Part shown: one piece after another, positions 1-64,000 of the stretch | Numbering within the stretch: position 1 is the first letter of the stretch | Layout of the letters: each line of letters begins with the position of its first letter | Origin: an uncultured Alphaproteobacteria bacterium | GTDB lineage: Bacteria > Pseudomonadota > Alphaproteobacteria > HIMB59 > GCA-002718135 | Direction: 5' to 3' | DNA length: 64,000 nucleotides | Assembly (NCBI GenBank): GCA_902521315.1 | Contig: CABYRH010000002.1 | Span: 20,076-84,075, forward strand | Translations under genes and position numbers: made by a program | Notes under the pieces: generated by a model | Told to the model about the DNA's origin: nothing | Databases searched by the model: none | Seen by the model: only the letters and a program-made list of their open reading frames with translations

Positions 1-1
1 T

Positions 2-286
2 TGGGCAGACAAATGGGATCAGCAACAAGGTATTACTAATTTTATTGTTTTACCTCTTACTTTTTTATCAGGAACATTTTACTCAATTTCAAGACTTCCT
101 GAGTTTTGGCAGACAGTTTCCTCATTTAATCCATTCTTTTATAATATTGATGGTTTCAGATATGCTTTTACAGGTATTTCTGATAGCTCATTAATTCATG
201 GATCAATATTCTTAATAATTATTAATATTATATTAATTTTAATATGTTATTTTATGTTTCACAAAGGATATAAAATTAAATTTTAA
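2..286 (+). CDS. ABC-2 type transporter permease, C-terminal fragment (gene begins upstream of the window)
   Basis: Frame 2 is open from the window edge to TAA at 284-286. The translation WADKWDQQQGITNFIVLPLTFLSGTFYSISRLPEFWQTVSSFNPFFYNIDGFRYAFTG, followed by a hydrophobic terminal helix, resembles the C-terminal part of ABC-2 (YadH-type) permeases. It is absent from the ORF track because it has no start codon in the window. Confidence 0.55.
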   Translation, partial: WADKWDQQQGITNFIVLPLTFLSGTFYSISRLPEFWQTVSSFNPFFYNIDGFRYAFTGISDSSLIHGSIFLIIINIILILICYFMFHKGYKIKF

Positions 287-288
287 AT

Positions 289-1467
289 ATGGTTAGCAAA
301 CCTTTATCAAATGTTATGCCAACTTATGGCAATAAAACTCTTGAGTTTGTAAAAGGAAAAGGATGTTATTTATACACTAGTCAAAACAAAAAATATTTAG
401 ATTTTGCTAGTGGAATAGCTGTAAACTCTCTTGGTCATTGTCATCCTAAACTAATAGAGGCACTGAATAAACAATCGAAACAACTCTGGCATGTTTCAAA
501 CTTATATAAAATTAAAAAACAGGAACAATTTGCAAATTTACTTTGTAAAAATTCTTTTGCAGACAAAGTTTTTTTTACTAATTCTGGAACTGAGTCTATT
601 GAATGTGGAATTAAAATAATTAGAGGGTATCATTCATATTACAAGACTAAAAAAACAGAAATTATAACCTTTAATGGCGCATTTCATGGAAGAACTTACG
701 GCGCACTTTCAGCACAAAAAAATAAAAAATATTCCAATGGCTTTGGTCCTATGCTCAATGGCTTTAAACAAATTGAATTTAATAATGAAAAAAAATTAAT
801 ATCGGCAATAAATAGAAAAACAGCTGGTATTATAATTGAACCAATTCAAGGAGAAGGAGGTATTCGTCCAGCTCATCTAAGTTTTTTAAAATTATTAAGA
901 AAAATTTGTAACGAAAATAACATCTTACTTTTTTTTGATGAAGTTCAGTGTGGATTTGGCAGATCAGGTAAATTATTCTCACATGAATGGGCAAAAATAA
1001 AACCAGATATTATGTCTGTAGCAAAAGGTATAGGATCGGGTTTTCCGCTAGGAGCCTGCATGTCAACAAACAAAGCATGTGTCGCAATGACCAAGGGTAG
1101 TCACGGATCAACCTATGGTGGTAATCCGTTAGCTATGAGTGTTGGTTTAGAAGTTTTAAAAGTTATCTCTAATAAAACATTTCTTTCAAAGATTGATAAA
1201 ACCGCTAGATATTTTTGGAAAAATTTAAAAAAATTAGAGGATACATCTAATATTATTTCAGAGGTAAGAGGTGCAGGACTTTTATTGGGAATAAAAACCA
1301 ACATTAGCAATATAGATTTCTCTGAACAATTGAAAAAAAATAAATTACTAAATGTACCAGCTGCAGATAATATAGTAAGATTAGCCCCGCCACTTATTGT
1401 ATCTTACAAAGAAATTGATAAATCAATAACAATAATTAAAAAGAGTTTAAAAGAACTATCAAGATGA
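289..1467 (+). CDS. argD: acetylornithine aminotransferase (class III PLP aminotransferase)
   Basis: 392-aa ORF with class-III aminotransferase motifs: GIAVNSLGHCHP, TNSGTESIE, FDEVQCGFGRSGKLF, SVAKGIGSGFPLGA (PLP lysine) and GSTYGGNPLA. It has a 4-nt ATGA overlap with the downstream ornithine carbamoyltransferase gene. Confidence 0.85.
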   Translation: MVSKPLSNVMPTYGNKTLEFVKGKGCYLYTSQNKKYLDFASGIAVNSLGHCHPKLIEALNKQSKQLWHVSNLYKIKKQEQFANLLCKNSFADKVFFTNSGTESIECGIKIIRGYHSYYKTKKTEIITFNGAFHGRTYGALSAQKNKKYSNGFGPMLNGFKQIEFNNEKKLISAINRKTAGIIIEPIQGEGGIRPAHLSFLKLLRKICNENNILLFFDEVQCGFGRSGKLFSHEWAKIKPDIMSVAKGIGSGFPLGACMSTNKACVAMTKGSHGSTYGGNPLAMSVGLEVLKVISNKTFLSKIDKTARYFWKNLKKLEDTSNIISEVRGAGLLLGIKTNISNIDFSEQLKKNKLLNVPAADNIVRLAPPLIVSYKEIDKSITIIKKSLKELSR

Positions 1468-2357
1468 GACATTTTATTGATATTAATAGTTTTAAAAAAA
1501 AAGAAATTGATGAAATAATTTCACTTGCTAAAAACATCAAAAAAAACCCAAAAAAATATTCTTCATATTGTAAGGATAAAACTCTTGGCTTAATTTTTGA
1601 AAAGCAATCATTAAGAACTAGACTAAGCTTTAATGTAGGAATGCAAAAATTAGGTGGTTCTGTTTTAGAACTTCAAGGTAAAGATATTGGCTTTGATAAT
1701 AAAAGAGAAAAGGCTGAAGATGTTCTTAATGTATTAAGTCAATATATTGATTGTTTAATGATAAGAAATGATAATCACAAACAAATAGTAAATTTAGGTA
1801 AAGAGAATATTCTTCCAATTATAAACGGTTTAACTGAATATAGTCATCCGTGCCAAATACTTGGTGATTTTTTAACCTTGCAAGAGAATTTTAAAAATTA
1901 CAATAATTTAATTATTGTTTGGATAGGTGATTATAATAATGTTTTACGTTCACTTATACATCTACAAAATATTTATAAATTTAAACTTAATATTGTTGTG
2001 CCACATCAAATTTTTAAACATCATAAAAGTGAATTTCTAAAATTTAAAAATAAAAATTTAAAACATTTAGTTGATCCTATTGAAGGTGCAAAAAAATCAA
2101 ATTGTATAATGACTGATGTTTGGGTTTCTATGGGTGAAAAAAACAATAAAATAAAATATTTTAAAAATTTTACTGTTAATAAAAAAATTATGAGTAATGC
2201 ATCAAATAATGCAATTTTTATGCATTGTTTACCAGCAAAAAGAGGGAAGGAAGTAACTTCAGATGTTTTGGATGGTAAAAATTCTGTTGTATTACAACAA
2301 GCAAAAAATAGAATGTATATTCAACAAGCGATATTACTTTATGTACTTAAAAAATAG
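1464..2357 (+). CDS. argF: ornithine carbamoyltransferase
   Basis: 297 aa. Contains the carbamoyl-phosphate site SLRTRLSF, plus HPCQILGD, DVWVSMGE and FMHCLPAKRG (HCLP motif). Translationally coupled to argD. Confidence 0.9.
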   Translation: MRHFIDINSFKKKEIDEIISLAKNIKKNPKKYSSYCKDKTLGLIFEKQSLRTRLSFNVGMQKLGGSVLELQGKDIGFDNKREKAEDVLNVLSQYIDCLMIRNDNHKQIVNLGKENILPIINGLTEYSHPCQILGDFLTLQENFKNYNNLIIVWIGDYNNVLRSLIHLQNIYKFKLNIVVPHQIFKHHKSEFLKFKNKNLKHLVDPIEGAKKSNCIMTDVWVSMGEKNNKIKYFKNFTVNKKIMSNASNNAIFMHCLPAKRGKEVTSDVLDGKNSVVLQQAKNRMYIQQAILLYVLKK

Positions 2358-2913
2358 TATTATTTTAATTTTGTTTATCATACTATCTTGTCAGCCAGTT
2401 GAGATATTAAAACCAGTTGAAATTGATACGGCTAGATTCGAAAAAATATCAATAAATGCAGAACAGATTCAAGTTAATAAAAAATACAATTCAGTATTTT
2501 CAGAATCTAACATTGAAGATCAAATAAAAAAATCTCCAATTAATTTAATGACTGAATGGAATAGTCAAAACATTCTTAAATTTGGAAATGAAAACAAGTT
2601 AGTGATAAACATTTTAGATGCATCTATTAAAAAAACTGAAATAATGAATGTTGGTGCAAAAAAATATGAGGAAAGAACAATATTTAATTACGAACTATTT
2701 TATTTAGTTGAATATGAACTTTACGATAGTAGCGGTTTTTTAATAGCTAATACAACAGTAGAGACTTCAAGATCTACAACTTCTCAAAAATATATTTCCT
2801 TAAATGAAATTGAAATAATTATTAATGATTTGTTAATTTTAGCAATGAGAGATTATATAAATGAAACGAAAAACCAATTATCAATTTATATGGGAGATTA
2901 TTTAAGTATTTAA
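2341..2913 (+). CDS. hypothetical lipoprotein
   Basis: The track ORF 2263..2913 overlaps argF. The in-frame ATG at 2341 gives MYLKNSIILILFIILSC-QP, a signal peptide with a lipobox cysteine. I recognise no family. Its stop codon overlaps the trkH stop codon in the palindrome TTAA. Confidence 0.5.
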   Translation: MYLKNSIILILFIILSCQPVEILKPVEIDTARFEKISINAEQIQVNKKYNSVFSESNIEDQIKKSPINLMTEWNSQNILKFGNENKLVINILDASIKKTEIMNVGAKKYEERTIFNYELFYLVEYELYDSSGFLIANTTVETSRSTTSQKYISLNEIEIIINDLLILAMRDYINETKNQLSIYMGDYLSI

Positions 2914-4358
2914 CTTCTCCAAAAATTCATAGATAATAAAACTAATACTGTAAAAATTTCTAATCTTCCAATAATCATAGTAATTGCTAATATCCATTTG
3001 GCTCCATTATCTAGAAAAAAATAATTTCCACTAGGACCAATAATTTCACCTAAACCCGGACCAACATTAGATATTGCAGATGCTGCTGCTGAAAAGGAAG
3101 TTAAAAAATCTAAATTGAATAAGCTCAAACTTACTGCTGATAAAATAAATAAAAATATATACATAAAGAAAAAACCCATGATTGAGTTATAAGTATTTTC
3201 ATTAACTGTTTTGCCATTAAATCGCATAACCATGATTGCATGAGGTTGAGTTAATTTTCTAATTTGTGTAATTGCCCCTCTAAACAAAATTTGCAATCTA
3301 AATATTTTAATTCCACCAGTAGTAGATCCAGCACATCCACCAACAAACATAATAATCATCATTATTACAATTCCAAAACTTCCCCAATTAGAAAAATTAC
3401 TACTAGTATAGCCAGTACCAGTTAAAATTGATGTAATATTGAATAAAGCAATTCTAAAAGCAGATACTGTGTCTATAGATTTATTAGTAATTAACCAAAT
3501 TGTCGTTAATAAAATAATTATAAACAAAATTAGAAAGAATAATTTTATTTGATCGTCTTTAAATATTAATTTTCTTTGATTGTGTAGAAATTGTAAATAT
3601 AAGACAAATGGCAAACTGCCAACCAACATAAAAATAACGCTTATAATCTCAATTTGAAATGAATTAAAATATAAAAAAGATTCATTGTAATTGGAAAATC
3701 CACCAGTTGAAATTGTAGTCATTGCATGAATAATTGAATCAAAACCTTTCATTCCACTTACAAAATATAAAAAAGCACAAATAATCGATAAAAATACGTA
3801 AAGTAAAAATAACTCAATTACAAATCGATTAACTTTAGGAATAGTTTTTTCATAAGGATCATCATGTTCCATGTGTAATAGCTGCATTCCACCAATTTGT
3901 AATGTTGGCAATATAGCCATTGCAAGAACAATAATTCCTATGCCTCCAAACCATTGAAGAAGAGATCTCCAAATTAATATACCCTCTGATAAATTTTCTA
4001 AATTATTTATAACAGTTGCGCCAGTAGTAGTAATTCCACTCACAGACTCAAAAAAAGCATCTGTATATGAAAGTGAAGATGATGAATACACAAATGGAAT
4101 TCCACCAAAAATAGATATTACTAACCAAGATGAAATTGTTAACAAAAATGCTTGCCTAATTCCAAGTTTAATATTTTTTGTTCTAAATGAAAAATATAAA
4201 ATTATACCTATGAAAAATGTGATTAGACTAGAATAAAAAAACTGTAACCATTCATAATTACCATAATAAAGATCAAAGCACATGGGTATTAACATTGCCA
4301 AAGCTTCAATACATATTAGTAAACCAATTATATTTAATATCGACCTAAAGTCTCTCAT
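2910..4358 (-). CDS. trkH: Trk-type potassium uptake protein TrkH
   Basis: 482-aa polytopic membrane protein with four pore-loop-like motifs (SGITTTGAT, TISTGGFSN, LTGTGYT, GCAGSTTGGIK) typical of the TrkH/KtrB family. Confidence 0.85.
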   Translation of the reverse strand: MRDFRSILNIIGLLICIEALAMLIPMCFDLYYGNYEWLQFFYSSLITFFIGIILYFSFRTKNIKLGIRQAFLLTISSWLVISIFGGIPFVYSSSSLSYTDAFFESVSGITTTGATVINNLENLSEGILIWRSLLQWFGGIGIIVLAMAILPTLQIGGMQLLHMEHDDPYEKTIPKVNRFVIELFLLYVFLSIICAFLYFVSGMKGFDSIIHAMTTISTGGFSNYNESFLYFNSFQIEIISVIFMLVGSLPFVLYLQFLHNQRKLIFKDDQIKLFFLILFIIILLTTIWLITNKSIDTVSAFRIALFNITSILTGTGYTSSNFSNWGSFGIVIMMIIMFVGGCAGSTTGGIKIFRLQILFRGAITQIRKLTQPHAIMVMRFNGKTVNENTYNSIMGFFFMYIFLFILSAVSLSLFNLDFLTSFSAAASAISNVGPGLGEIIGPSGNYFFLDNGAKWILAITMIIGRLEIFTVLVLLSMNFWRS

Positions 4359-4371
4359 TCTTTTTTATTAA

Positions 4372-4764
4372 TTAATTTAATTCGTTATTTTCAAATGGTG
4401 TATCTAATGAAAACTGAGGAATTTGAACATTAAATGTATTCCCATTATCATTTTGCATCTCGTAAGTTCCTTCCATAAAACCAGATGAAGTAGTTAAAGG
4501 TGTTCCGCTTGTGTATTCAAATTTTTCACCAGGATTAAGTACAGGCTGTTCTCCAACAACACCTTTTCCACGTACTTCTTGTAATGTGCCATTAGCATCA
4601 ATAATTTTCCAGTGTCTGTTTACAAGTTGCACTTTTTCTTTGCCTTGATTATCAATTGTTACCTTATATGCCCATACATAATGCTGATCTTCTGGTTCAG
4701 ATTGATCTTCTAGATAATATGGTTTTACAGTAATGTTTATTTTTTTTGTTGTTTTAGAATACAT
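4372..4764 (-). CDS. apaG: ApaG (DUF525) protein
   Basis: 130 aa. The pattern ITVKPYYLEDQSEPEDQHYVWAYKVTIDNQG...VQLVNRHWKIIDANG...V.G.GVVGEQPVL.PGE.F.Y.S is the classic ApaG signature. Confidence 0.85.
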   Translation of the reverse strand: MYSKTTKKINITVKPYYLEDQSEPEDQHYVWAYKVTIDNQGKEKVQLVNRHWKIIDANGTLQEVRGKGVVGEQPVLNPGEKFEYTSGTPLTTSSGFMEGTYEMQNDNGNTFNVQIPQFSLDTPFENNELN

Positions 4765-4804
4765 TGAAGAAAGCTCAATATACCAAAATTATTATAAAAA
4801 AAAG

Positions 4805-5710
4805 TTAATTTGTTTTTTTTATTTCTACTCTTCTATTTGCCGGTTGTTTAGTGTCATCCGGAGTATTTACAGCTAAAGATTCTTCCCCTTGGCCTAAAAT
4901 TTTAATACTATTTTGATTAATTCCATAATTAATTAAAATTTCTTTTACAACTTCAGCTCTTTTAATAGATAATGATAAATTATATTTATTTGTTCCTTTA
5001 GTATCAGTATGTCCAACAACTAGATACTCATTAATAACACTTCCATAATTATTTAAAAATTTTTTTATTTTATCTTTACTTACTTCAGATAAATTGAATT
5101 TATCAAAATCAAAATATATTATTTGCATTAATTCTTTATTTTCATTTTTAGTAACAATTGTTACCTCATCTTTCGTTTCATTTTCTAAATTATTATTTTT
5201 ATTTATATTTTTCCGTTCATTTTCTTGAGTAGATATTTTTTCATAAATATTATGCATAGCATTCAAGAAATCATTCTTGCAACTATTAATATCCCATGTT
5301 TGCCAATTTTCCTCCTGTTGCTCTGACCAGCAGTCTAATGATGAGATTGCTTTTGCTAAATTAAAAGGATCAATTTTTTTAGCATCTTTATAAATTGTCA
5401 TCAGATTATCATATGCAATTCTTATTTCGTTAATATTTTCCTCTGGCAACTTCCAATATGTAATTTTTTCAGGATATATTTCATCAGTTTCTAAACTCTT
5501 GAGAGCTTTTTCAGAATATAATTTTGCTGAATTCCAATCATGCATCTCTTCTGCTTCAAAAGTAGCTCTTTTTTTGTATTCGGACAATAAGTGTTCTTGA
5601 AAGTTTCTTGGTTTATTAGTTTCCATATTAGATAGTTCTTTATAGCTAGCAGAGCAACCCGTTAAAAAAATTAGAATAGAGATAATTGATATTAAATATT
5701 TAAATTTCAT
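4805..5710 (-). CDS. OmpA-family lipoprotein (peptidoglycan-binding)
   Basis: Signal peptide with lipobox LTGC. C-terminal OmpA-like domain: YFDFDKFNLS, VVGHTDTKGTNKYNLSLSIKRAEVVKEIL, NRRVEI. Confidence 0.8.
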   Translation of the reverse strand: MKFKYLISIISILIFLTGCSASYKELSNMETNKPRNFQEHLLSEYKKRATFEAEEMHDWNSAKLYSEKALKSLETDEIYPEKITYWKLPEENINEIRIAYDNLMTIYKDAKKIDPFNLAKAISSLDCWSEQQEENWQTWDINSCKNDFLNAMHNIYEKISTQENERKNINKNNNLENETKDEVTIVTKNENKELMQIIYFDFDKFNLSEVSKDKIKKFLNNYGSVINEYLVVGHTDTKGTNKYNLSLSIKRAEVVKEILINYGINQNSIKILGQGEESLAVNTPDDTKQPANRRVEIKKTN

Positions 5711-5858
5711 AGATTTCCATTATCAAATTTTGCTGTCAAAACTAAGACTAAATTTTGACCGAATTAAGGTCCACCATTTTCTTTGTATCATATACATTTT
5801 ATTATTGCGGAGTATTTAAAGATTAAATACAGAAATATCATATTTATTTAAGGAGTTT

Positions 5859-7193
5859 ATGATGATTAAACATTCTACGTCAGTGGATCAATCGGATAGA
5901 AAGGTTCCCTACAATTTAAGACAAAGTGGTCCTACACCAGTTCAAATGCTTATTTCAACAAGAGTGAGAAAATCGCCTTATTGGCATTTGTCAATGGAGG
6001 CGGGATGTTGGAGAGCAACAGTTTATAATAGGATTTATCATCCGAGGGGTTATGTAAAACCAGAAGATGGTGGAGCAATGGTTGAGTATGAGGCAATTAA
6101 AAATCATGTTACCATGTGGAATGTTGCAGTTGAAAGACAAATTCAAGTTAAAGGGCCTGATGCTGAGGCTTTTGTTGATTATGTTATAACAAGAGATGCT
6201 ACAAAAATATCTCCAATGAGAGGAAGATATGTAATTCTTTGTAATCAATACGGCGGTGTTTTAAACGATCCTATTCTTTTAAGAATTTCAAAGGATGAAT
6301 TTTGGTTTTCTTTATCTGACTCAGATATTGGTTTGTATTTGCAAGGTGTAAATCATGATAATAGATTTAATGTCCATATTGATGAAATTGATGTAAGCCC
6401 AGTTCAAATTCAAGGACCTAAAGCGCATGCTTTGATGAATGATTTAATAGGTGATCAAGTTAAAGTTGATGAAATGCCATTTTATGGACTTGCTGCTGCT
6501 AAAGTTGGTGGAAGAGATTGCATAATTTCACAAACTGGTTTTTCTGGAGAAGCAGGATTTGAAATATATTTATATGACTCAACGAAATATGCTGATGATA
6601 TGTGGAATGCTGTTATAGAAGCAGGAAAAAAACATAATCTTATGGTTATAGCACCGGCTCATCACCGTAGAATTCAAGCTGGCATTCTATCTTGGGGTCA
6701 AGATATGGATAATCAACACAATCCTTTTCAATGTAATCTAGGTTATCAAGTATCTTTATCTGGTAAGGGTGAGTGGAATAAAACTTCTGACTATGTTGGT
6801 AAGGCTGTCCTTGAAAAGATGAAGGCTGAATTAAAAGAAGGAAAAAAACCATATAAGCTTCAGTTAGTTGGATTAACCTTAGGAGGAAAACCTATCGAAG
6901 AATATGCTCCTGATTTTTGGCTTGTTTCTGAAGATGGAAATGAACCCTGTGGATTCATAACTTCTCCTTGGTATCATCCTGAGCAAGGAAGGAACATTGC
7001 TATGGGCTATGTACCATTTGATGGAACTCTAAATAAAAATGGTTTTCCTATTGGAAATTATGGTCGCAAATTCAAGGTTCATCTACCTGATCAATATGCA
7101 GATACACCTGGTGTACCAGTAGATGCAGAAGTTGTGCCAATCCCTTTTACTGAATCACACAACTCTAATACAAGAGAAGTAGTAGATAAATAA
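5859..7193 (+). CDS. aminomethyltransferase-family (GcvT fold) protein, DmdA-like putative THF-dependent demethylase
   Basis: 444 aa. VYNRIYHP, HVTMWNVAVERQIQVKGPDA, GGVLNDPILL, EFWFSLSDSDI, DVSPVQIQGPKA and GFSGEAGFEIY match GcvT-family blocks. By eye they match DMSP demethylase DmdA best. The protein is longer than canonical DmdA or GcvT (about 365-370 aa). AAGGAG lies upstream of the start. Confidence 0.7.
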   Translation: MMIKHSTSVDQSDRKVPYNLRQSGPTPVQMLISTRVRKSPYWHLSMEAGCWRATVYNRIYHPRGYVKPEDGGAMVEYEAIKNHVTMWNVAVERQIQVKGPDAEAFVDYVITRDATKISPMRGRYVILCNQYGGVLNDPILLRISKDEFWFSLSDSDIGLYLQGVNHDNRFNVHIDEIDVSPVQIQGPKAHALMNDLIGDQVKVDEMPFYGLAAAKVGGRDCIISQTGFSGEAGFEIYLYDSTKYADDMWNAVIEAGKKHNLMVIAPAHHRRIQAGILSWGQDMDNQHNPFQCNLGYQVSLSGKGEWNKTSDYVGKAVLEKMKAELKEGKKPYKLQLVGLTLGGKPIEEYAPDFWLVSEDGNEPCGFITSPWYHPEQGRNIAMGYVPFDGTLNKNGFPIGNYGRKFKVHLPDQYADTPGVPVDAEVVPIPFTESHNSNTREVVDK

Positions 7194-7201
7194 AATATTT
7201 T

Positions 7202-7239
7202 AAGAAGCTCTATTTAATAAGATAGAGCTTCTTTATTTT
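7202..7239. terminator. rho-independent terminator hairpin between convergent genes
   Basis: Perfect 12-bp inverted repeat AAGAAGCTCTAT (7202-7213) / ATAGAGCTTCTT (7222-7233) with an 8-nt loop, followed by TATTTTA on the + strand. It sits between the stop at 7193 and the minus-strand stop at 7233-7235. The U-tract is better for the + strand transcript. Confidence 0.7.
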
Positions 7240-7853
7240 AATAAAGCTCTAATTCTATCAATAGAGATATAACCAACAACAAGTTCTTCATTGACAAAAA
7301 AAGTAGGAGTACCTCGAGCACCTGATCCATTAGCTAAAAAAGAACTCAGTCTTACGATATTATTAACACTTTCTTTTGTCATATCGATATTTAATTTAGC
7401 ATCATTTAACTCAAGATTTTCAATTATTTGTTTTAGTTTTGCATTATTTAAATTTCCTTCAACTTCAAACAATGCATTATGAAAATCGATACCTTTGTTC
7501 TGCATGTTTGCAGCTATAACCATATTTGATAGTAATTTAGAAGACTCACTTAAAATTGGATGTTGTAAGAATACTATTCGTGTATCTTTTCTTTCATTTG
7601 CAATCTGAAGTAATTCAGGATGAACTTTTTTACAATATCCGCAAAAATAATCCATAAATTCAATAATGGTATTGTTTGCATTTTCATTACCAATTTGAAC
7701 AATTCCCTCTTCAGGAATAACATCTAAAATTTTTAGATGAAAAGGCTTAGACTCATCAAAAAACAATTCTTTAAGAGTCATTTCAGCCTTTATAGGAAGA
7801 CAAATAAACGCACTCATTATAACCACCAAAATTATTTTTTTAAAGTATCTCAT
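7233..7853 (-). CDS. DsbA-like thiol:disulfide oxidoreductase (periplasmic thioredoxin fold)
   Basis: 206 aa with an N-terminal signal peptide, the CxxC active site in FCGYCKK, and a C-terminal GTPTFFVN motif typical of DsbA-family proteins. Confidence 0.75.
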   Translation of the reverse strand: MRYFKKIILVVIMSAFICLPIKAEMTLKELFFDESKPFHLKILDVIPEEGIVQIGNENANNTIIEFMDYFCGYCKKVHPELLQIANERKDTRIVFLQHPILSESSKLLSNMVIAANMQNKGIDFHNALFEVEGNLNNAKLKQIIENLELNDAKLNIDMTKESVNNIVRLSSFLANGSGARGTPTFFVNEELVVGYISIDRIRALLK

Positions 7854-7907
7854 GATTGACCCACCTTATTTAATATGATTAATGAAGTACAGTATTAATT
7901 AGTAATA

Positions 7908-10343
7908 ATGAAATCAAAGTCAAAAGTAGTTGTCATCGGTGGAGGTGCTGTAGGCGTTAGCACTCTTTATCATTTAGCCAAAAAGGGTTGGTCAGATGTA
8001 GTCCTGGTTGAAAGAAAAGAATTAACTTCAGGATCAACATGGCATGCAGCAGGTTTACTTCCATTATTCAATATGAGTTATTCAGTAGGTCAATTGCATA
8101 AATACGCAGTTAAACTTTACAAAACTCTTGAAGAAGAAACAGGACAAAAAGTTGGTTTTAGTGTGGTTTCAAATATCCGTTTAGCAACTACTCAAGATAG
8201 AATGGATGAGTATTATCAATATTCAGGAGTTGCAAAAACAATAGGTGTAGATGTTAAATTTTTAACACCTGAACAAGTAAAAGAAATTTGGCCCCTTTGT
8301 AATACAGATGGATTGATAGGTGCAATTCAACATCCTGAAGATGGATACATTCAACCAGCCGATCTAACTCAAGCTCTAGCAAAAGGAGCAAGAGATAAAG
8401 GTGCAGAAATTTATAGAAATACTTCTGTAACTGGTATTAAAAAAAATAAAGATGATTTATGGATTGTAGAAACTGATAAAGGTTCTATTGAATGTGAGCA
8501 TGTAGTGTCATGTAGTGGTAATTTTGCAAGACAAACTGGAAAGATGGTCGGACTTGATATTCCAGTTATACCTGTTGAACACCAATACATAGTGACTGAC
8601 GATCATCCTGAAATTTTAAAAAGAAAAGAACAAGGACTTCCTGAAATGGGAGTCTTACGAGATTCTGATAGTTCTTGGTATATGCGTGAAGAAAGAGGAG
8701 GATTGATATTAGGGCCTTATGAAAAAGGAGCTCCAGTTTGTTATGTAGATGGACCTGACAAAGAATCTGAATTTGAATTATTTCAAGAAGACCTGGAGCG
8801 TTTAGAGCCTCACATTGAATCAGCAATGCACCGTGTTCCTATTTTTGGAGAAGTTGGAGTTAAGAAAGTTTACAATGGTGCTATTTGTTATACACCAGAC
8901 GGAAGTCCAATTGTTGGACCGGCATGGGGACTTAAAAATTTCTGGTTAAATGAAGGACATAGCTTTGGAATTACTGCAGCTGGTGGAGCAGGATGGCAAA
9001 TTGCCGAGTGGATAGTAGATGGTGAGCCTACAATTGATATGTTAGGTGTAGACCCTAGAAGATTTGGTGATTATGCAACAGAGGCATATTTGATTAAAAA
9101 GAATGAAGAAGCTTACGCGAATGTCTTTACAGTACACTATCCTGATGAAGAGAGAGAAGAGGGACGTCCATTAAGACAAGCTCCTTGTTATGATAGATTA
9201 AAAAATCTTGGTGCAGTTTTTGGTCAAAAATTTGGTTGGGAGCGTGCTAACTGGTTTGCACCTTCAAAAGAATTACAAAAAGATGATTGGTCATTTAGAA
9301 GATCAAAATGGTTTGAACATGTTGGCAACGAGTGCTTGAATGTCCAGAATAATGCTGGCCTTCTAGATATGACTGCCTTTGCTAAATGTCGGATTTCAGG
9401 ACCTGGTGCAGAAGAATTTCTAGACTACTTAGTTGCAAACAAAATCCCTAAAAAAATTGGAAGAGTTAATCTTTGTCATGCATTAAATACTGCTGGAGGA
9501 GTTCACTCAGAATTTACAATTGCGAAAGAAAAAGAAAATTCGTTTTATTTAGTTTCAGCAGGAGCATTTCAACGATTAGATCATGATTGGATTCATAAAT
9601 GGATGCCCAAAGATGGAACAGTAATTTATGAAAATCTAACTAACAGTATGGGTGTTCTTGTTTTAGCAGGACCTAAATCAAGAGATATTCTTTCCAAAAT
9701 TACAAAGACTAATTTATCTAATGAAAATTTCCCATGGTTATCATCAAAAAAAATCAATGTTGGTTTAGCCCCTAGTATTGCTATGCGAATGAATTTTGTT
9801 GGAGAACTCGGATGGGAATTACATCATCCAATTGAATATCAAAACCATATTTTTGATAAATTAATGGAAGCAGGAAAAGATCACGGGCTTAAACCATTTG
9901 GTATTAGAGCAATGGAAAGCTTACGTGTTGAAAAAACCTACAAATTGGTTGGTACCGAAATGTCTATAGAATATGCAGCTTTTGAGTCTGGATTAGAAAG
10001 ATTTGTTCATTTAAATAAAGGGAATTTTATTGGAAGAGATTCTCTTGTTAAATGGCAGCAAAATGGTTTTAAAAACAAAATGGTAACTTTAGAAGTTCAT
10101 GATGTTGAAGATGCAGATGCTTTGGGTAATAATCCTATTTATAATAATGGAAAAGTTATAGGTCGTGCGACAGGAGGTAACTATGGTTTTAGAGTGAAAA
10201 AATCATTAGCTATTGGTATGGTGGATCCTCAATTTGCAGATATTGGTCAAAAATTAGAAATGGATATATTAGATAAAAAATACAATGTAACAGTTATAGA
10301 GGATAGTCCTTATGATCCTAAAAATGAAAAACTAAAACAATAG
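7908..10343 (+). CDS. dimethylglycine dehydrogenase-like FAD oxidoreductase fused to a GcvT folate-binding domain
   Basis: 811 aa. N-terminal Rossmann motif [21 protein letters not shown] is the covalent-FAD histidine motif of DMGDH/SARDH. The C-terminal roughly 400 aa are aminomethyltransferase-like. It is followed directly by etfBA and ETF-QO, its expected electron acceptors. I cannot separate DMGDH from sarcosine dehydrogenase by eye. The nearby heterotetrameric Sox favours DMGDH. Confidence 0.75.
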
Positions 10344-10344
10344 T

Positions 10345-11094
10345 ATGAAGTTACTTGTCACCGTAAAAAGAGTCATAGATTATAATGTTCAAATCAGGGT
10401 TAAAGCTGATGGTTCTGGAGTTGAAAAAGATAATGTAAAAATGTCCATGAATCCTCCTGATGAAAATGCGGTAGAGGAGGCTCTGAGAATAAAAGAAGCT
10501 GGTAAAGCAGATGAGATTATAATTCTTTCTGTAGGTAATGATAAGGCTCAAGAAACTATCAGAACTGCATTAGCAATGGGAGCTGATAGGGGTATACATG
10601 TTAAAACGGAGAATGATTTAGAACCTCTAGCTATTTCTAAAATAATTTCTAAAGTTGCTGAAGAAGAAAAACCATCAATTATTTTAATGGGAAAACAAGC
10701 AATTGATGATGATTCTAATCAAACCGGTCAAATGACATCTGCTTTACTTAATTGGCCTCAGGCTACATTTGCGTCTAAAATTGAAATTGACGGACAAAAT
10801 GCAATAGTTACTAGAGAGATTGATGAAGGTTTAGAAAGGATAAAAGTTTCTATACCATTTGTAGCATCATGTGATCTTCGACTTAATGAACCAAGGTATG
10901 CTTCTTTACCAAATATAATGAAAGCAAAGAAAAAACCAATTGATACAAAAGAAGCATCTTCACTTGGTATAAACATAGAATCTAGGATTGAGCAGATAAA
11001 AGTAGAAGAACCACCTGTTAGACAAAAAGGAATCATGGTAAGTGATGTTGCTGAATTGGTTCAAAAACTTAAACATGAGGCAAAAGTAATATGA
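10345..11094 (+). CDS. etfB: electron transfer flavoprotein beta subunit
   Basis: 249 aa. [19 protein letters not shown] start and [18 protein letters not shown] motif typical of EtfB. Starts 1 nt after the dehydrogenase gene. Confidence 0.92.
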
Positions 11095-12044
11095 CAATAT
11101 TAGTATTAGCAGAACATAATAATATAGATATTAAGTCATCAACCTTAAATACTATATCTGCAGCATCGCAAATAGATCAAGATATTCATGTTTTAGTAAC
11201 AGGTTATGAATGTGAAGAGCTAGCTAAAAATATCTCTAAATGTGAAAAAGTTTCAAAAGTATATTTAGCCAACAATGAAAAACTTAAAAATCCAATTGCT
11301 GAAAATATTGAACCTATAGTTTTATCTTTAGCCAATAATTATTCGCACATTATGGCACCCGCAACAACATTTGGAAAAAATATTTTTCCTAGAATTGCTG
11401 TTAAATTAGATATTGCACAAGTTAGCGATGTTATAAAAATATTAAGTTCCGATACTTTTATGAGACCAATTTATGCTGGGAACGCTATCGCTACAGTTAA
11501 ATCAAATGATAAGATTAAAGTAGTAACGGTACGACCAACATCATTTGATCCTGTAGAAACTAGCGGTGGAAAAGAAGAGATTGAAAATATTTCTTTTGAT
11601 ACTGATAGTGGCAGTGTTGAATTTATAGATAGAGAAGAATCTCAATCTGAAAGACCAGAGTTGAGTACTGCTCGAGTTGTAATATCTGGTGGTAGAGGAT
11701 TACAAAGTGCCGAAAATTTTAAACTTTTGAATGAAATAGCAGATAAGCTTAATGCGGCAGTTGGTGCCTCTCGTGCTGCTGTAGACGCTGGTTATGTTTC
11801 TAACGATTATCAAGTTGGGCAAACTGGCAAAGTAGTTGTTCCAGATTTGTATATTGCTGTAGGTATTTCTGGTGCAATACAGCACTTAGCAGGGATGAAA
11901 GAAAGTAAGGTAATTGTAGCAATTAATAAAGATGAAGAAGCACCGATATTTAATGTTGCTGATTATGGATTAAATGCTGACCTATTTGAAGCATTGCCTC
12001 AATTATCTTCTGAACTAGATAAATTAAATACTATTCAACAATAA
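11091..12044 (+). CDS. etfA: electron transfer flavoprotein alpha subunit
   Basis: 317 aa. FAD-binding signature [19 protein letters not shown] and VVISGGRG. 4-nt overlap with etfB. Confidence 0.92.
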
Positions 12045-12067
12045 ATTAATTTATTACAATAAATAAA

Positions 12068-13696
12068 ATGGAAGTAAAACGCGAGTCAATGGACTATGAT
12101 GTTGTTGTAGTAGGTGCTGGTCCATCAGGCCTATCAACTGCAATCAAACTAAAACAACTTAACCCTGAAATTAATGTTTGTATATTAGAAAAGGGATCAG
12201 AGGTTGGGGCCCATATTTTAAGTGGTAATGTCTTTGAAACAAGAGCACTGGATGAACTAATACCAGATTGGAGAACTAAAGATTCGCCAATTAAAACTAA
12301 AGTAACAAAAGAAAAGTTTTTATTCTTATCTAAGAAAAGTTCAATCAATTGGCCTACATGGCTTCTTCCCAGTGTTCAAAAAAATCATAAAAATTACATC
12401 ATTAGCCTTGCAAATTTATGTAGATGGCTAGCAAATGAGGCTGAAAGTTTAGGTGTCGAAATTTTTCCAGGATTTGCAGCGTCTAAAATATTATATTCAG
12501 AGGATCATAGTGTAATTGGTGTTCAAACAGGTGATATGGGTATTGATAAAGATGGTAACAAAAAAGATAGTTTTGAACCAGGTATTAATATTAAAGCTAA
12601 AGTAACAGTATTTGCTGAGGGTTGTAGAGGTCATTTAGGTAAAGAATTAATTAAAAAATATAATTTATCAAAAGATAAGTCACCACAACAATACGGAATT
12701 GGATTTAAAGAAATATGGGAAGTAGACGACAGTCAGCATGAAGAAGGTCTTGTAATGCATACTGCGGGATGGCCATTAGATAATGCAACTTATGGTGGAA
12801 GTTTTTGTTATCATGCTGAAAATAAACAAATATTTTTAGGATATGTAATCGGTCTTGATTATAAAAATCCTTATTTATCTCCTTATGATGAATTTCAAAA
12901 ATTTAAAACTCACCCAGTAATCAAGAAAATTCTCACTAATGGAAAACGTATTGCTTATGGAGCAAGGGCACTTATTGAAGGTGGTATTCAAAGTTTACCT
13001 AAAATGTATATGCCAGGTGCATTACTAGTTGGATGTGATGCAGGTACTTTAAATATGCCAAAGATTAAAGGATCACATACTGCTATGAAAAGTGGAATTA
13101 TAGCTGCTGAAACAATTAATGATTATTTAAGTAAATCTTCACCTCTTTCAGCATATGAAAATAAATTTAAACGTTCATGGCTTTATAAAGAATTATTTGC
13201 AGCAAGGAATGTGAAACCTAGTTTTAATTGGGGGCTAATACCTGCAATAATATTTACAGGAATTGATCAAATAATATTTAGAGGCAGGCTTCCTTTTACA
13301 CTACAACACAAACATGCTGATCATGAAGCTTTACAATTAGCAAAAGATTCAAAAAAAATAGACTATCCAAAATATGATGGAATATTTACGTTTGATAAAA
13401 CCAGTTCTGTTTATTTGACTGGAACTAATCATGAAGCTGATCAGCCAGTGCATTTACAATTAAAGGATAAGGAACTACCAATAAAATTTACTATAAATGC
13501 CTATGATGAACCATCTCAAAGATATTGTCCTGCTGGTGTATATGAGATTGATAAGACAGATATTCAAAATCCTAAATTTGTAATTAATGCACAAAACTGT
13601 ATTCATTGTAAAACATGTGATATTAAAGAGCCATCACAAAACATAAATTGGGTTGTACCTGAAGGTAGTGGTGGACCAAATTATGCAAATATGTAA
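12068..13696 (+). CDS. electron transfer flavoprotein-ubiquinone oxidoreductase (ETF-QO)
   Basis: 542 aa. FAD motif YDVVVVGAGPSGLS. C-terminal 4Fe-4S region CPAGVYE...NAQNCIHCKTCDIKEP and the terminal GGPNY motif. Confidence 0.9.
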   Translation: MEVKRESMDYDVVVVGAGPSGLSTAIKLKQLNPEINVCILEKGSEVGAHILSGNVFETRALDELIPDWRTKDSPIKTKVTKEKFLFLSKKSSINWPTWLLPSVQKNHKNYIISLANLCRWLANEAESLGVEIFPGFAASKILYSEDHSVIGVQTGDMGIDKDGNKKDSFEPGINIKAKVTVFAEGCRGHLGKELIKKYNLSKDKSPQQYGIGFKEIWEVDDSQHEEGLVMHTAGWPLDNATYGGSFCYHAENKQIFLGYVIGLDYKNPYLSPYDEFQKFKTHPVIKKILTNGKRIAYGARALIEGGIQSLPKMYMPGALLVGCDAGTLNMPKIKGSHTAMKSGIIAAETINDYLSKSSPLSAYENKFKRSWLYKELFAARNVKPSFNWGLIPAIIFTGIDQIIFRGRLPFTLQHKHADHEALQLAKDSKKIDYPKYDGIFTFDKTSSVYLTGTNHEADQPVHLQLKDKELPIKFTINAYDEPSQRYCPAGVYEIDKTDIQNPKFVINAQNCIHCKTCDIKEPSQNINWVVPEGSGGPNYANM

Positions 13697-13742
13697 TATA
13701 TTTGTAAAATACTTATTTTAATTAAATTGACTCATTTTCATT

Positions 13743-14576
13743 ATGAATAAAAATAAAATTGTATTTACTTTTGCAACAGCGGAAGTAAATTTTATTGGTC
13801 AAATATTTATAAAGATTACTGAATTATTAACAGGAAAATTAAAATTAAAAAAATTATATGATGAATACTTATCTGAAAATAGACCACCTGAGCTTTTTTG
13901 GGATGATGCAGTAGATAAATTAAATCTTAATTTAATAACTAATTTTAAAGACGGTAGTTACATTCCAAAAAAAGGAAAATTAATTGTTATAGCAAATCAC
14001 GCTTTTGGAGTTGCGGATGGTGTATCCATATGTTCAGCAATTTCAAAAGTAAGACAAGATTATAAAATGGTTACGCATAAAGTCTTAAGGCAAGCAGAGG
14101 CAGTGAAAAATAAAATATTACCAATTGATTTTAATGAAAATAGAGAAGCCCTATTAACTAACATTAATACACGTAAAGAAGCTGAAAAAGTTTTACAGAA
14201 TGAAGGTGTTTTGGTGCTTTTCCCTTCTGGAACAATTGCAACAAAACAAAACTTAAAAAAGAATACAAAAGCTGACGATGGTGAGTGGAAACAATGGGTA
14301 TCAAAATTAGTTCTCAAAACTAAAAGCCCTGTGTTACCAATTTTTTTTGACGGTCAAAATAGTCAATTATATCATATTGCTAATAAAATAGGACAAACCT
14401 TTAGATATTCTTTGTGTATGTACGAACTTAAAAGAAAAATTGGTGATAATATTTATATGTATTTTGGATCTTTAATTTCATATGAAACTTTAAAAAATAT
14501 CGGAGATATCAAACAAATTACCGAATATCTTAGATTAACAACATACTCCTTAGATCCACAATTTAACAAAAATTAA
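13743..14576 (+). CDS. lysophospholipid acyltransferase (PlsC/LPLAT) family protein
   Basis: 277 aa. HX4D catalytic motif in ANHAFGVADG and a second acyltransferase block FPSGT. Substrate unknown. Confidence 0.6.
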   Translation: MNKNKIVFTFATAEVNFIGQIFIKITELLTGKLKLKKLYDEYLSENRPPELFWDDAVDKLNLNLITNFKDGSYIPKKGKLIVIANHAFGVADGVSICSAISKVRQDYKMVTHKVLRQAEAVKNKILPIDFNENREALLTNINTRKEAEKVLQNEGVLVLFPSGTIATKQNLKKNTKADDGEWKQWVSKLVLKTKSPVLPIFFDGQNSQLYHIANKIGQTFRYSLCMYELKRKIGDNIYMYFGSLISYETLKNIGDIKQITEYLRLTTYSLDPQFNKN

Positions 14577-14614
14577 ATATTTATTTTTTATAACTAGCCC
14601 CTTATAGAGTTCTT

Positions 14615-15307
14615 ATGGTAGGTTTTGTTGGGACACTTGCAAGAAAAAGAAGAAGAAACAGATATTTATTTATTATATTTATTCTAGCAATATTTGGTAT
14701 TTTTTTCTATTTACCCTCAATAGATTTTACAACAGAAGAAAAACAACCCTTGGATGAAATCATCCCAAGTAATGTTATTGATGAATCAAGCTTAAGAACT
14801 GAAATAGAAGAGTTAAAACTTGAAGTATTCCAAAAAGATCAAAGGTTAAAATTTAGAGATGATCAAATTAAAAATCTTCGCAAAGAAATAAATGATATAA
14901 ATAAATCGTTTAACACTGTTAAAAATGATTATGAACAATCCCTTAGCAACATCTCAGATTTAGAGAATAACTCTGAAGAAAATTATTCACAAAATATTGA
15001 ACAAATTGTTTCACTTGAAAATCAAATTACTGAATTAAGAAAACAATTATCAAAGTATGAAAATTTAGTTCTTAAATTAGAAACTGAATTAGCTAATTCT
15101 ATATCTTCTGAAAATATAGAAGAAGTAAATATTGAAAATTCAATATTAAAATCAGAAATTAAACAAATTAAAGAAAAAAATCTTAATTTTGAAAAAGAAT
15201 TAAATAAATTAAAAACAACAATCGAAAATAAAGATATGGAAATTGAAAAAAAAGATAAGGAACTAGAAGATTTAATTTATTTAAAAGATTTACAACATCA
15301 CGGTTGA
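14615..15307 (+). CDS. membrane-anchored coiled-coil protein, function unknown
   Basis: 230 aa. Basic N-terminus (RKRRRNR) followed by one TM helix, then about 170 aa of E/K/N/L-rich heptad-like sequence. No recognised family. Confidence 0.5.
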   Translation: MVGFVGTLARKRRRNRYLFIIFILAIFGIFFYLPSIDFTTEEKQPLDEIIPSNVIDESSLRTEIEELKLEVFQKDQRLKFRDDQIKNLRKEINDINKSFNTVKNDYEQSLSNISDLENNSEENYSQNIEQIVSLENQITELRKQLSKYENLVLKLETELANSISSENIEEVNIENSILKSEIKQIKEKNLNFEKELNKLKTTIENKDMEIEKKDKELEDLIYLKDLQHHG

Positions 15308-15790
15308 TTACTTATTTTTTTTTCTAAATAAATAAGGTTCTACAAAATCTCCAATCCATATTCCTCTTTTCTTCTGTTTTGCTTTTTCTTCTTCTTCAAC
15401 ATAATCTGTTGAATAATAGCGATAAGCTATCGCCCATCCATTCAGAACCATTTCACTATTTAAATCTAAATTATCTTTGTAGCAGATTCCAATAAATCTA
15501 TTATATCGATCCTTACCTTGTGTTATGCATTCGATCTTATTATTACCAATTAATTCCTTTAAGAACTTTGTTGATTCCACACCACAATTCCAGACTCTAC
15601 CATTTTTATTACATGTTTGATTTATTTCAGGAGCATCAATAGCATGCAGTCTTATTTTATTTTTATTAATATGTATAGTATCACCATCGATTACATTTGC
15701 ATTTCCAAATATAGTTTTACCAGATAATACTGTGCTAAGAGTAATTAAGATAAGAAATAAATTAAATGTTAAGATTTTTACTACCATCAA
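15308..15790 (-). CDS. secreted thermonuclease (staphylococcal nuclease, SNase-like) homologue
   Basis: 160 aa with a signal peptide. SNase motifs DGDTIHI...IRLHAIDAPE...Q.C...W.CG and GWAIAYRYYS...KRGIW. Its start overlaps the 3' end of soxG by 26-29 nt. Confidence 0.75.
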   Translation of the reverse strand: MMVVKILTFNLFLILITLSTVLSGKTIFGNANVIDGDTIHINKNKIRLHAIDAPEINQTCNKNGRVWNCGVESTKFLKELIGNNKIECITQGKDRYNRFIGICYKDNLDLNSEMVLNGWAIAYRYYSTDYVEEEEKAKQKKRGIWIGDFVEPYLFRKKNK

Positions 15791-16337
15791 CTAATAAATC
15801 ATAAACATATTTTGCATGTGATCTGTTTAAATGTAAATCTAGTGAAGTCTTTTCTTTGTCAGTATTATTTCTGATAAAAAGTATTGGAATTTTTATAAAT
15901 ACTGTTTGAGCTACAGAAAAATTAGTTTCCAAAATTTTTTCTAAGTTGGCTACAAGAAATTTAGAAAGTAAAATAAATACCTTTTCACCTTCAATCCGTA
16001 AAACAGTTTTATTAAATGAAATATCAGTTATTGCTGTTTTTTTTGGATTGAGTTTAGATTCTAATAGGGAAATAATTTCATCTTTCTCATTTTCTGGTGT
16101 TTCGACTAACCATTCATTAGGACCAAGCCACATAATACTTATATTATTATTAAAAATTCTTACATTTGGCTCAATTGGTAAAACCAGGTTTAATACTGAG
16201 CCTATATTTTTCATAAATTCTTTATCTGAACTTTTACCTCGTATGTTTATTTTACCTGTTAGAGCTCTTTCTTCTATTGTTACTCCATTATAATTTTTTT
16301 TATTTATATTCAAAACATTACTGTAAGTTAAACTCAT
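15762..16337 (-). CDS. soxG: sarcosine oxidase gamma subunit
   Basis: 191 aa in the last position of a soxB-D-A-G order. 4-nt ATGA overlap with soxA. Size and position fit SoxG, but the sequence itself is weakly diagnostic. Confidence 0.75.
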   Translation of the reverse strand: MSLTYSNVLNINKKNYNGVTIEERALTGKINIRGKSSDKEFMKNIGSVLNLVLPIEPNVRIFNNNISIMWLGPNEWLVETPENEKDEIISLLESKLNPKKTAITDISFNKTVLRIEGEKVFILLSKFLVANLEKILETNFSVAQTVFIKIPILFIRNNTDKEKTSLDLHLNRSHAKYVYDLLVDGSKNLNI

Positions 16338-19324
16338 TGATTAACCCTTTGATTCTCAGGATCAATAAATATTGGACTAGTTATTTCTACTTCAATATTT
16401 TCATTTTCCATTGGAGCAATTAAAACACTTCCTTTTTTTTCAAGACCACCTTTAATTAAAGCTAAAGCAAAAGAACTTTTTAAATTAGGTGAATAGTAAC
16501 TAGAAGTCACGTGACCAACCATTTTCATAGGTAGAGCAGTTATTTCTTCAACCAATTGAGATCCTTCTTCAAGAACTTTGTTTGGATCTTTAGTTTTTAA
16601 TCCTACCAATTGTTTTCTATCTTTTTTAATTGTATCACTTCTGTATAATGCCCTTTTACCAATAAAATCATATTTCTTCTTACTAACGATCCAGTCCATA
16701 TCCAGATCTATTGGTGTCACTGATCCATCTGTTTCTTGACCGACAATGATAAATCCTTTTTCAGCACGAAGTACATGCATCGCTTCAGTTCCATATGGAG
16801 TAATATTAAATTCTTTACCTTTATCTATACAAAGTTCCCAAAGATTTTTAGCATAGCCAGATGGAACATTTATTTCATAACACATTTCCCCAGTAAAACT
16901 TATACGCATGACTCTACATTTTATTCCGTTAATATTAATATTCTTAAAACTCATATGAGGAAAATTTTCTTTTGAAAAATCAAAATCTTGAACTAGTTTT
17001 TGCATTAATTTTTTTGAATTTGGGCCATTTAAGCTTATCGTTCCATAGTTTTCTGTTACTGATGTTAAATATACTTCTAATTCTGGCCATTCTGTTTGTA
17101 ACCAATCTTCTAATTTTGACATTACTGACGCTGCGTTTCCTGTAGTTGTTGACATAAGATAATGATACTCGTCTAATCTAGTTGTTACACCATCATCAAT
17201 GACCATCCCATCGTCGCCTAACATTACACCATATCGACATTTTCCAATTTCTAATTTTGACCATGAATTTGTGTAAACTCTATTTAAAAATTCACTTACA
17301 TCTCTACCCTTAATATCTATTTTACCAAGAGTTGATGCATCTAATATTCCTAGACTATCTCTAGTTGCTTTTACCTCTCTATTTAAAGCAGATTGAAAAC
17401 TTTCATTCTTTTGAGGATAATACCAGGCTCTTTTCCATTGGCCTACGTCCTCAAATAAAGCTTTATTATCAATATGCCATTGATGCATTGGGCTTGTTCT
17501 CTCTAAATCAAAAAATTCTTTAACATGACGTCCAGCAATTGCTCCAAATGTCACTGGCTTATAAGGTAAACGAAATGTTGTCGTACCTAATTCAGAGATT
17601 TCAGTATTTGTTAACTCTGATATTATTCCAAGTGCATTAACATTACTGGTCTTACCTTGATCAGTTGCCATTCCTGTAGTTGTATAACGTTTGACATGCT
17701 CAATTGATTGAAAACCCTCTTTTAAAGCTAATTTAATATCTTTTGCTGTTACATCGTTTTGGAAATCTACAAACATTTTTGTTCGTGAGATATTTTTCTT
17801 CGATGTAATCCAAACATTTTCGTGTTTGCCGTGTTTTAGATCATCTGATTTGTAGTTTACTTCGCTAAGTTCATTTTGCTGATTATCATTTAAATATTTA
17901 TATGTATCTTCTTGAGTTTTTAATAATATTTCATTTAAATTATAATTACCATTGCAACTTCCAACACACAATGTATCTTGATAAACTTCATTAGGAATAA
18001 AACTTCCATCTACATCTCTAAATTTAAGTTTTCCTTTTGATTGAGTAAATAAATGAACAGTAGGAGTCCAACCACCAGCAATTGCTAAAAGATCGCATTT
18101 AATATTAATAGAAGATTTTTCATTCTTGTTTTCAGTTTTTATTTTTCTTAATTTAACTTCTCTAATTTTTAATCTTCCAACAGTATCACTAATTTCATAA
18201 CCTCTTAGTATAGTAAAACCTAATTTATTTGCTTTTTTTGGGTAATATCCATCACTACTATCTCTTGTATCGACAATAGCCTCTACTTTTATACCTTGTT
18301 CAAAAAAATCTATTGCAGTTTCATAGGCACTATCATTGTTTGTAAAAAAAACTAAATTTTTTCCAGGTGCAACTCCATACTTATTTAAGTATTTTTTTGC
18401 ACTGTTAGAAAGCATAATTCCAGGCCTGTCATTATTGTTAAATATTATTGGTCGTTCAATTGCGCCAGTTGCTAAAATAACTTTCTTTGATCTAATTTTC
18501 CAAATTCTTTCTTTAATATCATTTTTTTTATTTAAACCTTTTTCTGGATCAATTTCTTGCACTGCTAGTAATAAATTATAATTCAAGTAAGCAAAACAAG
18601 TTGTGTTTTTAACTATTTTTACATTTGAATTTTTAGAAAGTTTATCAACTAATTTATTTTTCCATTCATTAATCGGTAAATTATCAATTTTAATGTCTTG
18701 ATTTTTTGTAGATAAAATTTCACCACCGAGATCCTCTTCTTGCTCAACTAGTAAAACTTTATAATTTTTATTCGCTGCAATTTCTGCTGAAATTAATCCA
18801 CTCACTCCTGCTCCAACAATTAGAACATCACAATGATAATGAAAATGTTCGTATTTGTGGGGATCATCTTTTTTTGGAGATTTACCAAGTCCTGCAGCGT
18901 GTCTTATAAAAAATTCATATGCTTTCCAAAACTTTGGCGGCCACATAAAGGTCTTGTAATAAAACCCTGCAGGAAAAAATGGGGATAGTAAATCATTTAT
19001 AGCGCCAGCATCAAATTTCACTGACGGCCAATTATTTTGACTATAAGCTTTTAACCCATCATATATCTGGACTTCAGTTACTCTTCTATTAGGTTCGGTA
19101 TATTCTTTGGTCTCAAGCTGAACTATTCCATTAGGTTCTTCACTACCTGCGGTATAAATACCCCGCGGTCTATGATATTTAAAACTTCTTCCAACTAAAT
19201 GAACATCATTTGCAAGAAGTGCAGAAGCTAGGGTGTCACCTTCAAATCCAAAATATTCTTTATTATCAAAATAGAACCTAACAGACTTATTATTTTCTAG
19301 ATTTTTATTATTTTTGTATCGCAT
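16334..19324 (-). CDS. soxA: sarcosine oxidase alpha subunit
   Basis: 996 aa. Has an N-terminal 2Fe-2S-like/SoxA region, the NAD(FAD) Rossmann motif DVLIVGAGVSGL, and a C-terminal GcvT-type folate-binding domain. Confidence 0.9.
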   Translation of the reverse strand: MRYKNNKNLENNKSVRFYFDNKEYFGFEGDTLASALLANDVHLVGRSFKYHRPRGIYTAGSEEPNGIVQLETKEYTEPNRRVTEVQIYDGLKAYSQNNWPSVKFDAGAINDLLSPFFPAGFYYKTFMWPPKFWKAYEFFIRHAAGLGKSPKKDDPHKYEHFHYHCDVLIVGAGVSGLISAEIAANKNYKVLLVEQEEDLGGEILSTKNQDIKIDNLPINEWKNKLVDKLSKNSNVKIVKNTTCFAYLNYNLLLAVQEIDPEKGLNKKNDIKERIWKIRSKKVILATGAIERPIIFNNNDRPGIMLSNSAKKYLNKYGVAPGKNLVFFTNNDSAYETAIDFFEQGIKVEAIVDTRDSSDGYYPKKANKLGFTILRGYEISDTVGRLKIREVKLRKIKTENKNEKSSINIKCDLLAIAGGWTPTVHLFTQSKGKLKFRDVDGSFIPNEVYQDTLCVGSCNGNYNLNEILLKTQEDTYKYLNDNQQNELSEVNYKSDDLKHGKHENVWITSKKNISRTKMFVDFQNDVTAKDIKLALKEGFQSIEHVKRYTTTGMATDQGKTSNVNALGIISELTNTEISELGTTTFRLPYKPVTFGAIAGRHVKEFFDLERTSPMHQWHIDNKALFEDVGQWKRAWYYPQKNESFQSALNREVKATRDSLGILDASTLGKIDIKGRDVSEFLNRVYTNSWSKLEIGKCRYGVMLGDDGMVIDDGVTTRLDEYHYLMSTTTGNAASVMSKLEDWLQTEWPELEVYLTSVTENYGTISLNGPNSKKLMQKLVQDFDFSKENFPHMSFKNININGIKCRVMRISFTGEMCYEINVPSGYAKNLWELCIDKGKEFNITPYGTEAMHVLRAEKGFIIVGQETDGSVTPIDLDMDWIVSKKKYDFIGKRALYRSDTIKKDRKQLVGLKTKDPNKVLEEGSQLVEEITALPMKMVGHVTSSYYSPNLKSSFALALIKGGLEKKGSVLIAPMENENIEVEITSPIFIDPENQRVNQ

Positions 19325-19332
19325 CTTTATTT

Positions 19333-19689
19333 TTAAAACCTATCTTTCTTCGATGTTGATAAATTCCCTGATCCAATACTTGGCTCACCTGAAGGAGTAG
19401 CTGGAATATTTGCTTTTAATATGGGAGGAGCTTCCCCCATTTTATATACTGCAAGAATTTCATCGGTTGCTGTATTTCTTGCTAAATTAAACCATTGTCT
19501 ACATCCATATTCATGGTTCCATCTTTCATAATGAATACCTTTTTCATTCTTTCGTAAGAATAAATATTCTGCCCATTGATCATCAGAGAGTTCAGGAGGA
19601 TTTTTTGGTCTTGCAATATGCGCTTCACCTCCACAAGAAAATTCAGCTTGATCTCTTTCTCCACAGTATGGGCAATTTATTAAAAACAT
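19333..19689 (-). CDS. soxD: sarcosine oxidase delta subunit
   Basis: 118 aa. N-terminal zinc motif CPYCGERDQAEFSCGGEAH typical of SoxD. Located between soxB and soxA. Confidence 0.88.
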   Translation of the reverse strand: MFLINCPYCGERDQAEFSCGGEAHIARPKNPPELSDDQWAEYLFLRKNEKGIHYERWNHEYGCRQWFNLARNTATDEILAVYKMGEAPPILKANIPATPSGEPSIGSGNLSTSKKDRF

Positions 19690-19692
19690 GAT

Positions 19693-20952
19693 TTAATGTG
19701 CTACGGCAGCTGCACCATGTTCATCAACTAATTCACCACTAGAAAATCTATTTATTGTAAAAGGAGCATTTAATTCATGTGCTTGATCATTAGCTATAGT
19801 GTGAGCAAATACCCAACCTGAACCTGGTGTTGCTTTAAAACCACCAGTTCCCCAACCACAATTAAAATATAATCCATTTATGTGCGTCTTACTGATAATA
19901 GGGCTTGCATCAGGACAAATATCTACAATTCCTCCCCAATGACGAAGCATTTTCATTCTAGAAAATATTGGAAACAATTCAACTATTGCCATTAATGTAT
20001 CTTCAACAATGTTAAAGCCACCTCTTTGAGTATATGAAGTGTATCCATCTGTTCCAGCACCAATAACTAGTTCTCCCTTATCTGACTGAGATACATACGC
20101 ATGAATTGTATTGGACATTACTACAGTATCAATGACTGGTTTTACTGGTTCTGAAACTAGTGCTTGTAATGGTTTACTCTCCAAAGGTAATTTGATACCC
20201 GCCATATTGGCAATAACACTGGTATGCCCTGCAGCAGCTATTCCAATTTTATTTGAATTAATGGTTCCTTTTGTTGTTTCAATACCAGTTACATTTCCAT
20301 TTTTTACATTAATACCAGTTACTTCACAATTTTGAATTATATCAACTCCCATTTCATCAGCTCCTCTTGCATAACCCCATGCAACAGCATCATGTCTTGC
20401 AGTTCCTGCTCTTCTTTGCAGCGTTGCTCCTAAAACAGGGTATCTAATGTTTGGTGAAGTATTTATTATTGGACAAAATTCTTTAACTTTCTTTGTATCA
20501 AGCCATTCACAATCAATATCATTTAGTCTGTTTGCATGCCATCGTCTTTTTAATTCTCTTACATCATGAAGATTATGAGCAACATTCAAAACCCCTCTTT
20601 GAGAAAACATTACGTTGTAATTTAATTCTTGAGACATACCTTCCCAAAGTTTTAATGCATGCTCGTATAAAGCTGCACTTTGATCCCATAAATAATTTGA
20701 TCTAATTATAGTGGTATTTCGTCCTGTATTCCCACCGCCTATCCAACCTTTTTCAATTACTGCAATATTATTAACTCCATGGTTTTTTGCTAGATAGTAA
20801 GCAGTAGTTAAACCGTGTCCACCACCACCGACAATTATTGCATCATAACTTTTTTTTGGCTCAGGACTATTCCACGTCTTTTGCCAATTCTCATGATGAT
20901 TTAAAGCATTTCTAGCAATAGATAGAAATGAGTATTTATTTTTATTAAACAT
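19693..20952 (-). CDS. soxB: sarcosine oxidase beta subunit
   Basis: 419 aa. FAD motif [19 protein letters not shown] and covalent-FMN histidine region [15 protein letters not shown]. Confidence 0.92.
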
Positions 20953-20972
20953 TATAACTCTTTATAGCAGTT

Positions 20973-22646
20973 TTAAAAAAGACCTTCAATTTCTCCATGG
21001 TCATTTAGCTTTATCGAATTTGCCGCAGGAACACTTGGTAGACCCGGCATGGTCATAATATCTCCGCAAACAACCACTATAAATTCTGCTCCTGATGACA
21101 ATCTTACCTCTCTAATAGGTAAAACGTGGCCAGTAGGAGCACCTTTTAAATTAGGGTCAGTTGAAAAACTATATTGAGTCTTTGCAATGCAAACAGGTAA
21201 TTTGCCAAATCCTTTAGTTTCAAAATCCTTCAATTGTTGACGTACTTTCGTGTCTGCCACAACTTCACTTGCGTGATAAATCTCTTGTGCAATTTTTTCT
21301 ATTTTTTTGAATAGAGTTAAGTCATCTTCATATAAAAATTTAAATGTATTCTTATTATCTTCACAAATATCTATTACATTTTGAGCTAATTCAGTTGCAC
21401 CGTCACCACCATCGGACCAGTGAGTACACATAGAAGCCTTGACTCCTTGAGTTGTACAAAAATTTAGAACGGCATCAACTTCAGCTTTAGAATCAGTGAC
21501 AAAATGATTAATAGCAACAGTTACTGGTAATCCAAATTTTCTAATGTTATTAATATGTCTTTCTAGATTTACTAAACCTTTTTTAAGAGCATTAACATTT
21601 TCATTTTTTAAATCTTCTTTTGAAACATCTCCATGCATTTTTAGTGCTCTAATTGTAGCTACCAAAACCACACAATCAGGTTTTAAATTTGATTTTCTAC
21701 ATTTTATATCAAGGAATTTTTCTGCTCCTAGATCAGCTCCAAAACCTGCTTCAGTTACAACGTAATCACTTAATTTTAAACTAGCTTTAGTTGCAATTAC
21801 AGAATTGCAACCATGAGCAATATTTGCAAATGGCCCACCATGAATTATAGCAGGATTATTTTCTAACGTTTGTGTTATGTTGGGCCTAATGGCATCTTTT
21901 AATAATACTGTCATTGGACCTTCTGCCTTTAAATCTTTTGCATAAATAGATTTTTTGTCTCGTGTATAAGCAATAGTTATATTTCCAATTCTCTCTTCAA
22001 GATCTTTTAAATCTTTTGCTAAGCAGAAAATTGCCATTATTTCCGATGCAACAGTAATATCAAAACCATCTTGTCTAGGATATCCATTTGCAACTCCTCC
22101 TAAATCAACAACAATAGATCTAAGTGATCTATCATTCATATCCATTACTCTCTTCCAAACAACCCTTCTAACATCAATATTTAATTTATTTCCCCAGTAG
22201 ATATGATTATCAATCAATGCAGAAAGTAAATTATGAGCGGATGTAATTGCATGAAAATCTCCAGTAAAATGTAAATTAATTTGCTCCATTGGTACTACTT
22301 GAGCATAGCCTCCACCAGCTGCACCACCTTTCATACCGAATGATGGTCCAAGACTCGGCTCTCTTAAACAAACTATTGATTTCTTTCCTAGCTTATTAAG
22401 ACCATCACTTAATCCAACTGAAGTTGTTGTTTTACCTTCTCCTGCTGGTGTTGGAGTTATTGCTGAGACTAGAACAAGTTTACCATCTTTATTTTTATTA
22501 AGTGACTCTATATACTCCAAGTTTATTTTTGCTATATGACGACCCATAGGACTGAAGGCTTCAGGTGTGTCTGGTACATCAAGCCCTTTTAGAATTTCAC
22601 TAATAGGCTTCATTTTAGCTTTTCTTGCTATTTCAATATCTGACAT
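20973..22646 (-). CDS. fhs: formate-tetrahydrofolate ligase
   Basis: 557 aa. [16 protein letters not shown]-loop and overall FTHFS pattern ([14 protein letters not shown]). GGAG lies 4 nt upstream of the ATG. Confidence 0.95.
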
Positions 22647-22739
22647 GAGACTCCTTAATTATTAGATTCTTAATCTATAAATTAACTTAAATATCAAACA
22701 ACTTTTGTTTCATTAAAAGATAAAAAAATTGTGAAGAAG

Positions 22740-23633
22740 CTAATTTAACTCGAATTTCTGTTTATTATTATAAGAAAAATCTGAGTTATTAAATTGATTT
22801 AACCACTCTGATGTTTTTTTCATACCACCAAACGCATAGAAGTGTATTTTTTCAAGTTTAGAGTCTTTGTTTATTTCGCTATGTTCAGCAAGATCATAAA
22901 TTAATTTGTCAGGAGTGCTCAATGTTGCAAGTTTAGTTAAGTTAAAAGCCTGTTTTGTAATAAATCTTAAAGAATTTCCAATACCGCAAGACCTTGCATA
23001 ATTAACTAATGTTTTAATAGAGGCAGGACCTGGTATCCCAGCGTGGATTGGTAATTTATTTCCAATTTTTTCTAAATGTTTTTCCCAGTCGATTAAAGAT
23101 TTAGCTTCAAAAAAAAATTGTGTTGCTAAATACATTTTAAAATCAACATTTTTTGCAAAATCATTCTTCTGTTTAATTGCTAAATCTAAATTTTCATTTG
23201 AAATATCTGGGCTTCCTTCGGGATGTCCAGCCACACCTACAAATTGATAATTATATTTTGAAAGAAAATCTGTTTTTAAAACATCAATTGAGGAAGAGAT
23301 TTCGCCAGCTTGATTTCCACCACCACCAATAATTAACATTTTTGAACACCCAGATTCATTTGCAAGTTCGCCAATATATTTTTCTAAGTCATTTTTATTT
23401 ACAATAGTTCTCGCAGGTAAATGAGGTATAACATCATAACCTTCTATTTTTAATTTTTTTGCCGTTCTAATAACATTTTTTGAATTTTCATCTGGTAAAT
23501 AAGTTATATAAACGTCATGATTTTTATTAAGAAATTCAGAAAAGCCTCCATATTTTTCGTAAACATTTGGAGTTGTTTCTATAGAATAACTATTGAGAAA
23601 ATTTTTAACAATATTAATGGTTTCTTTAGACAT
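22740..23633 (-). CDS. metF: methylenetetrahydrofolate reductase-like protein (divergent MetF family)
   Basis: 297 aa. The architecture aligns by eye with MTHFR: YSIETTP vs FSFEFFPP, VYITYLP vs VSVTYGA, IPHLPARTI vs APHLTCIDA, MLIIGGG vs IVALRGD. The canonical motifs are degenerate. Confidence 0.65.
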   Translation of the reverse strand: MSKETINIVKNFLNSYSIETTPNVYEKYGGFSEFLNKNHDVYITYLPDENSKNVIRTAKKLKIEGYDVIPHLPARTIVNKNDLEKYIGELANESGCSKMLIIGGGGNQAGEISSSIDVLKTDFLSKYNYQFVGVAGHPEGSPDISNENLDLAIKQKNDFAKNVDFKMYLATQFFFEAKSLIDWEKHLEKIGNKLPIHAGIPGPASIKTLVNYARSCGIGNSLRFITKQAFNLTKLATLSTPDKLIYDLAEHSEINKDSKLEKIHFYAFGGMKKTSEWLNQFNNSDFSYNNKQKFELN

Positions 23634-23668
23634 AAATTTTTAAAGTTTTTTTTATATTAATTAGATAA

Positions 23669-24604
23669 ATGAACAACAAGTACTTTACTATAATTACTTT
23701 TTATCAATTCAAAATAATTAAAAATAAAAATGATATCATTACTAAACTTAAAGATTTTTGCAAATTTAATAAAATAAAAGGTACAATATTGATTGCTGAT
23801 GAAGGCATTAATGGAACAATAGCTGGCTTAGAAAAAAACATAAATTCTTTCATTCTATATCTTAAAAATTTTAATTTTGAGAAACTTAATCTTAAACGAT
23901 CAAAATATAAATATATGCCTTTTCAAAAACTAAAAATTAGAAATAAAAATGAAATAGTCACACTCAGAACCAAATTTGCTGATCCTACAAAAATATCTGG
24001 AAAAAAAGTTAAATACAATGAATGGAATAAACTAATTAAAGACAAAGACACTATTGTGATTGATGTAAGAAATGAATTTGAGGTTAAAATAGGATCTTTT
24101 GAAGGGGCAATTAATCCAAAAACTAAAAGTTTCACTGACTTTAAATCTTTTGTTCAAAAAAAGCTAAATAAGTCAAAAGACAAAAAAATTGCAATGTTTT
24201 GCACTGGAGGTATCAGGTGTGAAAAGGCTTCATCATATATGATGATGAAGGGTTTTAAAAATGTTGCTCAGTTAGATGGAGGTATACTAAAGTATTTAGA
24301 AAAAACTCCAAAAAAAGATTCAATGTGGAATGGTGAATGTTTCGTATTTGATGGAAGAGTATCTTTGAAAAATGAATTAAAAGATGGAACTTACAAACTT
24401 TGTCATGCTTGTCGGATACCCATTAGTATTAAAGATACTTATAATAAATATTATGAACCAGGAGTATCTTGTCACAATTGTTTTGATGAAACATCTGAAG
24501 AAAAGAAAAATAACTTACTTGAAAGAAATAAACAAATTAAACTTGATAAAAAAAGAGGAAATTTTAACCGTTTTATTAAGCAGTCAATTTCTGATTATGA
24601 ATAA
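23669..24604 (+). CDS. trhO: rhodanese-domain protein, TrhO/YceA family (tRNA U34 hydroxylase)
   Basis: 311 aa. UPF0176 N-terminal domain (GTILIADEGINGTIAG), rhodanese active-site loop FCTGGIRCEKAS, and a C-terminal Cys cluster (CHACRIP...CHNCF). Confidence 0.85.
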   Translation: MNNKYFTIITFYQFKIIKNKNDIITKLKDFCKFNKIKGTILIADEGINGTIAGLEKNINSFILYLKNFNFEKLNLKRSKYKYMPFQKLKIRNKNEIVTLRTKFADPTKISGKKVKYNEWNKLIKDKDTIVIDVRNEFEVKIGSFEGAINPKTKSFTDFKSFVQKKLNKSKDKKIAMFCTGGIRCEKASSYMMMKGFKNVAQLDGGILKYLEKTPKKDSMWNGECFVFDGRVSLKNELKDGTYKLCHACRIPISIKDTYNKYYEPGVSCHNCFDETSEEKKNNLLERNKQIKLDKKRGNFNRFIKQSISDYE

Positions 24605-24645
24605 ATAATACTTTATTTCATATAATTATTCTGTATAGACACCTC

Positions 24646-24840
24646 ATGGCAAAAAAAACTTCATTCGCTCTTAAACAACTAGTACCTGAAGAAAATCCAA
24701 AAACAGGAACTAAGTATATTGTAAGAAAACCGACAAAAGGATTGAAAGTTGCTGAAAAGCTTCGAATGAAAAAATATGATCCTGTGTTAAAAAAACACGT
24801 CTGGTTCGTAGAGAAAAAAATGCCTCCTCATAGTAAATAA
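24646..24840 (+). CDS. rpmG: 50S ribosomal protein L33
   Basis: 64 aa and basic. KYIVRKPTKGLKVAEKLRMKKYDPVLKKHVWFVEKKM aligns with the alphaproteobacterial L33 core (FYVTKKN...LRKYDPVVRKHVEFKEGK). This is the Cys-less form, and it is slightly longer than usual. Confidence 0.85.
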   Translation: MAKKTSFALKQLVPEENPKTGTKYIVRKPTKGLKVAEKLRMKKYDPVLKKHVWFVEKKMPPHSK

Positions 24841-24886
24841 TAGAATTACCTCTTTAATTTATTCTAAATTAACATAATTTAAATTC

Positions 24887-26308
24887 ATGGTAGCCACTTA
24901 TGGAATTCATTGGTTCAGACAAGATTTGCGATTACAAGAAAATCCATCTTTATTATCACTTTCAAAAAAAGTTAATCAGATAATTCCAATTTATATTTTA
25001 GATTTAAATCAAAGAATTGGATCTACATCCAAATGGTGGTTAGAAAAATCCTTAATTAGTTTATATGACTCAATACAAAAACAAAATGGCAAACTAAATA
25101 TATTTGCTGGTGATCCAGAGAAAATTATATCTTCAATACTAAAGAATTCAAATGTTAAATATGTATCCTGGAATAGACTATATGATCCATATTCAATTAA
25201 AAGAGATACTAAAATTAAATCTATAGTTACCTCATCTAAAATAGAATGCGACTCTCACAATGGATATCTTTTAAATGAACCTTGGAATATTAAAAATAAA
25301 AGTGGAACCTTTTTTAAAGTATTTACCCCTTACTGGCGACATTGTGATGAGCTACTAAAACTAAAAGATATTAAATTTAAAAATACAAAAATAAGCTACG
25401 CCAATTCAAAATTTAAAAATGAAATAACTATACAAGATTTAAATCTAACAAACAAAAAAGAGCAATGGATCAAAAAAATTGAAAAATATTGGATACCTGG
25501 TGAAAGTAATGCAAAATTACAATTAAAAAAATATATTTCGCAAAAAGCAAATAACTATTCAGTTGGAAGAGATAGACCCGATAAAGATTTAACTTCAAAA
25601 TTATCACCTTATCTTCATTTTGGAGAAATTTCTGCTTTAGAAGTTTATAATACCGTAAATATTGAAAAAAAAATTGATCCTGAAAATAAAAAAAAATTTC
25701 TTGCTGAACTTGGCTGGAGAGATTTTTCTTATAATCTTTTATTTCATTATCCAGATATGACTCATAAACCTATACAAAGTAAATTTAATAAATTTCCATG
25801 GATTAAAAATGCTAAAAATTTATCATTATGGCATAATGGTAAAACTGGTATTCCAATTGTTGATGCTGGAATGAGACAACTATATAAAACAGGCTGGATG
25901 CATAATAGAGTAAGAATGATTGTAGGCTCGTTTTTAACAAAAAATTTATTGTTACACTGGAAAAATGGAGAAGAGTGGTTTTTTGATACTTTAGTTGATG
26001 CTGACGTTGGGTCTAATTCTGCAGGTTGGCAATGGATCTCTGGTTGTGGTGCTGATGCAAGTCCATATTTTAGAATTTTTAATCCAATATTGCAGGGTCA
26101 AAAATTTGATCCAGATGGTGATTATGTAAAAGAATTTGTTCCTGAGTTGAATAATATTCCAAAAAAATATATTCATAATCCTTGGGAGATGTCTATGGAG
26201 GATCAAAAGAAATATAATTTTGAGATTGGTACTTCATATCCAACACCAATTGTAGATTTAAAAGAAACAAGAAATAGAGCACTATCAGCGTTTAAAACTA
26301 TTAGTTGA
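24887..26308 (+). CDS. phrB: deoxyribodipyrimidine (CPD) photolyase
   Basis: 473 aa. WFRQDLRL start, WRDF, TGIPIVDAGMRQLYKTGWMHNRVRMIV, and DADVGSNSAGWQWISG FAD-binding signature. Confidence 0.92.
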   Translation: MVATYGIHWFRQDLRLQENPSLLSLSKKVNQIIPIYILDLNQRIGSTSKWWLEKSLISLYDSIQKQNGKLNIFAGDPEKIISSILKNSNVKYVSWNRLYDPYSIKRDTKIKSIVTSSKIECDSHNGYLLNEPWNIKNKSGTFFKVFTPYWRHCDELLKLKDIKFKNTKISYANSKFKNEITIQDLNLTNKKEQWIKKIEKYWIPGESNAKLQLKKYISQKANNYSVGRDRPDKDLTSKLSPYLHFGEISALEVYNTVNIEKKIDPENKKKFLAELGWRDFSYNLLFHYPDMTHKPIQSKFNKFPWIKNAKNLSLWHNGKTGIPIVDAGMRQLYKTGWMHNRVRMIVGSFLTKNLLLHWKNGEEWFFDTLVDADVGSNSAGWQWISGCGADASPYFRIFNPILQGQKFDPDGDYVKEFVPELNNIPKKYIHNPWEMSMEDQKKYNFEIGTSYPTPIVDLKETRNRALSAFKTIS

Positions 26309-26309
26309 T

Positions 26310-27605
26310 GTGAGAGAAAAAATAGCAATTATTGGTTCTGGTATCTCAGGAATAAGTGCAGCTTACCTTTTGTCTTCTAAATATGATGTTTATTTATTTG
26401 AAAAAAATAATAGATTGGGGGGACATACAAGAACTATCTATGTTGAAGAATCAACAAAGACAATCCCAGTTGATACAGGTTTTATTGTATTCAATGAAAA
26501 TAATTATCCAGATTTAACAAATTTTTTTAAATTACTTGATGTGAAATGTAAAAATTCAGATATGTCCTTTGCCGTCTCAAATCAAGATCCTCAAATTGAA
26601 TATAGTGGCAAAAATATATTTTCTCTTTTTGCTAATTTTAGAAATGTGTTTTCTTTTAATTTTTATAAAATGTTATTTGAAATAAGAAAACTTTATTTAT
26701 TATGTAATAGCTTGAATGTTAGTGATTTAGAGCAAACTAAAACCTTAAATGATTTTTTAAAAACTAATAATTTTTCAACATACCTAATAAATTATCATAT
26801 TTTACCTATGATATCATCTATATGGTCAAGCAATATAAGTGATGTAAAAAATTTTCCTCTCATAACATTCATTAATTTTTTTAAAAATCATGCTTTATTT
26901 AATTTAAAAAAAAGACCTCAATGGAAATATGTAGAAGGTGGTAGTAATGAATATATAAAAAAAATTATTAATAAAAATGTTTTTGAGTATGAAACAAATT
27001 TCAAAATTAAAAATATTATTAGAGAAAATAATAAAATTAAAATAAAAGATGAGAAAAATAATATATTAGAATTTCATAAGGTAATATTCGCAACCCATGC
27101 AAATCAAGTATTGGGTATTTTGGAAAGACCAACAGAAGAAGAAGTAAAAATATTTTCACAATTTAAATATTCAACTAATTCAGCAATACTTCACTCCGAT
27201 CACACTTTAATGCCTAAATCAAAAATTGCTTGGTCAAGTTGGAATTTTTTAAATAAGTCATCATCTTCTAAATTTACTTTAACTTATTGGATGAATTTGT
27301 TGCAAAAATTACCAACTAAACAAAATTATTTTGTAACTGTTAATCCACATAAAAAGCCTAAAAACATAATTAACGAAACATCATTTAATCATCCAATTTA
27401 TACTACCGATACTATTTTAGCTCAAAAAAATGTTATGGAAATTCAAGGAAAAAATAATACTTTTTTCTGTGGAGCTTACCTTGGATATGGTTTTCATGAA
27501 GACGGCATTCAATCATCTTCTTATATTTGTAAATTGTTAAATTGTGATTTACCTTGGAAGAGAGAGAAAAATTTTTATAATAGATTGCAAATAAATTTTA
27601 AATGA
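26310..27605 (+). CDS. NAD(P)/FAD-binding amine-oxidase-like oxidoreductase (COG2907-type)
   Basis: 431 aa with a GTG start 1 nt after the photolyase stop. Dinucleotide motif IAIIGSGISGISAAY...FEKNNRLGGH. Belongs to the family that accompanies DUF1365 and CFA-synthase-like genes. Confidence 0.75.
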   Translation: MREKIAIIGSGISGISAAYLLSSKYDVYLFEKNNRLGGHTRTIYVEESTKTIPVDTGFIVFNENNYPDLTNFFKLLDVKCKNSDMSFAVSNQDPQIEYSGKNIFSLFANFRNVFSFNFYKMLFEIRKLYLLCNSLNVSDLEQTKTLNDFLKTNNFSTYLINYHILPMISSIWSSNISDVKNFPLITFINFFKNHALFNLKKRPQWKYVEGGSNEYIKKIINKNVFEYETNFKIKNIIRENNKIKIKDEKNNILEFHKVIFATHANQVLGILERPTEEEVKIFSQFKYSTNSAILHSDHTLMPKSKIAWSSWNFLNKSSSSKFTLTYWMNLLQKLPTKQNYFVTVNPHKKPKNIINETSFNHPIYTTDTILAQKNVMEIQGKNNTFFCGAYLGYGFHEDGIQSSSYICKLLNCDLPWKREKNFYNRLQINFK

Positions 27606-28375
27606 TTTCTCAAATTCTATTATCTAGCATTATTCATAAAAGATTTATTCCATTTAAACACACATTGAAATATGAGTTACCAAGTCTTTTTATTAATTTG
27701 GATAATCTTGATCAATTAAGTAAAAACTATAAACTTTTTTCATTAAACTCTTTTAATCTTTTTTCTATTTATGAAAAAGATCATGGATATAGAGACAAAA
27801 GGTCAATAAAGACATTCGTTAAAGATTCTCTCTCTAAATTTAATATTAAATATAAAAATCTTAATATAATGATATTATGTTTTCCAAGAATTTTGGGATA
27901 TGTATTTGATCCCTTATCAATTATATATTGTTATGATGATAAAAAATTAATATCTATTTTCTATGAAGTCAAAAATACGACTAATGAACAACATACCTAT
28001 ATTTTTAAAGGAAATGTGAATTTTGAAGATTTTAAATTATCTCATGAATGTGCAAAGCAGTTTTATGTATCTCCATTCATAGAAATGGAGGCAAATTATA
28101 AATTTTTTAATCGAATGCAAAAAGATAAAATAAATATTAACATTGATCTTTATGATAAAAATAATAAAAAAGTTCTAACAGCTACTCAGCATGGCAAATT
28201 AATTGATTTTAACTCAAATAATATGTTTAAATTTTTATATTATAATCCACTTTTAGGCTTCAAGGTAATGGCTGGAATTCTTTATGAGGCTTTAAAAATA
28301 ATTTACAAAGGTGGTAAATATTATGCACGAAATAAGAAGCCAAATGATACAGTGAGTTTTGAAGGTAATTTTTAA
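27602..28375 (+). CDS. DUF1365 family protein
   Basis: 257 aa. Start IIHKRFIPFKHTLKYELPSLFINLD and LCFPRILGYVFDPLSIIYCY match my recollection of DUF1365. 4-nt overlap with the upstream gene. Confidence 0.7.
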   Translation: MISQILLSSIIHKRFIPFKHTLKYELPSLFINLDNLDQLSKNYKLFSLNSFNLFSIYEKDHGYRDKRSIKTFVKDSLSKFNIKYKNLNIMILCFPRILGYVFDPLSIIYCYDDKKLISIFYEVKNTTNEQHTYIFKGNVNFEDFKLSHECAKQFYVSPFIEMEANYKFFNRMQKDKININIDLYDKNNKKVLTATQHGKLIDFNSNNMFKFLYYNPLLGFKVMAGILYEALKIIYKGGKYYARNKKPNDTVSFEGNF

Positions 28376-29569
28376 ATGAATTTTTTTAAAACAAATTTTG
28401 ATAAAACTGTCGAAAAATTATTAGTAAACTTTTTATCTAAAATTCGATATGGAAAATTAACAGTTCAATTTCCAACTGACGAGGAGAGAGTTTTTGTCGG
28501 AAAAGAGGAGGATATATCTGCAAATATAAAAATTCATAATTATAATTTTTTAAATTTAATTTTTAAAAAAGGTTCTGTAGGTTTTGCAGAAGCCTATATG
28601 AATGGTTACTTTTCAAGCACCGATTTAACTAATTTATTACTACTTTCTCACAAAAATGAGAGTTATTTTTTACAAAGTATAAATACTAATCTTTTTTTTG
28701 CTACTTTTGCCAAATTAAAGCATTTTTTAAATAACAATTCAAAATCACAGAGTAAAAAAAATATTAAATATCATTATGATTTAGGAAATAATTTTTACGA
28801 AAAGTGGTTAGATAAAACCATGACCTATTCTTCTGCTCTTTTTGATAATAAGAATACTAATTTATCGGATGCACAATTTAACAAATATAGAAAAATTGCT
28901 GAAACTTTATCATTAGACTCAAATTCTAAAACTTTAGAAATTGGATGTGGATGGGGAGGTTTTTCATCATTTGTAGCTAAAAATTACAATTGTTCAGTTG
29001 ATGCTATAACTATTTCTAAGGAACAATACGAATATGCTTCTAAAAAAATTCAAAATGAAGGTTTGTCTGAAAAAGTATCAGTTATATTCAGAGATTATAG
29101 GGATATCAAAAAAAAATATTCAAATATTGTTTCAATTGAAATGTTTGAAGCAGTTGGGAAGAAATACTGGCATAATTACTTTGATACAATTCATAATTCT
29201 CTCAACGATGGCGGTATGGCTGCACTACAAGTCATAACGATTGATGAAAAAAAGGCTAAAGATTATCAAAACAGACCAGATTTTATTCAACAATATATTT
29301 TTCCAGGTGGAATGCTTCCAACTAAAAAACAATTTGAATATTCGGCAAAACAAGTTGGATTAAAATGTATTGAAAATCTAAGTTTCGGTGGTTCTTATGC
29401 AAAAACACTTAAAATGTGGAATAAACAATTTCAAAAATCTTGGAATGATTTATCTCAGTTTGGTTTTGATATTAAATTTAAAAGAATGTGGGAATTTTAT
29501 CTATCTTATTGTGAAACAGGTTTTGCAAATAGTTCAACTGATGTTTCTCATTTCTTAATTCAAAAATAG
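28376..29569 (+). CDS. cyclopropane-fatty-acyl-phospholipid synthase-like SAM-dependent methyltransferase
   Basis: 397 aa. HYDLGNNFYEKWLDKTMTYSSALF, SAM motif LEIGCGWGGF, SIEMFEAVG, and IFPGGMLP, characteristic of the CFA synthase / mycolic acid methyltransferase family. Confidence 0.88.
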   Translation: MNFFKTNFDKTVEKLLVNFLSKIRYGKLTVQFPTDEERVFVGKEEDISANIKIHNYNFLNLIFKKGSVGFAEAYMNGYFSSTDLTNLLLLSHKNESYFLQSINTNLFFATFAKLKHFLNNNSKSQSKKNIKYHYDLGNNFYEKWLDKTMTYSSALFDNKNTNLSDAQFNKYRKIAETLSLDSNSKTLEIGCGWGGFSSFVAKNYNCSVDAITISKEQYEYASKKIQNEGLSEKVSVIFRDYRDIKKKYSNIVSIEMFEAVGKKYWHNYFDTIHNSLNDGGMAALQVITIDEKKAKDYQNRPDFIQQYIFPGGMLPTKKQFEYSAKQVGLKCIENLSFGGSYAKTLKMWNKQFQKSWNDLSQFGFDIKFKRMWEFYLSYCETGFANSSTDVSHFLIQK

Positions 29570-29571
29570 AA

Positions 29572-30084
29572 ATGCAAAAACTAAAAGTATTTTTAGTCTT
29601 AACTGGCTATCAACTTACCTGGTTAGCCTGTGTATTTGGTGAAACAAAATTTTCTAATTCTATGTTGGGCATTTGGGTTGGAATTATTTTCTTACTAACG
29701 TATTTTTATTTTAATCATAATAAACAAAAATTTATTAAGATTTCACTTTTGATTTCAGTTCCAGGATATTTTTTTGATAGTTTATTAGTTTATTTCCAAA
29801 TTTACGATTTTGAAACTATTGCTAAATTTGGCAATTTGCCATTATGGATGATTGTTTTATGGTTCAGTTTTAGTACTCTTTTTGATGAAATTCTTACTTT
29901 TTTTAAAAGTTATAAAATTTTAGGAATTATTTTAAGTGGAGTTTTAGGACCTTTAACCTATTATCTTGGTGAGCCTATCGGAGTTATAAAAATATATAAC
30001 TTTCAGATTTTTATTATTTCAATGGTATTATTTTGGATGATCTTGATGTTCTATTATCTAAATTACGTTATAAAAAATGATTAA
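29572..30084 (+). CDS. DUF2878-like small integral membrane protein
   Basis: 170 aa with about 5 TM helices. It is the last gene of the photolyase-CFA cluster, where a DUF2878 protein is typically found. The assignment rests on context and topology. Confidence 0.55.
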   Translation: MQKLKVFLVLTGYQLTWLACVFGETKFSNSMLGIWVGIIFLLTYFYFNHNKQKFIKISLLISVPGYFFDSLLVYFQIYDFETIAKFGNLPLWMIVLWFSFSTLFDEILTFFKSYKILGIILSGVLGPLTYYLGEPIGVIKIYNFQIFIISMVLFWMILMFYYLNYVIKND

Positions 30085-30623
30085 TTTTCTTGATCTACTT
30101 TTTTTGTTCTAGTTCTATTTAAAGTTCTTTCGAGATCCTTATAAGTACATAAACCAACATCCATTGGACTCTTTGCCTCAAGAACTGCTTCTCTGTATGT
30201 ACCATTTCTTATAGCCTCTACTGTATTTTTTGTTGAACCGGTAAGTTTTGCAATTTGAGAACTACTTAATTCAGTTGGATATCTTTTTATAAGCCACAAA
30301 ATAGCATATGGCTTTTCTTGTCTTAAAGAAAGAGGTGTGTATTTAGAATCTTTTTTTCTTGGTGGTAAATCTTCAATTACATCAGACTTAATAAGACTCA
30401 AACGAGCTGCATTATCTTTTTCACATCTTTCAATTTCTTCTTTTGTTAATTGATTATTATCAATTGGATCATAACCTCTCATACCGACAGCAACTTCTCC
30501 ATCAGCTATTCCTTGAACCTCTAATTCATGTAATCCACAGAATTCAGCTATTTGATCAAACGTTAAAGCTGTATTTTCAACTAACCATATCGCTGTTGCT
30601 TTAGGCATTAAAGGATATTTCAT
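30081..30623 (-). CDS. DUF1013 protein (alphaproteobacterial TrcR-like cell-cycle regulator family)
   Basis: MKYPLMPKATAIWLVENTALTFDQIAEFCGLHELEVQGIADGEVA is the conserved DUF1013 N-terminus. The track ORF begins at a TTG (30647). The ATG at 30623 matches the family start. Confidence 0.8.
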   Translation of the reverse strand: MKYPLMPKATAIWLVENTALTFDQIAEFCGLHELEVQGIADGEVAVGMRGYDPIDNNQLTKEEIERCEKDNAARLSLIKSDVIEDLPPRKKDSKYTPLSLRQEKPYAILWLIKRYPTELSSSQIAKLTGSTKNTVEAIRNGTYREAVLEAKSPMDVGLCTYKDLERTLNRTRTKKVDQEN

Positions 30624-30667
30624 AATTGGCTCATATAATATAATCAAATAATAATATATAACAAAAT

Positions 30668-30856
30668 ATGACTATGACAGATTTTTTTGAAGTTGATGAA
30701 AAACAAAAGACAGTTAAAATATTAAATTTGGATGATTTCAGTGTTGAGGATTTGCAAAATTATATTTCTGAACTTCAAACTGAAATACTAAGAGTTCAAG
30801 GTGAGATAAAAAAGAAGGAAAATTTAAAACTTAATGCTGAAAAGTTTTTTAAATAA
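30668..30856 (+). CDS. DUF1192 small coiled-coil protein
   Basis: 62 aa. DDFSVEDLQNYISELQTEILRVQGEIKKK is the typical DUF1192 pattern. It is divergent from the DUF1013 gene, as in many alphaproteobacteria. Confidence 0.7.
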   Translation: MTMTDFFEVDEKQKTVKILNLDDFSVEDLQNYISELQTEILRVQGEIKKKENLKLNAEKFFK

Positions 30857-31084
30857 TTATTTATTAATTTTAAGACCTTTAAATCTTTTTTGGAATCTAG
30901 CTACCTGTCCTTCAGATTCATTAAGACCAGCCTTACCACCGGTCCATGCTGGGTGAGATTTAGAATCAATTTCTAATTTAAGAGTATCACCTTCTTTACC
31001 CCAAGTAGATCTAGTTTTAAAAGTAGATCCATCAGTCATAACAACGTTTATTTCATGATATTTAGGATGTATATCTTTTTTCAT
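30857..31084 (-). CDS. rpmE: 50S ribosomal protein L31
   Basis: 75 aa. [50 protein letters not shown] is a near-consensus alphaproteobacterial L31. Confidence 0.95.
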
Positions 31085-31108
31085 GCCTGCCTTATATTTA
31101 TATAGATT

Positions 31109-31885
31109 TCAAAGTAAAGTAAGTTTTTTAACTAATTCATTATGAATTTTATTATTTGAAGCAACTAAATCACGAGAATTTATTTCCCATGTATTCCCAT
31201 CTATTTTAGAAATTTTCCCCCCAGCTTCTTTAACTAAAAGAATGCCTGTTGAAACATCCCATAAATTTAGATCTTTTTCCCAAAAACCATCTAATTTACC
31301 AGAGGCAACATAAGCAAGATCAAGGCCTGCAGAACCAAGCCTTCTTATTCCTGCAGATGATTTTAGGATTTCATCAATCTCACTTAAATAGTTTTTATAA
31401 ATTCTCTTTCCAAACGGAAGCCCGGTGCCTATCAAGCAATCTGAAAAAATTTGCCTGTTTGACACTCTAAGTCTACTATTATTACACCACGAACCTTTAC
31501 CCTTAGAACTCCAAAAAAATTCGTTTAAAATTGGATTATAAATCACACCGTCTGTGATTTCATCATTTGTCATTTTGGCAACGATTATTCCAACATGAGG
31601 TATTCCATGAATAAAATTAGATGTTCCATCAATGGGATCAATAATAATGGTGTTTTCATCACCCTTTATTTCACCAGTTTCTTCAGTTATGTAAGTATAA
31701 TCTGGATAATAATATTTTAGAGTTTCTAAAAGTGTTTTTTCTACTTTAATATCTGCATTTGTTACAAAATCTCCAACTGATTTAGATTGTATTTGTAAAT
31801 TTTCTAATTCTCCAAAATCTCTTAATAATATTTTACCAGCTTTTTTTACTGCCTTTTCAAAGATATTAATTACAGCTGGCTGCAT
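31109..31885 (-). CDS. suhB: inositol monophosphatase family protein (SuhB-like)
   Basis: 258 aa. Motifs ITEETG, IIDPIDGTSNFIHG and WDVSTGILLVKEAGG. Confidence 0.88.
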   Translation of the reverse strand: MQPAVINIFEKAVKKAGKILLRDFGELENLQIQSKSVGDFVTNADIKVEKTLLETLKYYYPDYTYITEETGEIKGDENTIIIDPIDGTSNFIHGIPHVGIIVAKMTNDEITDGVIYNPILNEFFWSSKGKGSWCNNSRLRVSNRQIFSDCLIGTGLPFGKRIYKNYLSEIDEILKSSAGIRRLGSAGLDLAYVASGKLDGFWEKDLNLWDVSTGILLVKEAGGKISKIDGNTWEINSRDLVASNNKIHNELVKKLTLL

Positions 31886-32454
31886 TAATTTTTTGATTTT
31901 TCGATATAACTACCGTCAATTGTACTTATTACTATTTTATCATTAACTGCAATAAATTGCGGTACAGATGTTTTAATATTCTTTTCTAAAGTAGCTGGTT
32001 TATATGATGAAGCAGCTGTTTGACCTTTTACAACACCTTCAGTTTCTATAACAGTTAATTCTACAGTATCAGGCAAGTCAATTCCGACCGGTTTTTCATT
32101 ATAGAAATTAATAATAACATTACTATTCTCAACTAAAAATTTTGATTGATCCTCGGTTAATATGTCTGAGCCAAGTTCTATTTGTTCATAAGTTTGTTTA
32201 TCCATGAATATAAAATTATTATTATCATCATAAAGATATTGAAATTCTTTTTCATCAAGGATAGCTCTTTCTACTGTTTCTGATGATCTAAACCTACTAT
32301 TCATTTTAGTACCTTCTCTTATTTCTTTAAGTTCAGCTTGTAAGTAGGCGCCACCCTTTCCTGGTTGAGTATGTTGAGTTTTCAGAACTTTCCAAAGTTT
32401 GTTATTAATCTCTAAAATATTTCCAACTTTAATTTCATTTCCATCTATTTTCAT
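31885..32454 (-). CDS. efp: translation elongation factor P
   Basis: 189 aa. The HTQPGKGGAYLQAELK loop carries the conserved tip lysine, and the three-domain EF-P pattern is present. Confidence 0.93.
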   Translation of the reverse strand: MKIDGNEIKVGNILEINNKLWKVLKTQHTQPGKGGAYLQAELKEIREGTKMNSRFRSSETVERAILDEKEFQYLYDDNNNFIFMDKQTYEQIELGSDILTEDQSKFLVENSNVIINFYNEKPVGIDLPDTVELTVIETEGVVKGQTAASSYKPATLEKNIKTSVPQFIAVNDKIVISTIDGSYIEKSKN

Positions 32455-32849
32455 AACTTTATATTTAATTTTTTTTGTATATTTTTAATTTTTGTAAGAT
32501 CTACTACATCAAAAGTTGGATTTAATAAAACCTTATTTTTTTTAGCAATTTGATTAATTTTATTTAAGACGATTTTATTATTTTTTAATTTTAAATAATC
32601 AATATTTTCGCGAGTTAATAATATACTAAGACCTTGATCATAGCCTGAGTCGACAAAAAACTTAATATTGTGTGTCTTATAATTATTTTTAATATGGTTT
32701 ATTAATGTTCTAAGCCACTCTATCCCAAAACCTTTAATTAAAAAATATTTTATAAATATAATCGAAGTTTTGAACTTCGATTTTCGAAATTCTATTAAAC
32801 TTTCAATTTGTGTTAGTGTCGATACTGCAAAACAAATTTTTTTAGGCAC
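32451..32849 (-). CDS. hypothetical protein translationally coupled to efp
   Basis: 132-codon stop-free frame in very AT-rich DNA that exactly fills the gap-efp interval. GTG start sharing 1 nt with the gap stop (TAGTG). 4-nt overlap with the efp start. There are no internal Met codons. No family recognised. Confidence 0.55.
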   Translation of the reverse strand: MPKKICFAVSTLTQIESLIEFRKSKFKTSIIFIKYFLIKGFGIEWLRTLINHIKNNYKTHNIKFFVDSGYDQGLSILLTRENIDYLKLKNNKIVLNKINQIAKKNKVLLNPTFDVVDLTKIKNIQKKLNIKL

Positions 32850-33853
32850 TAAATATATTTTTTAATATCAACCATAGTGTCTATCATTCTATTTGAAAAT
32901 CCCCATTCATTATCATACCAAGATAAAACTCTACAGAATTTATCTTTGACAACCTGTGTTTGACTCATATCAAATACTGAACTGCTTGAATTATGATTAA
33001 AATCGATTGAAACTAGAGGCAATGAGTTTGTTGTTAGAATTCCATTTAATTTTTTAGTTTTTGAAGCTTGAAGAACTATAGAATTAATTTTTTCTGGGCT
33101 AGTTTTTTTCTTACTTACAAATGTTAGATCTATAAGTGAGACATTAGGAGTAGGTACGCGAATAGCTGTTCCATCTAGTTTACCTTTTAATTTTGGTAAG
33201 ACTAGACTCAAAGCCTTTGCTGCTCCTGTAGAAGTTGGAATCATTGACTCAGCTGCAGCCCTTGCTCTTCTAAAGTCAGAATGGGTTTGATCAACAGTTC
33301 TTTGATCACCCGTGTAACTATGAATTGTTGTCATGAAACCACTTTCAATTCCTAATTTTTCATCAAGAACCATAGCTAAAGGAGCAAGACAGTTAGTAGT
33401 ACAAGATCCGTTTGAAATTACGTTATGATTTTTTTTAATGGTATCGTTATTTACACCTTGAACAATTGTGGCATCTACATTTGAAGCTGGTGCTGAAATA
33501 ATAACTTTTTTTGCTCCTGCATTTAAATGAGAAATCGCCTTTTCTTTTGAAGTAAAAACACCACTACATTCAAGAACAACATCTACCTTGAGTGACTTCC
33601 AAGGAAGGTTATTTGGATCTCTTTCAGAATAAAAATTAATTTTATGTTTACCAATTTTTAATCCATTTTTGATTGAACTAATCTCATCTTTAAGAATACC
33701 GTGTACACTGTCATATTTAAGTAGGTGAGCACTGCTCTCAACACTTCCTAGTTCATTAATAGCTACAATATTAATATCTTTAGGATTTTTTTCTAATAAA
33801 GCTCTAAAAACAAGTTTTCCAATTCTTCCAAATCCATTTATTGCAACTTTCAT
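32849..33853 (-). CDS. gap: glyceraldehyde-3-phosphate dehydrogenase
   Basis: 334 aa. NGFGRIGK, active site SNGSCTTNCLAP, and WYDNEWGFS. Confidence 0.95.
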   Translation of the reverse strand: MKVAINGFGRIGKLVFRALLEKNPKDINIVAINELGSVESSAHLLKYDSVHGILKDEISSIKNGLKIGKHKINFYSERDPNNLPWKSLKVDVVLECSGVFTSKEKAISHLNAGAKKVIISAPASNVDATIVQGVNNDTIKKNHNVISNGSCTTNCLAPLAMVLDEKLGIESGFMTTIHSYTGDQRTVDQTHSDFRRARAAAESMIPTSTGAAKALSLVLPKLKGKLDGTAIRVPTPNVSLIDLTFVSKKKTSPEKINSIVLQASKTKKLNGILTTNSLPLVSIDFNHNSSSSVFDMSQTQVVKDKFCRVLSWYDNEWGFSNRMIDTMVDIKKYI

Positions 33854-33864
33854 ATTTCCCCTTC

Positions 33865-35841
33865 TTATAGAGTTTTAATTATTTTTTCAATTAAGTGATC
33901 ATCTGTTATCTTAAAGTGCTTATATAAATCTTTGTATGGACCACTTTCACCAAAAGTTGACATACCAACAAAATTTTCATTTTTAATATATTTTTCCCAA
34001 CCATTTATTACTCCAGCCTCAATAGCAAAAATAGGTTTATTTCCTAAAATTTCATTTTTATAACCGTCATCATTTTTCTCAAACAATTCAAATGAAGACA
34101 TGCTTACAACTCTTATCTTTAAATTATTGTTTTCAAAAAGTTTATTTGATGCAGAGAAAGCAATCTCAACTTCAGAACCAGAAGATAAAATTGTTGCATC
34201 ATATTCTTTAAAATCTTTTATTTTATAAGCACCTTTATTTACAAGATTTTCCTTTCGATTATCTTTTTGTAACATTGGTAGATTTTGTCTTGTTAAAACT
34301 AAGATTGTTGGTCCAGTATTGTTTAATGCACATTCCCATGCTTCTATAGTTTCAATAATATCACAAGGCCTAATGACTGTTAAATTTGGTATAGCTCTTA
34401 AAGAAGCAAGATGTTCAACTGGTTGATGGGTTGGCCCATCTTCTCCTAATCCTATTGAGTCATGCGTCATTACATAAATAACTGGTATATTCATAATAGC
34501 TGATAACCTAATTGAAGGTCTGCAATAATCGGTAAATACCAAAAACGTTCCTCCATATGGAATTAAACCTTTATGTAAAGCAATGCCATTCATTACTCCA
34601 GCCATTCCATGTTCTCTGATGCCGTAATGAATATAATTTCCATTAAAATTATTAGATGTAATTACATTCATATCTTTTGCCTTAGTGTTATTTGATCCAG
34701 TAAGATCAGCAGACCCACCAATAAGATTTTTTTGATAGTTTGAAATTAAATTTAGCGTTAGCTCACTCGATTTTCTTGAAGCACAATTTGTTTTGTCATT
34801 AAAATGCTCAGATTTTAATTCACTAAGTTTTTCTGGAATTTGATGATCAATTTTTTGATAAAAACTATCTTTAAAATTTTTACTTTCAATTAATTCTTTG
34901 TTTTTTGATAACCATGAATTTCTTGATTCTTCATTTCTTTTATAAAAATTTCTCCACTCACGTAATAAATTATCTGGAATTTCAAACGGCGAATAATTCC
35001 ATTCTAATTTTTTTCTTGTTAAACTAATTTCATCTTCACCAAGAGGTGAACCATGTGATGAAGCTGAACCCTCTTTGTTTGGAGAGCCAAAACCAATTTT
35101 AGTTTTACAAGATATAATCGTTGGAGCATCATTTTTTTTTGCTTGAATTATAGCTTGATCAATTTCCTCATATTTATGACCATCTATTTCAATTATATTC
35201 CAATTATAAGCTTCAAATCTTTTTTTTACATTGTCTGAAACTGAAAGATCTGTTGATCCATCTATGGAAATAGAATTATTATCGAAAAACATAATAAGCT
35301 TATTTAATTTCAAATGTCCTGCGAGACTACACGCCTCATGACTTAAACCTTCCATTAAGCATCCATCTCCAGCAAAAACATAAGTGTAATGATCGAATAA
35401 TTCTTTTCCATAATTATTTGATAATTTTTTTTCCGCTAGCGCCATTCCAACTGCATTTGCTAAACCTTGAGACAAAGGCCCAGTAGTTGTTTCTATACCT
35501 TCTGCACTTCCGTATTCTGGGTGACCTGCAGTTTTATTATGTAATTGTCTAAAATTTTTAATTTGATTTATGTCAATGTCTTTATATCCAGTTAGATACA
35601 AACAAGAATATAATAGCATTGAGCCATGCCCATTTGAAATAATTAATCTATCTCTATCAATCCACTCCGGATCATTCGGATCAAACTTTAAATGATTTTT
35701 ATAAAGAATTGTTGCGATGTCTGCCATACCCATAGGCATACCAGGATGACCAGATTTTGCTTTTTCCACTGCATCCATTGATAAAAATCTAATACAATTT
35801 GATAATTGTCTTAGATTGTTGATATTATTTAAATTATTCAA
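33865..35841 (-). CDS. tkt: transketolase
   Basis: 658 aa. GHPGMPMGMADI, GDGCLMEG, and THDSIGLGEDGPTHQPVE. Confidence 0.95.
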   Translation of the reverse strand: MNNLNNINNLRQLSNCIRFLSMDAVEKAKSGHPGMPMGMADIATILYKNHLKFDPNDPEWIDRDRLIISNGHGSMLLYSCLYLTGYKDIDINQIKNFRQLHNKTAGHPEYGSAEGIETTTGPLSQGLANAVGMALAEKKLSNNYGKELFDHYTYVFAGDGCLMEGLSHEACSLAGHLKLNKLIMFFDNNSISIDGSTDLSVSDNVKKRFEAYNWNIIEIDGHKYEEIDQAIIQAKKNDAPTIISCKTKIGFGSPNKEGSASSHGSPLGEDEISLTRKKLEWNYSPFEIPDNLLREWRNFYKRNEESRNSWLSKNKELIESKNFKDSFYQKIDHQIPEKLSELKSEHFNDKTNCASRKSSELTLNLISNYQKNLIGGSADLTGSNNTKAKDMNVITSNNFNGNYIHYGIREHGMAGVMNGIALHKGLIPYGGTFLVFTDYCRPSIRLSAIMNIPVIYVMTHDSIGLGEDGPTHQPVEHLASLRAIPNLTVIRPCDIIETIEAWECALNNTGPTILVLTRQNLPMLQKDNRKENLVNKGAYKIKDFKEYDATILSSGSEVEIAFSASNKLFENNNLKIRVVSMSSFELFEKNDDGYKNEILGNKPIFAIEAGVINGWEKYIKNENFVGMSTFGESGPYKDLYKHFKITDDHLIEKIIKTL

Positions 35842-35926
35842 ATACTTACCTTTATGGTTGATACAAAATTATTTAATATGGGTTCATTACAGTGACAATT
35901 ATAAAATTACAAACTATAAAATCATA

Positions 35927-36115
35927 ATGGAAATACAAAAAAAATTTAAGGTTCTAAGCGAAAACTTAATTAATCTAAGATCAGCTTTAGAAGATTTTAA
36001 GGATCATCATATTTCTAAGAAAGAAAAAATTAAAAATCTTGAAAATGAAATTAAAAATTTACGAAAACAAATGTCTGAGTATATTGATGAATTGGAGCTT
36101 CTAATTAAGAAATAA
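35927..36115 (+). CDS. small coiled-coil protein upstream of zapA (DUF4164-like)
   Basis: The track ORF 35816..36115 starts at a TTG inside tkt. The ATG at 35927 gives a 62-aa heptad-rich protein (MEIQKKFKVLSENL...). Alphaproteobacteria commonly have such a gene directly before zapA. Confidence 0.55.
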   Translation: MEIQKKFKVLSENLINLRSALEDFKDHHISKKEKIKNLENEIKNLRKQMSEYIDELELLIKK

Positions 36116-36117
36116 CC

Positions 36118-36537
36118 ATGCCTTTTTATAAGACAAAAATTTTAAATAGAGAAATATCATTAGAATATGAAAAAAAAGATGAAAAAAAAATAATAGATTC
36201 AATAAATTTAATTAATGAAAAAATTGATAATAAATTACAAAATCCAAAATATTCTAATGGAAAAATAAGTGATACTATATTATTATCACTTCTCTCTATT
36301 GAGCTTCAAGCAGAGCTATCAGATAAATTAAATATAGAAAGAAGTTCAGAAGTAAACGATACCAAGAAACAAGAATATCTAAAGAACAATTTAGAACTTA
36401 AAGACAAAATACTAAAACTACAAAATGAAAAAAAAATTTTAGAAGATGAAAAATTGAAATTAGATCAAGAATTTGATGAAATAAATAAAAAGGTAGAAGG
36501 TTTAATTGATATAATTAAGAATTCTTATTATGAATAA
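36118..36537 (+). CDS. zapA: cell division protein ZapA-like
   Basis: 139 aa. ILNREISLEYEKKDEKKIIDSINLINEKI resembles the ZapA N-domain and is followed by a coiled-coil tail. It occupies the conserved position upstream of 5-formyl-THF cyclo-ligase. Confidence 0.6.
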   Translation: MPFYKTKILNREISLEYEKKDEKKIIDSINLINEKIDNKLQNPKYSNGKISDTILLSLLSIELQAELSDKLNIERSSEVNDTKKQEYLKNNLELKDKILKLQNEKKILEDEKLKLDQEFDEINKKVEGLIDIIKNSYYE

Positions 36538-37111
36538 TATTAAAGATGAAAAATCAATTATCAGAAAAAAACAAAAAATTATAAGAGATAAGATTTTTAA
36601 TAATAAACCATCTCATTTTGCTTTATCTTTGTTTAATGAGCTTTTTGAAAAAATTAACTTTCAAGAAATTAATATAGTTTCTAGTTTTATTTCTATAAAT
36701 TCTGAGATAAATACAAAAGAGCTTAACAATCTTATCTTTATTAAAAATAAAATTTTATGTCTCCCTGTAATTGAAAAAAAAAATAGTCATTTAATCTTTA
36801 AGCAATTTAAGAGTGAAGAGAATTTTGTAAAAGGGCATATGAATATATCAGAGCCTCAAAATAAAAATAAAATTTTAAATCCTGAATTAATTTTTGTACC
36901 TTGTTTAGCTTTTGATAAGAAGGGAAATAGATTAGGTTATGGTGGAGGTTATTATGACAGGACATTTGCTTATTTGAATAAAATTAACCATAGATTCATC
37001 TCTGTAGCCTATGCATATGAAGAACAAAAGTTAGATTACATACCCATAGACAAATTTGATTTTAAAGTGGATTATGTTATTACTGAAAAAAATTTATATA
37101 GCTTTCAATGA
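36530..37111 (+). CDS. 5-formyltetrahydrofolate cyclo-ligase
   Basis: 193 aa. IRKKQKIIRD start, PCLAFDKKGNRLGYGGGYYDR motif, and D.K.DYVITE at the C-terminus. Confidence 0.88.
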   Translation: MNNIKDEKSIIRKKQKIIRDKIFNNKPSHFALSLFNELFEKINFQEINIVSSFISINSEINTKELNNLIFIKNKILCLPVIEKKNSHLIFKQFKSEENFVKGHMNISEPQNKNKILNPELIFVPCLAFDKKGNRLGYGGGYYDRTFAYLNKINHRFISVAYAYEEQKLDYIPIDKFDFKVDYVITEKNLYSFQ

Positions 37112-37899
37112 AAATTCTTTTTATAGGTGATATCGTCGGAAAGGCGTCACGAAAAAAAATTAAAGAAATTATACCAACAATCAAATCTAAATACAGTACA
37201 GACATGATTATTGCGAACGGTGAGAATGCTACTTCTGGTTATGGACTTTCAAAAAAAGATGCAGAAGAATTATTTTCTAGCGGATTGGATCTACTTACAC
37301 TTGGGAATCATGCATGGGATCAAAGAGATATGCTATCATATATTGAAGAAAATCCAAAAATTATAAGAGCTTTGAATTACCCTGACGGTGTTCCAGGAAA
37401 AGGGTATTATAAGTTTGAACTTTTAAATGGAAAAAAAATTATTGTAGTACAAGTAATGCTTAGATTATTTATGAATTTATCATTAGATGATCCTTTTAAA
37501 AGCATAATTGAATTTCTTAAAAAAGAAAAATTAGGTAGTACATGCGATGCAATAATTATTGATATGCATGGTGAAGCAACTTCTGAAAAAAAAGCATTTG
37601 GATATTACGTTGATGGAAAAGTTTCGGCAGTTTTAGGAACACATACTCATGTGCCAACTGCAGACTGTGCTATTTTACCTAAAGGGACAGCTTATCAAAC
37701 AGATGTTGGAATGTCAGGTGATTACAATTCAATAATTGGTTTCGATATAATTAATCCCATCCATGGATTTGTTAAGGGTTATAGGGCTGAAGGTAGATTT
37801 ACACCTGCTACTGAAAATGTAACCGTATGCGGGGCTTTAATAGATATTGATACTAATACAGGTTTAGCTAAAAATATCACTCCAATACAAGAGACATAA
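37108..37899 (+). CDS. YmdB-like metallophosphoesterase (TIGR00282 family)
   Basis: 263 aa. MKILFIGDIVGK, ANGENATSGYGL, LGNHAWDQ, DMHGEATSEK, GTHTHVPTAD, and TDVGMSGDY. Confidence 0.88.
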   Translation: MKILFIGDIVGKASRKKIKEIIPTIKSKYSTDMIIANGENATSGYGLSKKDAEELFSSGLDLLTLGNHAWDQRDMLSYIEENPKIIRALNYPDGVPGKGYYKFELLNGKKIIVVQVMLRLFMNLSLDDPFKSIIEFLKKEKLGSTCDAIIIDMHGEATSEKKAFGYYVDGKVSAVLGTHTHVPTADCAILPKGTAYQTDVGMSGDYNSIIGFDIINPIHGFVKGYRAEGRFTPATENVTVCGALIDIDTNTGLAKNITPIQET

Positions 37900-37978
37900 T
37901 TTACATATATTGGACACATTTATCTAATATTTTATATCTTTACTAACATCGGATTAAATATTTATAAATCTACTCGTA

Positions 37979-38728
37979 ATGGCAGGGCACTCGAAATTTA
38001 AAAATATTATGCATCGTAAAGGTGCTCAAGATAAAAAAAGAGCAAAAGTCTTCTCAAGACTTGGAAGAGAAATTTCTGTTGCTGTCAAAGTTGGAGGTGA
38101 AGATATTGAAAGTAATATCAGATTAAGATCTGCAATTGCTTCAGCCAAGTCTCTAAATATGCCAAAAGATAATATTGAAAGAGCAATTAAAAAAGGCCAA
38201 GGGAATGACCCTGATAGTAATTATGAAGAAGTAAGATATGAGGGGTATGGTCCTGAAGGTATTGCAATAATAGTTGAGGCACTTACAAATAATAAAAATA
38301 GAACGGCTGCAGAGATTAGGTCTTCTTTTAGTAAATATGGAGGTAATTTGGGTGAAACAGGAAGCGTTAGTTTTGGTTTTGACAGATTTGGAAATATAAC
38401 TCTTGATAAAAACTTAGTAAAAGAAGATCAACTTCTAGAATTTCTAATTGAAAATAATAGTGAAGATTATGAAATTAATAATACAGAATATTCAATATAC
38501 TGTGATCAAAATGATTTGCATGAACTTAATGATAAATTAATTAAACAGTATGGTCAGACTAACTCTGCAAATTTAATCTGGAAAAGTAAAAACAATATAA
38601 ATATTGGAAAAGATACAGCAGACAAACTATTTAAATTACTTGAAGTTTTAGAAGACAATGACGACGTTCAAGTTGTATCATCAAATTTTGAAGTTGATGA
38701 TAATGTTCTATCTTCACTCACAGCCTAA
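37979..38728 (+). CDS. yebC: YebC/PmpR family DNA-binding regulator
   Basis: 249 aa. MAGHSKFKNIMHRKGAQDKKRAKVFSRLGREI and YEGYGPEGIAIIVEALTNNKNRTAAEIR are near-consensus. Confidence 0.95.
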   Translation: MAGHSKFKNIMHRKGAQDKKRAKVFSRLGREISVAVKVGGEDIESNIRLRSAIASAKSLNMPKDNIERAIKKGQGNDPDSNYEEVRYEGYGPEGIAIIVEALTNNKNRTAAEIRSSFSKYGGNLGETGSVSFGFDRFGNITLDKNLVKEDQLLEFLIENNSEDYEINNTEYSIYCDQNDLHELNDKLIKQYGQTNSANLIWKSKNNINIGKDTADKLFKLLEVLEDNDDVQVVSSNFEVDDNVLSSLTA

Positions 38729-38742
38729 TGAAAGGAATATAG

Positions 38743-39036
38743 ATGCCTGATAAAGCTTGGAAAAAAAGAGAAAGAGATGTTGCAAATTATTTTAATGGGA
38801 AAAGGACACCTTTGAGCGGAGGTAATGGTAAAGTTACAAGAGCTGATGTAATTCATGAAGATCTTTTTATAGAATGTAAATTAAGAGCAAAGCATACAGC
38901 AATTAGTTTATGGGATGATACTGCAAAGCTTGCCAAAGAAGAGGGCAAGACGCCAGTAATAGCATTATGTGAAAAAAATAGACCAGGTTTTTGGGTTATG
39001 GTTCATAGTAGTGATCTTGAAAAAATTAAAAAATAA
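38743..39036 (+). CDS. small PD-(D/E)xK nuclease-fold protein, Hjc-like putative Holliday junction resolvase
   Basis: 97 aa. E10 (KKRERDV), D35 (RADVIH) and E44-x-K46 (FIECK), then a hydrophobic strand TPVIALC...GFWVMV. The spacing and context resemble archaeal Hjc. It sits 14 nt after yebC and 5 nt before tolQ, with AAAGGAA upstream of the ATG. Confidence 0.55.
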   Translation: MPDKAWKKRERDVANYFNGKRTPLSGGNGKVTRADVIHEDLFIECKLRAKHTAISLWDDTAKLAKEEGKTPVIALCEKNRPGFWVMVHSSDLEKIKK

Positions 39037-39041
39037 TTATT

Positions 39042-39755
39042 ATGGCAGATATTAATAGTACAAATTTATCAACTGAAGCCCCAGATTTTTCAATGCTTGC
39101 TTTATTCATGCAAGCTGACCTTGTTGTCAAATCCGTAATTATAATTTTAATTTTAGCCTCTCTTTATTCTTGGAATGTAATAATTTCAAAAATTTTAAGA
39201 ATTAGACAATTAAAAAAACTTGAAAAAGAATTTGAAGATATTTTTTGGTCTGGAAATTCTTTTGAAGATTTATACGAAACTTTAAACTTTAACCAGACAG
39301 ATCCAAAATCAAAATTATTTTGTGCTGCAATTTTGGAGTGGAAAAAAAGTAAAACTCTGTTTGAAAACGATACATCTGATATTAACTCTTTAAAAGATAG
39401 AATGATGAGATCAATGACAGTTGTTTTTAATAAAGAAAGTGAAAATGTTGAAAGAAATTTAACATTCCTGGCAACTGCTGGATCAACTGCACCTTTTATT
39501 GGGTTATTTGGAACAGTCTGGGGTATAATGAATAGTTTTAAATCTATTGCAATAGCTCAAAATACAAATTTAGCAGTAGTCGCACCAGGAATTGCAGAAG
39601 CCCTTTTTGCGACTGCATTAGGCCTATTTGTTGCGATTCCTGCTGTAGTCGCATACAATAAAATTTCAAACGACTTGTCAAAATATTTCATATCCTTGGA
39701 AACATTCATGGATGAATTCTCAACAATTTTTTTTAGACAATTAGAGAAAAAATAA
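39042..39755 (+). CDS. tolQ: Tol-Pal system protein TolQ
   Basis: 237 aa. MotA/TolQ/ExbB pattern: LATAGSTAPFIGLFGTVWGIMNSF and GIAEALFATALGLFVAIPAV. Confidence 0.93.
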   Translation: MADINSTNLSTEAPDFSMLALFMQADLVVKSVIIILILASLYSWNVIISKILRIRQLKKLEKEFEDIFWSGNSFEDLYETLNFNQTDPKSKLFCAAILEWKKSKTLFENDTSDINSLKDRMMRSMTVVFNKESENVERNLTFLATAGSTAPFIGLFGTVWGIMNSFKSIAIAQNTNLAVVAPGIAEALFATALGLFVAIPAVVAYNKISNDLSKYFISLETFMDEFSTIFFRQLEKK

Positions 39756-39756
39756 A

Positions 39757-40185
39757 TTGATTACATCAAATAATTTAAACAAACGAAAGAAGGAAAGGTA
39801 TACTCAAATGAGTGAAATTAATGTTACACCTTTTGTAGATGTTATGCTTGTTTTGCTAATTGTTTTTATGGTTACCGCACCTCTTCTAACGGTTGGAATT
39901 AAAGTTGATTTACCAAAGGTTAAAGCTACTGCATTAACTGATATTAAAGATCCAATTGAGATAACTGTTAAATTAGACGGAGAAGTCTACATTGGAGAAT
40001 CAAAAGTTGAAGTAGAAAATTTGATTCCTCGACTAAACGCTATTACTGAACAAAATACTGAAGCAAGAATCTACATAAGAGGTGATAGAGTAGTAGCTTA
40101 TGGGAGGATTATGGAAATTATGTCAATAATCAATTCAGCGGGATATATAAAAGTTGCATTAATTACTCAAAATCTTGAGCAATAG
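39757..40185 (+). CDS. tolR: Tol-Pal system protein TolR
   Basis: 142 aa. SEINVTPFVDVMLVLLIVFMVTAP (ExbD/TolR TM) preceded by a basic tail. Start is a TTG 1 nt after the tolQ stop, with an alternative ATG at 39808. Confidence 0.9.
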   Translation: MITSNNLNKRKKERYTQMSEINVTPFVDVMLVLLIVFMVTAPLLTVGIKVDLPKVKATALTDIKDPIEITVKLDGEVYIGESKVEVENLIPRLNAITEQNTEARIYIRGDRVVAYGRIMEIMSIINSAGYIKVALITQNLEQ

Positions 40186-41262
40186 ATGGATCGTATAAGC
40201 TTTAATAGTTTAAAAATAGTAAATTTTTTTGAAAACTTAAATCCTAAAGCATCTGGTGTTATATTTTCAACACTAATACATTTAATTATCCTTTTGTTTA
40301 TGGTGGGCTTGCCAAATTTTTTTTCTCCAAAAGAAATCTATGTTCCAAATGTAATACCTATTGAGATACTTAATGTTGATAAAAATACAAATTTGAAAAA
40401 ATCTGATACTGAAAAACCAGAAAATAAAAATAAGGAAACAATTACTAAGCAAAAAAAATTCAATTCATCAGATCAATTAGAAGTAAAAAAAAATGTTGAA
40501 ATAAATAAAATTAAAATTGAAGAAAAAACTAATCCAAATCAACCAGTATTGGAAATGAAACAAACTTCAAATTTAGAAGTTAAGCAAACAAAAAAAGTAG
40601 TTATCAAAGAAAAGGAAATTTTAGAGGTTAAGAGAAAAGTAGAAACAATTAATACTGATATTATTAAACCTAAGCTCAAACCAAAACCAAAGCCAAAAAT
40701 AATAAATAATGAAAATGTTAAATCAGATTTAGATGTTGAAACAAATATAAAGGATAAACCAAAGCTAGATAATGATATGACTATATCTAAACCAAAGCCA
40801 AAACCCGAAAAAGATTTTAGTATAGCATCAATGCTTAAAGATTTAAGAAATGAAAAAACAAATATGGTTCAAAATGAGGTTAAAGAAGAGGTTGCAGAGG
40901 TTGATAATAAAAGCAAAGATGATACCGATGAAAATATTATTTTATCAATATCTGAAATAGACTTGTTAAGGCAGCAACTATCTTCTTGTTGGAATGCCCC
41001 AGCAGGCGCAGTCATAGAAAGAGGAGATAAAGTAACAATTTCAGCAAAAATATTACAAAACATGAAGGTTTCACCAAATAGTATCCGCATTGTTGACACA
41101 AATATAGCTAAAACTAATCCGTTTTATGGACCGATTACAGATAGCGCAATGAGAACTCTATTAAACCCAGAATGCACACCTTTAAAACTTCCAAAAGATA
41201 AATATAATCTATGGAAAAATCTTACAATTACTTTTGATTATAGTATTATGAAGGGATATTAA
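40186..41262 (+). CDS. tolA: Tol-Pal system protein TolA
   Basis: 358 aa. One N-terminal TM helix, then a long K/E/N-rich domain II with KPK repeats (about 40666-40698 and 40789-40812), then a C-terminal domain with SSCWN.P motif. Position is between tolR and tolB. Confidence 0.8.
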   Translation: MDRISFNSLKIVNFFENLNPKASGVIFSTLIHLIILLFMVGLPNFFSPKEIYVPNVIPIEILNVDKNTNLKKSDTEKPENKNKETITKQKKFNSSDQLEVKKNVEINKIKIEEKTNPNQPVLEMKQTSNLEVKQTKKVVIKEKEILEVKRKVETINTDIIKPKLKPKPKPKIINNENVKSDLDVETNIKDKPKLDNDMTISKPKPKPEKDFSIASMLKDLRNEKTNMVQNEVKEEVAEVDNKSKDDTDENIILSISEIDLLRQQLSSCWNAPAGAVIERGDKVTISAKILQNMKVSPNSIRIVDTNIAKTNPFYGPITDSAMRTLLNPECTPLKLPKDKYNLWKNLTITFDYSIMKGY

Positions 41263-42578
41263 TGAAAAAAGTTTTTTTAATAACCCTTTTTTTATTTTCC
41301 AGTTTTAAAGTTCATTCTTTGGAAGTGACTCTAACACAGGGTAGTGTGAAACCAACTCCTATTGCTGTAACAGAATTATATTCAAAAAATTCGCAACTAA
41401 CAAAAATAGGTAAAAATATTTCAATTGTAATTTCTGATAACTTAGAAAGATCTGGTCTATTTTTACCAATTGATAAAAGATCATTTATCCAAGATAATGA
41501 ATCATTAGCTAACAAACCAAGATTTGAAGATTGGAAATTAATAAAGGCTCAACATTTAGTTTCTGGAAAAATTTCAACAAACAACGGAAAAATATCTGTA
41601 GAGTTTAGATTGTTTGATGTTTTTCAACAAAAACAAATTGTGGGAAAAAAATATGAGACCAATGAAAAAAATTGGAGAAGAGTTGCACATATTATTTCAG
41701 ATTCCATTTTTAAAAATATAACTGGTGAGGGTGGTTACTTTGATACAAGAATAGTTTACGTTGCTGAGACTGGTCCAAAAGAAAATAAACAAAAAAGATT
41801 AGCAATAATGGACCAAGATCAATCAAATCATCGTTTTTTAACAGATGGATCATACCTAGTATTAACACCAAGGTTTTCTCCTAACTCTCAAAAAATTACT
41901 TACATGTCTTATGTAAATAGAAATAATCCTAGAGTTTACATATTTGATATAGAAACTGGTAAACAAGAAATAGTTGGTGAGTTTCCAGGAATGACATTTG
42001 CGCCACGTTTTTCACCTGATGGTAATCAAATCGTCATGTCTTACACTGATCCAGAAATTGGTAATTCTGAAATTTACATTCTTGATTTAAAAACAAGAAT
42101 ATCAAAAAGAGTTACTAATAATTCCTCAATTGATGTTTCTGCGAGTTTTTCACCTGATGGAAAAAAAATAGTTTTTAATTCAGATAGAAGTGGCAGAAGG
42201 CATTTGTATGTATCTGATAATAATGGAAAAAATATCAAGAGAATTAGCAGGGAAGCGGGAAGTTACTACACACCAGTCTGGTCTCCAAGAGGTGATATGA
42301 TAGCATTCACTAAACAAGAGGGAGGGCAATTTTATATTGGTGTTATGGAGGTTGATGGTTCTAATGAAAGAATGATTGCAAAATCATTCCATGTTGAGGG
42401 GCCTACATGGGCTCCAAATGGTAGATTTTTGATGTACTTTAAAGAAGAAAGAACTGCCGAGGACGGCTCAGGAGGTGAATCTAGTCTATATTCTATTGAT
42501 TTAACTGGATTTAATGAGAGAAAAGTAATAACTCCTTTAGGTGGATCTGACCCAGCTTGGTCCCCCTTGATGCATTAA
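41262..42578 (+). CDS. tolB: Tol-Pal system beta-propeller protein TolB
   Basis: 438 aa with a signal peptide. Repeated propeller blades (PRFSPNSQKITYMS, PRFSPDGNQIVMS, ASFSPDGKKIVFNSDRSG, PVWSPRGDMIAF, PTWAPNGRFL, PAWSP). Confidence 0.93.
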   Translation: MKKVFLITLFLFSSFKVHSLEVTLTQGSVKPTPIAVTELYSKNSQLTKIGKNISIVISDNLERSGLFLPIDKRSFIQDNESLANKPRFEDWKLIKAQHLVSGKISTNNGKISVEFRLFDVFQQKQIVGKKYETNEKNWRRVAHIISDSIFKNITGEGGYFDTRIVYVAETGPKENKQKRLAIMDQDQSNHRFLTDGSYLVLTPRFSPNSQKITYMSYVNRNNPRVYIFDIETGKQEIVGEFPGMTFAPRFSPDGNQIVMSYTDPEIGNSEIYILDLKTRISKRVTNNSSIDVSASFSPDGKKIVFNSDRSGRRHLYVSDNNGKNIKRISREAGSYYTPVWSPRGDMIAFTKQEGGQFYIGVMEVDGSNERMIAKSFHVEGPTWAPNGRFLMYFKEERTAEDGSGGESSLYSIDLTGFNERKVITPLGGSDPAWSPLMH

Positions 42579-42679
42579 TTAAATATAATACAAAAAAATA
42601 TGCGAAATTTTGAAAAAAATGTTAAGGAACTTATAATAATTTAGTATATCTACGCAAAGTATTAAGGGAGCAATTATTT

Positions 42680-43201
42680 ATGTTTTACAAGTTTTTTATC
42701 TCTATATTCATGGTTTTATTTGTTGCCGCTTGTGCAACAACTCCAAAAGACTCGGCTGACTCTTCAGGCTCAGGATCAAGTAGTTCTGGGAGTGATGTTT
42801 CCTCAGAAGGAACCATTACTGAAACTACAGGAAGTGGAATAGTTTCTGGTTCACAGGAAGATTTAATAGTAAACGTTGGTGATAGAGTATTTTTTGGATA
42901 CGACAGTTCAGATTTAGACTCAGACGCTTTAGAATTACTTCAAGATCAAGTTGCATGGCTGAAGCAAAATAGCGATGTATCTGTTACTATTGAAGGACAT
43001 TGTGATGAAAGAGGAACAAGAGAGTACAACTTGGCTCTTGGTGAAAAAAGAGCACAAGCAGTTAAAAATTACCTAATTGGATTAGGAATAAATCCAGATA
43101 GAGTTTCAACTATTAGTTATGGAAAAGAAAGACCAGCTGTTGTTGGATCTAACGATGGAGCATGGGCTCAAAATAGACGATCAGTAACTATAGTTAATTA
43201 A
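42680..43201 (+). CDS. pal: peptidoglycan-associated lipoprotein Pal
   Basis: 173 aa. Lipobox VAAC, a Ser/Gly-rich linker, and an OmpA-like domain (VFFGYDSSDL, IEGHCDERGTREYNLALGEKRA, NRRSV). Confidence 0.92.
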   Translation: MFYKFFISIFMVLFVAACATTPKDSADSSGSGSSSSGSDVSSEGTITETTGSGIVSGSQEDLIVNVGDRVFFGYDSSDLDSDALELLQDQVAWLKQNSDVSVTIEGHCDERGTREYNLALGEKRAQAVKNYLIGLGINPDRVSTISYGKERPAVVGSNDGAWAQNRRSVTIVN

Positions 43202-43220
43202 TCTATATTCCTTAATACTT

Positions 43221-43251
43221 TGGCGCTATAGAAATATAGCGCCATATTTTT
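43221..43251 (+). terminator. rho-independent terminator after pal
   Basis: Perfect 10-bp stem TGGCGCTATA (43221-43230) / TATAGCGCCA (43235-43244) with a GAAA loop, followed by TATTTTTA. Confidence 0.8.
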
Positions 43252-43278
43252 ATCTTAATTAGAAATTAAAAATTTAAA

Positions 43279-44196
43279 ATGTTTAAATACATACTAACTA
43301 TTTTAATTTTATTTTTATCAAGCTATGTTAACTCAAATGAGAGTGAACTAACTATTTCACAACAATTAGAGAGATTACAAAGAGAAGTTTCTGATCTTTC
43401 TAAAGAAGTATTTTCAAAATCATCAAGTCAATCAAGTGGAACAAATAATGATTTTGTAAAGAATCTTTCTGCTATTGATCTGCGAATATATGATATTGAA
43501 AACGATATAAAAAATTTAAATTCTAATTTAGAAGAATTGTATTTTCAATTAGATGATATTTTTAATAAGTTAGAAAACTTAGACTTAGTTATTAATAATT
43601 TACAATCAGTTTCTTTAAATAATACTGAGGGAAATACTGATGATGTATCACAAGATAGTTCTGAAATTAAAAGCAATAATTTAAGTGATACTGAAACTGA
43701 AAATACACTTGGGACATTAAATATTTCAAAAAACACAAATGATACAACAGAACAGGTCGTATCTGACAATCAAGAAGTAAATTCAAATGAAAAAGATGAG
43801 GTGTTATCACCTGAAGATCAATTTCAGGTAGCATTTGATAATATTAGAGATAAAAAATGGCAGGATGCCAAAACTTCATTTAAAAAGTTTATATCAGACA
43901 ATCCTGATAATCAATTATCAGGTTCAGCACATTATTGGCTTGGAGAATTATATATTCTAGAAAAAAATTATAGAGAAGCAGCACTAGTATTTGCAGAAGG
44001 TTTCCAAAAATTTCCAGATAGTATTAAAGCTGCAGAAATGCTTTTCAAACTTTCTCAGTCATTATACCAAGTTGAAAAAACTTCTGAAGCATGTAAAACT
44101 ATGGAAAAATTAATTATTGATTTTCCAAAAAATAAAATAATTCCTCAAACCAAAAAACAAATTGTTGATTATAATTGCCTAGAAAATAATGAATGA
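43279..44196 (+). CDS. cpoB: Tol-Pal system protein CpoB/YbgF (coiled coil plus TPR)
   Basis: 305 aa. Signal peptide and an N-terminal coiled coil (QQLERLQREVSDL). C-terminal TPR-like region (AHYWLGELYILEKNYREAALVF...FPDS.KAAEMLFKL). Located directly after pal. Confidence 0.8.
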   Translation: MFKYILTILILFLSSYVNSNESELTISQQLERLQREVSDLSKEVFSKSSSQSSGTNNDFVKNLSAIDLRIYDIENDIKNLNSNLEELYFQLDDIFNKLENLDLVINNLQSVSLNNTEGNTDDVSQDSSEIKSNNLSDTETENTLGTLNISKNTNDTTEQVVSDNQEVNSNEKDEVLSPEDQFQVAFDNIRDKKWQDAKTSFKKFISDNPDNQLSGSAHYWLGELYILEKNYREAALVFAEGFQKFPDSIKAAEMLFKLSQSLYQVEKTSEACKTMEKLIIDFPKNKIIPQTKKQIVDYNCLENNE

Positions 44197-45164
44197 AGCT
44201 TACCAATAAAGAATTCATTAAAAAAATAGAAAAAAAATATATTTTTGAAAAAAAACCTTCTGTCGCTGTGGCAGTCTCTGGAGGTCCAGATAGTATGTCA
44301 TTATTATTCCTTTTAAATGGATTTATAAAATATAAAAAAGGGAAATTAATCGCTTTAATCGTGAATCATCGTATCAGAAAAAATTCTAAAGAGGAAGCTA
44401 ACTATATTTCTGCCTACTTGGAGAAAAACAACATTAAATCTCAAATTCTAACTGTAAATAAAGATAAAGTGAGTAAAAAAAGTATGAAAGAGGCTAGAAA
44501 TAATCGTTATAATTTACTTACAGATTTTTGTATTAAAAATAATATTTTGCACTTATTTATTGCTCATCACAAAGATGATAATTTAGAAACTTTTTTGAAT
44601 AGAAAGATAGCTGGCAGTGATTTTTATGGTTTAAAATCAATGTCTGAATTGTCACTTTATAAGAAAGTAGTTATAATAAGGCCGCTTTTAAATTTTTCTA
44701 AAGAAATATTACTAGACTACAATAAGAAAAATAAAATACAATATATTAATGATCCTTCAAATTTTAATTTAGATTATACTCGTCCTACAATAAGAAATTT
44801 TCTTAAAAGATCTAACCAAAAAATAATTAAAGAATTAAACAAAGATTTTCAGAATATACTTTTTTATTCACCATATTTTATTCAGATGATACATGAGATA
44901 CTTCTTAAAAATATTGTTCAAGTTGACAGTAAAATAATTGTTATTGACCTTGATAATATAAAAAATTTAAATGAATTTACTTTTGAAAATATTATACGAA
45001 GAATATATCAATTTTTATTTTTTGAATCTAATGCTCCCAGATCAAAAAAAACTAGAATTTTAATAAGTGAAATTAAGAAATTGAATTTTAATAATTTTAA
45101 TATCAAAGGTATGATTGTAAAAAAAAATGATGATTTTCTTACATTTTCAAGAAAATCTGTTTAA
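44193..45164 (+). CDS. tilS: tRNA(Ile)-lysidine synthase
   Basis: 323 aa. PP-loop VAVSGGPDSMSL and AHHKDDNLETFL. Confidence 0.88.
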   Translation: MKLTNKEFIKKIEKKYIFEKKPSVAVAVSGGPDSMSLLFLLNGFIKYKKGKLIALIVNHRIRKNSKEEANYISAYLEKNNIKSQILTVNKDKVSKKSMKEARNNRYNLLTDFCIKNNILHLFIAHHKDDNLETFLNRKIAGSDFYGLKSMSELSLYKKVVIIRPLLNFSKEILLDYNKKNKIQYINDPSNFNLDYTRPTIRNFLKRSNQKIIKELNKDFQNILFYSPYFIQMIHEILLKNIVQVDSKIIVIDLDNIKNLNEFTFENIIRRIYQFLFFESNAPRSKKTRILISEIKKLNFNNFNIKGMIVKKNDDFLTFSRKSV

Positions 45165-45215
45165 TTTTCTACAAAACTATTGTGTTTTTATAATAAATTC
45201 CTATGTATTAATAAG

Positions 45216-47117
45216 ATGAAAAACATCAGTAAAAACGTTGTATTATGGATTATAATTGGATTGCTCTTAATTGTGCTTTTCAATCTTTTTCAAGGAACTT
45301 CTAACAATAGAAATACTTCAAAAATATCCTTTTCTGACTTCATTGCTGCAACAGAAAGTGGGAATGTTTCTGAAGTTAATATCAATGGAAGCAACGTTAC
45401 AGGATTTCTAAATGACGGTCGATCATTTAGCACATATGTGCCTAACTACCCCAATTTGGTAGATAAATTAAATGAAAGTGGAGTGAAAATTACGGCTGAG
45501 CCATCTGAGAGATCAATGCACCCTCTACTAAGTGTATTACTGTCTTGGTTTCCAATGCTTCTATTAATTGGAGTTTGGATTTTTTTTATGCGTCAGATGC
45601 AAGGTGGCGGTGGAAAAGCAATGGGCTTTGGTAAATCTAAAGCTAAATTATTAAACGAGGCTGTAGGTAAAGTCACATTTGATGACGTAGCAGGTATTGA
45701 TGAAGCTAAACAAGAATTAGAGGAAGTTGTTGAATTTTTAAAAGACCCTTCAAAGTTTTCCAGATTGGGAGGTAAGATTCCAAGAGGCGCACTTCTAGTA
45801 GGTCCCCCAGGTACAGGAAAAACATTACTTGCAAGAGCAATAGCAGGTGAAGCAAACGTTCCTTTCTTTTCTATTTCAGGATCAGATTTTGTTGAAATGT
45901 TCGTGGGCGTTGGAGCTAGTAGAGTTAGAGATATGTTTGACCAAGGTAAAAAAAATGCACCTTGTATAGTTTTTATTGATGAAATCGATGCTGTCGGAAG
46001 GCATCGTGGTGCTGGTCTTGGTGGTGGTAATGACGAAAGGGAACAAACTCTTAATCAACTTCTTGTTGAGATGGATGGGTTTGAAGCAAATGCAGGTGTA
46101 ATAATTATTGCTGCAACAAATAGACCCGATGTTCTTGATCCAGCTTTACTCAGACCAGGAAGATTTGACCGTCAAATAACAGTAAATAATCCCGATGTAA
46201 TGGGAAGAGACAAAATACTTAAAGTTCATATTAAGAAAATTAAAGTTTCACCAAAATTTGACTCAAAAATTATTGCAAGGGGAACACCAGGTTTTTCTGG
46301 GGCTGATTTAGCAAACCTAGTTAATGAAGCAGCACTATTAGCTGCTAGAAAAAATAAAAGAATGGTTACACTTGAAGATTTTGAAAGTGCTAAAGATAAA
46401 GTAATGATGGGTGCTGAAAAAAGATCTATGGTCATGTCAGAAGATGAAAAGAAACTTACTGCTTATCATGAAGCTGGTCATGCAGTAGCAACTCTTCATT
46501 CACCAGCCTCTGATCCAATACACAAAGCAACTATAATACCGAGAGGTAGAGCTTTAGGTATGGTTATGAGACTTCCTGAAAAAGATCAGCTGTCCATGAG
46601 AAAAGATCAAATGAAAGCGCATTTATTAATAGCTACTGGGGGAAGAATTGCCGAAGAAATGATCTTTGGTAAAGATAAAATTACAAATGGTGCAGCAAGC
46701 GATATACAAATGGTAACAAATCTATCAAAAAAAATGATTACTGAATGGGGTATGAGTGAAAAATTAGGTCGTTTAAGATATAACAGTGATAGTGAGGAGG
46801 TTTTCCTTGGGCATTCTGTTGCACAATCAAAAAATTTATCTGACTCTACAGCAAAATTAATTGATGATGAGGTTAGATCTCTTGCAGAAGAGGCTGAAAA
46901 TAATTGTAGAAAAATTCTTCAAGATAATATTGAAGAACTGCATATAGTTGCTAAAGGGTTATTAGAGTATGAAACATTATCAGGTGATGAAATTAAAGAT
47001 TTAATCAAAGGTATAAAGCCAACTCGTGATGATTTTGATAATGACATAAACACACCAAAAAAAACAGCCACATCTGTCCCAAAAACAGGTGGATCTGCCG
47101 CGGCATCGGCAAACTAA
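45216..47117 (+). CDS. ftsH: ATP-dependent zinc metalloprotease FtsH
   Basis: Walker [14 protein letters not shown], Walker [33 protein letters not shown], and zinc site HEAGHA. The track ORF starts at a TTG (45180). The ATG at 45216 ([11 protein letters not shown]) is the likely start. Confidence 0.95.
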
Positions 47118-47161
47118 TTTAATTACTTCACTTTATTTATTTTTTTGAATAAAAGACATAA

Positions 47162-48509
47162 ATGTCTAAAATATTCGGTACCGATGGTATACGGTGCTTA
47201 GTTAATGAAGAACCTCTTTCTGCTGAAACTTGTCTTAAAATTTCAAAAACAGTTGCATTCCTTCTAAAAAAGAAAAATTCTAAAAATAGTAGGGTTGTTA
47301 TCTGTAAAGACACTAGATTATCTGGTTATTTATATGAGCCACTTGTGACAGCTGGATTTATTTCTATGGGTATGGATGTAATTTTAGTCGGCCCCCTTCC
47401 AACACCAGCTGTACCATTAATGATTAAAACTTTAGGAGCAGATATTGGTGTAATGATTACAGCCTCTCATAACACGTATGAATATAATGGGCTGAAATTT
47501 TTTGATAGTACTGGAACAAAGCTAAGTTCATTAATTGAGCAAAAGGTTGAAAAAATAGTTTCAGATAATAAAAAATATTCTAAAATTTCGAACAACACAA
47601 TTGTATCTGGAAATGCAAGAAGACTAGAAGATGCTTCAGGCAGGTACTCAGAATTTTTAAAGAGTACTTTAAACAAAATGTCATCCAAGAAAAAATTAAA
47701 AATTGTTTTAGATTGTGCGAATGGAGCTACATATAATATAGCCCCAAATTTATTTTGGGAATTAGGTCATAATGTAATAGCCATAAATAATAATCCCGAT
47801 GGTTTGAATATTAATAAAAATTGTGGCGCAGTTGACGTTAAATCACTTTCACAAAATGTTATAAAAGAAAAGGCAGATATTGGATTTGCATTTGATGGTG
47901 ATGGAGATAGGTTAATAGTTGTAGATGAAGAAGGAAAAGAAGTTGATGGTGATAAGATTATAGGATTGCTATGTAAAAGTTATGTAAAACCTAAGAAAAA
48001 ATCTAATCAACATGATGTTATTATAACAGTTATGTCTAACATGGGATTAGAAAATTATCTTACAAATAAATTAAAATTAAATATTAAACGAACAGCTGTT
48101 GGAGATATAAACGTTATAAATCAAATGAAAAAATCCAAATCTATGATTGGCGGTGAACAATCAGGACATATAATCTTGTCAGAACACTCTAATACTGGAG
48201 ATGGAATTTTAGCAGCTCTAAAAATTACTGAAATTTTGATATCAAATAAAAATAAGGCAAGTAAACTTTTTGATTTGTACAATGATTTTCCTCAAGATAA
48301 AATTAACTTAAGGTATAAAAAAAAGAATATCAAACTGCTAAAAATTCTTGGTAAGTTAAAAAATGATAAACTATATAATAATAAAAAAATAAGATCTCTT
48401 GTTAGGTTATCTGGAACTGAACCATTGGTAAGAATACTAGTTGAAGGGCAAGAAATTTCCGAGGTTAAAAAGAAGTCTTTAGAAATAAAAAGATTAGTAA
48501 GGCCGTATC

Positions 48510-48517
<8 letters not shown>
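47162..48517 (+). CDS. glmM: phosphoglucosamine mutase
   Basis: 451 aa. IFGTDGIRC start, phosphoserine loop ITASHN, DGDGDR metal site, and GGEQSGH. Confidence 0.92.
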
Positions 48518-51745
<3,228 letters not shown>

Positions 51746-51775
51746 AATACGCCTATATCATAAATAAAATATAAT

Positions 51776-52747
51776 TTAATATTTAAGCAATAATTCAATT
51801 AAATTCTTAAAATCTTCAGGAATTTCAATATCAAATTTCATCCTTTTTTTTGATGAAGGATGATCAAAACCTAGATGATATGCATGTAATGCTTGTCTTT
51901 CAAAATTTTTTAAAATCATAAATTTATTAAATGTATTTTTATCTTTTCCAAATTGATTAATTTTACTTTTTCCATAAATCTTATCACCAATGATTGGAGA
52001 ATTTTTAGAAGTTAGATGAAGTCTAATCTGATGCGTTCTTCCAGTATGTAAATGGCAGTCAACTAAACTAGCAATACCAAAAGTTTTTTCTAATTTAATA
52101 TCGGTTTTAGAATATTTTCCAAAACCCTTATTATTTAAACTCATTTTTTTTCTATTTTTTTTATTTCTTTCTATATACCCTTCAATTGATTGAGTATCAG
52201 GAATTCCCCAAACTATTGCTTTATATCTACGAGATATCGTATGTTCTTTGAATTGTTTGGCTAAATTAATATGAACATTATTATTTTTTGCAACAACAAG
52301 AATTCCACTTGTATCTTTATCTAAACGATGGACTATTCCTGGTCTAGCATTATCATCTAAATTACTTAGTTGATTATTAGTGTAATGCATAAGAGCATTC
52401 ACAAGAGTGCCGCTTTCATTTCCAGGAGCTGGATGCATTACTAAATTTGGAGGTTTATTTATAATAATTAAATCTTCATCTTCAAAAATAATGTTTAAGT
52501 CTATATTTTCAGGTGAATGCTTTATTTCTTGTTTCAAGATAATATTTATAAAGTAATTTTCATTTTCTTTAGTTATGTAAGATGGATCTTTTATTTCCTT
52601 TTCATCAAGACTTACATTGCCATTTAATATTAAAGTTTTTATTTGTGTTCTTGAATATCCTTCCAATCTTGAAACGAGCACTTTATCTAATCTTTGTGAA
52701 CTTAATTGTTTATTTATAGTTAATTTAAGATTATAGAATTCGTTCAT
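51776..52747 (-). CDS. rluD: 23S rRNA pseudouridine synthase, RluD/RluA family
   Basis: 323 aa. N-terminal S4 domain (QRLDKVL), catalytic HRLDKDTSGILVVAK, and TGRTHQIRLHL. Confidence 0.88.
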   Translation of the reverse strand: MNEFYNLKLTINKQLSSQRLDKVLVSRLEGYSRTQIKTLILNGNVSLDEKEIKDPSYITKENENYFINIILKQEIKHSPENIDLNIIFEDEDLIIINKPPNLVMHPAPGNESGTLVNALMHYTNNQLSNLDDNARPGIVHRLDKDTSGILVVAKNNNVHINLAKQFKEHTISRRYKAIVWGIPDTQSIEGYIERNKKNRKKMSLNNKGFGKYSKTDIKLEKTFGIASLVDCHLHTGRTHQIRLHLTSKNSPIIGDKIYGKSKINQFGKDKNTFNKFMILKNFERQALHAYHLGFDHPSSKKRMKFDIEIPEDFKNLIELLLKY

Positions 52748-53039
52748 GTCTCAAAAAATTCTTAAATTTATTGTAATATTTTTAGGTATGTTAATTGTTA
52801 TTTGTTTTTTAGCTCTTGTTTATGGTTTGTATATAAAAACAACAAAAAAACAAAGTAATTTAGAAACAAATTTAATTGATTATAATTTAAATTTAGAAAA
52901 AGGGCATAAAATTACAGATATAGATATGATTGATAATAATAGGATTTTGTTTACAATAAAAAGTAATGATAAAGTTTATGCTTTAATATATTATATAGAA
53001 ACATCAAATATTACAAAAATAGATACATCTAATGAATAA
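52746..53039 (+). CDS. small membrane-anchored hypothetical protein
   Basis: 97 aa with one N-terminal TM helix (FIVIFLGMLIVICFLALVYGLYI). 8-nt overlap with xseB. Its ATG interlocks with the rluD ATG (CATG). No family recognised. Confidence 0.45.
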   Translation: MSQKILKFIVIFLGMLIVICFLALVYGLYIKTTKKQSNLETNLIDYNLNLEKGHKITDIDMIDNNRILFTIKSNDKVYALIYYIETSNITKIDTSNE

Positions 53040-53250
53040 AGATAATAATTTTGAAAATAATTTAAAAAAACTTGAGTCTATTGTAGAGAAATTAGAAAAT
53101 GGTGAAGTTGATTTAGAAGAATCTGTAAAACTTTACGAAGAAGGAATGAATTTAAAAAAAGCATGCGAGGAAAAATTAAAAAGTATTGAAAGCCAAATTA
53201 AAAAAATTAAGCAAGAAAACAATAAAGTCACGAAAGAAGATTTTAAGTAA
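53032..53250 (+). CDS. xseB: exodeoxyribonuclease VII small subunit
   Basis: 72 aa. FENNLKKLESIVEKLENGEVDLEESVKLYEEGMNLKKACEEKL is the XseB consensus. Confidence 0.9.
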   Translation: MNKDNNFENNLKKLESIVEKLENGEVDLEESVKLYEEGMNLKKACEEKLKSIESQIKKIKQENNKVTKEDFK

Positions 53251-53259
53251 TTTTTAAAT

Positions 53260-54009
53260 TTGAGTAAAAATCTAAAAATAAGACTTGATCAGCTTTTAGT
53301 GGATAGAAACTTAGCTGATACTAAATCAAAAGCCCAATCTATGATTATGGCCGGCCAAGTTTATGTAAACGATAAAATTATTACCAAAAGTGGTAACAGT
53401 TTTAATGAAAAATCAAAAATAAAAATTAAACAACTTCATCCTCCATGGGTATCAAGAGGTGCATTCAAATTATTAAAAGCGATTAATCATTTTAAGATTG
53501 ATATTGAAAATAAAATTTGTCTAGATATTGGTTCATCAACTGGTGGATTCACAGAAGTTCTTTTAAAAAAAAATGCTAAAAAAATATATTCTATTGATGT
53601 TGGTACAAATCAACTTCATGAAAAATTAAAAAAAGAAAAAAAAATTATTAGTATAGAAAATTTTAATGCTAAATATTTAGATAACTCAATAATTCATGAA
53701 AAAATTAATTTAGTAGTCTGTGATGTTAGTTTCATTAGTCTAATAAAGGTTATAGAACCTAGCTTGAAGCTTTTATCAAGTAAAGCTGAGATTATTTCAC
53801 TAATTAAGCCGCAATTTGAAACTAATAAAATAAATTTGAAAAAAGGTATTGTGAAAGATCCATTGATTCATGAACAAGTATGTAATGATATATCTAATTG
53901 GTTTAAAAAAACAATTAAGGCTGAAGTTGTAGGTTTAGTCGAAAGTCCAATAACTGGACCAAAAGGAAATAAAGAATTTTTGATTTATAGTATTTTAAAG
54001 AAATCTTAA
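53260..54009 (+). CDS. tlyA: TlyA family rRNA 2'-O-methyltransferase (hemolysin A-like)
   Basis: 249 aa with a TTG start. S4 domain ([30 protein letters not shown]), [12 protein letters not shown] motif [11 protein letters not shown], and DVSFISL. Confidence 0.88.
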
Positions 54010-55065
54010 ACAATGATCAGCTATAGTTGTGGCAACCATTGCTTCACCAACAGGAACAGCTCTTATACCAACACATGGATCATGACGACCTTTAGTAGAT
54101 ATCGTTGTTTCTTTTAATTTTGTATTAATTGTTTTTTTTGGTGATAATATTGAGCTTGTAGGTTTTACTACAAATCTAGTAATTAATTCTTGGCCCGTTG
54201 TAATACCCCCAAGAACCCCACCATTATTATTTGAAAGAAAAAAAGGTTTTTTATTTTTTATTCTCATTTCATCAACATTAGAAATTCCAGTTTCATAAAC
54301 ACTGCTAAATCCATTTCCCATTTCTACTCCCTTAACAGCATTAATAGACATCAATGCCTTAGCAATATCAGAGTCTATTTTTTCATAAATAGGTTCTCCT
54401 AATCCAGCTGGCAAACCTTTTACTCTAATTTCAATTATTGCACCTAAAGAGGAACCAGATTTTCTTGCAGTTTGTATTTCGTTTTCCCATATTTTAATAA
54501 TTTCTTTATCAGGACTCCAAAAATTATTTTTTGGAATAAAATTATTATTCCAATTATTATAATTAATTTTATGATTTCCTATTTGAATTAATGCACCTGT
54601 TATTAAAACTTGATTTTTAATTTTATTTTTTATGATTTTTCTTGCTATTGCCCCTGCTGCTACTCTCATCGCAGTTTCTCTAGCACTAGATCTACCACCA
54701 CCCCTATAATCTCTTATGCCATATTTTTTCCAATATGTATAATCTGCATGACCTGGTCTAAATTTACTTTTGATATCACCATAATCTTTTGATCTCTGAT
54801 CTTGATTGTAGATAATTAGAGAAATAGGATGACCTGTTGTTTTTCCCTCAAAAGTTCCAGATAGTATTTCAACTTTATCCTCTTCTTTTCTTTGAGTTGT
54901 AAATTTTGACTGGCCAGGTTTTCTTTTATCTAAATAGGGTTGGATATCTTTTTCAGTTAAATTTATGTTTGATGGAACTCCATCGACAACACAACCAATA
55001 GCTTTGCCATGGCTTTCTCCCCATGTAGTAAAATTAAAGATTTTTCCTATTGAATTAGAAGTCAT
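53995..55065 (-). CDS. aroC: chorismate synthase
   Basis: 356 aa. [29 protein letters not shown], and RHDPCV. Confidence 0.95.
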
Positions 55066-55889
55066 TTTTTAGAATTTGTAAATTCACCTAACAATTCTGA
55101 TACACTTTCACTCTCATCAACTGCAACCATTCCTACAGTATGATAACCACAATCGACATGTTGTATCTCACCAGTAACGGCACTGCCAAGATCACTTAAG
55201 AGATACAAAGCAGAATTTCCAACATCTTGCTGATTTACATTTCTTTTAAGTGGAGCATTAAGCTCATTCCATTTTAGAATAAATCTAAAATCACCTATTC
55301 CTGATGCTGCCAAAGTTTTAATTGGCCCAGCACTAATAGCATTAACTCTTATATTTTTTTCTCCTAAATCAACTGCTAAATATCTAACACTTGCCTCTAA
55401 AGCTGCTTTTGCAACTCCCATAACATTATAATGAGGCATAACTTGTTCTGATCCATAATATGTTAGAGTTAAAATTGATCCACCATTATTCATTAAAGGT
55501 TCTGCTAGCCTACAAGCCTCTGTAAAAGAATAACATGATATATGCATAGTTTGTTTAAAATTATCAGAAGATGTATTGTAATATTTACCTCTTAATTCAT
55601 CTTTGTTGGAAAAACCTATTCCATGAACAAGAAAATCTAATTCACCCCATTTATTTTTAAGTATTTCAAAAACATTATTCATACTTTGTGAGTCTGAAAC
55701 ATCACAAGGAATAATAGTGTTAGAACCTATTTCTTCTGCAAGTGGCTGAACTCTTTTCTTAAGAGCTTCTCCTTGATAAGTAAGTGCAATTTCTGCTCCC
55801 TGTTCTGCTAATTTTTTTGCAATACCCCAGGCAATAGATCTGTCATTTGCCACTCCCATAATCAGACCTTTTTTATTTTGCATTAACAT
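55062..55889 (-). CDS. fabI: enoyl-[acyl-carrier-protein] reductase (NADH), FabI
   Basis: [19 protein letters not shown] start region, an SDR fold, and [10 protein letters not shown] with the catalytic Tyr/Lys. The track ORF extends to 56033 through an implausible Y/I-rich leader that would overlap pdxH. ATG at 55889 or 55883 is the likely start. Confidence 0.9.
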
Positions 55890-55957
55890 ATTGTAAATCA
55901 GTGTTTTTTTATAAATATAATTATATATACTTATAAAATAATATTCATATCTATAAT

Positions 55958-56563
55958 ATGCAATCAAATCAAAAATTAATAAATTCTGATAAAAAACCAA
56001 TTGAACTTTTTCAAGAATGGTTTGAAGAGGCAAAGAAAAGTGAAATCAATGATCCAAATGCTATGAACCTTGCTACTATATCTTCTGATGGCAAACCCAG
56101 CTCGCGAATTGTTTTACTTAAATCATATGATGATAAAGGGTTTGTTTTTTACACAAATTCAAATAGCAAAAAAGGTAGAGCAATTAAAAACAACGACAGT
56201 GTAGCTTTAAATTTTCATTGGAAAACACTTCAAAGACAAATAAGAATAGAAGGTAATGTTTCACAAATTTCAAACGCTGAAGCTGATGCATATTATAATT
56301 CAAGGCCACTAGGAAGTAGAATAGGAGCTTGGGCTTCATTACAGTCAGAAGAACTAGATGATAGATCGACATTAACTAAAAGAGTAGAAGAATTTGAAAA
56401 AAAATTTTCAGATAATGATGTACCAAGACCTTCATATTGGAATGGTTACATAGTAACACCTATATTAATTGAATTTTGGCAAGATATGCCATTTAGATTG
56501 CATGATAGACTTGAATTTAGAATGGAAAATGATGGTTGGGTTACAAGAAAATTATATCCCTAA
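55958..56563 (+). CDS. pdxH: pyridoxamine 5'-phosphate oxidase
   Basis: 201 aa. PSSRIVLLK, FVFYTNSNSKKG, QIRIEG, YWNGY, IEFWQ, and RLHDR. Confidence 0.93.
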   Translation: MQSNQKLINSDKKPIELFQEWFEEAKKSEINDPNAMNLATISSDGKPSSRIVLLKSYDDKGFVFYTNSNSKKGRAIKNNDSVALNFHWKTLQRQIRIEGNVSQISNAEADAYYNSRPLGSRIGAWASLQSEELDDRSTLTKRVEEFEKKFSDNDVPRPSYWNGYIVTPILIEFWQDMPFRLHDRLEFRMENDGWVTRKLYP

Positions 56564-56994
56564 TTATCTTCTTTCCATTTTTGTAAAATCCACGAACTAG
56601 AATTTGATTTATTGTCACCACCTATACCCCAAAGTAGCTGTATATTGTTTTTTTCACAGAATATTGATTCTGGTGTTGTACTATTATTTCTATCACCTCC
56701 ATTTGCAAATTTAATAATTGATTTTGGATATTTATTTTTTACTTTTTTAAGACCATCGATGCACGTCTTATCTCCGTCATCAAATTCTATAACATCAATA
56801 ACATTTTTTAACTCATTCATAATTATAGTTCTTTCAATAAAAGGAAGAAATTCCTTACCCTTCTTTTTTTGAAGCCATAAATCAGAATTTAGCAAAACTA
56901 CAACTTCACCATGTCTAGCAGCTTCTTTAATTAATTTTATATGACCACTGTGAATTGGGTCAAAACCTCCACTGACAACAACTATTTCACGCAT
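56560..56994 (-). CDS. cytidylyl/adenylyltransferase-family small nucleotidyltransferase (RfaE domain II / TagD-like)
   Basis: 144 aa. VVSGGFDPIHSGHI (HxGH nucleotidyltransferase motif) and LNSD. 8-nt overlap with pyrE. Substrate not inferable. Confidence 0.65.
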   Translation of the reverse strand: MREIVVVSGGFDPIHSGHIKLIKEAARHGEVVVLLNSDLWLQKKKGKEFLPFIERTIIMNELKNVIDVIEFDDGDKTCIDGLKKVKNKYPKSIIKFANGGDRNNSTTPESIFCEKNNIQLLWGIGGDNKSNSSSWILQKWKEDN

Positions 56995-57622
56995 ACTTGC
57001 TTCTCCATTTTTCTGGATCTTCTAAAAATTCTTTTAAATTTGAAACCTTATCTTCAGAATATATTTTTTCACTTTCAATATAATTTATTACATCTTTCCA
57101 AGTACACAGTGAGTGCATATTTACATTTAATTTAAATAATTCTGATTCATTGAAATTAAAAATATCATAATAAAATATTACAAATATATCTTTAACTTTT
57201 AATCCAGCTTCACGCATTGCGTTAATAAAAATTATTTTACTACCTCCATCAGTAGCTAGATCTTCAACTAAAAGAGCTTTTTGATTTTTTTCAAATTCAC
57301 CTTCAATTTGTTTGTTTTTTCCAAAACCTTTTGTTTTTTTTCTAATATAAATCATTTGTTTATTTAATTTTTGAGAAATAAAAGCAGCATAGGGAATTCC
57401 AGCGGTCTCTCCACCAGCAATAATTTCTGTCTCAATATTATTTTTAGTTAAATAATCTATGGCTTTATCAATTATAAAATTTCTTTCTTTTGTAAAAGAA
57501 ATAATTTTTCTACAATCAACATAAACAGGACTAGCCAAGCCTGATGTAAGAGTAAAATATTTATCAAATGAAAAGTTAATAGACTTTATATCTACTAATA
57601 TTTTAGCTATCTCTTTAGACAT
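56987..57622 (-). CDS. pyrE: orotate phosphoribosyltransferase
   Basis: 211 aa. PRPP-binding loop ALLVEDLATDGGS and FTLTSGLASPVYVDCR. Confidence 0.88.
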   Translation of the reverse strand: MSKEIAKILVDIKSINFSFDKYFTLTSGLASPVYVDCRKIISFTKERNFIIDKAIDYLTKNNIETEIIAGGETAGIPYAAFISQKLNKQMIYIRKKTKGFGKNKQIEGEFEKNQKALLVEDLATDGGSKIIFINAMREAGLKVKDIFVIFYYDIFNFNESELFKLNVNMHSLCTWKDVINYIESEKIYSEDKVSNLKEFLEDPEKWRSKYA

Positions 57623-57626
57623 TTTT

Positions 57627-58100
57627 TTAAGTTATTTGAGCAATATGTTCAAATGATAAATTTCCAGGGACAATCATTATTGGTATTCTTAGGTTTGTTA
57701 TTTCATTACTCACCAGAGAAGTTATTATTGGACCAGGGTTTTTACTATTTGGATCAGTATTGGCAGCTAAAACAAGAACATTAATATTTTTTTCCTCATC
57801 TAATAATTGTTTTAATTCAGATATAGTATCCCCCTCTCTTAAAGATAGAGCAGGGTAGTCACCTGTTCTTTCTTGGACAAATGAGGCAGCTTTTTTAAGA
57901 ATCGTTTCTGCTTCTTCTCTAGCTTCCTCTTTCATAATGTCTGTAACACCCTTGGTTGTTAGAACATCCAAAGGCTCTATGAATGTTGCAATTATAATTT
58001 TTCTTCCCGTTTTTTTTGATCTTGCGCAAGCATATTCAAGAGCTGTATTCATTTCTTCTGAATTATCTGCAACAACTAAGATATATCTATCATCACTCAT
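57627..58100 (-). CDS. universal stress protein (UspA) family protein
   Basis: 157 aa. ILVVADNSEE...ALEYA N-terminus and VLVLAA....GPIITSLV...IPIMIVPG C-terminal pattern of USP domains. Confidence 0.7.
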   Translation of the reverse strand: MSDDRYILVVADNSEEMNTALEYACARSKKTGRKIIIATFIEPLDVLTTKGVTDIMKEEAREEAETILKKAASFVQERTGDYPALSLREGDTISELKQLLDEEKNINVLVLAANTDPNSKNPGPIITSLVSNEITNLRIPIMIVPGNLSFEHIAQIT

Positions 58101-58861
58101 TTACTTCTCCTAAATAAAGCAGCAGCAACAAAACCTGAAAATATTGAAAAGATAATTACAAAAACTCCGTATGTAGCTGCATTTTCATTAGCAAAGTCAA
58201 ATATTTGACTTCCTATACCAGTTTTTTTTATAACTATATTTTTTTGATCAGTACTCATAATTGTATTATTTCTTATATAGTAAATATCAACATTATAAAT
58301 CCCTGGTATTGTATTTGTTGGAAAAAAAATACTAGTTTGAAATAATTTATCTTTGACCTTTTTCATTTCAAAACTTTTATAAAATGATTGTTCTTTTTTT
58401 ATTCTAACAAAATTTTCATTCCAATTTTTTTGGTCATTTTTGAAAATAAAATTTTGATTAAAAGTCTTATTATTTAAAATTTTTTCAAAACTAAGATCTT
58501 CATTAATTAATATTGATTCAGGCAAAATTTCGTTAATTTCTTTTGATGAGGATAAAAAGAATAAAGATGGAATGTTACTATAGGTAACGTATTGATTATT
58601 TATCCATATTCCAAAATATCTCTCTTTTTTTTGTATTCTCATTTTTGACGGTGGACCTTTTATTGTCAAAAGCGTCTCATGATCATCTTTTAGTAATCCA
58701 AAAATAATAATTTCTTTTCCATTAAAATCTGTTTTTAATTCAATACTATCCTCAGATAAGTCAAAGTAAATTTCTTCAGCATGAAGAAAGTTATAAAAAA
58801 AAACTATAGTTAATAAAATTGTTAGAATAAATGCAAACTTTATATATAAATTTTTAATCAT
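58097..58861 (-). CDS. TIGR02186 (Alph_Pro_TM) family membrane protein
   Basis: 254 aa. Signal peptide, DLSEDSIELKTDFNGKEIIIFG block, and a C-terminal TM helix ending AAALFRR. This matches my recollection of the family, which is normally adjacent to a TauE/SafE permease. Confidence 0.65.
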   Translation of the reverse strand: MIKNLYIKFAFILTILLTIVFFYNFLHAEEIYFDLSEDSIELKTDFNGKEIIIFGLLKDDHETLLTIKGPPSKMRIQKKERYFGIWINNQYVTYSNIPSLFFLSSSKEINEILPESILINEDLSFEKILNNKTFNQNFIFKNDQKNWNENFVRIKKEQSFYKSFEMKKVKDKLFQTSIFFPTNTIPGIYNVDIYYIRNNTIMSTDQKNIVIKKTGIGSQIFDFANENAATYGVFVIIFSIFSGFVAAALFRRSK

Positions 58862-59261
58862 CTATTTTTGTCACTTCTAAAATATAAAATTCTAAATAAA
58901 ATCCAATTAATGCAAAAATTGATACTAATAAAAAAGATGCTTTCTCAATCAATATATCAACCACTAATATATCTTTTTGCATAAGCATATAAATTGGAAC
59001 TACAGTAGATAAAATAATAATACTTAGTTTCGCAAATGATTCATTAAATAATATGTCTTTAAATATTTTATTAAGATCTTTTTTAATAAATACTCTGAAA
59101 TTTGACCAAATATATATTTTGTTAAATGAATTTATGACAATTATTAGAATTAAAAAATATTCAATATTCTTTAGATTAATATCAAAAGTTGTAAAAATAA
59201 AATATATGAAGAGACAAACTACAACCAATAAATTAATTGAAAAATTAAATATTGATATCAT
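58854..59261 (-). CDS. hypothetical integral membrane protein
   Basis: 135 aa with about 4 predicted TM segments. 4-nt overlap with the TauE-like gene and 8-nt overlap with the TIGR02186 gene. No family recognised. Confidence 0.45.
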   Translation of the reverse strand: MISIFNFSINLLVVVCLFIYFIFTTFDINLKNIEYFLILIIVINSFNKIYIWSNFRVFIKKDLNKIFKDILFNESFAKLSIIILSTVVPIYMLMQKDILVVDILIEKASFLLVSIFALIGFYLEFYILEVTKIDD

Positions 59262-60172
59262 ATCATTACCAATGAAAATAAATCATTTGGCCTTAAAACT
59301 AGATCTGTAAAAATTTTACCACAGACACCCAGTACTAATATAGCCAAAATACCTCTCAAATATTCTGCTTTTAATTTAGAGCCAAAAATTACACCTATTT
59401 GTGCACCAATTACTCCTCCAAATATCATTAGTGCAGATAGCACAATATCTACATTGTAATTTATGTAGGATTGAAAGAATGTTGCATTAGCGGTAACAAA
59501 AATGATTTGAAATAAAGATGTCCCAACTACTATACTTGTTGGCATTCCAAGTATGTATACCATTGCAGGTATCATTATAAATCCTCCTCCAACTCCCATC
59601 ATTGCGGACATTACCCCAACTGCGAAACCTATCAGTACAGGTGGTATCGCACTTATATAAAGTTTTGATCTATGAAAGCGAACTTTGAATGGAAGCCCGT
59701 GAAACCAAGAATGTTGATGCAGTTTTGTTCTTTCAGTATTTCTTGCTCTATAGTGTTTTATTGTAGTTCTTGCGCTTTCAAAAGCCATACTAAAACCAAT
59801 AAAACCTAAAAAGAAAAGAAATAATAACTGAATAACTAAATCTATTTGCCCAAAGTTTTTTAGATAACTGAAAATATTTACACCAAGTGTGGAGCCAATT
59901 AAACCTCCTATTAAAAGGAATATACCCATCTTTATATCAACGTTTCTTTTTCTCCAGTGAGCAATAAAACCTGAAACTGAAGTTGCTAAAACGTGTGGAG
60001 CTTCAGAACCAACAGCTACAACTGGAGGTATGCCTAAAAAAATTAATAGTGGTGTCATTAAAAATCCACCACCAACTCCAAAAATTCCTGAAAGTATACC
60101 TATACTCATACCAATAAAGATAATAAGAAAAATATTGACATTCATTTCAGCTATTGGAAGGTAAATTGACAT
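59258..60172 (-). CDS. TauE/SafE family anion exporter-like permease
   Basis: 304 aa. Duplicated 4-TM repeats with GVGGGFLMTPLL and GVGGGFIMIPAMVYILG motifs typical of PF01925. Confidence 0.8.
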   Translation of the reverse strand: MSIYLPIAEMNVNIFLIIFIGMSIGILSGIFGVGGGFLMTPLLIFLGIPPVVAVGSEAPHVLATSVSGFIAHWRKRNVDIKMGIFLLIGGLIGSTLGVNIFSYLKNFGQIDLVIQLLFLFFLGFIGFSMAFESARTTIKHYRARNTERTKLHQHSWFHGLPFKVRFHRSKLYISAIPPVLIGFAVGVMSAMMGVGGGFIMIPAMVYILGMPTSIVVGTSLFQIIFVTANATFFQSYINYNVDIVLSALMIFGGVIGAQIGVIFGSKLKAEYLRGILAILVLGVCGKIFTDLVLRPNDLFSLVMI

Positions 60173-60235
60173 ATTTTTTTATGAATTTTATATAATTATT
60201 ACTTAATAAGTACAAATTATATTTATTTTAGAAAA

Positions 60236-61330
60236 TTATATAAAATTATTTAATACTATGATTCCGATATAACTTACAATTCCAACACAACAAGCTGCAG
60301 AAAAACCAACATAAAATGGTCTTATGCCTAAGCTTTTTAAAGAAACTAAATTTGTACTTATGCCAACAGCTGCCATTGCTATTGCTAAAGAATACTCAGC
60401 AATAGATTTAATAATATTGATGATTAATTGCCAGTTATTATTGGTTAATATTTCAAAAGCTAAATTACTATTTTGAATTCCATAATCTCCAATTGATCTT
60501 ATTAGACCCATAAGAATGAAACCAATTATGAAAATTGGAAACATAGATATTATTGATGGTTTGCTATTATTTTCACCAATATTATTTCTTAGATACATAT
60601 AACTTATTGTAGGAATGACGATTATCATACTGACATTTCTTACTAATTTTGTAATCGTTGCTATATCCATAGTTTTTGGTGAATTGAATTGTTCCGCATA
60701 TATCAATCCGGCACCAGCAACTTGAGCTGTTTCATGTATTGAAGTTCCAAGAAATAACCCTGATGCTAACTCATCTCCACTGAAAAGATAATATGCCATA
60801 AAGGGATAGAGGAACATTGCAATTATTCCAAATATTGTAATATTAGCTATGGCATAAGCAACTTCCTCTTTATCAGCATTAATTGCAGGACTAGTTGCCA
60901 CAATTGCAGATGCTCCACAAATACTTGTTCCAACTGCAATTAATGATCCCATTTTTGAAGAAACATTTAATAACTTGCATAAATAATTTACAACCAAGAT
61001 TGATATAATAATACAAGCAACAATTAGAGGTATTCCAACTATTCCAACTTTAAAAATATCTAAAAGCCCTAGTCTAATACCAAGACATATTATTCCTAAT
61101 CTTAGAATAAATTTTAAAGAAAACTTAATTCCTTCTAATAAAAAATTATTAATATGAAATATATTTCCTATCAAAAGACCAAATACTATTGATAGCATTA
61201 TTGGTGATATTGGACTTTTATTTAAATTTAAAATTTCTTTTCCAATAAAATCACTTAGGTATATGCCTGAATAAGCAATTACAAAACAAAATATAATTCC
61301 TGGAAATATTTTATATATTGAGCTTACCAT
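60236..61330 (-). CDS. YeiH/UPF0324 family putative sulfate exporter membrane protein
   Basis: 364 aa and polytopic. GTSICGASAIVA and LGTSIHETAQVAGAG motifs as in the YeiH family. Confidence 0.75.
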   Translation of the reverse strand: MVSSIYKIFPGIIFCFVIAYSGIYLSDFIGKEILNLNKSPISPIMLSIVFGLLIGNIFHINNFLLEGIKFSLKFILRLGIICLGIRLGLLDIFKVGIVGIPLIVACIIISILVVNYLCKLLNVSSKMGSLIAVGTSICGASAIVATSPAINADKEEVAYAIANITIFGIIAMFLYPFMAYYLFSGDELASGLFLGTSIHETAQVAGAGLIYAEQFNSPKTMDIATITKLVRNVSMIIVIPTISYMYLRNNIGENNSKPSIISMFPIFIIGFILMGLIRSIGDYGIQNSNLAFEILTNNNWQLIINIIKSIAEYSLAIAMAAVGISTNLVSLKSLGIRPFYVGFSAACCVGIVSYIGIIVLNNFI

Positions 61331-61382
61331 TTAAAATATTCTTTATACAAAAAAAAATATTTTTTACATATTTATATCAAAT

Positions 61383-61988
61383 TTAGATATTTTTTTTTGC
61401 AGTATTCCATTCTTCTTGAGTATTAACATTGAAAAAATTTTTTTCTTGGCTTTTGTCGAATTCAACAAATTTATATTTATGCTTTTTAACCCAAAACATA
61501 ATTTTACTATTTTTTAATATTAACTCATTTTCTAAACTAGTTATTAACGATATATGCCACATTGCTATTACAGGATGATGTCTACTATTTGATCTTGCAA
61601 TCAATATTTTTACATTTTCATCATATGCCTCTAAAAACTTATCGAAAAGATTATCGGGTAAAAATGGAGTATCACTTGGAACAGTAAAAACCCATTCTTT
61701 GTTTGTGTAATTTTCTTTAGCCCACAACATTGATGTGTGAATTCCTGCTAAAGGTCCCATAAAACCTTTAAATCTATCTTCAATTATTGGGTAATTAATT
61801 TTCTTAAAACTTTTTAAGTCATTAGCATTTATTATTATTTCATTACTATATTTTTTAAGCTTGTTTATTATTTTATCTAAGATTGTAATTCCATTTATTT
61901 TAGCAAAGGCTTTAAATCCACCTCCAAATCTTTTTGATTGACCTCCAGCTAGTATGGCAAACAAAATTTTTTTTTTATTTATTGTCAA
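61383..61988 (-). CDS. mobA: molybdenum cofactor guanylyltransferase MobA
   Basis: 201 aa. ILAGGQSKRFGG, GPLAGI, and PSDTPFLP motifs. Confidence 0.85.
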   Translation of the reverse strand: MTINKKKILFAILAGGQSKRFGGGFKAFAKINGITILDKIINKLKKYSNEIIINANDLKSFKKINYPIIEDRFKGFMGPLAGIHTSMLWAKENYTNKEWVFTVPSDTPFLPDNLFDKFLEAYDENVKILIARSNSRHHPVIAMWHISLITSLENELILKNSKIMFWVKKHKYKFVEFDKSQEKNFFNVNTQEEWNTAKKNI

Positions 61989-62793
61989 TTCTATGTTCCC
62001 CAGAAAGTGCTAAATATTTTTTTCCTTTTGCTCGTCCAATAAGTGTTAAATTTGATCCCCTCGCTAGCTCTACACCCCATGCTGTGAATCCTGATCTAGA
62101 AATTAATATTGGAATACCCATTTTTATTGTTTTAATAACCATTTCACTAGTTAGTCTTCCTGTGGTGTAAAAAATTTTATTTGAAGAGCTAATTTTTTTT
62201 AAAAACATAAAACCAGCAATTTTATCTACAGCATTATGCCTCCCTACGTCTTCCATATAAATCAATGGTTTATTATTATGAATAATGGCACAGCCATGTA
62301 TTGCTCCTGTTTCTAAATATAAGCTCGGTGTTAATGTAATTTTTTTTGAAATTTCATATATCCATTTATGTTTAATTTTCTTTTTCGATTTTAATTTTGA
62401 TTTTTTTATTTCCGCATAGATATCTCCAAATACCGTACCTATTGCACAACCACTAGTTGTTATTTTCTTTCTTAATTTATTTTCATAATTTGTTTTACGT
62501 TTTGTTCGTACAACAACCACACCTAAATCTTTATCAATTTCAACTTTTGTAATTATGTCATTTTTCTTAAGCATATTTTGATTTAATAAATACCCAACTG
62601 CAAGATATTTTGGATGATCACTAATAGACATTAGCGTTACTATCTCTTGATTATTAAGAAAAATTGTAAGAGCTTTTTCATTAATAACTTTAGAAATTAT
62701 TTTATTCCCTTTCTCATCAAAACCATTTAGTTTTGTAATTAAGGATTTATTATTAATATCAGGTGAGACTAAATATTTCTCTTTTTTTGTCAT
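61975..62793 (-). CDS. fdhD: formate dehydrogenase accessory sulfurtransferase FdhD
   Basis: 272 aa. HPKYLAVGYLLNQ, the TTSGCAIG cysteine loop, EDVGRHNAVDK, and SRSGFT. 14-nt overlap with mobA. Confidence 0.85.
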   Translation of the reverse strand: MTKKEKYLVSPDINNKSLITKLNGFDEKGNKIISKVINEKALTIFLNNQEIVTLMSISDHPKYLAVGYLLNQNMLKKNDIITKVEIDKDLGVVVVRTKRKTNYENKLRKKITTSGCAIGTVFGDIYAEIKKSKLKSKKKIKHKWIYEISKKITLTPSLYLETGAIHGCAIIHNNKPLIYMEDVGRHNAVDKIAGFMFLKKISSSNKIFYTTGRLTSEMVIKTIKMGIPILISRSGFTAWGVELARGSNLTLIGRAKGKKYLALSGEHRIDNK

Positions 62794-62819
62794 ATGCTGT
62801 AATTAAACTAATAATTTAA

Positions 62820-63512
62820 ATGAACATATTAGAAATTTTTACAAATTCCATACTATTAATTATTACTTTAGATAATGAGCTATGGGACATTATACTTTTA
62901 TCATTATTTGTAAGTTTTACTGCGCTAATTATTGCATCATTATTAGGATTTATAGTAGGGTATTATTTTGCAATTTATAATTTTTATTTCAAAAAAATTA
63001 TTCTAATAATTATAAACTCATTGATGGGAATTCCTCCAGTTGTAGTTGGTTTAATTGTTTATTTTATTTTTGCATCAGGTGGACCTTTAGGTATTTTACA
63101 GCTTCTATACACACCTTTTGCAATGATTATTGCTCAAACTATAATAATTTTTCCTATAATTGCTTCATTATCTCATGAGATATTTTCTAAAAATTGGTTT
63201 GAATTTAAAGATCAGATAAGATCCTTAAATATTCCTTTTTGGGGTTCTGTAAAACTTTTATTTAACCATAGTTATTTTTTATTAATAACAACATTATTAT
63301 CTGCTTTTGGAAGAGCAATTTCAGAAGTTGGTGCAGTTATGATTGTGGGTGGTAATATTGATCATTATACACGAGTAATGACCACTGCTATATCTTTAGA
63401 AACTAGAATGGGAAATTTAGAATACGCTATGGCATTAGGTTTAGTTTTAATATCAATAACAATAATTATTTACTCTCTTGTATATTTATTAAATAATAGA
63501 TCTATTAAATGA
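62820..63512 (+). CDS. ABC transporter permease, tungstate/oxyanion (TupB-like) type
   Basis: 230 aa with about 5-6 TM helices. The EAA-like loop FGRAISEVGAVMIVGGNI matches my recollection of TupB-type permeases. It is flanked by Mo/W-cofactor genes. Confidence 0.65.
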   Translation: MNILEIFTNSILLIITLDNELWDIILLSLFVSFTALIIASLLGFIVGYYFAIYNFYFKKIILIIINSLMGIPPVVVGLIVYFIFASGGPLGILQLLYTPFAMIIAQTIIIFPIIASLSHEIFSKNWFEFKDQIRSLNIPFWGSVKLLFNHSYFLLITTLLSAFGRAISEVGAVMIVGGNIDHYTRVMTTAISLETRMGNLEYAMALGLVLISITIIIYSLVYLLNNRSIK

Positions 63513-63991
63513 AAATAGTAGGAATTGTTGGCTGGAAGGACTCAGGTAAAACGACTATTGCAACTAAAATTATAAATAAACTTAGCTCTAAAAATTTTCG
63601 TGTTGCTTCAATTAAACATGCACATCACGAATTTGATATAGATCATGAGAATACAGATAGCTTTAATCATAGATTAGCGGGATCTTCTCAAGTAATAGTT
63701 AGTTCATCGAAGCGATGGGTTAAAATATCAGAGCTAAACAATTCAAAAGAAAAAACATTAGATTATTTAATTAATCAACTTTCAGAAGTTGATATTGTAA
63801 TAGTGGAAGGGTTCAAAAATGAAAATCATCCAAAAATTGAAATAATTAAAAATGATAATAATAATTACTTATTCAGCAAAATAAAAAATATAAAAGCTAT
63901 TATTACAAATAATAAACTTGAAACTAACTTGAAAATTTTTAAGAATGACGAAATTGATAATTTAGTTGATTTTATTTTGAGAGAATTTTAA
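63509..63991 (+). CDS. mobB: molybdopterin-guanine dinucleotide biosynthesis adapter protein MobB
   Basis: 160 aa. P-loop VGIVGWKDSGKTT, SIKHAHH, and VIVEGFK. 4-nt overlap with the permease gene. Confidence 0.85.
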   Translation: MKIVGIVGWKDSGKTTIATKIINKLSSKNFRVASIKHAHHEFDIDHENTDSFNHRLAGSSQVIVSSSKRWVKISELNNSKEKTLDYLINQLSEVDIVIVEGFKNENHPKIEIIKNDNNNYLFSKIKNIKAIITNNKLETNLKIFKNDEIDNLVDFILREF

Positions 63992-64000
63992 TGAATAAAT

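Follow-up and report, generated by a model that had tools for sequence, protein, structure and literature searches.

A predicted phage-type, Hjc-like PD-(D/E)xK nuclease gene in the ruvC-ruvA-ruvB slot between yebC and tolQ of HIMB59-type marine alphaproteobacteria

Introduction

The resolution of Holliday junctions is considered essential both to recombinational repair and to the segregation of chromosomes, and RuvABC counts as the chief bacterial system for it. In about half of RuvC-containing bacteria yebC and ruvC lie in one operon, and YbgC/Tol-Pal are the next best neighbors of RuvABC (PMC3403352). The locus analyzed here belongs to a 64-kb stretch of DNA from an uncultured alphaproteobacterium (hereafter the window), and in it a single 97-aa ORF occupies the slot that ruvC-ruvA-ruvB(-ybgC) holds in many other bacteria. 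A sequence-only reading of the window had proposed that this ORF encodes an archaeal- or phage-type resolvase that displaced RuvC or, alternatively, a domesticated nuclease with another role. The SAR11 cultures HTCC1062, HTCC7211 and HIMB114 have been scored as lacking RuvC, RecU, RuvA and RuvB, in a table from which HIMB59 is absent (PMC3403352 Table S1), and our literature search found no paper on the absence of RuvABC/RecU in SAR11 or on a substitute.

Results

A 97-aa gene lies between yebC and tolQ

The ORF spans positions 38743..39036 of the forward strand, with an ATG start and a stop codon at 39034-39036. Rereading the coordinates showed exactly the tight packing that had been described: a 14-nt gap separates it from the yebC stop codon (TAA, at 38728), and 5 nt lie between its own stop and the tolQ ATG at 39042. 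Within the first of these gaps, 6 nt 5′ of the ORF start, an AAGGA Shine-Dalgarno-like motif (38732..38736, forward strand) can be read from the sequence. The upstream gene (37979..38728, forward strand) belongs to the TACO1/YebC family, with matches to Pfam PF20772 and PF01709 (E=1e-50) and 42% identity to E. coli YebC.

Downstream on the same strand follow tolQ (39042..39755; Pfam MotA_ExbB, E=1e-35), tolR (39757..40185; Pfam ExbD), a Lys/Pro-rich tolA-like gene (40186..41262), tolB (41262..42578) and pal, for an OmpA-family lipoprotein (42680..43201). The tolA-like gene was assigned by position and translation, its syntenic gene at the related locus L085 having no Pfam match; tolB by synteny with L085 (TolB_N, PD40) and by tblastn across loci; and pal by synteny, the L085 counterpart carrying PF00691 OmpA. 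A consensus scan, our sole means of predicting terminators, detected none between yebC, the ORF and tolQ, and placed the first strong forward-strand terminator-like hairpin 3′ of yebC at 43221..43244. Here and at the L085 and L172 loci, the reading frames are packed tightly against yebC or tolQ or overlap them. As far as the sequence can tell, this layout is consistent with yebC-ORF-tolQRAB-pal forming a single transcription unit.

The reading that ruvC, ruvA, ruvB and ybgC are all missing from this interval held up, as tblastn with the E. coli proteins found none of the three ruv genes there and no space is left for ybgC. Across the whole window the same searches with E. coli RuvA, RuvB and RuvC gave no true match. 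One weak RuvB match near 45.6 kb (E=9e-4) was rejected as a weak AAA+ ATPase match: it falls within a 645-aa ORF (45180-47117), and at L085 the syntenic gene encodes FtsH. Nor were ruvA, ruvB or ruvC found within ±10 kb of about 100-180 related loci. Replacement of RuvC would presuppose genome-wide loss of ruvC (and of ruvAB), and our search for ruv genes covered the window and these ±10-kb flanks.

The chromosomal copy is fixed in position and under purifying selection

Conservation of the ORF in related genomes was borne out, with the gene at the same locus in about 100 cases among divergent, low-GC marine alphaproteobacteria. The order YmdB-YebC-ORF-TolQ-TolR(-TolB) was present in all 80 genome loci (80/80) whose contig was long enough; the same order recurred in MarineAlpha5_Bin12 and in the very divergent chromosomal lineage L172, as well as in 17 further metagenome loci with YebC proteins 53-75% identical to that of the window. 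The relatives had been presumed to be SAR11, which needs correcting: the closest named genomes are HIMB59 and MarineAlpha5, which are not demonstrably true SAR11, and HIMB59, the former 'SAR11 subclade V', is now considered separate (PMC10308909).

Together with the window, 82 related chromosomal loci yielded 81 different nucleotide sequences encoding 29 protein variants, and dN/dS for the chromosomal ORF was 0.01-0.12, indicating strong purifying selection. In all lineages compared, conservation of the ORF exceeds that of YebC, and in most it exceeds that of TolQ as well. Since it also has 376 close homologues and belongs to a family that forms about 1,029 clusters when grouped at 50% identity, it is not a chance reading frame. 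These comparisons of sequence and gene order point to a vertically inherited core chromosomal gene under purifying selection.

The encoded protein is a predicted remote homologue of Hjc

Conservation was assessed, and a family profile built, from a diverse set of 92 representatives, which share 38-71% identity with the ORF. Six residues are invariant in this set: E10, R21, S25, D35, E44 and K46. The four that the sequence-only reading had named as catalytic (E10, D35, E44 and K46) are therefore among them, and they lie at the residue positions which that reading gave. On the forward strand, the motif I glutamate E10, located on helix 1, is encoded at 38770..38772; the R21-T-P-L-S25 stretch, which forms an 'R-x-x-L-S-G' loop, at 38803..38817; the motif II aspartate D35 at 38845..38847; and the motif III E-x-K, E44-C45-K46, at 38872..38880 (E44 38872-38874, K46 38878-38880).

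Direct database searches with the ORF gave no match in Pfam (including PF01870 and PDDEXK_15), NCBIfam or the PDB sequences, the last searched by phmmer, and the family profile found nothing among the PDB sequences at E<=10 (hmmsearch). The informative sequence searches were solely PHROGs and profile-profile comparison. In PHROGs, the ORF matched phrog_2002, annotated 'Holliday junction resolvase', at E=2.5e-10, its residues 3-94 aligning with positions 16-112 of the 130-position profile. The family was likewise matched by 88/92 members, and two phage copies (L095 and L092) matched phrog_2002 as well as the ORF did. A second family, phrog_244, was matched by 31/92 members, its 'RusA-like' label not establishing a RusA fold. 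Fifteen of the 92 members matched Pfam PF24608 PDDEXK_15 weakly (best E=2e-4), and a single member each matched Hjc PF01870 (E=0.028) and UPF0102.

Aligned by hhalign, the 92-sequence family profile matched Hjc/Hje with a probability of 85-87% and E of about 4-6e-6 over residues 7-80. The score of 36.8 stands well above those of 100 column-shuffled controls (11.3±2.2, maximum 18) and of the reversed profile (10.6). All six invariant residues of the family pair with residues that are also invariant in Hjc: E10 with E9, R21 with R25, S25 with S29, D35 with D33, E44 with E46 and K46 with K48. Five of these Hjc positions (E9, R25, D33, E46 and K48) were reportedly identified as essential in the P. 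furiosus enzyme by Komori et al. in 2000. The resemblance to Hjc first noticed by eye is thus upheld by the profile alignment, the equivalence of active-site residues and the phrog_2002 match, and the assignment of the protein as Hjc-like, PD-(D/E)xK-type and remotely homologous to Hjc is supported as a prediction.

Structure models agree in part with the profile evidence

Two AF2 models of the protein were compared with known folds. The first (pLDDT 71.5) has an alpha-beta-beta-alpha-beta-beta-alpha topology, in which helix 2-16 carries E10, strand 33-37 carries D35 and strand 41-47 carries E44 and K46, followed by helix-strand-strand-helix. Its top PDB fold matches were Hjc (1gef, 2wcw, 2wiw and 2eo0) and the related EndA fold, with TM of about 0.5. 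The second model (pLDDT 91.6) places its elements at the same positions, with short strands, and matched no solved structure in the PDB at E<0.9, reaching only TM 0.33-0.36 and an rmsd of 13-15 Å against 1gef. It did match predicted phage proteins, the best with TM 0.81 and one, named 'Holliday junction resolvase', with TM 0.64. Since the second model has no PDB match, the structural case consists of the lower-confidence model and the sequence profiles. The proposed PD-(D/E)xK fold therefore stands on those two lines, whereas superposition of the high-confidence model on solved Hjc structures failed.

The family is mostly phage-borne

Relatives of the ORF occur on 140 IMG/VR contigs, of which the best 80 encode proteins 71-83% identical to it; none of the contigs carries yebC or tol. 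The close relatives belong to marine podoviruses of 35-38 kb, in which TerS and TerL flank the gene. Other homologues sit in phage or mobile replication-recombination modules, for example with PolA/AAA_25, with AAA_24/DUF669/helicase/Prim-Pol, or with NinB/ThyX/SSB/helicase/Toprim/Dam. A fusion protein of Bacteroides phage BS162P1 combines the domain, its catalytic E / D / E-x-K residues retained, with a NUMOD4+HNH homing-endonuclease module; the fusion shows that the domain can serve as a generic cleavage module. The proposal of a phage-type resolvase gains from the phrog_2002 assignment, from these gene modules and from the podovirus relatives, and on sequence comparison a mostly phage-borne family and a phage-type origin of the ORF are strongly supported.

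Discussion

The 97-aa protein is probably the junction-cutting enzyme of the cell. Our leading reading, which we judge somewhat probable, is that the gene is a domesticated phage Hjc-like resolvase of HIMB59-type bacteria that sits in the ruvCAB slot and serves as the cell's junction resolvase. Its product would be a minimal DNA endonuclease, structure-specific and Mg2+-dependent, from the Hjc-like PD-(D/E)xK branch. The gene would be a copy from the mainly phage-borne phrog_2002 family that became fixed in HIMB59/AEGEAN-169-type chromosomes inside the yebC-tolQRAB-pal operon. By analogy with Hjc and RecU, it may form homodimers and bind four-way (Holliday) or other branched DNA. The E10/D35/E44/K46 metal site would then introduce paired nicks, with R21 and S25 presumably touching the phosphate backbone, and in this way the enzyme would resolve junctions for the cell in place of RuvC. 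In podoviruses the same activity may debranch replicated DNA ahead of packaging. Many phage relatives of this type debranch DNA with broad specificity, and the reading does not imply that the chromosomal protein acts strictly on Holliday junctions.

An accessory role, like that of RusA from DLP12, would leave nothing displaced: canonical RuvABC would act from elsewhere in the genome, ruvC and ruvAB having merely been relocated. This is compatible with a ruv search that extended over 64 kb plus ±10-kb flanks, and with the fact that about half of the bacteria with RuvC encode it away from yebC (PMC3403352). However, a fixed, strongly selected gene that outconserves yebC would be unusual for a redundant function in a streamlined genome, and RuvA, RuvB, RuvC and RecU were all scored absent from SAR11 genomes, which are related and likewise streamlined (PMC3403352 Table S1). 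We regard an accessory role as unlikely, although of the alternatives it fares best.

The nuclease could instead be domesticated for another role, such as defence or exclusion acting on branched phage replication intermediates, or the processing of stalled forks or incoming DNA, and not for general recombination. Its closest relatives do lie between phage terminase subunits, phage and host copies still share 71-83% identity, and the BS162P1 fusion shows use as a generic cleavage module. Yet the search of PADLOC defence models returned 0 families at E<=1, which leaves a defence-system reading unsupported; the gene is a singleton in a housekeeping operon, constant across deep divergence, whereas defence genes typically lie in variable islands; and the active-site pattern is that of dedicated junction resolvases. 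Such a role seems rather improbable.

Synteny and selection largely refute another reading, which we consider very improbable: a selfish phage gene without host function, recently inserted or repeatedly re-acquired, whose similarity to phage copies would reflect ongoing transfer. Phage copies are indeed nearer to the window ORF (up to 83% identical) than are chromosomal copies of sister lineages (72-74%). An early tree interleaved host and phage copies, and with wider sampling the host copies mostly group, with weak support and no well-supported single clade (all-host monophyly in 3/200 replicates). Against this, about 100 loci, with YebC identity falling to 53%, share exactly one insertion point, and in the annotated loci neither phage genes nor an integrase nor repeats were seen beside the gene. 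Within the chromosomal lineage the low dN/dS (0.01-0.12) speaks for constraint, and the GC content of the ORF (33%) is near that of the host (29%), not that of the phage loci (40%). Scarcely credible is a small non-nuclease, DNA-binding or Tol-Pal-associated, on a degenerate PD-(D/E)xK-like scaffold: apparent co-transcription with tolQRAB-pal in the terminator scan and a high-confidence model without a convincing PDB match would suit it, but four catalytic residues and the Hjc-conserved Arg and Ser, invariant in 92 members, are unexpected for an inactivated scaffold, and the wider family resides in phage DNA-metabolism modules and not in envelope contexts.

A domesticated junction resolvase in the ruvCAB slot remains our preferred reading, and it has a bolder form that we put forward tentatively: HIMB59/AEGEAN-169 bacteria, and possibly true SAR11, may have lost all of RuvABC and may hold at the same locus a phage-derived 97-aa Hjc-like protein as their sole, RuvAB-free resolvase, still exchanged with marine podoviruses. 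If so, it would explain recombination in lineages scored RuvABC-negative, and, should RuvAB be missing too, branch migration would have to come from a different partner of the lone resolvase, such as RecG or RadA. Carried by a sister group of very abundant ocean bacteria, the ORF is a concrete candidate for the missing resolvase, and one that is easy to test. It would be the second case, after RecU, of a bacterial PD-(D/E)xK resolvase used instead of RuvC, and one with a traceable phage origin. The 97-aa size makes the protein attractive for biochemistry and structure work.

Among known systems, the Hjc family consists of Mg2+-dependent homodimers that place paired nicks in four-way junctions. 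Hjc/Hje (PF01870; PDB 1gef, 2wcz, 1ob8 and 4tkd) are small single-domain PD-(D/E)xK proteins, as the ORF product is predicted to be, and have the equivalent E-R-S-D-ExK residues; Hjc also shares its secondary-structure order with the first model. They differ in length (123-143 aa against 97 aa), in a loop from the S-G motif to the catalytic Asp that is longer in the ORF family, and in host, Hjc/Hje being archaeal and the ORF family bacterial or phage; the ORF also falls below the Pfam PF01870 threshold, and its second model does not superpose on Hjc. A phage enzyme, Hjc_15-6 of Thermus phage Tth15-6 (PDB 7bgs/7bnx), cleaves X-shaped DNA and has the motif E-SD-EVK, with E10, D40, E53 and K55 (PMC8805305). 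That motif is the E...SD...ExK consensus of the ORF family (E10, D35, E44, K46), and both are phage-type; Hjc_15-6 is longer, at about 150 aa, and gives no direct sequence match, so that the suggested relation runs through Hjc.

RecU is a PD-(D/E)xK enzyme related to Hjc. Found in Firmicutes/Mollicutes, it sets a precedent for a bacterial cellular resolvase other than RuvC, and where RuvC is missing it serves as the functional analogue (PMC3403352). At about 200 aa it is larger than the ORF product, is encoded away from ruvAB and partners RuvAB, whereas the 97-aa ORF lies in the ruvCAB slot of a genome from which RuvAB is possibly absent. Phage-derived junction nucleases, as we propose the ORF product to be, include RusA, T7 endonuclease I and T4 endonuclease VII. 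RusA, from the E. coli cryptic prophage DLP12, replaces RuvC when expressed, while T7 endonuclease I and T4 endonuclease VII remove branches before packaging, a task that fits the TerS-ORF-TerL position of the gene in marine podoviruses. The folds of RusA and T4 endonuclease VII are unrelated to the one predicted for the ORF product; T7 endonuclease I is a PD-(D/E)xK enzyme, but it has about 149 aa and dimerizes by domain swapping. The nearest Pfam model is PDDEXK_15, 'Phage putative PDDEXK endonuclease', for which the ORF itself lies below detection, and phrog_2002 includes the ORF family, both being computationally defined families.

The yebC–tolQ interval encodes a small gene under selection

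The 97-aa ORF (38743-39036, + strand, ATG start) is packed exactly as the sequence-only reading described: yebC (37979-38728, +; Pfam PF20772+PF01709) ends 14 nt before it, and tolQ (39042-39755, +; Pfam MotA_ExbB) begins 5 nt past its stop codon. Pfam also places tolR (+; ExbD) downstream of tolQ and a YmdB-like phosphoesterase upstream of yebC. The 14-nt gap holds a ribosome-binding-like AAGGA, and a scan of the window found zero terminator-like hairpins on the + strand from yebC to the end of pal, which is consistent with a single operon. The gene in the TolA position (40186-41262) is Lys/Pro-rich with KPKPKPK repeats; since its syntenic counterpart in the chromosomal locus of MarineAlpha5_Bin12 has no Pfam match, we take it to be a very divergent TolA.

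The absence of ruvC, ruvA and ruvB from between yebC and tolQ extends to the entire 64-kb window, where tblastn with the E. coli proteins (NC_000913) found no RuvA, RuvB or RuvC homologue. The sole weak RuvB match lies within a 645-aa ORF (45180-47117) whose syntenic MarineAlpha5_Bin12 counterpart is FtsH, and was rejected. By Pfam, 20 further large ORFs of the window encode one-carbon and glycine-betaine catabolism, a photolyase and housekeeping functions, with no other recombination genes among them. The photolyase gene (24887-26308; PF00875 + PF03441) is the sole DNA-repair gene besides the Hjc-like ORF recognised among the profiled ORFs. A dense one-carbon/methylated-amine catabolism cluster at 5859-22646 encodes two GCV_T-family proteins (one a DAO oxidoreductase fusion, dimethylglycine-dehydrogenase-like), ETF-QO, formate-tetrahydrofolate ligase and a 995-aa protein resembling sarcosine-oxidase alpha, together with a DAO-type beta subunit; an MTHFR-like gene occupies 22740-23633.

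The ORF is a real gene under selection. A 5.8-billion-protein collection holds 376 close homologues, and an exhaustive profile search reached 1,029 clusters (50% identity) at E<=1e-3. Across 82 related chromosomal loci and the window, 81 distinct nucleotide sequences encode just 29 protein variants, and pairwise dN/dS of those loci against the window copy is 0.01-0.12. No known defence system matches the ORF.

The gene is fixed at one locus in a marine alphaproteobacterial clade

With one genome scanned per species, 125 relatives came up. The best 80, which were examined, belong to marine Alphaproteobacteria with single-cell or metagenome-assembled genomes ('HIMB59-LRMED-199' and 'MarineAlpha5_Bin5' among them), and therefore place the window in the HIMB59/AEGEAN-169 group rather than in demonstrably true SAR11. 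This group was once classed as SAR11 subclade V; a separate status is now argued for it (PMC10308909). As far as each contig reaches, 80/80 loci have the order YmdB-YebC-ORF-TolQ(-TolR-TolB); their small intergenic gaps are nearly identical, and the +-10 kb around the ORF hold no ruv genes. MarineAlpha5_Bin12 shares this order, its ORF being 72% identical to that of the window and overlapping tolQ. So does a very divergent, abundant lineage (L172), in which the ORF overlaps yebC and identities to the window are 74% for the ORF, 55% for YebC and 49% for TolQ. A further 80 loci came from a separate metagenome scan for which distant members of the family served as seeds; none has RuvA, RuvB or RuvC: 17 have the same order (YebC 53-75% identical to the window's, GC 26-32%), 25 carry phage markers and 38 are unclassified. 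These loci support the sequence-only reading in its view that the ORF is retained at this locus. One further locus with YmdB-YebC-ORF-TolQ-TolR synteny and 94-98% protein identity to the window is filed under 'Gammaproteobacteria bacterium TMED225' (NHJW02000023.1); either the bin or the label is probably wrong.

Comparison of the window with L172, the MarineAlpha5_Bin12 locus (L085) and loci L078, L080 and L203-L249 shows the ORF to be more conserved than YebC in every lineage and than TolQ in most; for HIMB59-LRMED-199, the ORF is 92% identical, YebC 75% and TolQ 82%. Conservation beyond that of the neighbours may stem from very strong constraint or from homogenisation, the ORF being exchanged with the phage gene pool.

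Sequence profiles, and in part structural models, point to an Hjc-like nuclease

The ORF sequence alone has zero matches in Pfam, NCBIfam and PDB sequences. PHROGs does yield a match, to family phrog_2002, 'Holliday junction resolvase' (E=2.5e-10), and it spans almost the entire ORF; 88/92 diverse family members match this family too. Across 92 aligned representatives, which share 38-71% identity with the ORF, exactly E10, R21, S25, D35, E44 and K46 never vary. The putative catalytic residues E10, D35, E44 and K46 sit where they had been placed by eye and are conserved throughout. Compared profile to profile with an Hjc/Hje alignment rebuilt from PDB sequences 1gef, 2wcz, 1ob8 and 4tkd, the family matches with a probability of 85-87% (E about 4-6e-6), pairing E10-E9, R11-R10, R21-R25, S25-S29, D35-D33, E44-E46 and K46-K48 (ORF-Hjc), a set that leaves none of the residues invariant in Hjc's active-site region unpaired. 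This comparison scored 36.8; with the columns of the Hjc alignment shuffled 100 times, scores were 11.3+-2.2 and peaked at 18.0, and the reversed alignment gave 10.6. In individual Pfam scans, PF24608 (PDDEXK_15, 'Phage putative PDDEXK endonuclease') matches weakly but recurrently (15/92 members, best E=2e-4), and Hjc (PF01870) and UPF0102/YraN give single weak matches each among the 92.

Some family proteins (P0123, P0129, P0137, P0140, P0141, P0142, P0152, P0155 and others) are 160-180 aa long and match the profile in two stretches; in them the C-terminal half, with helix 2 and strands 4-5, appears to have been duplicated or inserted internally, behind the catalytic N-terminal half. Source annotations of cluster members (P0456/P0382) conflict: one IMG record reads 'Holliday junction resolvase', another 'transposase', the rest 'hypothetical protein', and the 'transposase' label sits on a member of a phage-containing cluster.

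Structural models give a mixed picture. The AlphaFold model built on a shallow alignment (pLDDT 71.5) follows the order expected, helix-strand-strand-helix-strand-strand-helix, and puts D35 and E44/K46 on neighbouring strands. Among PDB folds it is closest to archaeal splicing endonuclease and to Hjc (1gef, 2wcw, 2wiw, 2eo0), at TM about 0.5. In contrast, the model from a deep alignment (pLDDT 91.6) matches no solved structure at E<0.9, and 1gef superposes on it with a TM of just 0.33-0.36 (rmsd 13-15 A); it does match predicted phage protein structures (best TM 0.81), one named 'Holliday junction resolvase' (TM 0.64). As a conjecture, one reason for the 1gef mismatch may be that the model represents a swapped or open monomer of an obligate dimer. 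The proposed Hjc-type PD-(D/E)xK assignment is therefore well supported by sequence profiles, and just partly by structure.

Most relatives are carried by phages and mobile elements

Phage or mobile-element genes make up the majority of the family. A Pelagicoccus mobilis homologue adjoins a family-A DNA polymerase and an AAA_25 ATPase; a 764-kb contig carries AAA_24, DUF669, a DEAD helicase and a Prim-Pol primase and then the homologue; on another contig it lies amid NinB, ThyX, SSB, helicase, Toprim primase and Dam, and on a further one it adjoins an excisionase-like HTH protein, a PolB exonuclease domain, PIF1 and a D5 primase. In Bacteroides phage BS162P1 (L002:5323-6315, WAX08862.1), the domain forms the C-terminal 92 aa of a 330-aa protein annotated 'I-HmuI' whose N-terminus is NUMOD4 + HNH_3, making a two-nuclease fusion. 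One family cluster contains an 'uncultured Mediterranean phage uvMED' protein.

Close relatives occur on 140 IMG/VR viral contigs, none of which has yebC or a tol gene. Identity to the window ORF is 71-83% for the best 80, many of them on 36-38 kb contigs, and median GC is 39.6% versus 28.8% for the window. Marine podoviruses with relatives (35-38 kb; T7-like portal, RepB primase, DEAD helicase) place the gene between the small and large terminase subunit genes, TerS and TerL (L095:3063-5705, L092:239-1938, L173:9063-11705, L171:2151-4152). It overlaps the TerL start codon region in the first three, while a 78-aa ORF intervenes in L171, and an acetyltransferase gene follows soon after TerL. 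Together, the mobile modules and the viral contigs support the suggested phage-type origin.

In a neighbour-joining tree (112 distinct sequences, 89-column alignment, 200 replicates), the nearest relatives of the chromosomal copies are the marine podovirus copies, though nodes are weak: 76/200 replicates recover a clade made up of hosts alone with at least 40 sequences, and 3/200 recover all-host monophyly. At least one transfer between these podoviruses, at about 40% GC, and the bacterial clade, at about 29%, is implied. For the ultimate origin, phage to host is the simplest reading, given that phages carry the overwhelming part of the wider family; the latest exchange may have run either way.

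A candidate replacement for RuvC

A survey of sequenced bacteria (PMC3403352) puts yebC and ruvC in a common operon in roughly half of the species that have RuvC, and ranks YbgC/Tol-Pal next in strength of genomic association with RuvABC, so the positional argument for a ruvCAB slot is sound. Table S1 of that survey, with columns for YebC, RuvC, RecU, RuvA and RuvB, does not include HIMB59 among its genomes; it lists Ca. Pelagibacter ubique HTCC1062, Pelagibacter sp. HTCC7211 and HIMB114 as YebC-positive and RuvC/RecU/RuvA/RuvB-negative, a published precedent for loss of the whole resolvasome in streamlined marine alphaproteobacteria (PMC3403352). That the ORF displaces RuvC in HIMB59-type bacteria is a plausible and attractive but unproven hypothesis.

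If it works like Hjc, RecU and phage Hjc_15-6, the protein would act as a homodimer that binds four-way or other branched DNA and makes paired nicks through a metal site of E10, D35 and E44 with K46; R21/S25 would contact the backbone. On the bacterial chromosome, it would resolve recombination intermediates and reversed forks. In the podoviruses, it may debranch DNA before packaging, a role that fits the position between TerS and TerL. T4 endonuclease VII and T7 endonuclease I debranch DNA before packaging.

The ORF product is a new member of a known group, the Hjc/RecU-like PD-(D/E)xK junction nucleases and phrog_2002; what is new in the searched literature is the setting, with a domesticated copy that has become fixed where ruvCAB would lie in an abundant marine clade. 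The biochemically validated Hjc of Thermus phage Tth15-6 has the motif E-SD-EVK (PMC8805305), to be compared with the consensus E...SD...ExK of the ORF's family.
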